27,611 nucleotides of DNA from Candidatus Yanofskybacteria bacterium RIFCSPHIGHO2_01_FULL_39_8b (GTDB taxonomy: Bacteria > Patescibacteriota > Minisyncoccia > 2-02-FULL-40-12 > GWA2-44-9): contig MGIZ01000020.1 of the NCBI GenBank assembly GCA_001794015.1, positions 9,876 to 37,486 on the forward strand, written 5' to 3'. The translations under genes were made by a program, and so were the position numbers. This document shows, piece after piece, positions 1 through 27,611 of the stretch. How positions within the stretch are numbered: position 1 is the first letter of the stretch; the number at the start of each line of letters is the position of its first letter. The notes under the pieces were generated by a model. That model was not told the DNA's origin, ran no database searches, and saw nothing but the letters and a program-made list of their open reading frames with translations.

Positions 1-1
1 T

Positions 2-340
2 CAAGTGCGAGATTTTATATATGCCGAAGATGCGGCCAGAGGAATGCTCCTGGCGGCAGAAAAAGGAGCCGGCCCAGTTAATCTTTGCAGTGGCAACCCG
101 ACATCCATTAAAGAGGTAATCGAGATACTAGCCAGAAATTCTGACTATAAGCCCATGATCGTATACGATACATCCAAGCCAGCCGGAGATCCAAAACGTC
201 TTTTAGATGTAAGCCGGTTAAAAGATTTGGGATTTAAACCCAAAACTACCCTGGAAGAAGGTATCGCAAAAACAACAAAATGGTACTTAGAAAACCCTGA
301 TTCTGATTTAGGACAATATAATATATTCAAGCAAAACTAA
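2..340 (+). CDS. NAD-dependent nucleotide-sugar epimerase/reductase (extended SDR, GDP-fucose-synthase-like), C-terminal part; 5'-truncated by the window edge
   Basis: The frame is open from base 2 (caa gtg cga gat ttt..., QVRDFIYAEDAARG). It has typical SDR epimerase C-terminal motifs: RDFIY.ED.A, VNLCSG..TSIKE, YDTSKP.G...R.LD...L..LGF.P...LEEGI..T..WY. Stop is TAA at 338-340. Confidence 0.85.
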   Translation, partial: QVRDFIYAEDAARGMLLAAEKGAGPVNLCSGNPTSIKEVIEILARNSDYKPMIVYDTSKPAGDPKRLLDVSRLKDLGFKPKTTLEEGIAKTTKWYLENPDSDLGQYNIFKQN

Positions 341-364
341 AAAAGCGGACTTAACCCGCTTTTT
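340..364. terminator. Intrinsic terminator, probably bidirectional
   Basis: AAAAAGCGG (340-348) and CCGCTTTTT (356-364) form a 9-bp inverted repeat with a 7-nt loop, immediately after the epimerase stop, with A/T runs on both sides. Confidence 0.75.
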
Positions 365-431
365 ATATTTTGCCTAGTCTAAAAAAATATGATATTAACA
401 TACCTAAACAAGCACTTTTAAAAAGGCCTTT

Positions 432-2558
432 ATGGCCCCAAAAACAATCCCGTTGAAAATTGCAACCGAGAGTCCGCCTTATCCAATAGCCACAAAACCG
501 CCACCCAAAACAATAAGAATCGGGCCGATCCAACTCAACAACAGTTTCTCCGGACAGTGCTATTTGCCCCTTTCGGTCGGAATGCTTCAGGCCTACGCGC
601 AAAAACATTTGTCTTATGCCGAATATTATGAATTCTTATTGGCTATTTATGACTTCGCGCCGATCTCCGAGATCGTAGACCAACTGGGCGACGCTGATAT
701 TCTGGCCATAAGTTTATATGTTTGGAACTTTGAAAATTCAATGGCTATCGCCAAAGAATTTAAGAGACGCTATCCAAACAGATTGGTTATAGTAGGCGGA
801 CCGCATGTTCCTGACAGCAAAAAACAATTTGAGAGAATAAAGAAAACCGACCCCAAGCCGGACGAACTGAAACGCAAAAGAATGGGGATGACCGAGAAAT
901 TCCACAGGGATCATCCTTACATTGACATTGCTTGCCATGGAGAGGGTGAAAGAGTGTTCAGATACATATTGGAACAATTGGCAATTGACGGTCTGAAAGA
1001 TAAGACAAAACTGCCCTCGGTAAGTTATCTTGAGCATGACGGGGCATTTTACCACAATTCCAAGCTTGAGCGAATGTTTGACTTGTCAAACACGCCTTCG
1101 CCGTATCTGAACGGAATTTTTGACCCCTTAATGAATACTCATCCTGACCAAAAATGGATCGCGATGTGGGAAACCGACCGGGGTTGCCCCTACCAGTGCA
1201 CTTACTGCGATTGGGGCGGTGCCATTGAAGATAAAATAAGCCCCTTTCCTTTGGAGAGAGTGGCGCGGGAAGCCGAATGGTTCGGGAAACACAAAATACC
1301 TTATATATTTCTGGCAAACGCCAATTTTACTATTTTAAAGGTGGATGTTGAAATAGCCAGAAAACTGGCCGAGGTTAAAGCAAAATACGGTTTTCCTGAA
1401 GGCATTTCCGTTCAGAATGCTAAAAACCCCAAGCCCCACGCCTTTGAAGCCCTGACCATCCTTGAAGAAGCCGGATTGAACAAAGCCACGGTTATGTCCA
1501 TTCAGTCCAAGAATTATGAAACATTGAAGGCCGTCCGCAGAGAAAATATGAAACCGGACGAATATAAACAGATCCAGATCAAATTAAGAGAAAAAGGCAC
1601 CTACACAACGACCGACTACATTTTTCCGATGCCAATGGAAACATACGAGAGTTTATTGAGCGGCATCGCCACAATCATATCCGAAGGACAGCACGACCGG
1701 ATCCAATTCAACAACCTTTCTATCCTGCCGAACGCAGAAATGGGCGATCCGGAGTATCAAGAATTTTATGGAATGGAAATGGTCAGAACGCCGATAACCA
1801 ACATCCACGGCAGGAAAAACGCCTCCGTCAGCAGTATTGAAGAAATGCAGGATCTGGTCATCGCGACCAACACCATGCCCCGCGTGGAATGGGTCAAAGC
1901 CAGGACCTTATGCTATGTGGTCGCATTTACCTATTTTAATAAGCTTCTTCAGGTACCGATAATGATATTGAATGAAATTTACGATATTCCTTATCGGGAT
2001 ACCTTTGAAGCATTGATGGAAAAGCCGAAGCAAACCAACAACTTACCTGTTTTTGGGGAAATACTGGATTTCTTCTGTTCTTTTTCAAAAGATATGCAGG
2101 ACGGAACACAAGAAGAATTCTTCCATTCTCCCGAATGTCTGGATATTCTATGGCCACCTGATGAGTACGCCTTAATTAAACTATGCCGAGAAAACAAGCT
2201 TGTAGAATTTTATAAAGAAGCGGAACAAATATTGACGCAACTTGTGGAACCGGACAAACCAATAGGGCCTCTGCTTGAAGCCGTGAAACTCAACCAGTCG
2301 CTTATCAAACTGCCATTTCAGACGACTGATGTGGAAATAATTCTGTCCTACAATATTTGGGAAACATACCAAGCCGCCCGCCTGGAACAGAAAATCAAAC
2401 TAAAACAAGAGGGTTGTCAATATATTATTGACCGCACAACTGAACGCTGGACCACCTGGGAAGAATGGTATGAAAAGATGGTTTGGTGGTGTAATCGCCG
2501 AGGCGCCTATCTCTACGGAAATAAAAATCCTCATACGGAAATTGCCGGACATCATTAA
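432..2558 (+). CDS. Cobalamin (B12)-binding radical SAM protein (class B-like), 708 aa
   Basis: N-terminal B12-binding domain features (YLPLSVGMLQAY, DILAISLYVWN, VIVGGPHV, DIACHGEGE) are followed by the radical SAM motif ETDRGCPYQCTYCDWG (CxxxCxxC) and core motifs (DANF-like ANANF, SIQS, DYIFPMPMET). Confidence 0.88.
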   Translation: MAPKTIPLKIATESPPYPIATKPPPKTIRIGPIQLNNSFSGQCYLPLSVGMLQAYAQKHLSYAEYYEFLLAIYDFAPISEIVDQLGDADILAISLYVWNFENSMAIAKEFKRRYPNRLVIVGGPHVPDSKKQFERIKKTDPKPDELKRKRMGMTEKFHRDHPYIDIACHGEGERVFRYILEQLAIDGLKDKTKLPSVSYLEHDGAFYHNSKLERMFDLSNTPSPYLNGIFDPLMNTHPDQKWIAMWETDRGCPYQCTYCDWGGAIEDKISPFPLERVAREAEWFGKHKIPYIFLANANFTILKVDVEIARKLAEVKAKYGFPEGISVQNAKNPKPHAFEALTILEEAGLNKATVMSIQSKNYETLKAVRRENMKPDEYKQIQIKLREKGTYTTTDYIFPMPMETYESLLSGIATIISEGQHDRIQFNNLSILPNAEMGDPEYQEFYGMEMVRTPITNIHGRKNASVSSIEEMQDLVIATNTMPRVEWVKARTLCYVVAFTYFNKLLQVPIMILNEIYDIPYRDTFEALMEKPKQTNNLPVFGEILDFFCSFSKDMQDGTQEEFFHSPECLDILWPPDEYALIKLCRENKLVEFYKEAEQILTQLVEPDKPIGPLLEAVKLNQSLIKLPFQTTDVEIILSYNIWETYQAARLEQKIKLKQEGCQYIIDRTTERWTTWEEWYEKMVWWCNRRGAYLYGNKNPHTEIAGHH

Positions 2559-2579
2559 ATATATTCATTTCTTGGTTTC

Positions 2580-2604
2580 AGAGCCTGAAAAATGGCTCTT
2601 TTTT
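2580..2604 (+). terminator. Intrinsic terminator after the radical SAM gene
   Basis: AGAGCC (2580-2585) and GGCTCT (2594-2599) form a stem with an 8-nt loop, followed by a T run to 2604. Confidence 0.6.
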
Positions 2605-2634
2605 ATTTATAAATAGACTTTCTGGGCAGTATCT

Positions 2635-2663
2635 TAGACAAGAATATATTTTTATATTAGGAT
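2635..2663 (+). promoter_or_regulatory. Putative sigma70 promoter of the glycosyltransferase
   Basis: TAGACA (2635-2640), 17-nt spacer, TAGGAT (2658-2663), ending 24 nt before the ATG at 2688. Confidence 0.5.
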
Positions 2664-2687
2664 AGCCTTATTAAGATTGCTAAATTT

Positions 2688-3761
2688 ATGGCTAAAGTCG
2701 GCATTATAATTATTACCATGGACAGATCGGATTTTCTTATCCGCCAGCTTCGGTATTATGCTGAATTAAGATCACCACATCCAATTTACATAATAGATTC
2801 GAGCACTAAAGAAACTTTTGAAAAAAACAAAAAAATAATAGACGAATTAAAAAAATATATCTCAGTTTATTATTATCATTACCCAAAAGAAGAATTTAGC
2901 CTCCTTCAGTGCCACAAAGAAATAAGATCTAAAGTCAAAGAAAAATATATTACATTTATAGGCGATGATGATTATCAGATTCCAAACTCCCTGACAAAAT
3001 GTGCCGAATTTCTTGAAAATAATCCAGATTATAGCACCGCTTCCGGCCTTGCAGTATCAATCCGTTTAATCGAGAATCGAATACATGGCTCATTGCAAAG
3101 AATATCAGACTATCCGAGACGAGAAGTTCTCTTTGATAATGCCTCCCAGAGGTTTGTTCATTTCATGGATAATTATTTTGTAAATATTTTTTCAGTAAGC
3201 AGAACCGACTTAATGCAAGAAATATTTAGCATAATCCCGCCTATAAAAGACAAGTCTCTTGAACAGGAAATCCTCCCCTGTTGTTTAATAACTATCTCGG
3301 GAAAGGCAAAATTATTAGATTGTCTGGGCTTTGTCCGCCAAATTCATGATAGCCACTACCCCTTGCCCGATGTATTTGATTGGCTATCCGGCATAAACTT
3401 CCATGAATCTTATTTACAATCACGCGATATTCTGGCTAAAGCAGTAGCTAAGAAAGATGGCATCGACTTTAGTCAAGCTCAAAAAATAGTCCGGCAAGGA
3501 TTCTGGCTCTATTCCAGAAAGTCCCTTATAAAAGAATACGACCAAGTGTTTCCTGTCCCGCGACAAATACCTGGTAAGATCGGCCTGAAAACCAAAATAG
3601 GCTTAAAATTTCCATTTTTAAAAAGAGTTTATCGAGCAACCATAAGGCCCTTGATCAGTAATTCAAAGCAACTGCACTATGAAGTGCTCCAGCCAAACTC
3701 AAAATACTATAAAGATTTCCGGCCAGTCATGGATTCTTTTCTGGGCAAAAATAATTACTAA
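2688..3761 (+). CDS. GT-A fold (GT2-related) glycosyltransferase, resembling the family often labelled TIGR00180-family glycosyltransferase
   Basis: N-terminal IIIITMDRSDFL.R.L.YY, IYIIDSS, and a DxD-type motif FIGDDDY...L..C..FLE.NPDYS.A.G. Confidence 0.75.
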   Translation: MAKVGIIIITMDRSDFLIRQLRYYAELRSPHPIYIIDSSTKETFEKNKKIIDELKKYISVYYYHYPKEEFSLLQCHKEIRSKVKEKYITFIGDDDYQIPNSLTKCAEFLENNPDYSTASGLAVSIRLIENRIHGSLQRISDYPRREVLFDNASQRFVHFMDNYFVNIFSVSRTDLMQEIFSIIPPIKDKSLEQEILPCCLITISGKAKLLDCLGFVRQIHDSHYPLPDVFDWLSGINFHESYLQSRDILAKAVAKKDGIDFSQAQKIVRQGFWLYSRKSLIKEYDQVFPVPRQIPGKIGLKTKIGLKFPFLKRVYRATIRPLISNSKQLHYEVLQPNSKYYKDFRPVMDSFLGKNNY

Positions 3762-3779
3762 TCCCACATATAGTGCTGG

Positions 3780-3809
3780 TTGACGATCATCTTCAAATTG
3801 ATATAAAAT
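3780..3809 (+). promoter_or_regulatory. Putative sigma70 promoter of gmhA-gmhB
   Basis: TTGACG (3780-3785) followed by TATAAA (3802-3807, 16-nt spacer) or TAAAAT (3804-3809, 18-nt spacer). It lies inside the track's N-terminal extension, which favours the ATG at 3842 as the real start. Confidence 0.4.
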
Positions 3810-3841
3810 CCGCATATAGTCTTTTTAACCACGCTCTGCCT

Positions 3842-4423
3842 ATGAGTATCGTTAAATCAATGCTAGCTTCCGTTGAAACTAAAATTAAACTGTTATCAGA
3901 CAGAGATTTTATAATAGAAATGGAAAAAATCGGCAGTCGGATGATTACATGTCTAAAATTGAGTAAAAAGATCTTAATCGCCGGTAATGGCGGTTCAGCC
4001 GCCGATGCCCAGCATTTTGCCGCAGAACTTGCCGGACAATTCGTTCATAAACGAAAAGGTCTTCCGGTTATAGCCCTAACTACTAACCCGTCAATAATTA
4101 CTGCCATCGGAAATGATTTCGGTTATGAATATGTGTTTTCAAAACAAATAGAAGGTCTCGGCAATCAAGGAGATATATTTGTTGGAATTTCGACAAGCGG
4201 TAATTCTCTTAATTTAATTAATGCCATGGATATCGCTAAAAAACAGGGACTGGTAACAGTGGGCTTTTTGGGTAGGGGTGGCGGACACATGAAGAATTTC
4301 TGCGACTTAAAGCTTATTGTTCCTTCCGATAATACCCAGCATATTCAAGAAGCTCATATTATGATTATCCATGAATTGTGTTCTCTCATCGACAATGCCT
4401 TTAAAAATCATGCCCAAGAATAA
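3842..4423 (+). CDS. gmhA: D-sedoheptulose 7-phosphate isomerase
   Basis: SIS-domain motifs GNGGSAADAQHFAAEL, TAIGNDFGYEYVFSKQ, ISTSGNS, TQHIQEAHIMIIHELC. The start is placed at ATG 3842 (MSIVKS); the track starts at GTG 3773. Confidence 0.93.
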   Translation: MSIVKSMLASVETKIKLLSDRDFIIEMEKIGSRMITCLKLSKKILIAGNGGSAADAQHFAAELAGQFVHKRKGLPVIALTTNPSIITAIGNDFGYEYVFSKQIEGLGNQGDIFVGISTSGNSLNLINAMDIAKKQGLVTVGFLGRGGGHMKNFCDLKLIVPSDNTQHIQEAHIMIIHELCSLIDNAFKNHAQE

Positions 4424-4961
4424 ACCATCCTCCAAATTTATAATCCTAGATCGTGATGGAACAATTATCGAAGATAGGGGCTATATTCACAAAATAAAAG
4501 ATATGAAATTTTTACCGGGAGCAGTGAGAGGACTAAAAAAACTTCAAAATGCCGGATTTAGATTTATAATAATTACTAATCAGGCCGGCCTAGCTAGGGG
4601 CATATATAATCATGCCCAATTCAATATTTTTAATCAGGAGCTAATTAAGCGTCTTGGGACTAAAAATATAAAGATTGAAAAAACATATTACTGCCCCCAT
4701 CATCCCGAATTTACAAGATCGTGTCGATGCCGAAAACCCAAAAAAGGAATGGTTCTTCAAGCAGCCAAAGAATTTGGGTTTAATATTTCCAAATGTGTTT
4801 ATATCGGCGATAAAGATTCGGATATGGAATTGGGTAAAAACTGTAAAGGCATCACTGTTTTAATAGAAAATTCTCAATATCCAAACCGTATTCAGCCAGA
4901 TTATAAAGCCAAAAATCTTTATCATGCATTTAAGGTTTTGGCGAAAACCAGAGTAATCTGA
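4410..4961 (+). CDS. gmhB: D-glycero-D-manno-heptose 1,7-bisphosphate phosphatase (HAD-IIIA)
   Basis: LDRDGTI (DxD), ITNQAG, Zn motif YCPH...CRCRKP, IGDKDSD. The start is placed at ATG 4410, overlapping the end of gmhA by 14 nt. Confidence 0.88.
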   Translation: MPKNKPSSKFIILDRDGTIIEDRGYIHKIKDMKFLPGAVRGLKKLQNAGFRFIIITNQAGLARGIYNHAQFNIFNQELIKRLGTKNIKIEKTYYCPHHPEFTRSCRCRKPKKGMVLQAAKEFGFNISKCVYIGDKDSDMELGKNCKGITVLIENSQYPNRIQPDYKAKNLYHAFKVLAKTRVI

Positions 4962-5001
4962 ACCATAAGAATACTTGGTGTTAAAATTGTTGATAGACCT
5001 A

Positions 5002-5030
5002 TTTGACACTTTTTGACACTTTTTGATACT
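5002..5030 (+). repeat. Three-unit 10-bp tandem repeat (TTTGACACTT, TTTGACACTT, TTTGATACT)
   Basis: Units start at 5002, 5012 and 5022. The first two contain a perfect TTGACA. Confidence 0.85.
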
Positions 5031-5032
5031 AT
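5003..5032 (+). promoter_or_regulatory. Strong sigma70 promoter with extended -10 for the sulfation/amidination operon
   Basis: TTGACA (5003-5008), 18-nt spacer, TACTAT (5027-5032) preceded by TGn (5024-5026). Confidence 0.6.
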
Positions 5033-5112
5033 CAACTTAACTTGATATAAATCTTAACTCCCCCCTGGCGGAGAGTTTAGGGTTAAGAAGTTGCCAATAA
5101 ACTTTTTACCAG

Positions 5113-7827
5113 ATGAAAAACTGTAAAATAATCGTCACCGTCGGACCGGCTACACATAGTCTAGAATCTTTAACCAAGATGAAGGATTTAGACGTCGACT
5201 TCATAAGAGTCAACATGTCTCATTCTTCAATAGATCATCTGAAAGATTTCATATCCTTATCCAAACAGGCAGGCTTACAATTTATAATTGATACCCAAGG
5301 TTCGCAAATCAGAACCAGTAATCTTGCTAGATCATTTATTGAGCTTAAAGAAGGGCAATATATAAAAATTTTTAATAAGCCGAGGCAGGATAAGAGAAGC
5401 GTCCAACTTTCCCTCACGCCCACCGGCATACTAGAACAGTTAGACCCGGGCGATATTGTTCATGTTGATTTTAATAGTCTGATTCTTAGAGTTAGCGATA
5501 CATCCAGCCTCTCAAGAGGCTATATTCTGGCTCAAGCTATAAGTGACGGCAAGGCAGGCAGTAACAAAGCTGTTGTTATTGATCCGGTATTTAAAAAGAA
5601 TTTTAATTTGCCTCCATTTAGTCCTGTTGACTACAAAGCTATCCGGATTGGTCTTGAAGAAAAGATAAACCACATAGCCGTTTCGTTCGTCAGAAAACCG
5701 GAAGATATCGATCTGGCAAGAAAAATTACAAACAATTCCATGAAAATAATATCCAAAATCGAGTGTATCGATGCTATAAAAAATCTTGAACCGATAATTA
5801 AAAAAACCGACTATATCTTAATAGACCGGGGAGATTTAAGCAAAGAGATGCCCCTTGCAGCAATTCCGATGGCCCAAAAATTAATTTTTGAAAAAGCCAA
5901 GAAATATAAAAAGGGGGTCTTTGTTGCAACTAACCTGCTTGAAACAATGGTTAATAATAAGAAACCGACTCGAGCCGAAATGAATGATATTGCAAATACA
6001 ATCTTAGACGGAGCTGCGGGATTGGCTTTGGCCGCTGAAACGGCAATCGGCAAATACCCGATTGAATCAATTATCGCTCTAAAAAAAGTTGTTAACTACA
6101 CCCAGCAGCCCAAGAAAGATTTACTAATCAATAATCCGCAGATCGTTGCACCTCATGGGGGAAAATTGGTGAACCTAATCCCCGATCAATTACCAAACAT
6201 GGAACATATTTCATCATTAAAAAAAATCGGCCTTGATCCTGAACGCCAAATGGATGTAGAACTTATGGGTACTGGCGTTTATAGTCCTCTGGAAGGATTT
6301 ATGGCCAAAAAAGATTTGGATAGCGTTGCTAACCGAATGAAACTTGCCAATGGCACGATCTGGCCATTACCGATAATACTCGACGTTAGCAAAGAAACCG
6401 CTGATAATTTTAAAATTGGCGAAATAATCGCCCTAACTGATGAAAATGATTCGATCATGGCATTACTGCATCTTGCCCAAAAATATCCCTTTGAGAAAAA
6501 AACAGTAATTAAAAAAATATTCGGCACAAACAATATGAGCCACCCCGGCGTTAAGATAATGAGTGGGATGAATGACTATCTCCTTGGAGGCAAAATAGAA
6601 TTATTAAGAAAAAGGGGGTCAGACACAAGAGAATATGAATTAACGCCAAGCCAAGTCAGAAAATTAATTGAAGAAAAGGGATGGTTGAAAGTAATCGGTT
6701 TTCACACTAGAAATGTCATCCATCGCAGTCATGAATTTATTCAGCTAGAGGCATTAAAAAAAGAGTTTGGAGACGGCTTATTCATTCACCCCGTCATTGG
6801 CAAGAAAAAACCGGGAGACTTTAATGCAAAATATATCATCCAATCCTATGAAACGATGATTAAAAATTTCTATCCCAAAGACAAGGTGGTATTTTCTGTT
6901 TTTCCAAGTTACTCCCGCTATGCCGGACCAAGAGAAGCTCTGTTTACTGCAATCTGCCGAAAGAATTACGGCTGTAGCCATTTCATGGTCGGCCGAGATC
7001 ACGCGGGAGTGGGTAACTTTTATAAACCGACCGCCTCGCATGATATTTTTGATAAATTCCCCGACCTTGGGATAAGGCCGATCAAATTTAATCAAGTCTT
7101 TTATTCCCGAAAATTGAAGAGATATATTCATGAAGGGGATATTCCGAACCATGATGAAAAAGATAAATTTTATATTAGCGGCACCCAGGCAAGAAAAATG
7201 TTTTTAAACGGCAAAAGACCTCCGGATTGGTTTATGCGGCCGGAAATATCTAACTCAATCGCCGCCGCCATAAAGAGGGGCGAGGAAATTTTCGTTAAAG
7301 AAAAACTCCCGGGGAAAATAATCTGGTTTACCGGTTTAAGCGGTTCTGGAAAAAGTACAATTGCGAATAGACTCTCGGAAAAACTTACTGAATTAGGGAA
7401 AAAAGTTTATATTATTGATGGCGATAACATACGAAAAAATATCAGCAAGGATCTCGGATTTGGTCGCGAAGATATACAAGAAAATAATAGAAGAATAGCA
7501 GAATTAGCCAAACAGAAAATAAAAGAATTTGACTTTATTCTAATTCCGATAATATCGCCCTATAGAGAAGACCGCCAAATGGCTAAGTCAATAATCGGCG
7601 ATCAAAAATTTATTGAATTATATGTAAATGCCCCCTTCAACGTTTGCGAAAAAAGAGATGTTAAAGGCTTATATAAAAAATATAAAGATGGCCAATTGGC
7701 ATTACTAATAGGAGCAGCCCAGCAAAACCCCTACGAACCACCGCTAAAGCCGGATATTGAAATTAAAACGTATAAAAATTCAATTAATAAATCTACTAAT
7801 AAAATATTGAGATGGTTAATAAAATAA
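5113..7827 (+). CDS. pyk-sat-cysC: Triple fusion, 904 aa: pyruvate kinase (A+B domains, no C domain) + ATP sulfurylase (Sat type) + APS kinase (CysC)
   Basis: PK part (about aa 1-330): TVGPA, RVNMSH, DTQGSQIRT, KIE, DRGDL, VATNLLETM, PTRAE..D.AN...DG, ETAIGKYP. Sat part (from about 6145): APHGGKLVNL, YSPLEGFM, WPLPI.LDV, HPGV, FHTRNVIHRSH, RYAGPREA, GRDHAGVG, ISGT..R. CysC part (from about 7309): WFTGLSGSGKST, DGD.IR, ISPY...R, RDVKGLY. It is one uninterrupted ORF. Confidence 0.93.
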   Translation: MKNCKIIVTVGPATHSLESLTKMKDLDVDFIRVNMSHSSIDHLKDFISLSKQAGLQFIIDTQGSQIRTSNLARSFIELKEGQYIKIFNKPRQDKRSVQLSLTPTGILEQLDPGDIVHVDFNSLILRVSDTSSLSRGYILAQAISDGKAGSNKAVVIDPVFKKNFNLPPFSPVDYKAIRIGLEEKINHIAVSFVRKPEDIDLARKITNNSMKIISKIECIDAIKNLEPIIKKTDYILIDRGDLSKEMPLAAIPMAQKLIFEKAKKYKKGVFVATNLLETMVNNKKPTRAEMNDIANTILDGAAGLALAAETAIGKYPIESIIALKKVVNYTQQPKKDLLINNPQIVAPHGGKLVNLIPDQLPNMEHISSLKKIGLDPERQMDVELMGTGVYSPLEGFMAKKDLDSVANRMKLANGTIWPLPIILDVSKETADNFKIGEIIALTDENDSIMALLHLAQKYPFEKKTVIKKIFGTNNMSHPGVKIMSGMNDYLLGGKIELLRKRGSDTREYELTPSQVRKLIEEKGWLKVIGFHTRNVIHRSHEFIQLEALKKEFGDGLFIHPVIGKKKPGDFNAKYIIQSYETMIKNFYPKDKVVFSVFPSYSRYAGPREALFTAICRKNYGCSHFMVGRDHAGVGNFYKPTASHDIFDKFPDLGIRPIKFNQVFYSRKLKRYIHEGDIPNHDEKDKFYISGTQARKMFLNGKRPPDWFMRPEISNSIAAAIKRGEEIFVKEKLPGKIIWFTGLSGSGKSTIANRLSEKLTELGKKVYIIDGDNIRKNISKDLGFGREDIQENNRRIAELAKQKIKEFDFILIPIISPYREDRQMAKSIIGDQKFIELYVNAPFNVCEKRDVKGLYKKYKDGQLALLIGAAQQNPYEPPLKPDIEIKTYKNSINKSTNKILRWLIK

Positions 7828-8765
7828 AAATTGGCACACGTGTTCCTCTGGTTAAAAACCTCTTGATTGTCGAGGGTATTACGCGCGCCGGTAAATTTTT
7901 ATTGGCCAACCTCATTCACGGATTTAAAGACATTGAGCCCATTCAATATTATGGCCTGCCTGAAAATCTTCCTTTTCTTGAAAAATTTGGATTTATAAAC
8001 AGAAGAGCGGCCAAAGAGATATTACAATGCCAGATTGATACACATTGCTATGAAATGCTAATCGGAAGAAATTTTAATCACCGTAAATTCGATAAGTCAT
8101 CAATATATAACAACCCTAGATATAAAGAATTTTTAACCCGTAGCAATGAGCCTGATAGAGAAAAATTGCTTGCAGCGTTTTATAAAAATAATAGTTATAG
8201 CTTTTTTATAATGCATGAGCTAATGCCTCATATTAAAATTTATCTTGATACCTTTTCCGATATAAAGATAGTCAGCATCCAGAGAAGCCCTATTGAACTG
8301 GTCCATTCTTGGTATAAGTGCGGACTAGGAAAAAGATGGGGCAATGACCCAACGTGGTTTCAGATAGCATTAGGAGATAATCAGGGCCCCATTCCCTGGT
8401 ATGCTCATGATTGGACGCACGATTATAGGACACTACCGGAGATAGATAGAGTTATACACTCGATACAAACTCTAGATTATTTATATAAAAAATCATTTAG
8501 TAGGCTATCTTCCCGAGATAAAAACAAAATACTTTTTGTTAGATATGAAAAAATACTTTCATCTCCCCTAAAAGTTATAGATTCAATCAAAAAATTCTTA
8601 AATAAAAATACCCTGCCGGAAATTGGAAAAATCTTAAAGAAAGAAAAGTTGCCTGTAAAAAATTATGGGGCCCAGATATTAAATAAAATTAAAATAATAA
8701 AAAAAATGGCATCTGAAAAATATTTCAAGATTTTAATGGACCTAGAAAATGAATACAACCTTTAA
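7812..8765 (+). CDS. Putative PAPS-dependent sulfotransferase
   Basis: 5'-PSB-like loop IVEGITRAGKFLL, 3'-PB-like motif IQRSPIELVHSW, and C-terminal FVRYEKILSSP..VI..I.KFL. It overlaps the PAPS-synthetase gene by 16 nt. Confidence 0.7.
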   Translation: MVNKIKIGTRVPLVKNLLIVEGITRAGKFLLANLIHGFKDIEPIQYYGLPENLPFLEKFGFINRRAAKEILQCQIDTHCYEMLIGRNFNHRKFDKSSIYNNPRYKEFLTRSNEPDREKLLAAFYKNNSYSFFIMHELMPHIKIYLDTFSDIKIVSIQRSPIELVHSWYKCGLGKRWGNDPTWFQIALGDNQGPIPWYAHDWTHDYRTLPEIDRVIHSIQTLDYLYKKSFSRLSSRDKNKILFVRYEKILSSPLKVIDSIKKFLNKNTLPEIGKILKKEKLPVKNYGAQILNKIKIIKKMASEKYFKILMDLENEYNL

Positions 8766-9516
8766 AAAAATAAGGATAATCCCTAGACTGGATGTAAAAG
8801 GCTCCAACGTAATAAAGGGCGTCCACCTTGAATGTCTTAAAATTGTTGGTAACCCCCAAGATATGGCGACCAGATATTATAATGAAGGGGCCGATGAAAT
8901 AATTTGTATGGACATTGTGGCCAGCCTATATGGACGTAAAAATTTACTTAACATTATTTCTGAAGCTGCTAAAAATATTTTTATTCCTTTAACGGCTGGC
9001 GGCGGTATCAAATCTATTAAAGACATCAAGAATATTCTCCGGGCCGGAGCCGATAAAGTGGCCATAAATACTTATGCCGTTAAAAATCCGGACTTTATTC
9101 CTAAAGCCGCTAAAGCATTTGGCAGCCAATGTATAGTAGGATCAATTGAGGCTAAACTAATCGAACCCGGCAAATGGGAGGCATTTACTGATAATGGCCG
9201 TGAAAAAACCGGCCTAGACGTGATAAAATGGGCTCAAAGGTTAGAAAAATTAGGCGCAGGAGAATTATTAATAACGTCCGTAGACAAAGAAGGCACCACC
9301 AAAGGTTACGACTTAGAACTTATGAATAAAATTACTCAAGCAGTAAAAATACCGATTATTGCTTGTGGCGGGGCCGGCAGTCCTAAAGATTTTTACAATA
9401 CCGCCACCCTGGGAATAGATGCCATTGCCGCATCCCACGTATTCCATTACCAAAAGCACAATGTTAAAGAAATAAAAAAATATTTAAAAAATAAAAAAAT
9501 CAATGTCCGCACCTAA
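8749..9516 (+). CDS. hisF: HisF-like cyclase subunit of the glycan-locus type (WbuZ-like; ammonia channel of an amidotransferase)
   Basis: RIIPRLDVKG..VIKG, GADE...DI.ASL, PLTAGGGI, GADKVAINT, GAGELLITSVDKEGT..GYD, PIIACGGAG. The position equivalent to the second HisF catalytic Asp reads SIE. Confidence 0.88.
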   Translation: MNTTFKKIRIIPRLDVKGSNVIKGVHLECLKIVGNPQDMATRYYNEGADEIICMDIVASLYGRKNLLNIISEAAKNIFIPLTAGGGIKSIKDIKNILRAGADKVAINTYAVKNPDFIPKAAKAFGSQCIVGSIEAKLIEPGKWEAFTDNGREKTGLDVIKWAQRLEKLGAGELLITSVDKEGTTKGYDLELMNKITQAVKIPIIACGGAGSPKDFYNTATLGIDAIAASHVFHYQKHNVKEIKKYLKNKKINVRT

Positions 9517-10156
9517 AATTATAATAATTGACTACGGATTCGGAAATTTATTCAGTCTAACTAATGCTTTTAGATTTCTTGGAATCGAGCCAATCGTTAC
9601 CAGCAGTATCTCAAATATCAAAACAGCTGATGCGCTTGTTTTGCCGGGAGTCGGTGCTTTCGACGATGGGATGATGGGACTAAAAAAGAAAAATCTGGTT
9701 AAGCCAATTCTAGACTTTGCCGATTCAGAAAAAAATCTGCTAGGCATATGCTTGGGAATGCAGTTTCTTTTTGACTATAGCGAAGAGTTTGGAAAGCATG
9801 AGGGTTTAAGCTTAATTTCTGGAGCTGTAAAAAGAATACCCGATCCGAAACAAAATAAAAACTACAAAATTCCCAATATTGGCTGGTCAGAATTGAATAA
9901 ATCAAAGCATTTGAAAAGTTGGAAAAACACTGTATTATCATCAAGTAAAGAGGGGGTAGAAATGTATTTTGTCCATTCTTATGTCGCTTTACCAGAAAAC
10001 AAGAAAAACATCTTGGCATCAATAAATTATGGAAGCAATATTATAACAGCGGTGGTACAAAAAAATAACATAACCGGCCTTCAATTCCACCCTGAAAAAA
10101 GCGGTCCCGAGGGCTTAAAAATATTAAAACAATGGGTAATTCAGATTTCCACATAA
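9503..10156 (+). CDS. hisH: HisH-like class I glutamine amidotransferase (WbuY-like glutaminase)
   Basis: IIDYG.GNL.S, LPGVGAF, catalytic GICLGMQ, YFVHSY, and QFHPEKSG (Cys-His-Glu triad intact). Confidence 0.9.
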   Translation: MSAPKIIIIDYGFGNLFSLTNAFRFLGIEPIVTSSISNIKTADALVLPGVGAFDDGMMGLKKKNLVKPILDFADSEKNLLGICLGMQFLFDYSEEFGKHEGLSLISGAVKRIPDPKQNKNYKIPNIGWSELNKSKHLKSWKNTVLSSSKEGVEMYFVHSYVALPENKKNILASINYGSNIITAVVQKNNITGLQFHPEKSGPEGLKILKQWVIQIST

Positions 10157-10824
10157 AAAAAGATAAAAATTTTAAACCGAAAGAATTATTTAAAGATATG
10201 GCTGCAATTATACAAAAACGTTTTAAAAATACGGGGGATTTTAGCATTCTCGACATCGGCTGCGCTTCCGGCGAATTACCATTTTATTTAAAAAATAGGT
10301 TTAAAACTGACGATGTGTATGGTTTTGATATTTCTCCTAAATTAATCAAAAACGCCAAAGAACGTTTCGGCGGCTCTAAAATTAATTTTACAGTCGCCAA
10401 CGCGAAAAATTTTAAATTCAACAGGAAATTTGATGTAATAACCGCCGCATCCATCCTCAGCTATTTTGATAATCCTTACGAAATTTTAAATAACATTTTC
10501 AAACATCTAAACAAAAAGGGCCTGATAATAATAACCGGCATTTTCAATGACTGGAATTTAGATGTCAAACTTAAATACAAAATGGATAAAGATAAAAAAT
10601 GGGGAGACAAATCTGTTATAAACCAGTTTTCAACAAAAAGAATAGGCGATTATCTGACAAAAAAGGGATACAAGTATAAATTTTCAGAGCAAATAATGCC
10701 GTTTAAAATCGTCCCCCACAAAGATCACCCGATTAGATCATGGACGATAAACTTAAATGGGAAAAGATTTATGATGAGCGGGCTGCAGTTAGCTTATAAT
10801 ATTAAAATTCTTCAAATATGGTAA
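10132..10824 (+). CDS. Class I SAM-dependent methyltransferase
   Basis: SAM motif ILDIGCASGE, YGFDIS...I..A, FDVITA..ILSY. It overlaps both neighbouring genes. Confidence 0.85.
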   Translation: MGNSDFHIKKDKNFKPKELFKDMAAIIQKRFKNTGDFSILDIGCASGELPFYLKNRFKTDDVYGFDISPKLIKNAKERFGGSKINFTVANAKNFKFNRKFDVITAASILSYFDNPYEILNNIFKHLNKKGLIIITGIFNDWNLDVKLKYKMDKDKKWGDKSVINQFSTKRIGDYLTKKGYKYKFSEQIMPFKIVPHKDHPIRSWTINLNGKRFMMSGLQLAYNIKILQIW

Positions 10825-12002
10825 AGACTCTAGACAAACAACTTGCACAGCTCCCAAAAGAAGTTATTTTCTGTAAAAAATGTGTTGTCTCAAACCAGCG
10901 ACCAAGAACAGAATTTGATGCCGAAGGCATATGCAATGCCTGCCGTTATGTTGAAGAAAAAAACACAAAAATTGATTGGGCCAAGAGAGAAAAAGAGTTA
11001 ATTAAACTTCTGAACAAGCATCGCTCCCAAGATGGCAGTTATGACGTTGTTGTCCCATCTAGCGGAGGAAAAGACAGCGGCATCGTGGCTCACCAACTGA
11101 AAACCAAATACGGTATGCACCCTTTAACTGTAACTTGGGCGCCGTTTTTATACACCGACATTGGGTGGAAAAATTATTTAAATTTTAAAGATTCTGGTTT
11201 TGATAATGTTTTATTTTACCCCAATGGTAAAATATACAGAAAGCTGGCCAGAATTGCTTTTGAATTAAAGGGTGATGCCTGGGAACCGTTCGGCTGGGGA
11301 CAAAAATGTTACCCTTTTCATATTGCCGTCAGATTTAAAATTCCTTTAATTTTCTACGGAGAAAACGGCGAAGTAGAATATGGCGGATCTATGCAAAATA
11401 AGAATAAGTCCCATGAATCACCCAGAGATTGGGAAAAGTTATATTACAAAGGATCTGGAGTAGATGCGCTTGTTAAAGAGGGCTTAAAGATGGGAATCCT
11501 GACGAAAGAGGACCTTAAAGAAAGTAATTTCTCCATATTTAAATCTCCTCCATTTGCCCAAATAGAAAAACTTGGGACAGAGATGCATTGGTGGTCCTAT
11601 TATCACAAATGGATTCCCCAGGAAAATTATTATTATTCGGCAGAGCACACCGGATTTGAAGCTAACCCCGAAGGAAGATCTGAAGGCACATATTCAAAGT
11701 ATGCCAGCCTTGATGATAAAACCGACGGGTTCCATTGGTATCTGGGCTATATCAAATTCGGCCTCGGAAGAGCTTCCCGTGACGCTCAAATGGAAATCCG
11801 GAGCGGACATATTACACGTGAAGAAGCTATTTCTTTAGTAAAAAGATATGATGGAGAATTTCCAAAACAGTATTTTAAAGAATTCCTTCAATATCTTGGC
11901 ATAACTGAAAAGCATTTCTGGGAAGTAATCGAAAGGTACAGAAGTCCCCACCTCTGGAAAAAAGTTAATGGAAGGTGGCAATTAAAATTTAAAGTAAAAT
12001 GA
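10818..12002 (+). CDS. N-acetyl sugar amidotransferase (WbuX/PseA/PtmG family; acetamidino synthase)
   Basis: N-terminal CKKC...RP...FD..G.CNAC, PP-loop YDVVVPSSGGKDS, HPLTVTW, YGENGEVEYG, TYSKYASLDDK, KFG.GRA..DA..EIR.G.ITREEA. Confidence 0.9.
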   Translation: MVKTLDKQLAQLPKEVIFCKKCVVSNQRPRTEFDAEGICNACRYVEEKNTKIDWAKREKELIKLLNKHRSQDGSYDVVVPSSGGKDSGIVAHQLKTKYGMHPLTVTWAPFLYTDIGWKNYLNFKDSGFDNVLFYPNGKIYRKLARIAFELKGDAWEPFGWGQKCYPFHIAVRFKIPLIFYGENGEVEYGGSMQNKNKSHESPRDWEKLYYKGSGVDALVKEGLKMGILTKEDLKESNFSIFKSPPFAQIEKLGTEMHWWSYYHKWIPQENYYYSAEHTGFEANPEGRSEGTYSKYASLDDKTDGFHWYLGYIKFGLGRASRDAQMEIRSGHITREEAISLVKRYDGEFPKQYFKEFLQYLGITEKHFWEVIERYRSPHLWKKVNGRWQLKFKVK

Positions 12003-12727
12003 AAAAACAAAAACCGATAATCCTCGCTTACATACCCGCTCGCGGAGGATCAAAAAGAATCCCTGGGAAAAATTTCAAAAAATTCGTAAATAAACCTCTG
12101 ATCGCCCATGCTGTTGAACAAGCGCTTTCATGGCCACATACCGACCGGCTGATCGTTGATACGGATTCACCCAAAATAGCAAAAATAGCAAAAAAATATG
12201 GAGCCGAAGTCCCCTTTTTGAGACCGGCCGAATTAGCCCAAGACAAATCCATGGCAATTGATACAATCTTATACACCCTGAATCGCCTCGAGAAAGAACA
12301 AAATTACAAACCTACCCACCTGTTAATGCTGCAAGCCACATCTCCCCTACGTGAGCTTAAAGACATAGATGCCTGTTGGAAAATGATGAAAGAAACAGAT
12401 GCCACTACGGTTTTAACCGTTTGCTCAACTCATCCCCGCCTTTACCACATGAACGATAAAAATGACATTATTCTAGTAAATGGCCATGAAGGAATGTCAA
12501 CAAATATGCAGGCTTGGTCTCCGGCATATCTGCTAAACGGCTGTTTTGTTTATATAATAGATATTGCAACTTTGAAGAAAGAAAGGCGAGTGATAACTAC
12601 CAAAACTAAAGCTGTTGTCTGTCCAAAATGGCGATCGATTGACTTAGATACTCCCGAAGAATGGGTGATGGCAGAAATTTTATATAGAAATAAAAAGAAA
12701 TTAGAAAAAGAAATTAAATCAATTTAA
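11999..12727 (+). CDS. neuA: CMP-nonulosonic acid synthetase (acylneuraminate cytidylyltransferase)
   Basis: IPARGGSKRIPGKN, KPLIA, VDTDS, AEVPFLRP.ELA.D, LQATSP, SIDLDT.EEW..AE. Confidence 0.93.
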   Translation: MKKQKPIILAYIPARGGSKRIPGKNFKKFVNKPLIAHAVEQALSWPHTDRLIVDTDSPKIAKIAKKYGAEVPFLRPAELAQDKSMAIDTILYTLNRLEKEQNYKPTHLLMLQATSPLRELKDIDACWKMMKETDATTVLTVCSTHPRLYHMNDKNDIILVNGHEGMSTNMQAWSPAYLLNGCFVYIIDIATLKKERRVITTKTKAVVCPKWRSIDLDTPEEWVMAEILYRNKKKLEKEIKSI

Positions 12728-12740
12728 TTTAAACAAATTA

Positions 12741-12775
12741 TTGACATCAGATGTCTTTTAGACATCAGATGTCAA
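12741..12775. repeat. Double palindrome: two copies of GACATC-A-GATGTC nested in a 35-bp inverted repeat
   Basis: Copies lie at 12743-12755 and 12761-12773. The whole element TTGACATCAGATGTCT-TTT-AGACATCAGATGTCAA pairs at 15 of 16 positions. Confidence 0.9.
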
Positions 12776-12782
12776 AGAATTA

Positions 12783-13826
12783 ATGCTAAAGTCTAAACTT
12801 AAATTTTTAGTTATCGGATTAGGTTCAATGGGACGAAGAAGAATCAGAAATCTTCTGGCCAATAAAATAAAAAGAGGGAACATCTTTGGCTTTGATATTT
12901 GGAAAGAGCGAGCCGAAAATGTCGGGAAAGAATATGGTATTAAAGTAACCGAAAGTTTTAAAAGGGCAATTGCAGATTTCAACCCTGATGTTTTTATAGT
13001 CTCCACTCCACCCAATGCCCACGATAAATATTTCCTTTGGGCTTTGAAGAATAACAAGCATTTCTTTGTTGAACATCCCACGACAGACAAAGGCTATAAT
13101 CAGCTTCTAAATTCTAAATTAAAAATTCTAAATTCTAAATTCGGTATTGTGGGTGTCCCTTCAAACAGCTGGAGGTTTAACCCGTCCATCAAGAAAATAA
13201 AAGAGCTTATTGAACAAAACTCTATCGGCAAAGTACTGGCTTTTCAATACCATATGGGCCAATATCTGCCCGATTGGCATCCTTGGGAAGATTCCAAAAA
13301 GGTTTATTTTTCCAAAAAAGAAACTGGTGCTTGCCGAGAAATGTTTGCTTTTGAGCTGGGCTGGCTAACTTTTGCATTAGGGTTAAGCGAAATAAAAAAT
13401 ATCTCCGGCGTAACAAAAAAACTATCCGATCTGGATATGGATGCAGATGACTTTTATTCTGCAATTTTAAATTTCGAGAATGGAATCAGTGCGACAACGA
13501 TCATAGATCTTCTGTCCAAAAAACCGATGCGAACTTTAAGAGTAGTCGGTACAAAAGGAGTTCTTGAGTGGGAGTGGCTTGATTACACGATAAAAATCCA
13601 CAAATCAAGAACTGATTCTCAATTGATCCAGCTAAACAAGGGCCGAAGCGAGAAACATTATGTTTCTACCGAGGATATGTATGAAGAAGAAATCGGTCTC
13701 TTTATAAATGCCCTAGAGGGCAAGAAACCTTTTCCTTTTACTTTCAAAGAAAATCGACATTTCTTGAAGGCTTTATTTGCCCTTGAAAAAAGCAGTAAAA
13801 CCGGAAAAGTAATACCCATAAAATGA
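12783..13826 (+). CDS. Gfo/Idh/MocA family oxidoreductase (PtmF-like)
   Basis: Rossmann motif LVIGLGSMGRRR, FIVSTPP..H, FFVEHP, GQYLPDWHPWED, HELDW-like FELGWL. Confidence 0.85.
   Translation: MLKSKLKFLVIGLGSMGRRRIRNLLANKIKRGNIFGFDIWKERAENVGKEYGIKVTESFKRAIADFNPDVFIVSTPPNAHDKYFLWALKNNKHFFVEHPTTDKGYNQLLNSKLKILNSKFGIVGVPSNSWRFNPSIKKIKELIEQNSIGKVLAFQYHMGQYLPDWHPWEDSKKVYFSKKETGACREMFAFELGWLTFALGLSEIKNISGVTKKLSDLDMDADDFYSAILNFENGISATTIIDLLSKKPMRTLRVVGTKGVLEWEWLDYTIKIHKSRTDSQLIQLNKGRSEKHYVSTEDMYEEEIGLFINALEGKKPFPFTFKENRHFLKALFALEKSSKTGKVIPIK
13105..13142 (+). repeat. In-frame heptamer tandem repeat (TTCTAAA)2-TTAAAAA-(TTCTAAA)2-TTC inside the oxidoreductase
   Basis: Units start at 13105, 13112, 13119, 13126, 13133 and 13140, encoding LLNSKLKILNSKF. 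Confidence 0.85.
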
Positions 13827-14878
13827 ATGAGGTAAAAATAGGTCACAAAATAATATCTAACAAATCGGCGGTATTCATTATTGCCGAAGCCGGCGTTAAT
13901 CATAACGGCAGTTTAAAATTGGCAAAAAAACTTATAGATGTTGCCGCTGATTCCGGTGCTGATGCTGTCAAATTTCAAACTTTCAATCCTGATACATTAA
14001 TAACTAAAGCCACGGCTAAAGCAAACTATCAGGCTCGTAATGAGGGCAAGGCCAAGGAAAGCCAATACGAAATGCTTAAGAGACTAATGTTGCCCAGAGA
14101 ATGGCACCAGGAATTAAAACAATATGCTGAACAGAAAAAATTAATATTTTTATCCACCCCATTTTCTTTAGACGATGCCGTTTTCCTCCATAAACTTGGA
14201 GTAAAAGCCATAAAAGTCGGTTCAACCGATACTAATAACCTACCCTACCTTACTGAAATCGCTAAGTGGAAACTGCCTATAATTTTATCGACCGGGATGT
14301 CTGATTTGCCAGAAATTAAAGAAGCGGTTAGGACAATACAAAAAACCGGCCATCAGAAACTGGTTATATTGCACTGCACAACCAACTATCCAACGCCCTA
14401 TCAAGAGGCCAATCTAAAAGCAATTACTGCCCTTAGAACAGAATTTAAAAATATACCCATAGGCTTTTCAGAACACACTATCGGAATAGAAATCGCCATC
14501 GCTTCAGTACCTCTTGGAATAAGAATTTTAGAAAAGCATTTTACACTTGATGGAAATTTGCCCGGCCCTGATCATCTAGCATCTTTAGAACCGGCAGAAT
14601 TAAGACAGCTTGTATCTTCCATTCGTCATGTTGAAGCCGCCATGGGAACCGGTAAAAAAATGCCTTTTGCCAGCGAAAATAAAATTGCTGAAATCGCCAG
14701 AAAAAGCCTTGTGGCTGCTCACGACATAGCCGCCGGTGAAAAATTAACCGCCGTAAATATAGCCGTAAAAAGACCTGGTACTGGAATAAAACCAAAATTT
14801 CTTAATAAAATATTGGGCAAAAAAGCAAAAAGAAAAATAAAGAAAGATCAGCTATTAAGCTGGGATTTGATAACTTGA
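13823..14878 (+). CDS. neuB: Nonulosonic acid synthase (NeuB/LegI type) with C-terminal SAF/antifreeze-like domain
   Basis: IIAEAGVNHNG, GADAVKFQTF, KA.YQ....ESQYEMLK.L, STPFS, KVGS.D.NN, LSTGM, LHCTTNYP, GFSEHT, EKHFTLD, GPDH.ASLEP, RKS, KRPGTGI. Confidence 0.95.
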   Translation: MNEVKIGHKIISNKSAVFIIAEAGVNHNGSLKLAKKLIDVAADSGADAVKFQTFNPDTLITKATAKANYQARNEGKAKESQYEMLKRLMLPREWHQELKQYAEQKKLIFLSTPFSLDDAVFLHKLGVKAIKVGSTDTNNLPYLTEIAKWKLPIILSTGMSDLPEIKEAVRTIQKTGHQKLVILHCTTNYPTPYQEANLKAITALRTEFKNIPIGFSEHTIGIEIAIASVPLGIRILEKHFTLDGNLPGPDHLASLEPAELRQLVSSIRHVEAAMGTGKKMPFASENKIAEIARKSLVAAHDIAAGEKLTAVNIAVKRPGTGIKPKFLNKILGKKAKRKIKKDQLLSWDLIT

Positions 14879-14903
14879 CACTTAAGCCAAAATAATCTAA
14901 ATT
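14875..14903 (+). promoter_or_regulatory. Putative internal sigma70 promoter of neuC
   Basis: TTGACA (14875-14880, overlapping the neuB TGA stop), 17-nt spacer, TAAATT (14898-14903). Confidence 0.45.
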
Positions 14904-14938
14904 CTTTTCAGCTTTTTACAATATAAAGTCATATTGCT

Positions 14939-16084
14939 ATGAAAAAAAGAAAAATCGCTTATATATCTGGCACAAGGGCGGATTTCGGCATAATGAAATC
15001 TATTCTTAAATCAGTAGATGTCAGCCCCAAACTTGAATTGCAAATGTATGTCACTGGGATTCATTTAACGCCCGGCTTTGGTTCGACAGTAAATGAAGTT
15101 AAGAAAATTTTCCCGGGCACCAAATCCATAGAGGCTAAATTTAACAATGATGGCTTCTCTGGCGTTGCAAGATTCACTGGAAACTTTCTAACAAAGTTAA
15201 CCGAGACTTTCATTAAAAATAGACCTGATTTTGTTTTGGTCCTCGGTGATCGATCAGAAGAATTATGCGTAGCTATGGCTTGCTTATATCTTGGAATTCC
15301 AACCGGACATTTTAGGGGTGGGGAAAGAACATCTGCGTTTGATGAAATTGCCCGTCATGCGATAACGAAAATGTGTAGTCTGCATTTTGCCTCTACTCAA
15401 GAATCAGCAAACAGAATTGAAAAAATGGGAGAAGATAGGTGGAGAATTCATGTCGTCGGAGAAGCATCGTTGGATATCATTCTCAATCAGAAATTACCGA
15501 CAAGAAAAGAACTCTTCGTCAAACTAGGGTTCCCTTCACCGTCTCAATTCATCCTCCTTATTCAACATTCTGTAAGCTACGAACTTGATAGAACTAAAAA
15601 ACAAATCAAAGAGACATTGGCAGCCCTAAAATATCTTGAATTACCAATAATCGTTATTTATCCTAATGCCGATGCCGGCGGAAGAAAAATAGTTAAAGAA
15701 ATAGAAAGAGAGAGGGGGAATCCGCTTTTTCATATTTATCAAAACCTGCCCTATGAATATTTTCTTGCCCTTGAAAGGGAAGCCGATGTTTGGGTTGGCA
15801 ATTCCAGCGGAGCAATGGTTGAATCATCATCGTTCGGCACACCAGTAGTTAATATTGGCACCCGCCAGAAGAACAGACAAAGAGGCGAGAATGTAATTGA
15901 CGTTGATTATAAAAAAAATGAGATTATATCAACTGTCAAAAAATCATTGAACCCTGCCTATATTGCCCGCCTAAAAACCCTGAAAAACCCATGGGGAGAT
16001 GGTAAGACCGGCCCAAGAGTAGCTAAAATTTTAGAAAATCTAACCATTAATTCACAATTGCTAAATAAGCAAATATCTTATTAA
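14939..16084 (+). CDS. neuC: Hydrolysing UDP/GDP-sugar 2-epimerase (NeuC/LegG type)
   Basis: SGTRADFG, VTG.HL...FG.T, LVLGDR.E, GGE.T...DE..RHAITK, YPNADAG, VGNSSG, EssSFG.PVVNIG.RQ.NR, PWGDG. Confidence 0.93.
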   Translation: MKKRKIAYISGTRADFGIMKSILKSVDVSPKLELQMYVTGIHLTPGFGSTVNEVKKIFPGTKSIEAKFNNDGFSGVARFTGNFLTKLTETFIKNRPDFVLVLGDRSEELCVAMACLYLGIPTGHFRGGERTSAFDEIARHAITKMCSLHFASTQESANRIEKMGEDRWRIHVVGEASLDIILNQKLPTRKELFVKLGFPSPSQFILLIQHSVSYELDRTKKQIKETLAALKYLELPIIVIYPNADAGGRKIVKEIERERGNPLFHIYQNLPYEYFLALEREADVWVGNSSGAMVESSSFGTPVVNIGTRQKNRQRGENVIDVDYKKNEIISTVKKSLNPAYIARLKTLKNPWGDGKTGPRVAKILENLTINSQLLNKQISY

Positions 16085-16133
16085 AATTATGTTAAAACCG
16101 TAAAAAATCCGTTTTTTTTATACAATAATATAT

Positions 16134-16174
16134 ATCAATGTAAATATTGATGGGAAATATATAAATGGTAAAGT
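16134..16174 (+). promoter_or_regulatory. Putative promoter of the formyltransferase operon, with a palindrome overlapping the -35 element
   Basis: TTGATG (16147-16152), 16-nt spacer, TAAAGT (16169-16174) with TGn upstream. ATCAAT-N6-ATTGAT spans 16134-16151. Confidence 0.4.
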
Positions 16175-16210
16175 ATATTGAGATTTTTCCCAACATAAAA
16201 AAGCATAACC

Positions 16211-16996
16211 ATGATCAAAAAAGTAATACTCTTGGGGAGAAAAAAGGGCGCCGCACAAGCCCTAAAATGGCTGGTAGATAATAAAATCAACGTTCCTTTT
16301 GTCGTGGCCGACCAGAATGAAAACAAACCTGAATGCCTAGGCGTTACCGCAAAAAAGTTAGCAATACCAACCTATTTTGACGATCAAGTTATATATAAGA
16401 TGATAGAGAATAGAGATAAAAGTCTGGAGAACATTGATCTAATTATTTCATATCTCCATCCTAGAAAAATAAAAGAGCCCCTTTTTAAACTTGGCGGGCT
16501 GGGCTGCATAAACTTCCACCCCGCTCCCCTGCCTGAATATAAAAGCCGAGCCGGATATAATACCGCCATTCTTGACCAAAAAGATAACTTTGGTGTCAGT
16601 GCTCATTTTATCAATTCTGAAAAATTTGATTCCGGACCAATAATTCAAGTTCTTAGATTTCCAATTGACCCCTTAACAGAAACCGTATTAGCTCTCGAAA
16701 AAAAATCCGGAGAAAAACTTTTTGAGCTTTTTATAGAAATAATGAAACTTTTTATGGAAGGCCGGCTGATTGAAACAAAGGAAAACCATGGTGGACTTTA
16801 TCTTACAGCAAAAGATTTAGAAAATTTAAAGATAGTTAATCCGGACAAAGATTCAGCTGAAGACATAGACAGAAAAATAAGAGCATTTTTCTTCCCGCCT
16901 CATCATGGAGCAAAAATAATCCTGGCTGGAAAAGAATATACCTTGCTCAATAAAGAAATGTTGGAATATTTAGCCACCCTTATTAATAAAACATGA
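16211..16996 (+). CDS. N10-formyl-THF-dependent formyltransferase, probably a sugar N-formyltransferase
   Basis: DLIISY, catalytic INFHPAPLPEY (Asn, His), GVSAHF, FDSGPII (Asp), and IRAFFFPP in the C-terminal part. It overlaps the aminotransferase start (ATGA). Confidence 0.85.
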   Translation: MIKKVILLGRKKGAAQALKWLVDNKINVPFVVADQNENKPECLGVTAKKLAIPTYFDDQVIYKMIENRDKSLENIDLIISYLHPRKIKEPLFKLGGLGCINFHPAPLPEYKSRAGYNTAILDQKDNFGVSAHFINSEKFDSGPIIQVLRFPIDPLTETVLALEKKSGEKLFELFIEIMKLFMEGRLIETKENHGGLYLTAKDLENLKIVNPDKDSAEDIDRKIRAFFFPPHHGAKIILAGKEYTLLNKEMLEYLATLINKT

Positions 16997-18120
16997 ATAA
17001 ATATCCAATCGCTAAACCATATATAACTAAAGGAGAAAAACAAGCAGTGCTTGATGTTTTAAATTCTGGGAACTTGAGTCTGGGACCATTGCATAAAGAA
17101 TTTGAGAGAAAATTTGCAGAAAAAATAGGCACAAGGTATGCCTGTTCAGTTTCAAGCGGAACCGCCGGTCTGCATTTAGCTATGATTGCGGCTGGGATAC
17201 AATCAGGGGACGAAGTCATTACGTCCCCTTTTTCTTTTATAGCCTCGGCAAATTGTATTCTATATGTCGGAGCCAAGCCAGTTTTTGTTGATATAGATCC
17301 CATTACATACAATATGGATCCTGGGAAAATCGAGCAGGCTATAAATAAAAAAACTAAAGCGATATTGGTGGTTCATATCTTCGGGCAATCAGCTGACATG
17401 AGTCCAATAAAAAAGATAGCCAAGAAATATAACTTAAAAATAATAGAGGATGTCTGTGAATCTATATGCGCCAAATATAGAGGAAAAACCGTAGGAACTT
17501 TCGGGGAATCAGCCGTATTCGCATTTTATCCAAATAAACAAATGACTACAGCCGAAGGCGGGATGCTGGTTACCGATAAAAAATCCATATACAAAGTGGT
17601 TAACAGTCTAAGAAACCAAGGCCGATCCGATAATATGCAGTGGCTTGATCATCAAAGACTTGGTTATAATTATAGGATGAATGAGGTAAGCGCCGCTCTT
17701 GGATTGGCCCAGTTATCCAAACTGGATTACATGATTGCCGAAAGAAAAAAAATAGCCTTACTTTATAATAAATATTTAGAAGAATATGACTCTCTGGTTC
17801 AAGTTCCTCAAATACATGAATTAAATGACCATACTTGGTTCGTATATGTAGCAAAAATTAAAAATATAAAATCCGAATCTCAGCGAAATAAAATAATTTT
17901 AGCCATGGAAAAGAAAAATATTGCCACAAAACCCTATCTTCCCGCAATCCATCTTTTTAGTTTTTACAAAAATAAATTCGGATATAAAACAGGCGATTTT
18001 CCTATTACTGAAGAAATCAGTCGATCTTCTATAGCTCTCCCTTTCTATGTAGGGTTGAAAGAAAAAGATATTAAATATATAGTGGAAAAGCTGGTAAATA
18101 CTATAAAAAGTTATGTCTAA
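16993..18120 (+). CDS. DegT/DnrJ/EryC1/StrS PLP-dependent sugar aminotransferase
   Basis: SSGTAGLHLA, EVITSPFSFIASAN, PVFVDID, IIED, FAFYPNKQMTTAEGG (PLP lysine), GYNYRMNEVSAALG, LPFY. Confidence 0.93.
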   Translation: MNKYPIAKPYITKGEKQAVLDVLNSGNLSLGPLHKEFERKFAEKIGTRYACSVSSGTAGLHLAMIAAGIQSGDEVITSPFSFIASANCILYVGAKPVFVDIDPITYNMDPGKIEQAINKKTKAILVVHIFGQSADMSPIKKIAKKYNLKIIEDVCESICAKYRGKTVGTFGESAVFAFYPNKQMTTAEGGMLVTDKKSIYKVVNSLRNQGRSDNMQWLDHQRLGYNYRMNEVSAALGLAQLSKLDYMIAERKKIALLYNKYLEEYDSLVQVPQIHELNDHTWFVYVAKIKNIKSESQRNKIILAMEKKNIATKPYLPAIHLFSFYKNKFGYKTGDFPITEEISRSSIALPFYVGLKEKDIKYIVEKLVNTIKSYV

Positions 18121-19108
18121 TTTTTTTAAAAATAAAACCATATTGGTCACCGGCGGCACCGGTTCTATAGGCTCCAAAATAGTGAGGCAGGCTTTAGCCT
18201 ATCAACCTCGCCAAATTAGAATCTTGTCTCGCAACGACAGTAAACAATATCATTTTCTGGAGAAACTTGACCATCCTAAAAATATCAGAATGCTTATAGG
18301 CGATATAAGAGATTCTAAGCGCCTTGATTTAGCCTTTGAAAATGTAGATATTGTCTTTCATGCCGCAGCCCTAAAACACGTCCCTCTTTGTGAATATAAT
18401 CCGCTTGAAACTATTAAAACTAATGTTTTCGGCTCCCAAAATGTGATAGATGCTGCCTTCAAAAATAATGTGAAGAAGGTCATAGCCATATCTACCGATA
18501 AAGCAGCTAACCCGGGCAATGTTATGGGTTTATCGAAATTAATGATGGAAAAGCTTTTGACGAACACCAGCTATTTTTCCAAAGATAAAACTAAATTTTC
18601 CTGTGTCAGGTTTGGGAACGTCGCCTGGTCGGAAGCATCGGTTCTGCCGCTATGGAAAAAACAAGCCGATAAAAACGGACAAATTAATCTCACCGATAAA
18701 AACGCAACCAGATTTTTCATGTCCATAGACCAGGCAGTTAAGTTGGTGCTTAAAGCAGCCGAATTGACCCAGGGCGGTGAAGTTTTTATTCTTAAAATGC
18801 CGTCAATTAAAATGGCGGATATGGCAAAAATATTTTTAAGCAAGCACTTTGGCGGCAGAAAAGTAAAAATTAAATTAATAGATAACAGAATCGGCGATAA
18901 AACTCATGAAGAGTTATTCGATTTTAATGACAACCAGAAATTGATCCTTGAGGATGATAAAATGTTTATAATTATCCCAAAAGAAAAAACCCACTACTAT
19001 TCATTCCAGCCCAGATTGTCTTTCTATAAAAATTTTTCACAGACCGATAAAAAAACCTTCTCGTCTCGAGACAGTATTGATAACGAAGCCGTCAGCTCAT
19101 TGGTTTAA
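18113..19108 (+). CDS. Nucleotide-sugar (UDP-GlcNAc-type) 4,6-dehydratase, Polysacc_synt_2 / PglF-CapE-PseB superfamily
   Basis: LVTGGTGSIG, IGDIRD, FHAAALKHVP.CEYNP.E..KTN..G, STDKA, NVMGLSK, VRFGNV, TRFFM, GGEVFILKM. Confidence 0.9.
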   Translation: MSNFFKNKTILVTGGTGSIGSKIVRQALAYQPRQIRILSRNDSKQYHFLEKLDHPKNIRMLIGDIRDSKRLDLAFENVDIVFHAAALKHVPLCEYNPLETIKTNVFGSQNVIDAAFKNNVKKVIAISTDKAANPGNVMGLSKLMMEKLLTNTSYFSKDKTKFSCVRFGNVAWSEASVLPLWKKQADKNGQINLTDKNATRFFMSIDQAVKLVLKAAELTQGGEVFILKMPSIKMADMAKIFLSKHFGGRKVKIKLIDNRIGDKTHEELFDFNDNQKLILEDDKMFIIIPKEKTHYYSFQPRLSFYKNFSQTDKKTFSSRDSIDNEAVSSLV

Positions 19109-20091
19109 TGTCTATGGCTATGTTTAAAGTTTATATCATTGGCGCCGGTCAGATTGGAAGTCGTCATCTTCAGGCTCTAAAAAAGACGTCATTTCCTCTT
19201 GATATCTCGGTCATCGACCCATCTCCTGAATCTCTTAAATTAGCCGCTGAAAGATATGATACGATTTCAGTTGAGAGAGAAATCCACAGGATAAGTTTTA
19301 TAAAAAACATGGCCAGCGGGGAATCGATTGATTTGGCGATAGTAGCGACAACCTCTGATGTAAGAGCTGGCATTTTAAAACAATTAATTAAAAAAAATAA
19401 GGTAAAATATTTAATTCTGGAAAAAATATTGTTCAACAAAAGAAAAGATTATGAAATAATTCAAAAAATTATAACTAAGAATGAGATAAAAGCCTGGGTA
19501 AATTGTCCTATCAGGATTATGCCTTTCTATAGAAATTTAAGAGACAAATTGGGTAGCAATATATTATTTTACGCTCATAGCGGAAAACCAGTTTTAATGG
19601 GCAGCGCTATTCATTATATTGATTACATGTCCTATCTGACCAGATCATTAGATTTTAAAGTTGACACCAGCTATCTTGACCCCAGGCCAATTTCAAGCAA
19701 AAGAAAAGGATTCTTTGAAATTACTGGAACTTTGATAGTAAAATTTAAAAATAAAGGTCAGGCCATATTTAGTTTCTCCAATAAAGGAAGCAGCCCTATA
19801 ATTATTGACATTTCCGACGATTCAAAATTCAGAACAATAATTAAAGACTCGGAAAATAAAGCTTGGACATCCGATAGAGAAAATAACTGGCAATGGAAAG
19901 AAACTGATATGCAATTTTTAATGCAGAGCCAAATGACCAATCTATTGGTAGAAAATATAATTGGCACGGGCAACTGTAACTTGATTACATATAAAGATTC
20001 GGCTAAATTACATCTTAGTTTTTTAGAATCATTAAGGTTATTTCTAAATAAACATTCGGGTAAAAAATATAACTATTATCCGTTTACATGA
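19108..20091 (+). CDS. Gfo/Idh/MocA-like NAD(P)-dependent oxidoreductase
   Basis: YIIGAGQIGSRHLQAL, AIVATTSDVR, LILEK. TAATG stop/start overlap at 19106-19110. Confidence 0.8.
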   Translation: MSMAMFKVYIIGAGQIGSRHLQALKKTSFPLDISVIDPSPESLKLAAERYDTISVEREIHRISFIKNMASGESIDLAIVATTSDVRAGILKQLIKKNKVKYLILEKILFNKRKDYEIIQKIITKNEIKAWVNCPIRIMPFYRNLRDKLGSNILFYAHSGKPVLMGSAIHYIDYMSYLTRSLDFKVDTSYLDPRPISSKRKGFFEITGTLIVKFKNKGQAIFSFSNKGSSPIIIDISDDSKFRTIIKDSENKAWTSDRENNWQWKETDMQFLMQSQMTNLLVENIIGTGNCNLITYKDSAKLHLSFLESLRLFLNKHSGKKYNYYPFT

Positions 20092-21026
20092 TTTTACTAG
20101 TCGGCGCAGGCTACATGGGACAAGAATACGCAAAAGTTTTGAAATCTATAAATGTAGGTTTTATTGTCGTAGGAAGAAGTGAAGAATCGGCCAAACTATT
20201 TGAGGATAAGATCCAGACTTCAGTAATAACGGGGGGGCTTATAAAATGGCTAGAACCTAAGCCGCCAGTCCCCCGCTTTGCCATCATCGCCACAAATGAA
20301 GAAAACCTAGGAGCTTCAGCAAGAGAACTAATCAGATATGGAATAAAAAATATTTTGATTGAAAAGCCTGGAGGAATAAACCTGGCTGACATCAAAAAGA
20401 CTCAAGCCTTAGCCAACAAGCATCGGACTAAAATTTTTATAGCTTACAACAGAAGATTTTATGCATCTGCCATGAGAGCGAAGGAAATAATTAAAAAAGA
20501 TGGCGGAGCGCTATCATTCACTTTTGATTTTTCAGAAAGAAGCCACTTGATAAAAAACTTGAACAAACCAAAAATGGTAAAGAAAAATTGGCTAATTATG
20601 AATTCAAGTCATGTAATTGATATGGCATTTTTTCTTGTGGGTCATCCCAAAAAATTATATTCCCAAGTGGGGGGTAAAAATATCCTGCCTTGGCACCCCA
20701 GAGGATCAATTTATTCCGGTTACGGAATCGTAAATCCGGACATCTTATTTTCCTATCATGCCAACTGGCAATCTCCAGGAAACTGGAAAATTGAACTATT
20801 AACAAAGAAAAATAAATTAATCTTTATGCCCCTTGAAGAACTAAAGATCCAAAGGATTGGACATCCTATCGAAAACTTAAAATTAAACAATGAGTTGGAT
20901 GCCAAATTTAAACCGGGACTATATGCAATGACTAAATCATTTTTGACAAACAGCCTATTCTTAAAAACTATAGAAAATCAATTGAAGGATATCGAAAAAA
21001 TATATAATGTGATAGGCTCATATTAA
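20088..21026 (+). CDS. Gfo/Idh/MocA-like NAD(P)-dependent oxidoreductase
   Basis: LLVGAGYMG.EY, ILIEKPGG, IAYNRRFY, NSSHVID.AF. ATGA overlap with the upstream gene. Confidence 0.8.
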   Translation: MILLVGAGYMGQEYAKVLKSINVGFIVVGRSEESAKLFEDKIQTSVITGGLIKWLEPKPPVPRFAIIATNEENLGASARELIRYGIKNILIEKPGGINLADIKKTQALANKHRTKIFIAYNRRFYASAMRAKEIIKKDGGALSFTFDFSERSHLIKNLNKPKMVKKNWLIMNSSHVIDMAFFLVGHPKKLYSQVGGKNILPWHPRGSIYSGYGIVNPDILFSYHANWQSPGNWKIELLTKKNKLIFMPLEELKIQRIGHPIENLKLNNELDAKFKPGLYAMTKSFLTNSLFLKTIENQLKDIEKIYNVIGSY

Positions 21027-21027
21027 A

Positions 21028-21921
21028 ATGACCATTTTAAAAAAAATAAATCACGTACCTCAATATATTTACAGAAATATATTATATCCCAAGATTTTGA
21101 GCTGGAAACTAAAAAATACCTTAGAAAAAAACAGGGAACTTAAAGATAAATATGACAATAAACGTTGTTTCATACTAGGCAATGGTCCCTCTATAAAGAA
21201 TCTGGGTATAACTAAATTAAAGGACGAATTTACTTTCGTAATGAATGAGTTTAATTACCACAGTCAGTACGGACTATTAAATCATAATAATCACGTCCTC
21301 TCTGACACTGCTTATTTTTCTAAAGATGAAGAAAGTTATTTTGTAAAGGAACTTAAAAATAAATCCAAATTAACCAATTCGAATACTGTTTTTTTTCTAA
21401 ATATTTATGGCAAAGAAGAGGTGGAAAAGAAGAATCTTTTTCAAAAAAATAAAGTTTTATATTTTGGGACACAAGGAATAATAAGTGATAAATTTGACTT
21501 TAATATCGAACTGGATAAATTTCTGCCTTGGCCAAAAAATTCTCTATTATTATGCTTAATAATTGCGTCTTATATGGGCTTTAAAAAGATATATCTGCTT
21601 GGCTGCGAACACAACTTTTTATGTTTTAACATAAATGGCAAAACTTCTACGACTTATAATCATTTTTACGATAATACCCAACTCCTTAAAGAAGTAAGGC
21701 GCGTAAACAACTCGGATGATATATCAGATCCAGCCCTAAAAAAACGAAAAAAGTTGACTTACGAAGAAAACATCGCCAATGCGCTGCAATTGTTTAGAAA
21801 CTACAGGCTTTTTTACCAAAAAATTAAAAAAACTAAGCCGGATATTGAGATATATAATGCTACTCCGGATAGTTTTTTAGATGTTTTCCCAATGATAAAT
21901 TTTGAAGATATTAAATTTTAA
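21028..21921 (+). CDS. DUF115/Maf-like protein (CstII/GT42-like fold); candidate nonulosonate transferase
   Basis: KRCFILGNGPSI..L...KLKDEFTF.MN and A.YMGFKKIYLLGCEH, typical of the DUF115/MptE-like family found in glycan loci. Confidence 0.65.
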   Translation: MTILKKINHVPQYIYRNILYPKILSWKLKNTLEKNRELKDKYDNKRCFILGNGPSIKNLGITKLKDEFTFVMNEFNYHSQYGLLNHNNHVLSDTAYFSKDEESYFVKELKNKSKLTNSNTVFFLNIYGKEEVEKKNLFQKNKVLYFGTQGIISDKFDFNIELDKFLPWPKNSLLLCLIIASYMGFKKIYLLGCEHNFLCFNINGKTSTTYNHFYDNTQLLKEVRRVNNSDDISDPALKKRKKLTYEENIANALQLFRNYRLFYQKIKKTKPDIEIYNATPDSFLDVFPMINFEDIKF

Positions 21922-22682
21922 TGTTCTTTACTTTTTTAAAACTCAGATTTAATCGCAAACTTCTAAGAAGATTTGGTGTCAGAAAAACAAAAATTCTGAA
22001 CTTTAGCGTCTATTATAACGATACCCGGTCATTGTTTTCAGAGTTTAAAAATATTTTCATAGACAAAATCTATCATTTTACCGCCGCCACGGAAAATCCA
22101 ATTATAATCGACGGCGGCGGACACATAGGTTTATCTGCATTGTACTTCAAAAAGATCTATCCTTCTGCCAAAATCATCATATTCGAACCCGACGCTGTTT
22201 CCATTGAGTTACTCGAAAAAAATATCATTTCCAATGATCTTAATGATGTTAAAGTTATTAAATCGGGCCTATATTCCAAAGATGGCAAGGTAAATTTTAT
22301 TGCCAATCAAACTGACGCAAGCAAAATTACTGAATCAGGCAACCAAGAAATTCAAGTTGAGAAATTAAGTAAACACATAACTTCTGAAGTAGATTTTATA
22401 AAACTCAATATTGAGGGTTCGGAAGTTGAGGTCCTTGGAGATCTGGAGTTAAATAACAAACTTAGAGATATTAAAGAAATGTGCATTGAATGGCACTCAT
22501 TTGCAAAACAAAATCAGAACTTAGGGGAATTGCTCAATATTTTAGAAAAAAATAATTTTAAATACCTCATAAATCATTTTGATTATCGCGTAAACAAAGT
22601 ACTCAAACCACCATTTAAAATATTTGATAAAACACAATATTACCTCTTAATACACGCAAAAAGAAAAGATCTCTTGGCATAA
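21921..22682 (+). CDS. FkbM family SAM-dependent methyltransferase
   Basis: IIDGGGHIGLSALYF, IIIFEPD...L.LL..N, DFIKLNIEGSE..VL, IEWH. Confidence 0.88.
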   Translation: MFFTFLKLRFNRKLLRRFGVRKTKILNFSVYYNDTRSLFSEFKNIFIDKIYHFTAATENPIIIDGGGHIGLSALYFKKIYPSAKIIIFEPDAVSIELLEKNIISNDLNDVKVIKSGLYSKDGKVNFIANQTDASKITESGNQEIQVEKLSKHITSEVDFIKLNIEGSEVEVLGDLELNNKLRDIKEMCIEWHSFAKQNQNLGELLNILEKNNFKYLINHFDYRVNKVLKPPFKIFDKTQYYLLIHAKRKDLLA

Positions 22683-22706
22683 TTCCTTATTACTAATTTC
22701 AAAACA

Positions 22707-23492
22707 ATGTTAGGATTCATAAAAAGAATAATAAAAATTCAAAAAAATATCCTCAATAGAACCAGAAACAGATTAATCCCTACCGCATATATTCTTCTCT
22801 ACCATAGAATAGCAGATGTTAAAGATGACCCGTTACAACTTTCTGTTAACCCTGAAAATTTCAAAAATCAACTTCTATATTTGAAGCAGAAATATAATAT
22901 AGTCCCCTTAGTCCAACTCGTCATGTGGCTAAGAAAAGGCGGGCTTAAAGACAACTCGGTTGCAGTAACTTTTGATGACGGCTATGCTGACAATCTCCAT
23001 AATGCCCTGCCCATATTAAAAGAGTTGAACGTCCCCGCTACAATTTTTATTACTTCTGGATATATAAGTTCCAATAAACATTTCTACTGGGACGGCAATA
23101 CAAGACCCGAAGACCGAGGCCGGCCGCTTACGCATGATGAATTGATTGAACTGGCCAAATGCAATCTAATCGAAATTGGCGCTCATACCATATCCCACCC
23201 GCGCTTGTCTGCCTTGCCCTTGCCCAAACAAGAGGAGGAGATTAATGGAAGCAAAAAACAAATCGAGAAAGTATTAAACTATCCTCAAATAAGCCTTGCT
23301 TATCCCTTTGGTGATAAAGAAAGTTTCGATAAAAACGCCATTGAAATAGTAAAAAAATCCGGATTCAACTATGCCTGTTCAAACATCCACGAAAGAGTAA
23401 CTAAAAATTCTAACTTATATGCTCTTCCCCGATTTGTCGTAAGGAATTGGAACGAAGAAAGATTTAAAAAAGAATTTAATAATTTTATATAA
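22707..23492 (+). CDS. Polysaccharide deacetylase (CE4/NodB domain)
   Basis: ILLYHRI, VTFDDGY.DN...ALPIL...NVPATIF, EIGAHTISH..L, AYPFG, LPR. Confidence 0.88.
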   Translation: MLGFIKRIIKIQKNILNRTRNRLIPTAYILLYHRIADVKDDPLQLSVNPENFKNQLLYLKQKYNIVPLVQLVMWLRKGGLKDNSVAVTFDDGYADNLHNALPILKELNVPATIFITSGYISSNKHFYWDGNTRPEDRGRPLTHDELIELAKCNLIEIGAHTISHPRLSALPLPKQEEEINGSKKQIEKVLNYPQISLAYPFGDKESFDKNAIEIVKKSGFNYACSNIHERVTKNSNLYALPRFVVRNWNEERFKKEFNNFI

Positions 23493-23500
23493 TAATCCCG

Positions 23501-24712
23501 TTAATCGTAAAGGATGGAGGAATAAAGTTCTAAATATTTTTGGGCCATGAGTTCGAGCGAGAAATTTTGACTTGCCCCAATAGAAGAACTATTTCTCATA
23601 CTTTTCAACTCATGGTCGGGAAGTGAAAGAAGGAACTCAAGACCAGCAGAAAGCTCTTCTGATTTTTTATATCCGGCAATGTAACCGGTTTTTTTATGTT
23701 CAACTAATTCAGATATTCCGCCAGTATTAAATGATAAGACCGGCAATCCGCAGGCTTGAGCCTCAAGAACAACGAGAGGACAATTATCAGCAATCGAGGG
23801 ATAAAGGAGAATATCTGAAGCTGAATAATATTTTGCCATAACTTTTTCATCATTAATGTATGGTACGATCTTAAGATTTGGCATTGAATCATCTTCTTTA
23901 ATGCCTCCGAGATCAATAAAACATATGTCGTTCCTGTGTTTGTATTTGTTAACTATATTCTGAAAATAATTACCGCCTTTCCAGGGATTAGATTGTCCCC
24001 TTTTAGCAACGATCAAAATTATTTTTTTATCCTGGGGTAATCCAAGTTCATCCCGAGACTGATCTTTCGACAAAGATTTAAAAATATTTGTATCAATCCC
24101 ATTATAGATTACGGTTATAGGCTTATTCGCTAGTGTGCTTTGGCCGACTTTGTCTGCAAGCCATTTTGAGGGCGTAACAATATGAAAATTAGATTTTGAA
24201 TATACTTGTTCTTTAATTTTCTCTAAATATTTTTCATTATGCCAAGCGATTGGCGGATAGATCTCTAAACTTGGGCAGGTAAAAAATCCGCTGTTCTTTA
24301 AAGCACCATCGAATGAGTGGGCGCAATGGGCAGTAATCGGCCACATATCGTGGAATGTCCATATTACGGGTTTTGAAGCTGAGATTTTTATCAATGTTTT
24401 TAAATTAAAATAATTTGAATGAAGATTGTGACAATGTATTATATCTGCCTTCTTAAATTCATTCATCTTTAGAATATGATCTGAATGAAAAAGATCTATA
24501 TCATTAGCCAAATAATAAGTCAGTTTTTTTAAAAGCCTTCTCTTGAAATCGTTATATGGCCGAATTGGGACAACATTATCATCCAAAGAATATTTTCGAG
24601 AAACCAAAAGTACAGACCCGTGTCCCTCTTTTTCCAACTCTTTTCCGAACCGATAGGCAACCTTAGCCGCTCCCCCTCGGATATCAGCTGTATTAATTTG
24701 AAGTATATTCAT
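23501..24712 (-). CDS. GT4 family glycosyltransferase
   Basis: MNILQINT.D..GGAA, IIHCHN, WTFHDMW..T.HC, VTPS.WL, VIYNGID, YPSIADNCP...LEAQACG.PV..F..GG..E. The start is placed at 24712; the track starts at 24736. Confidence 0.88.
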   Translation of the reverse strand: MNILQINTADIRGGAAKVAYRFGKELEKEGHGSVLLVSRKYSLDDNVVPIRPYNDFKRRLLKKLTYYLANDIDLFHSDHILKMNEFKKADIIHCHNLHSNYFNLKTLIKISASKPVIWTFHDMWPITAHCAHSFDGALKNSGFFTCPSLEIYPPIAWHNEKYLEKIKEQVYSKSNFHIVTPSKWLADKVGQSTLANKPITVIYNGIDTNIFKSLSKDQSRDELGLPQDKKIILIVAKRGQSNPWKGGNYFQNIVNKYKHRNDICFIDLGGIKEDDSMPNLKIVPYINDEKVMAKYYSASDILLYPSIADNCPLVVLEAQACGLPVLSFNTGGISELVEHKKTGYIAGYKKSEELSAGLEFLLSLPDHELKSMRNSSSIGASQNFSLELMAQKYLELYSSILYD

Positions 24713-24759
24713 ATGAGTACTTCTAACGGGATTCATCCCCTATAATTAAATCATAAACC

Positions 24760-24789
24760 AAAAAAACGTAAAGGCGCCGAGTGGCGCCT
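24760..24789 (-). terminator. GC-rich hairpin at the stop of the GT-B gene; possible weak terminator or processing site
   Basis: AGGCGCC (24772-24778) and GGCGCCT (24783-24789) with a 4-nt loop. On the minus strand it is followed by TTACG and then T7. Confidence 0.35.
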
Positions 24790-25831
24790 ATTGAATTATG
24801 TCTTCTATAAAATCTGCGATCCTTTCTGAATTTTTTCCGTCACATTTGAACACCTTCCCCTGAGATTCTGAGAGATCAAGAGATCCCGAAATTCCTTTCT
24901 GTAATTTTTCCATTAATTCGATTCTGTTACAAGCTATATCCGTACAACCTAAAGAAACCATCGGATAATAATTTAAACCGGTAAGTCTTCTATAAATCTT
25001 CATCCCCCTGTCTGGATAAAGAATGGCAATATTCGGCTTTCTTAAAATAGCTGCTTCAGTTAATACTGTTGAAAAAATAGAAACAACTAAATTAGATACG
25101 GATATTAGATCCCTAATATCAACCCCCGGAGCATGGGTATCAATCAAGACTCCTCTAAACTTTGCCAAAGATTCTTCCCACAATGGAAGCTCCTCGGGTG
25201 TTTCATCTTTCATCCCCGGATGAAGCCTGGGAATGAGATATACATCTTCACTTAGAGCATTTAAAGATTCTACAAGCTCTGATATCGCATGTCCAGTCTC
25301 CCACCACACTCCAGCGAATAATACTGCGGGCTTCCCGTCATCTATTTTAAATAAATCATAAATCTTATTTCTAGATCTAGCCGTATTAAAATCTGCATAA
25401 GAATCGAGGGCAGGATAGCCAGAAATAATAATCTGAGAACTTTTATATCCTCGCCAAGCATTAAAAGTTATCTCGACATCAATATTATCATTTACGAATA
25501 TAAAGCTAGGCCTTGAACCTTCGGACCAATTTTTCAAACCAGCACCCCGTTGATCCTGAACAACTACCGATTTAGCAGAATTAAAAAATCTAACCGCTTC
25601 GACGCCCTGACCAGAACATGCACTAGATACTATTAAGTCTGGACACTTTATATCCTGCGGACTTTTGATGTAGCAATGCTTAATTCCCTGGGCTGAAAGA
25701 ATATCTTTGCCCCCTCCATCTTCTTGTGCAACCCATTTAATTTCAAACTTTCTCTCTTGAAGAATTTTTACAACAGGAATCAAACCCCTGGTACCGCCTA
25801 CATCTCTAGAAAAAACCAGAGCTTTTGGCAC
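24788..25831 (-). CDS. GT-B-fold protein, CDP-glycerol glycerophosphotransferase / capsule-transferase-like; function uncertain
   Basis: C-terminal half has LIPRLHPG, DI..LIS.SNLVVS.FSTV..EAAIL.KP.I. GTG start with GAGG upstream on the minus strand. Confidence 0.55.
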   Translation of the reverse strand: MPKALVFSRDVGGTRGLIPVVKILQERKFEIKWVAQEDGGGKDILSAQGIKHCYIKSPQDIKCPDLIVSSACSGQGVEAVRFFNSAKSVVVQDQRGAGLKNWSEGSRPSFIFVNDNIDVEITFNAWRGYKSSQIIISGYPALDSYADFNTARSRNKIYDLFKIDDGKPAVLFAGVWWETGHAISELVESLNALSEDVYLIPRLHPGMKDETPEELPLWEESLAKFRGVLIDTHAPGVDIRDLISVSNLVVSIFSTVLTEAAILRKPNIAILYPDRGMKIYRRLTGLNYYPMVSLGCTDIACNRIELMEKLQKGISGSLDLSESQGKVFKCDGKNSERIADFIEDIIQ

Positions 25832-25862
25832 TTTCTATCCTCAATTTAAAATAACTGAGAAT

Positions 25863-25890
25863 ATAATACCACAAAATATATAAATATCAA
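25863..25890 (-). promoter_or_regulatory. Putative extended -10 promoter of the GT-B gene
   Basis: Minus strand: TTGATA (25890-25885), 16-nt spacer, TATTAT (25868-25863) preceded by TGn. Confidence 0.45.
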
Positions 25891-25895
25891 CTCAC

Positions 25896-25920
25896 TGCTT
25901 AGGGATTACAATGCTTAGGG
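25896..25920. repeat. 9-bp direct repeat TGCTTAGGG x2 (16-bp period)
   Basis: Copies lie at 25896-25904 and 25912-25920, in the recA/GT-B intergenic region. Confidence 0.7.
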
Positions 25921-25972
25921 GATAGAAAAAGAATTATTAAAATCGGGTAAGAAATTAAAGAGACAAAAGCGA

Positions 25973-26998
25973 TTAAGCTTCAAGCACTGCCGCCTCCTTA
26001 ATTTTTGAGACAATTTCTTTTTCGACTTTAGGATTCTCTTTGAGATACTGGCGAGAGCCTTCAATGCCTTGGCCGAGTTTTTGATCACCATAATTAAACC
26101 AGCTTCCGGCTTTTGAAACTACATTATATCTCACTCCGGCATTGACAATATCGGCATATTTGGAGATACCTTCGTTATAGAGAATATCAAATTCACAAGT
26201 CCTGAACGGCGGAGCGACTTTATTTTTAACTACTTTTACCTTTACTCGGTTGCCGACAATTTTCTCTCCTGCCTGTATCTGGGCTGCCTTGCGAACTTCA
26301 ACCCGAACCGATGAATAGAACTTCAATGCCATGCCGCCGGTAGTTGTTTCGGGGTTGCCAAACATAACACCGATTCTCATTCGCAATTGATTTATAAAAA
26401 TAATGGTCGTGTTGGATTTAGCCACAATAGCAGTAAGTTTTCTCAAAGCATGGGACATTAATCGAGCCTGAAGACCCATATGCTGTTGATCCATTTCTCC
26501 TTCTATCTCCGCCCGGGGCGTAAGGGCCGCTACCGAATCAACAATAATTACATCTATGCCGCCGGATTTAACCAGCGACTCAACAATATCCAGAGCCTGT
26601 TCGCCGGTATCAGGTTGGGATATTAAAAGCTGGTCTATTTTAACACCAATTTTTTTGGCATATTCCGGGTCTAGCGCGTGTTCGGCATCAACAAAAGCCG
26701 CCACTCCGCCCATCTTTTGAGCCTCGGCCACGACGTGAAGACATAATGTGGTCTTGCCGGAACTTTCAGGACCATAAACCTCAATTATCCTGCCTCGCGG
26801 TATTCCACCAACGCCCAAAGCTAAATCAAGGGATAATGATCCGGTAGGAATTACATCTACATCAACCCTGCCAACCTCCCCCAACTTCATAATCGCCCCT
26901 TCGCCATATTTCTCCTGAATTTCTTTTACCATCATTTCGACGTTTTTCACCTTTGTTGAACTTACTGAAGATTTCTCTTCGTTTTGTTTTTTAGCCAT
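25973..26998 (-). CDS. recA: Recombinase RecA
   Basis: [99 protein letters not shown]. The start is placed at ATG 26998; the track starts at 27025. Confidence 0.98.
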
Positions 26999-27011
26999 AA
27001 TATTATAAGCT

Positions 27012-27031
27012 AATGTCTCCCTCAAGACATT
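27012..27031. promoter_or_regulatory. Palindrome AATGTCT-N6-AGACATT in the recA 5' leader; candidate operator or RNA hairpin
   Basis: Perfect 7-bp arms at 27012-27018 and 27025-27031, between the predicted promoter and the recA ATG. Confidence 0.4.
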
Positions 27032-27049
27032 TTTACGTTTTAATAATCT

Positions 27050-27077
27050 ATTCTATAAAATAATAATATAAAATCAA
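27050..27077 (-). promoter_or_regulatory. Putative recA promoter
   Basis: Minus strand: TTGATT (27077-27072), 16-nt spacer, TAGAAT (27055-27050). Confidence 0.55.
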
Positions 27078-27081
27078 GGGA

Positions 27082-27109
27082 TAAAAAAACAAGCTGTTTA
27101 CGCTTGTTT
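27082..27109 (-). terminator. Intrinsic terminator overlapping the last codons of the HAD gene
   Basis: Minus strand reads AAACAAGC-GTAAACA-GCTTGTTT (8-bp stem) and runs into a T tract. Confidence 0.6.
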
Positions 27110-27610
27110 AGATTTTTCCAAAATTTTATCCACCGCTTCCATGAGACTAAACACCCTAAAATAATAGTCATCATCAGTTAATGCTGAATTATGGGGACGA
27201 TCAATTAATAAAGTCCTGCATCTAGCCGCCCGGCCAGTCTGCATATCTTGACCAGTGTCACCAATCATCCATGATTTAAATAAATCTATCCCCCATTTAT
27301 CAGCCGCCGCCAGAAGCATCATGGGTGACGGCTTTTTGAATGGGCAGTTATCAGCCTTAGTATGTCTACACATTAAAACATCATCAAAGCCGAGGGTATC
27401 AACGACCTTTTTATGTATTTTACGCCAAACTTCTTCTTCCATATATCCGTGAGCTACATCCGGCTGATTTGTTACTAAGATTCTTAAGAATCCTGCTTCT
27501 TTTAACCTGCTTAATGCTAAATACGCATTTGGCAAAAATTTAAGTTCGTGTTCATGAAAAGGTGCCGTTATTTTCTTGACAAAATCCGGCCGATAGATAG
27601 CTTCAATTAC
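27098..27610 (-). CDS. HAD-IIIA family phosphatase (GmhB-like paralogue); 5'-truncated by the window edge
   Basis: The frame is open from the window end (VIEAIYRPDFVKKITAPFHEHELKFLPNA...). Motifs VTNQPD, MCRH...CPFKKPSP.M, SWMIGD...D...G.AA. The DxD motif lies outside the window. Confidence 0.8.
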   Translation of the reverse strand, partial: VIEAIYRPDFVKKITAPFHEHELKFLPNAYLALSRLKEAGFLRILVTNQPDVAHGYMEEEVWRKIHKKVVDTLGFDDVLMCRHTKADNCPFKKPSPMMLLAAADKWGIDLFKSWMIGDTGQDMQTGRAARCRTLLIDRPHNSALTDDDYYFRVFSLMEAVDKILEKSKQA

Positions 27611-27611
27611 C

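What the first reader, a model, noticed from the sequence alone, without database searches (positions are those of the whole stretch)
5113..7827. Natural pyruvate kinase-ATP sulfurylase-APS kinase fusion: a candidate self-fuelling PAPS synthetase
Seen: one 904-aa ORF joins a PK catalytic barrel plus B domain (RxNxSH, DTxG, KIE, RGD, AT and ETA residues retained; the regulatory C domain absent) to a complete Sat and a complete CysC. Established: Sat-CysC fusions are well known. PAPS synthesis costs 2 ATP and APS kinase releases ADP. In vitro PAPS-production cascades add pyruvate kinase plus PEP to recycle that ADP. Inference: this protein may hard-wire ATP recycling onto PAPS synthesis, using PEP to pull the unfavourable Sat step in a fermentative, energy-poor cell. 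NeuB in the same locus also uses PEP. The PK position that is Glu in K+-dependent and Lys in K+-independent enzymes is Gln here (DTQGSQIR). I know of no characterised enzyme with this architecture, but I cannot search to confirm novelty.
Basis: partly seen in the sequence, partly recalled or inferred. Interest (0 to 1): 0.92.

Follow-up and report, generated by a model that had tools for sequence, protein, structure and literature searches.

The report
Pyruvate-kinase-fused PAPS synthase for glycan sulfation
One intact gene of a groundwater candidate-phyla-radiation bacterium joins a pyruvate kinase core to the two enzymes that make the sulfate donor PAPS; it belongs to a large family on which I found no published study, and it probably uses phosphoenolpyruvate to turn ADP back into ATP while the cell sulfates a sialic-acid-like surface sugar.

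Summary
ORF 5113-7827 (904 aa) is pyruvate kinase A+B domains (no C domain), a linker, PUA, ATP sulfurylase and APS kinase. Public contigs bridge both junctions, and all three catalytic sets are conserved. It is not unique: the 120 best 90%-identity clusters share PK+Sat, and this scan has noted the family 79 times in 63 genomes. I found no paper on it.

New here:
- The PK belongs to one clade (138 of 167 sequences in the tree, support 0.97) with Gln at the K+-switch position 117 in 222/222 members.
- That clade occurs as PK-Sat, PK-Sat-CysC, PK-CysC and free-standing PK. All 7 free-standing cases sampled lie beside a sulfotransferase.
- Fused Sats carry HTRN instead of QTRN.
- About a quarter of PK-Sat representatives have a dead Sat domain.
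- Ten of ten genomes of this class with the module lack a canonical PK and enolase. Some also lack APS kinase or Sat.

Best reading (0.6): PEP-driven ADP-to-ATP recycling relieves the known ADP/APS dead-end inhibition of PAPS synthesis. The PEP source, and the module's role where Sat or CysC is missing, remain unexplained. This is a new variant of a known kind.

The parts
5113..7827 (+). Whole 904-aa ORF: PK(A+B)-linker-PUA-Sat-CysC.
   Evidence: Public contigs span it. The closest named relative of the protein is 70% identical, from Ca. Yanofskybacteria, in a syntenic locus.
5113..6102 (+). Pyruvate kinase A (TIM barrel) plus B (lid) domains, aa 1-330, with no C domain. It belongs to the Gln-117 sulfation-associated clade.
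   Evidence: PF00224 covers 1-328/328 at 220 bits. The closest solved structure is E. coli PykF, 1pky/4yng. Catalytic residues are invariant in 222 clade members. The clade has support 0.97. The model matches PKM at about 3 A.
5305..5307 (+). Codon of Gln65, which corresponds to rabbit-PK Glu117, the K+ switch. It lies in the A/B hinge motif D-T-Q-G-S-Q-I-R.
   Evidence: Gln in 222/222 clade members; Lys/Arg/Glu in 13 canonical CPR PKs. For the role of 113/114/117 see PMC4374775 and PMC8835810.
6103..6147 (+). Variable, low-confidence linker between PK and PUA (aa 331-345).
   Evidence: pLDDT is 64 for aa 331-340. The family consensus has no conserved residues here.
6148..6609 (+). PUA-like N-terminal domain of ATP sulfurylase (aa 346-499).
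   Evidence: PF14306, 154 bits.
6631..7263 (+). ATP sulfurylase catalytic domain (aa 507-717). HxxH and GRDH are intact. The sulfate-contacting Gln of QxRN is His531 (codon 6703-6705).
   Evidence: PF01747, 261 bits. Matches 2gks and 8a8d. FHTRN occurs in 118/120 fused homologues, against FQTRN in 11/11 unfused CPR Sats and in the five best-matching solved Sats whose alignments were printed. The Gln binds the sulfate of APS (PMC3779200).
7312..7767 (+). APS kinase domain (aa 734-885) with P-loop, DGD, LGF, ISPY and KGLYK motifs.
   Evidence: PF01583, 174 bits; TIGR00455, 191.6 bits, above its 138.7 cut-off. The motifs are invariant in 77 tri-fusions.
7812..8765 (+). Sulfotransferase (317 aa). 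Its start overlaps the fusion's stop by 16 nt. It is the likely consumer of the PAPS.
   Evidence: PF00685, E 1e-6. Orthologues lie directly downstream of the fusion in G492, G501, G517 and the Yanofskybacteria locus.
8749..12002 (+). WbuZ/HisF-like, HisH, methyltransferase and WbuX. This is the acetamidino-forming amidotransferase set, in one overlapping gene chain with the sulfotransferase.
   Evidence: TIGR03573 WbuX 354 bits, above its cut-off; TIGR03572 WbuZ 279 bits.
11999..16084 (+). CMP-nonulosonate cytidylyltransferase, GFO/IDH/MocA oxidoreductase, NeuB (13823-14878, a PEP user) and NeuC (14939-16084). Together they synthesise and activate the nonulosonic acid.
   Evidence: NeuB TIGR03569 445 bits and NeuC TIGR03568 379 bits, both above their cut-offs.

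Best explanation
The protein is a PAPS synthase with its own ATP-recharging unit.

Shown by sequence:
- It carries three intact catalytic modules on one chain.
- It is translationally coupled to a sulfotransferase.
- It sits in a locus that builds an acetamidino/formyl nonulosonic (legionaminic-type) sugar.

Inferred steps:
1. Sat makes APS and PPi from ATP and sulfate.
2. CysC uses a second ATP to make PAPS and ADP.
3. The N-terminal pyruvate kinase core (A+B domains) transfers phosphate from PEP to that ADP.
4. The net reaction becomes ATP + PEP + sulfate -> PAPS + PPi + pyruvate.
5. The PK core lacks the allosteric C domain, so it is presumably always on.

Keeping ADP low matters for two reasons. 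[quoted passage not shown] The variable, flexible linker argues for co-localisation and fixed 1:1:1 stoichiometry rather than a substrate tunnel. The PAPS is then used by the adjacent sulfotransferase to sulfate the surface glycan.
For: 1. Architecture and integrity.
2. PK chemistry is preserved. The residues that bind PEP, Mg, K+ and the nucleotide phosphates are invariant in 222 relatives. dN is 0.21 against saturated dS for the PK part versus the Yanofskybacteria orthologue, comparable with Sat (0.15) and CysC (0.35).
3. Rosetta-stone and neighbourhood evidence shows the same PK clade joined to the PAPS pathway in many independent arrangements:
   - PK-Sat-CysC and PK-Sat;
   - PK-CysC fusions without Sat (P0151, P0161, P0347);
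   - PK -> CysC -> sulfotransferase;
   - CysC -> PK -> x -> sulfotransferase;
   - PK-pseudoSat -> CysC;
   - PK-Sat -> CysC -> sulfotransferase in G501;
   - a separate recruitment of a Lys-117 barrel-only PK behind Sulfatase-CysC and Sat in G250.
4. In G098 (100% complete) a canonical 475-aa PK coexists with the fused one, so the fused copy is a dedicated paralogue.
5. Biochemical logic is documented. The APS kinase dead-end E-ADP-APS complex and APS-like binding of ADP in Sat are described in PMC3734648. With human PAPSS1, PAPS was 'practically missing' and ADP piled up without the PK/PEP module, and PAPS rose strongly with it (PMC9885120).
Against: - No activity was measured.
- The PK module persists where its supposed clients are missing. 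Genus g382 (G467, a closed genome, and G517) has PK-Sat plus a sulfotransferase but no APS kinase; the weak hits there are adenylate kinases. Genus g357 (G436, G534) has a free-standing PK plus a sulfotransferase and no Sat, yet that PK is under purifying selection.
- Five of seven free-standing PKs show no Sat or CysC within 7-10 kb.
- Twenty of 77 full-length PK-Sat representatives have a catalytically dead Sat domain.
- The PEP supply is unknown. Ten of ten genomes of this class with the module lack enolase. G000, G467 and G436 also lack PpsA/PPDK and ATP-type PEPCK. They do keep PEP-dependent MurA.
- Clade-specific changes next to both active sites have unknown effect and could mean altered specificity. 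In PK these are K114E/Q, E117Q and mostly S361A; in Sat it is Q->H in QxRN.
- ADP and ATP diffuse freely, so the kinetic gain from fusion itself is unproven.
Confidence: 0.6

Rival explanations
1. The Gln-117 PK-like module catalyses a modified reaction within sulfation rather than plain ADP recycling. One possibility is PEP-dependent phosphorylation of APS or another nucleotide, which would replace CysC where it is absent. Another is PK activity gated by APS/PAPS/sulfate bound to the Sat(-like) domain, which would then stand in for the lost allosteric C domain.
For: - The module tracks sulfotransferases even without CysC or Sat.
- There is a clade-invariant Gln117 plus Glu/Gln114 in the A/B hinge, and mostly Ala at S361.
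- The Sat motif shows a co-varying Q->H change only in fused Sats.
- Dead Sat domains are kept behind intact PKs. This recalls the inactive Sat-like domain of the T. denitrificans APS kinase (3cr8).
Against: - Every residue needed for the ordinary PEP/ADP reaction is invariant.
- The tri-fusion keeps a fully intact CysC, so a second APS-phosphorylating site would be redundant.
- No precedent is known to me for PK phosphorylating a ribose 3'-OH.
- The CysC-less G517 sulfotransferase has Glu where its orthologues have the Ser of the 3'-phosphate-binding motif. This fits a switch to APS as donor rather than a hidden kinase (one sequence only).
Confidence: 0.15
2. The fused domain is simply the cell's only, housekeeping pyruvate kinase, making ATP and pyruvate from PEP. 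On this view it was fused to Sat-CysC by chance or for co-expression and has no specific role in PAPS synthesis.
For: It is the only PF00224 hit in G000 and in all nine other genomes of the class that carry the module.
Against: - The same ten genomes have no enolase, so there is no glycolytic PEP stream to serve.
- G098 has a canonical PK and enolase as well as the fused copy.
- The clade is monophyletic and, wherever sampled, sits in sulfation cassettes. This includes organisms far outside the CPR, such as a Magnetomoraceae genome and a sulfur oxidiser.
- About two thirds of the class live without any PK.
Confidence: 0.08
3. The PK domain is a non-catalytic scaffold or oligomerisation module for the PAPS synthase.
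For: - PK A domains form dimer interfaces (general knowledge).
- The C domain, which normally builds the tetramer, is missing.
Against: - Catalytic and ligand residues are invariant across 222 sequences.
- The free-standing copy is under purifying selection.
- Where a domain has decayed in this family, it is Sat and not PK.
Confidence: 0.04
4. The fusion is an assembly chimera or a frameshift artefact.
For: None found.
Against: - Contigs from four public runs bridge both junctions, with no joints or indels.
- The 120 best 90%-identity clusters, from independent assemblies, share the architecture.
- One example lies in a closed 0.84-Mb genome.
Confidence: 0

Closest known systems
Bifunctional ATP sulfurylase-APS kinase of Aquifex aeolicus (PDB 2gks; NCBIfam NF004040).
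   Same: The PUA-Sat-CysC order and fold are the same. Residues 363-903 align to 2gks at E 4e-114 (Foldseek E 1e-51). Both make PAPS on one chain.
   Different: - It has no PK module.
- Our protein scores 467 bits against the 669-bit equivalog cut-off.
- Our protein has His instead of the sulfate-binding Gln in QxRN.
Canonical pyruvate kinase (EC 2.7.1.40; E. coli PykF 1pky/4yng, rabbit muscle PK).
   Same: The A+B domains cover the full Pfam profile. All catalytic, Mg, K+-ligand and nucleotide-phosphate residues are present.
   Different: - It lacks the C (effector/tetramer) domain.
- It scores 264 bits against the 306-bit TIGR01064 cut-off.
- Gln occupies position 117, where characterised families have Glu (K+-dependent) or Lys (K+-independent) (PMC4374775).
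- It forms a separate clade.
Engineered PAPS cascades that add pyruvate kinase plus PEP to PAPS synthase (for example PMC9885120).
   Same: [quoted passage not shown]
   Different: Those cascades use separate commercial enzymes mixed in vitro. Here the combination is natural, on one polypeptide, and has been conserved in evolution.
APS kinase-ATP sulfurylase-pyrophosphatase fusions of stramenopiles and haptophytes. This comes from my own knowledge and from earlier scan note e1-1167482, which cites PMC2275785. I did not re-read it here.
   Same: The design logic is the same: an enzyme that removes a by-product of sulfate activation is fused to the pathway.
   Different: The helper removes PPi rather than ADP. 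The lineage is eukaryotic and the helper fold is unrelated.
Thiobacillus denitrificans APS kinase with an inactive N-terminal Sat-like domain (PDB 3cr8).
   Same: It is a precedent for the degenerate Sat domains seen in about a quarter of PK-Sat representatives, one of which (P0241) is followed by a stand-alone APS kinase.
   Different: It has no PK. The window's own Sat domain is intact.

Membership tests
Pyruvate kinase (PF00224 / TIGR01064, EC 2.7.1.40) | The barrel (A+B) domain matches the family profile over its full length. | tested here: met
   PF00224, 220.3 bits against a cut-off of 30, covering profile positions 1-328 of 328.
Pyruvate kinase (PF00224 / TIGR01064, EC 2.7.1.40) | Catalytic Lys269 and Thr327; Mg ligands Glu271 and Asp295; Arg72, Arg119 and Lys206; K+ ligands Asn74, Ser76, Asp112 and Thr113. 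| tested here: met
   K215, T273, E217, D241, R32, R67, K152, N34, S36, D60 and T61 are present. They are invariant or nearly so in 222 clade members.
Pyruvate kinase (PF00224 / TIGR01064, EC 2.7.1.40) | A C-terminal alpha/beta domain (PK_C) and full-length equivalog score. | tested here: not met
   No PF02887 in the protein or anywhere in the genome. TIGR01064 scores 263.6 bits against a 306.4 cut-off, matching profile positions 2-338 of 476 only.
Pyruvate kinase (PF00224 / TIGR01064, EC 2.7.1.40) | Glu (K+-dependent) or Lys (K+-independent) at position 117, with the matching residues at 113 and 114. | tested here: not met
   The residue is Gln65. The clade signature is [TS]113-[EQ]114-Q117. 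The literature pattern is in PMC4374775 and PMC8835810.
Pyruvate kinase (PF00224 / TIGR01064, EC 2.7.1.40) | PEP + ADP -> pyruvate + ATP activity. | not testable with these tools
   Needs an enzyme assay.
Bifunctional Sat/APS kinase, i.e. PAPS synthase (NF004040; 2gks type) | PUA plus Sat catalytic domain, with HxxH and GRD loops. | tested here: met
   PF14306 and PF01747 match. H537, H540 and G627-R628-D629-H630 are conserved. TIGR00339 scores 360.7 against a 322.95 cut-off. The fold matches 8a8d at TM 0.94.
Bifunctional Sat/APS kinase, i.e. PAPS synthase (NF004040; 2gks type) | The Gln of the QxRN loop that hydrogen-bonds the sulfate of APS. | tested here: not met
   His531 (HTRN) occupies this position. 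His is found in 118/120 fused homologues. Gln is found in 11/11 unfused CPR Sats and in the five solved Sats whose alignments were printed.
Bifunctional Sat/APS kinase, i.e. PAPS synthase (NF004040; 2gks type) | An APS kinase domain with P-loop and DGD/LGF/ISPY/KGLYK motifs. | tested here: met
   PF01583, 173.8 bits. TIGR00455 scores 191.6 against a 138.7 cut-off. The motifs are invariant.
Bifunctional Sat/APS kinase, i.e. PAPS synthase (NF004040; 2gks type) | The equivalog score for the whole bifunctional enzyme. | tested here: not met
   NF004040 scores 466.9 bits against a 669 cut-off.
Gln-117 sulfation-associated pyruvate kinase clade (defined here) | C-domain-less PK with D-[TS]-[EQ]-G-x-Q-x-R, branching inside the clade. 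| tested here: met
   P0001 has D-T-Q-G-S-Q-I-R. It lies inside the 138-member clade, which has support 0.972 and no non-Gln members.
Gln-117 sulfation-associated pyruvate kinase clade (defined here) | Lies in a cassette with a sulfotransferase and/or Sat/CysC. | tested here: met
   The sulfotransferase overlaps the stop codon. The same holds in 7 of 7 free-standing cases and in most of the fused cases sampled.

The most novel reading that the evidence does not exclude
The Gln-117 PK is more than a generic ATP recycler. It would be a dedicated 'sulfation kinase' module in which the Sat or Sat-like domain has replaced the allosteric C domain. PEP use would then be gated by sulfate, APS or PAPS. 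Alternatively, the module would supply phosphate from PEP directly to the sulfonucleotide in lineages that have no APS kinase. The co-varying active-site changes fit this reading: PK 114/117/361, and Sat Q->H. So do the retained dead Sat domains. So does the persistence of the module next to sulfotransferases in genomes with no Sat, CysC, enolase or other PK.
Probability: 0.15. Interest if true: 0.8.

Novelty: new variant of a known kind. Interest (0 to 1): 0.62.

Why it matters
PAPS is the usual sulfate donor, and its synthesis is costly and self-inhibited.

If the reading is right, nature has repeatedly built the same fix that process chemists add by hand (pyruvate kinase plus PEP). Ready-made single-chain catalysts for enzymatic sulfation would then exist in hundreds of natural variants.

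For microbiology, it points to sulfated nonulosonic-acid glycans on the surface of ultra-small CPR bacteria and DPANN archaea.

It also exposes a metabolic puzzle. These cells spend PEP on MurA, NeuB and this kinase, yet they show no recognisable way of making PEP.

For enzymology, the clade offers a third state of the pyruvate kinase K+ switch (Gln117 with Glu114) and a His variant of the sulfate-binding loop of ATP sulfurylase. I found neither among the characterised enzymes I looked at.

Tried and rejected
- **Locus handles** from the look-up of encoding contigs could not be used to search their genomes. Whole-genome statements therefore rest on 12 genomes with handles.
- **Assembly chimera** was rejected.
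- **'Only PK of the cell, hence housekeeping'** was considered after and downgraded. Enolase is missing in all ten such genomes, and G098 has both kinds of PK.
- **Weak APS_kinase hits in G436 and G467** were checked and are adenylate kinases. The odd CTP_transf_like/APS-kinase-like protein of G534 has no homologue in G436, G467 or G517.
- **PK running backwards to make PEP** for MurA/NeuB was considered and rejected. The grounds are thermodynamic (general knowledge: about +31 kJ/mol), and relatives without any PK also keep MurA.
- **dN/dS** could not be given as a ratio for most pairs because dS is saturated. Only dN and the saturation are reported.
- **G060's 349-aa barrel-only PK** lies beside ClpB, is only 28% identical, and is not part of the family.
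- **The AlphaFold output** gives no inter-domain error map, so I could not judge channelling geometry.
- **The absence of enolase and canonical PK in 10/10 genomes** is not statistically firm. The ten genomes fall in six families, the base rate is about one third, and relatives are not independent.
Full report
**1. The observation**

Window 5113-7827 (+) is one uninterrupted 904-aa frame. Pfam finds four domains:
- a full-length pyruvate kinase barrel domain at aa 1-320 (profile 1-328 of 328, 220 bits);
- PUA_2 at 346-499;
- ATP-sulfurylase at 507-717;
- APS_kinase at 734-885.

There is no PK_C domain in the protein or anywhere in the genome. NCBIfam agrees on the parts, but the whole-enzyme equivalogs fall below their cut-offs. 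TIGR01064 pyruvate kinase scores 264 against 306, and NF004040 Sat/APS kinase scores 467 against 669.

The closest solved structures are E. coli PykF for aa 1-327 and the Aquifex Sat-APS kinase 2gks for the rest. An AlphaFold2 model built on 77 family members has mean pLDDT 90.7 and pTM 0.73. Its only weak stretches are the PK-to-PUA linker (aa 331-340, pLDDT 64) and the kinase lid. Foldseek matches the parts to Sat (8a8d, TM 0.94), Sat-CysC (2gks) and PKM (about 3 A). Among the 50 matches listed, no PDB chain covers all three modules.

The junctions are real. Nine groundwater and soil metagenome runs hold the stretch. One contig spans 4900-8900, another spans 5000-7690, and others bridge each junction separately. 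There are no joints or indels, and a single G>C difference at 6987. Two of the four runs laid down may be the window's own source sample.

**2. It is a family, not a singleton**

All 120 best 90%-identity clusters found with the full protein carry PK+PUA+Sat. About 80 are tri-fusions of 875-965 aa. These come from CPR lineages such as Yanofskybacteria (70% identical), Paceibacterota, Doudnabacteria and Sungbacteria, and from some Woesearchaeota. A further 39 are PK-Sat proteins of 734-785 aa, including Woesearchaeota and Nanoarchaeota.

An exhaustive search with the PK domain alone gave a different balance. Among the 150 best 50%-identity representatives there are 82 PK-Sat, only 3 tri-fusions, 2 PK-CysC and 63 PK-only proteins. 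Ordinary 470-aa kinases appear only from about 180 bits downward. The tri-fusion of the window is therefore a minor, mostly CPR, branch of a large PK-Sat family.

This scan has noted the family before on other DNA: 79 notes in 63 genomes. Four full-text searches found no paper that describes it.

**3. The kinase is a distinct clade with its own signature**

I aligned 240 PK domains and mapped them to rabbit-muscle numbering through the PykF alignment. All of the following are invariant or nearly so in 222 family members:
- the residues that bind PEP and the transferred phosphate (R72, K269, T327, G294/D295);
- the Mg ligands (E271, D295);
- the nucleotide-phosphate residues (H77, R119, K206);
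- the monovalent-cation ligands (N74, S76, D112, T/S113).

Position 117 decides K+ dependence (Glu) or independence (Lys) in characterised kinases (PMC4374775, PMC8835810). In this family it is Gln in 222 of 222. Position 114 is Glu, or Gln as in the window. Position 361 is mostly Ala. Canonical kinases from the same phylum have the K+-independent pattern Leu113/Gln114/Lys117.

In a maximum-likelihood tree of 167 PK domains, the 138 Gln-117 sequences form one clade with support 0.97 and no intruders. The clade contains every architecture. Pfam scores tell the same story: 190-250 bits for this clade against 300-420 bits for canonical kinases.

**4. What the module travels with**

Contexts of fused members are glycan loci with a sulfotransferase next door. 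A PK-Sat archaeon has a stand-alone APS kinase two genes downstream. G501 has PK-Sat, then CysC, then a sulfotransferase.

Using the PK domain as query uncovered further forms:
- PK-CysC fusions without Sat, in a locus with two sulfotransferases and NeuB/NeuC;
- PK followed by CysC and a sulfotransferase;
- CysC, PK, an unknown gene and a sulfotransferase in a Magnetomoraceae genome;
- a sulfotransferase followed by PK with no CysC or Sat nearby.

All 7 free-standing Gln-117 kinases I sampled lie beside a sulfotransferase, and two of the seven also lie beside a TauE-family anion transporter. A TauE gene also sits next to the PK in G534, the congener of G436. In G250 a barrel-only kinase of the Lys-117 type lies behind a Sulfatase-CysC fusion and a Sat. 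This is a separate recruitment of a PK to the same pathway.

**5. Whole-genome checks**

The window's genome is 708 kb and 78% complete. Its only PK is the fused one. It has GAPDH and PGK, but no enolase, no PpsA/PPDK and no ATP-type PEPCK.

In a sample of 80 further species of its class, about one third have a PK and about one third have enolase. The same-family and same-order relatives have neither.

A 400-genome scan of the class found ten genomes with a Gln-117 kinase. Family searches on those ten gave the following:

| Genomes | Architecture |
|---|---|
| 5 | tri-fusion |
| 1 | PK-Sat with adjacent CysC |
| 2, one genus (one genome closed) | PK-Sat plus sulfotransferase, no APS kinase |
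| 2, one genus | free-standing PK plus sulfotransferase, no Sat |

None of the ten has a canonical PK, and none has enolase. MurA, which needs PEP, is present in all five genomes tested. PEP must therefore reach these cells by a route I cannot see.

Outside the class, G098 (100% complete) has a canonical PK and enolase in addition to its PK-Sat.

dS is saturated in every comparison while dN stays at 0.15-0.41. All parts, including the free-standing PK of the Sat-less genus, are under purifying selection.

**6. Changes in the partner domain**

The Sat loop QxRN holds the sulfate of APS through its Gln (PMC3779200). In fused Sats the motif is FHTRN in 118 of 120 close homologues, and also in the fused copy of G098. 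It is FQTRN in 11 of 11 unfused CPR Sats, including G098's second Sat and G250's Sat, and in the five solved Sats whose alignments were printed.

Among 86 PK-Sat representatives at 50% clustering:
- 53 keep all six core Sat residues;
- 4 keep four or five;
- 20 have lost most of them, although their PK residues are intact;
- 9 are truncated.

One such PK-pseudoSat is followed by a stand-alone APS kinase, and another by a sulfotransferase. The window's Sat is of the intact type.

**7. Mechanism**

The best-supported reading is a PAPS synthase with built-in ATP regeneration:
- Sat: ATP + sulfate -> APS + PPi;
- CysC: APS + ATP -> PAPS + ADP;
- PK: ADP + PEP -> ATP + pyruvate.

The value of removing ADP is documented. 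[quoted passage not shown] With human PAPSS1 almost no PAPS formed unless PK and PEP were added (PMC9885120). The repeated, independent joining of this PK clade to CysC and to Sat is what one expects of such a helper.

The steps are inferred, not shown. The flexible, variable linker suggests tethering rather than a tunnel. I put this reading at 0.6.

Four things count against a simple version:
- the lineages without CysC or without Sat;
- the dead Sat domains;
- the unknown PEP source;
- the clade-specific residues beside both active sites.

A single-sequence hint fits a switch to APS as donor where CysC is absent. The G517 sulfotransferase has Glu in place of the Ser of the 3'-phosphate-binding motif. 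That would keep the recycling idea alive through adenylate kinase, which those genomes possess.

**8. Rivals**

- A modified reaction or a regulated kinase (0.15) is not excluded, and it is the most novel reading.
- 'Just the cell's only PK' (0.08) is weakened by the missing enolase and by G098.
- A pure scaffold (0.04) is contradicted by residue conservation.
- A chimera is refuted.

**9. Context in the window**

The sulfotransferase starts at 7812, inside the fusion's last codons. It heads an overlapping chain:
- WbuZ/HisF-like, HisH, a methyltransferase and WbuX (acetamidino formation);
- a CMP-nonulosonate cytidylyltransferase and an oxidoreductase;
- NeuB and NeuC;
- a formyltransferase and PseC/LegC- and PseB-like enzymes.

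The locus is syntenic with a Yanofskybacteria genome. The likely product is a sulfated, amidinated or formylated legionaminic-type nonulosonic acid on a surface glycan. The sulfate acceptor itself is inferred.

**10. Verdict**

The protein is a new variant of a known kind: a PAPS synthase with an added, specialised pyruvate kinase. It is widespread, and I found no published study of it. It is directly testable with a simple enzyme assay.

Noticed in passing
L043 (G467), L063 (G517), L044 (G436), L062 (G534): Two genera of the window's class keep the Gln-117 PK and a sulfotransferase without a full PAPS pathway. Genus g382 has PK-Sat but no APS kinase anywhere; one of its genomes is closed. Genus g357 has PK alone and no Sat. 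The genes are under purifying selection.
   Followed up: partly
L062:8922-9680 (-) and L062:8135-8878 (-), genome G534: A 252-aa protein joins a CTP_transf_like (HxGH) nucleotidyltransferase segment to a shortened APS-kinase-like P-loop domain. It is followed by a TauE-family transporter, the free-standing PK and a sulfotransferase. This may be a minimal alternative sulfate-activation set. No homologue was found in G436, G467 or G517.
   Followed up: partly
Representatives P0241, P0243, P0245, P0246, P0268, P0282, P0299 and others: About a quarter of PK-Sat representatives have lost the Sat QxRN/HxxH/GRD residues while their PK residues stay intact. These are PK-pseudoSat proteins. One is followed by a stand-alone APS kinase and another by a sulfotransferase.
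   Followed up: partly
window 6703-6705 (His531); L021 versus L008 in G098: The sulfate-binding Gln of the Sat QxRN loop is His in PK-fused Sats and Gln in unfused Sats. This holds even within one genome that has both kinds.
   Followed up: partly
G000, G241, G443, G467, G436 (whole genomes): Several genomes of this CPR class that were checked (G000, G241, G467, G436) carry PEP-dependent MurA, and here also NeuB. None has enolase, PpsA/PPDK or ATP-type PEPCK, and most lack a PK. The source of PEP is unexplained; uptake from a host is one possibility.
   Followed up: partly
L063:6671-7663 (-), genome G517: This is the sulfotransferase of the genus that lacks APS kinase. It has Glu where five orthologues have the Ser of the R-x-P-x-x-L-V-x-S-W motif, which is the likely 3'-phosphate contact. 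That hints at APS rather than PAPS as donor. The evidence is a single sequence.
   Followed up: no
L045:5952-8105 (G250); L022:8748-10004; L046:7310-9115 (G098): Sulfatase-fold (alkaline-phosphatase superfamily) proteins recur next to PK-Sat. In G250 one is fused to an APS kinase (717 aa). Their role in a sulfating cassette is unclear.
   Followed up: no
G270:C17:729-2261 and G350:C14:25313-26967: In a genus of the same class, enolase is followed directly by a short PK whose Pfam match skips profile positions 78-170, which is the B lid domain. A congener (G489) instead has the tri-fusion and no enolase.
   Followed up: no
window 432-2558 (+): A 708-aa B12-binding radical SAM protein lies upstream of the fusion. 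It is conserved in the same position in the Yanofskybacteria locus (717 aa, L025:5207-7360).
   Followed up: no
window 3773-4961 (+): An overlapping SIS-domain (GmhA-like) and HAD phosphatase (GmhB-like) pair lies just upstream of the fusion. This suggests a phosphosugar isomerase/phosphatase step in the same glycan pathway.
   Followed up: no
window 21028-22682 (+): An MptE-like protein scores below the Pfam cut-off (25.9 against 34.6 bits). It is followed by an FkbM-type methyltransferase at the end of the nonulosonate gene row. The MptE-like protein may be a Maf-like glycan transferase.
   Followed up: no
window 6987: All four public runs read C where the window has G, within the Sat domain.
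   Followed up: no

Follow-up and report, generated by a model that had tools for sequence, protein, structure and literature searches.

A predicted sulfation module at the head of a nonulosonate tailoring and activation operon in a Candidatus Yanofskybacteria genome

A dedicated supply of PAPS beside a carbohydrate sulfotransferase in a glycan locus, with sulfate destined for decoration and not for assimilation, is exemplified by NodPQ/NodH of Sinorhizobium. The other example is the capsule locus of Cobetia marina, where PAPS synthesis genes and a polysaccharide sulfotransferase are embedded in a polysaccharide cluster (PMC11766843). Among nonulosonate (NulO) systems, Campylobacter jejuni PtmG (Cj1324) and PtmH (Cj1325), and Legionella pneumophila ORF 28 and ORF 8, yield acetamidino and N-methyl-acetimidoyl legionaminic acid; PtmG has been described as acting at the CMP-sugar level, and PtmH/ORF 8 set the precedent for the role of the methyltransferase (PMC3766260). 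The sole documented sulfation of a nonulosonic acid is the PAPS-dependent O-sulfation of sialic acids in vertebrates and echinoderms (PMC9304399), a eukaryotic reaction on Neu5Ac/Neu5Gc to which the present case is likened by reaction and not by homology; no sulfated prokaryotic NulO was found in the literature.

The window analysed here, a stretch of 27,611 nucleotides from Candidatus Yanofskybacteria bacterium RIFCSPHIGHO2_01_FULL_39_8b, a very small groundwater bacterium of the candidate phyla radiation (CPR), combines features of both types of system. As in C. jejuni and L. pneumophila, a WbuX/PseA-type amidotransferase adjoins a methyltransferase in a Leg-type NulO locus, and a product of the Leg5AmNMe type is predicted, but here HisH/HisF partners of the amidotransferase are encoded in the same operon, and genes for PAPS synthesis and a sulfotransferase precede the module, sulfation not being described in those two organisms. 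The locus differs from the Cobetia/Nod type in that it lacks cysQ and a sulfate permease, its sulfotransferase belongs to a different family, and the genes to which the module is translationally coupled serve NulO tailoring and activation instead of polymer assembly. Furthermore, unlike in the NodPQ system, PAPS would come from a single PK-PUA-ATPS-APSK fusion and not from CysDN/CysC.

The seven-gene chain and its neighbors

The relevant features, all on the + strand, are the following.

3773-4423, +: GmhA-like SIS isomerase (TIGR00441, 199 bits, cut-off 209)
4371-4961, +: GmhB-like HAD-IIIA phosphatase (NF006506, 153 bits, cut-off 178)
5000..5052, +: promoter-like region, consensus matches in the 151-nt gap upstream of 5113
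5113..7827, +: 904-aa PAPS synthase fusion (Pfam and TIGRFAM domains)
7812..8765, +: 317-aa soluble sulfotransferase (Sulfotransfer_1, 28.6 bits, cut-off 22)
8749..9516, +: HisF/WbuZ-like cyclase-type subunit (PF00977, E 1.8e-67; TIGR03572 (WbuZ), 278.9 bits, cut-off 299.7)
9503..10156, +: HisH/WbuY-like glutaminase subunit (TIGR01855, 199.9 bits, cut-off 105.4)
10132..10824, +: class I SAM methyltransferase (Methyltransf_31/25/11, E about 1e-16 to 1e-18)
10818..12002, +: WbuX/PseA/PtmG-type N-acetyl sugar amidotransferase (TIGR03573, 354.1 bits, cut-off 203.2)
11999..12727, +: CMP-nonulosonate synthetase of the NeuA/PseF/LegF family (CTP_transf_3, PF02348, E 5.6e-23; TIGR03584, 159.5 bits, below the cut-off of 205.7)
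12783..13826, +: Gfo/Idh/MocA oxidoreductase, directly after NeuA
13823..14878, +: NeuB-type nonulosonate synthase (TIGR03569, 445.3 bits, cut-off 399.65)
14939..16084, +: NeuC/LegG-type hydrolysing UDP-sugar 2-epimerase (TIGR03568, 379.2 bits, cut-off 235.9)
16211-16996, +: formyltransferase-like acylase
16993-18120, +: DegT-type aminotransferase
18113-19108, +: PseB-like 4,6-dehydratase

The seven genes of 5113-12727 (+), from the PAPS synthase through the sulfotransferase, HisF, HisH, methyltransferase and WbuX-type amidotransferase to the CMP-nonulosonate synthetase, overlap successively by 16, 17, 14, 25, 7 and 4 nt according to the ORF coordinates, exactly as a preceding sequence-only reading had it. 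No other in-frame start lies within the first 30 codons of HisF, HisH, WbuX or NeuA, so these four overlaps are unavoidable, and the sulfotransferase start at 7812 matches the N-termini of its homologues; only the 25-nt overlap of the methyltransferase might be shorter, given an ATG at codon 22. That reading took the overlaps as a direct link between sulfation and NulO genes. However, of the 20 junctions on the + strand from 2688 to 23492, 13 are overlaps or gaps of at most 1 nt; overlap is thus the style of the whole locus and a sign of co-translation, not of a special link. The single promoter predicted for the chain fared similarly: the 151-nt gap contains three tandem TTTTTGA(C/T)AC repeats, TTGACA at 5003 and TTGATA-17 nt-TATAAA with an upstream TG (5023-5051), but promoter-like sites in the region show no enrichment over shuffles (56 found vs 46 +/- 7.5).

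The HisF/WbuZ-like gene is the sole HisA/HisF-family gene of the genome, and its product is the ammonia-channelling partner of the amidotransferase, whose family converts acetamido to acetamidino groups. From its position, the methyltransferase may N-methylate the acetimidoyl group, a PtmH-like role; the same slot is also filled in one of the loci compared below (L001). The Gfo/Idh/MocA gene keeps its place after NeuA in the conserved CPR operon (L002-L006, L012, L016), and the trio at 16211..19108 provides the early steps towards 2,4-diamino-2,4,6-trideoxyhexose. The contig consists almost wholly of glycan genes, including GmhA/GmhB-like genes, extra epimerases, aminotransferases, radical SAM enzymes and a PhyH dioxygenase.

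The PAPS synthase fusion and the sulfotransferase

Domain and family matches agree with the earlier identification of all seven genes, except that the complete N-terminal pyruvate-kinase barrel of the PAPS synthase had been overlooked. The 904-aa protein comprises a pyruvate-kinase A/B barrel (1-320; PF00224, E 4.7e-65), PUA_2 (346-499; E 2.5e-45), ATP sulfurylase (507-717; E 6.5e-78) and APS kinase (734-885; E 3.2e-51), and it matches TIGR00339 (360.7 bits, cut-off 322.95) and TIGR00455 (191.6 bits, cut-off 138.7). Its closest PDB relative is the bifunctional SAT/APS kinase of Aquifex aeolicus (2gks, E 1.5e-113), with which residues 363-903 align end to end; in contrast to that enzyme, the fusion has an additional N-terminal barrel that lacks the C-terminal regulatory domain of PK. 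The PK catalytic motifs (RxNxSH, SKIE, RGDL and TRAE) are found in the fusion, which contains the only PK domain in the assembled genome, and the barrel may be a built-in, PEP-driven ATP regenerator.

The profile search proposed in the sequence-only reading confirmed the 317-aa protein as a Sulfotransfer_1 match; it belongs to an unnamed family of about 480 clusters. The predicted structure (pLDDT 93.5) has exclusively sulfotransferases as top structural matches, the best being a TPST (Z 16.9 over 234 residues); TPST1/2 (5wri, 3ap1-3, 8w5z) and a tick TPST together score Z 16.0-16.9 (rmsd 3.1-3.6 A, 223-234 aligned residues), followed by CurM ST (15.0), OLS ST (14.0), Stf9 (13.2) and heparan 3-OST (12.2). 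In Foldseek, the best matches are CurM ST (4gbm, E 1.5e-7) and OLS ST (4gox, E 1.8e-6). TPSTs, CurM ST and OLS ST are thus the nearest solved folds (Z 14-17) and share with the 317-aa protein an Arg in the 5'-PSB loop and a common 3'-PB motif, but identity is about 12%, Foldseek TM-scores are only 0.4-0.47, and the 317-aa protein is a stand-alone, soluble protein with a His base and a sugar-nucleotide genomic context.

The 5'-phosphosulfate loop reads G22-x2-R25-x-G27-K28, the predicted catalytic residue is His135, and the 3'-phosphate motif is R158-x-P160...S166/W167, in a stretch that aligns with its SULT1C3 counterpart. The 137 family representatives compared (median identity 29%) hardly vary in the PAPS-binding loops and at His135; a second patch outside the PAPS motifs (Y80, G85, R86, N89, R91, D94, R110) is near-invariant family-wide as well. 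One relative (P0310) is a natural APS-kinase::sulfotransferase fusion that adjoins HisH/HisF, and a remote member (P0275) is also located with NeuB, NeuC and APS kinase. The modeled fold, the near-invariant motifs and the fusion argue for PAPS binding, on which the sequence-only reading depended; by fold the protein is a genuine sulfotransferase, and its motifs for binding PAPS are intact.

Recurrence of the pairing and the host genome

The link to NulO genes, which that reading had left to be sought in homologous operons, recurs in 25 of the 28 GTDB species loci that carry the family, with the sulfotransferase within about 10.5 kb of NulO genes. In tblastn searches with the proteins of the window, NeuB, NeuA or WbuX lie no more than 10 kb from the sulfotransferase in 24 of the 28, and NeuB of L022, at 10.3 kb, accounts for the 25th; two of the 28 loci are too short for the linkage to be judged, and NeuB was not found in L025, a 2.5-Mb MAG with the sulfotransferase and PK-ATPS. 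The linked loci span CPR, DPANN archaea, Gemmatimonadota, Elusimicrobiota, Omnitrophota and others. PK-ATP-sulfurylase adjoins the sulfotransferase in about 20 of the 28, and among full-length ORF clusters of these loci and the window, the sulfotransferase is represented in 26, PK-ATPS in 19, WbuX and NeuB in 18 each and NeuA in 16. Three loci (L003, L005, L006) have the order PK-ATPS > sulfotransferase > HisF > HisH > WbuX > NeuA > GFO > NeuB > NeuC, and L002, L012 and L016 depart from it only slightly. Glycosyltransferases and other sugar pathways differ between loci, the NulO genes being the constant neighbors. Several loci (L004, L007, L026) have no amidotransferase trio, and therefore sulfation is not tied to amidination.

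Within the genus, NeuB is present in all six congeners, the sulfotransferase and ATP sulfurylase in none; of 40 relatives, just 2 have an ATP sulfurylase. Four of the six congeners were fetched (G001, G002, G004, G006), and all keep the locus order without the block 3773-8765, which is an accessory cassette; in G006, HisF directly follows a GT2-like gene. The GmhA-like/GmhB-like pair (3773..4961) forms the first half of this block, and SIS and HAD genes also adjoin the sulfotransferase in three Gemmatimonadota loci (L010, L013, L015); a part of this pair in sulfation is putative.

PAPS reductase (PAPS_reduct), sulfite reductase (NIR_SIR) and cysteine synthase (PALP) were found neither in the window, in agreement with the sequence-only reading, nor in the assembled genome (0.71 Mb, 78% complete), where APS reductase, a second sulfotransferase, a sulfate transporter (SulP) and a PAP phosphatase (CysQ or DHH) were not found either. 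Given zero assimilation families and a single sulfotransferase match, PAPS is likely to be made for sulfation, so the earlier claim of its dedication to this purpose gains genome-wide support.

Proposed pathway and acceptor

We propose that an operon for NulO tailoring and activation has acquired a self-contained sulfation module at its head. The ATP sulfurylase and APS kinase domains of the fusion would convert sulfate to PAPS, with the barrel using PEP to recycle the ADP of the kinase step to ATP. The sulfotransferase, as its fold and motifs suggest, would then move the sulfo group of PAPS to a hydroxyl of the 5,7-diamino-tetradeoxy-nonulosonate that the downstream genes would make. The sugar is most likely free or CMP-activated at that point, and if it is of the Leg/Pse type, O4 and O8 are its only free positions. 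WbuX with HisH/HisF would turn the 5-N-acetyl into an acetimidoyl group, perhaps in this order, the methyltransferase would N-methylate it, and NeuA would supply the CMP-sugar from which a surface glycoconjugate is decorated. This pathway would yield a sulfated, N-methyl-acetimidoylated NulO, probably with a 7-N-formyl group, that would carry carboxylate, amidinium and sulfate charges.

PAPS and the sulfotransferase very probably serve the glycan of their own locus. That the acceptor is NulO or CMP-NulO we put at roughly 0.55. A small, conserved, anionic acceptor is favored because the second patch is near-invariant while the glycosyltransferases of the loci vary, because the gene is placed among soluble sugar-nucleotide enzymes and not transferases, and because PtmG is described as acting on the CMP-sugar (PMC3766260). 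Among the examined loci, position 7-N has a separate acylating enzyme (formyltransferase, ATP-grasp or GNAT), which favors O-sulfation over N-sulfation.

Against a NulO acceptor, the synteny fits sulfation of another sugar in the same glycan equally well, and of the structural relatives the closest modify proteins (TPST) or make a sulfate leaving group (CurM ST) and do not act on sugars. The failure to find SulP or a PAP phosphatase in the incomplete genome, and the MAG of L025 with no NeuB found, likewise weigh against it. The enzyme might act on a hexose, heptose or HexNAc of a lipid-linked oligosaccharide, its operon position reflecting only a shared end product: the contig carries several other sugar pathways, the Cobetia capsule-locus sulfotransferase with its PAPS genes is a bacterial precedent (PMC11766843), and L025 has the pair in a MAG where NeuB was not found. 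We consider this possible but rather unlikely, given the constancy of NulO genes across phyla against varying glycosyltransferases and other pathways, a patch conservation unexpected for diverse glycan acceptors at such low identity, and the location of a soluble enzyme between sugar-nucleotide enzymes. The Foldseek ranking of CurM ST and OLS ST, together with their Z-scores, would fit a sulfate ester that serves as a transient leaving group for elimination or substitution during NulO tailoring, leaving the final sugar unsulfated. This is improbable: no enzyme using a sulfate ester recurs beside the gene in the loci compared, TPSTs score at least equally (Z 16-17), CurM ST shares only about 12% identity, and a dedicated, energy-costly PAPS synthase better suits stoichiometric decoration.

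The top rank of TPST1/2 and tick TPST and the Arg of the 5'-PSB loop, as in TPST, could point to a TPST/RaxST-like tyrosine sulfotransferase acting on a surface protein that the locus also glycosylates, but identity is again about 12%. The catalytic base of TPST2 is Glu, whereas the predicted base H135 is a His at the SULT position. With sugar-nucleotide genes recurring in the loci and no substrate peptide or protein gene doing so, we regard this as very improbable. [quoted passage not shown] Sulfation of the NulO or its CMP form remains our preferred reading. Such sulfated, sialic-acid-like surface sugars, which we did not find described in prokaryotes, are predicted by the pairing of the sulfotransferase with NulO genes across many phyla.

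The sulfotransferase gene chain and its PAPS synthase

The dedicated sulfation tied to a nonulosonate (NulO) operon that had been proposed from the sequence alone is supported overall by the fold and motifs of the sulfotransferase, by synteny and by the absence of assimilation genes, and sulfated nonulosonate glycans are a well-supported prediction. The seven overlapping plus-strand genes were placed exactly in the sequence-only reading, and in the ORF listing the successive overlaps are 16, 17, 14, 25, 7 and 4 nt:

5113–7827, +, four-domain fusion: pyruvate kinase (PK) A/B barrel (residues 1–320, E 4.7e-65), PUA_2, ATP sulfurylase, APS kinase
7812–8765, +, sulfotransferase, 317 aa (Sulfotransfer_1, 28.6 bits, cut-off 22)
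8749–10156, +, HisF/WbuZ-like protein (TIGR03572, 278.9 bits, just under the cut-off of 299.7) and HisH (TIGR01855, 199.9 bits, cut-off 105.4)
10132–10824, +, class I methyltransferase
10818–12002, +, WbuX (TIGR03573, 354.1 bits, cut-off 203.2)
11999–12727, +, NeuA, cytidylyltransferase (CTP_transf_3)

For HisF, HisH, WbuX and NeuA, no other in-frame start lies in the first 30 codons, the start of the sulfotransferase matches the N-termini of 31 homologues, and only the 25-nt methyltransferase overlap might be shorter. Overlapping genes are not special to this chain: of the 20 plus-strand junctions from 2688 to 23492, 13 show an overlap or a spacing of at most 1 nt. As to the single promoter predicted for the chain, promoter-like hexamers are present in the 151-nt gap 5' of 5113, but the sites predicted in a promoter/terminator scan did not rise above shuffled expectation, so that the case for one promoter rests on this single intergenic gap. 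The same gap, the only sizeable one before the chain, carries three tandem copies of TTTTTGA(C/T)AC (5000–5029), possibly -35 boxes that overlap or else a site bound by a regulator. A palindrome (12741–12775) lies in the 55-nt gap between NeuA and the oxidoreductase, where the sequence 5' of 12783 reads GACATCAGATGTC; it has no T-run and is therefore not a typical terminator. Nine DNA runs from groundwater and soil metagenomes (2015–2016, six studies) were found for this DNA, and no RNA runs were listed.

The designation of the first gene as a PAPS synthetase holds for its ATP sulfurylase (TIGR00339, 360.7 bits, cut-off 322.95) and APS kinase (TIGR00455, 191.6 bits, cut-off 138.7) domains, but the protein is not a plain synthetase given its four domains, including the PK barrel; the whole-protein model NF004040 gives 466.9 bits with the 904-aa fusion, below its cut-off of 669. 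Residues 363–903 align end to end with the Aquifex SAT/APS kinase (2gks). The barrel matches PF00224 over its full length (positions 1–328) and keeps the RxNxSH, DTxG, SKIE, RGDL and PTRAE motifs; the PK part has no PK_C domain and scores 263.6 bits with TIGR01064, below the cut-off of 306.4. This barrel (5113–6072) is the sole PK domain of the assembled genome. Given that ATP sulfurylase occurs in only two of 40 relatives and that PK is missing from most of them, the PK domain appears to have come with the sulfate module and not as a housekeeping enzyme. In vitro PAPS synthesis uses ATP regeneration by PEP and pyruvate kinase, and the fusion, in which the PK domain would drive ATP regeneration from PEP, looks like the natural counterpart of this trick. 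Fusions of PK with ATP sulfurylase (PK-ATPS), with or without APS kinase, are common in CPR and DPANN, where the source annotation names them just "sulfate adenylyltransferase" or "pyruvate kinase"; the literature search returned nothing relevant on the PK-ATP-sulfurylase fusion.

Fold, motifs and family of the sulfotransferase

Comparison with sulfotransferase families bore out the assignment of the 317-aa protein, which matches PF00685 over residues 85–270; PF13469 (Sulfotransfer_3), which is precomputed for many of its homologues, has no match to it or elsewhere in its own genome at E 0.01, and no NCBIfam model matches it. In the AF2 model (pLDDT 93.5, from a 32-sequence alignment), the protein has the sulfotransferase fold, with a P-loop-like strand-loop-helix and a central parallel sheet, and the best 50 Foldseek matches listed are all sulfotransferases or retinol dehydratase, an enzyme of the same fold. 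The 5'-PSB loop (G22, R25, G27, K28) follows strand 17–22, the 3'-PB motif (R158, P160, S166, W167) follows strand 152–157, and the candidate catalytic base, H135, is at the end of strand 129–135. All these residues except S166, which is nearly invariant (at least 90%) only in the 32-sequence alignment, are conserved in at least 94% of 137 family representatives, whose median identity is 29%. In a profile search of the PDB, the stretch R158-S-P...S166-W-Y falls on the 3'-PB motif of SULT1C3. Equally high conservation marks another patch (Y80, G85, R86, N89, R91, D94, R110), which we read as the putative acceptor side of the active site.

At E ≤ 1e-30, a search of 1.84 billion representatives yields 481 clusters of this family, whose members are named, if at all, "hypothetical protein" or "sulfotransferase domain-containing protein". 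One member (P0310, L049:3898-5358) is a natural 486-aa fusion of APS kinase and sulfotransferase that adjoins HisH, HisF, an epimerase and an ATP-grasp gene. The 16-nt overlap with the PAPS synthase gene and this fusion are indirect support for the predicted PAPS binding and sulfo transfer by the 317-aa protein. Because the motifs, the fold and the fusion all fit a PAPS enzyme, the earlier prediction of PAPS binding holds as judged from sequence and fold. A PAPS-like donor of a group other than sulfate was considered and dropped, there being no phosphoramidate gene set here and the gene overlapping that of the PAPS synthase. Longer fused forms of the sulfotransferase (556–2000 aa) were sought as a clue to the acceptor and none was found, which is weak evidence.

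Nonulosonate genes and conserved synteny

The synthetase WbuX with its adjacent HisH- and HisF-like subunits makes up an acetamidino-forming system of the WbuX/WbuY/WbuZ type (PseA/PtmG with HisH/HisF). HisF is the only gene of the HisA/HisF family in the genome and thus has no part in histidine synthesis. Downstream of NeuA are a Gfo/Idh/MocA oxidoreductase (GFO), NeuB (TIGR03569, 445.3 bits, cut-off 399.65), a NeuC-like hydrolysing 2-epimerase (TIGR03568, 379.2 bits, cut-off 235.9), a formyltransferase-like protein, a DegT aminotransferase and a PseB-like dehydratase. The dehydratase scores 297.9 bits as PseB vs 78.4 as LegB, and the aminotransferase 336 bits as PseC vs 289.7 as LegC, all below the respective cut-offs. 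Judging by these matches, the genes probably encode a 5,7-diamino-tetradeoxy-nonulosonate pathway with a mixed legionaminic/pseudaminic (Leg/Pse) signature. An acetyltransferase of the hexapeptide or GNAT type is missing from the window; where the N-acetyltransferase LegH/PseH would be expected, there is the formyltransferase-like gene (16211–16996), and likewise in two other sulfotransferase loci (L003, L016), which suggests a 7-N-formyl nonulosonate.

An MptE-like/DUF115 protein (21028–21921, +) is conserved in the congeners, and a Glyphos_transf protein (24788–25831, -) weakly matches the BFO_1060 family (43.5 bits, cut-off 200), the family of a Tannerella forsythia transferase of Pse/Leg derivatives (PMC5420450); both are candidate nonulosonate transferases. 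A second NeuB-NeuC-NeuA set is encoded on another contig of the same genome (contig C9, L046:3845-6754), so that the organism may make two different nonulosonates. Directly 5' of the window, the glycan locus runs on for another 10 kb (contig C20, 1–9875; L047) with one more DegT aminotransferase, three epimerase/dehydratases, an SDR, a PhyH dioxygenase and a further two radical SAM enzymes, one of them B12-binding; nearly all of the 40.9-kb contig is devoted to glycan tailoring.

A search of one genome per GTDB species yielded 28 sulfotransferase loci, from Patescibacteria, Gammaproteobacteria-labelled records, Gemmatimonadota, Elusimicrobiota, Omnitrophota, Bacteriovoracaceae, Woesearchaeota and Micrarchaeota. 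In tblastn searches with the window proteins, NeuB, NeuA or WbuX was found at most 10 kb from the sulfotransferase in 24 of them, and in L022 the same contig carries NeuB at a distance of 10.3 kb. Of the remaining three loci, two consist of contigs about 4 kb long; the third, L025, for which NeuB was not found in a 2.5-Mb MAG, is the only real exception among the 28. Homologous loci therefore do not routinely lack the link between the sulfotransferase and the NulO genes, and in this respect the neighbourhood comparison agrees with the sequence-only reading.

Recurring ORF clusters in the 28 sulfotransferase loci and the window, with number of loci (L018, L021 and L026 were judged by tblastn, not by ORF calls)
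Sulfotransferase: 26
PseB-like SDR (cluster 1, named after the window gene at 18113–19108): 21
PK-ATPS: 19
WbuX: 18
NeuB: 18
NeuA: 16

Other recurring families belong to the NulO pathway (DegT, HisF, HisH, GFO, NeuC) or are stand-alone APS kinases, ATP-grasp enzymes, GT4 glycosyltransferases and Capsule_synth proteins. The order PK-ATPS, sulfotransferase, HisF, HisH, WbuX, NeuA, GFO, NeuB, NeuC is kept in L003, L005 and L006 and, slightly varied, in L002, L012 and L016. A remote metagenomic member (P0275) is again found with NeuB, NeuC and an APS kinase. In three loci, a small PQ-loop (SemiSWEET-like) membrane protein, absent from the window, is encoded between APS kinase and sulfotransferase (L001, 9675–9995), adjoining PK-ATPS (L007) or directly before the sulfotransferase (L020); a role in transport for the sulfation module is possible.

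All six congener genomes encode NeuB, and none encodes the sulfotransferase or ATP sulfurylase. The four with fetched loci keep B12-rSAM ... GT2-like ... HisF HisH WbuX ... NeuB, with MptE-like and GT4 genes downstream, and two of them (G004, G006) also keep NeuA and NeuC. The order is fullest in G004, where it continues with NeuA, GFO, NeuB, NeuC ... DegT, PseB, GFO2, GFO3, MptE and GT4. In G006, HisF comes immediately after the GT2-like gene, and in G004 other genes occupy that slot. Given that the fetched congeners keep the locus without 3773–8765, the GmhA-like, GmhB-like, PAPS synthase and sulfotransferase genes form a cassette in a variable tailoring slot. Among 400 genomes sampled evenly from the phylum, the sulfotransferase family was not otherwise found. 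The GmhA-like/GmhB-like pair (3773–4961) is also found beside the sulfotransferase in Gemmatimonadota loci L010, L013 and L015, and no heptose kinase or nucleotidyltransferase was seen near it.

The acceptor and the significance of the family

The domain content, fold, motifs, conserved synteny and lack of assimilation genes are observed directly; the acceptor, the order of the tailoring steps and the ATP regeneration driven by PEP are inferred. We favour, at slightly better than even odds, the NulO or CMP-NulO as the acceptor, because NulO enzymes are the constant neighbours across phyla and glycosyltransferases vary, because conservation of the putative acceptor patch equals that of the PAPS site, because the gene is found among those of soluble sugar-nucleotide enzymes, and because PtmG provides a precedent for tailoring at the CMP-sugar level (PMC3766260). 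A 5,7-diamino-3,5,7,9-tetradeoxy NulO has free hydroxyls only at O4 and O8; sulfation at N7 is judged less likely since an N-acylating enzyme is encoded in every locus examined. That the sulfate goes to a different residue of the same glycan is a possible but rather unlikely alternative in view of the constancy of the NulO genes.

Two further readings bear on the structural relatives of the enzyme. In a second comparison with the model, the TPSTs reach Z scores of 16–17 (best 16.9), ahead of the sulfotransferases of CurM (15.0) and OLS (14.0), Stf9 (13.2) and the heparan 3-OSTs (about 12, best 12.2). A transient activating sulfation, as catalyzed by the CurM domain, is improbable, and tyrosine sulfation is more improbable still. 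Sulfur assimilation, for which the ATP sulfurylase and APS kinase could also serve, is the least credible fate of the PAPS: the absence of PAPS reductase, sulfite reductase and cysteine synthase, claimed for the window, extends to the assembled genome (0.71 Mb, 64 contigs, 78% complete), which has no match to PAPS_reduct (PF01507), NIR_SIR (PF01077) or PALP (PF00291). Neither a second sulfotransferase nor a SulP transporter, CysQ or DHH phosphatase was found in this 78%-complete genome; with no PAP phosphatase of the CysQ or DHH type, one might speculate that PAP is removed by the GmhB-like HAD-IIIA phosphatase of the cassette (4371–4961).

Returning to the NulO as acceptor, we propose, with a probability of about 0.5, that the 317-aa protein represents a widespread family of NulO (or CMP-NulO) O-sulfotransferases, that CPR bacteria, DPANN archaea and several other phyla display sulfated Leg/Pse-type sugars, and that the PAPS for this sulfation comes from a self-regenerating synthase fusion, driven by PEP, which moves together with the sulfotransferase in one mobile cassette.

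On many microbial surfaces the outermost sugars, which carry charge, are nonulosonic acids, whose known decorations in prokaryotes are acyl, amidino, methyl, glyceroyl and the like. Glycan systems with their own PAPS genes and sulfotransferase include NodPQ/NodH. A glycan locus with its own PAPS genes and sulfotransferases is also known for the Cobetia capsule (PMC11766843). The system described here differs from such loci in the PK-fused PAPS synthase, in the unnamed sulfotransferase family and in its systematic embedding in NulO operons. Acetamidino and N-methyl tailoring is known for legionaminic acid (PMC3766260), and sulfation of sialic acids is documented only in animals (PMC9304399). 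In the literature searched, we found no sulfated NulO or Leg/Pse sugar described for prokaryotes, and no prokaryotic sulfotransferase that acts on a NulO or is encoded in a NulO cluster. If the proposal is true, sulfated Leg/Pse-type sugars would be a class of prokaryotic surface sugars for which we found no description. A conserved sulfotransferase family that is firmly built into NulO operons and comes with a PAPS factory of its own offers a concrete, testable route to sulfated NulOs, and the enzyme is a candidate for the chemoenzymatic sulfation of sialic-acid analogues.

To one glycan, this episymbiotic, ultra-small bacterium devotes about 40 kb, or roughly 5% of its genome, the size of which is put at about 0.9 Mb from assembly size and completeness. 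The swapping of cassettes at one slot among its closest relatives speaks for strong diversifying selection acting on surface charge, which may be related to host attachment or phage evasion.
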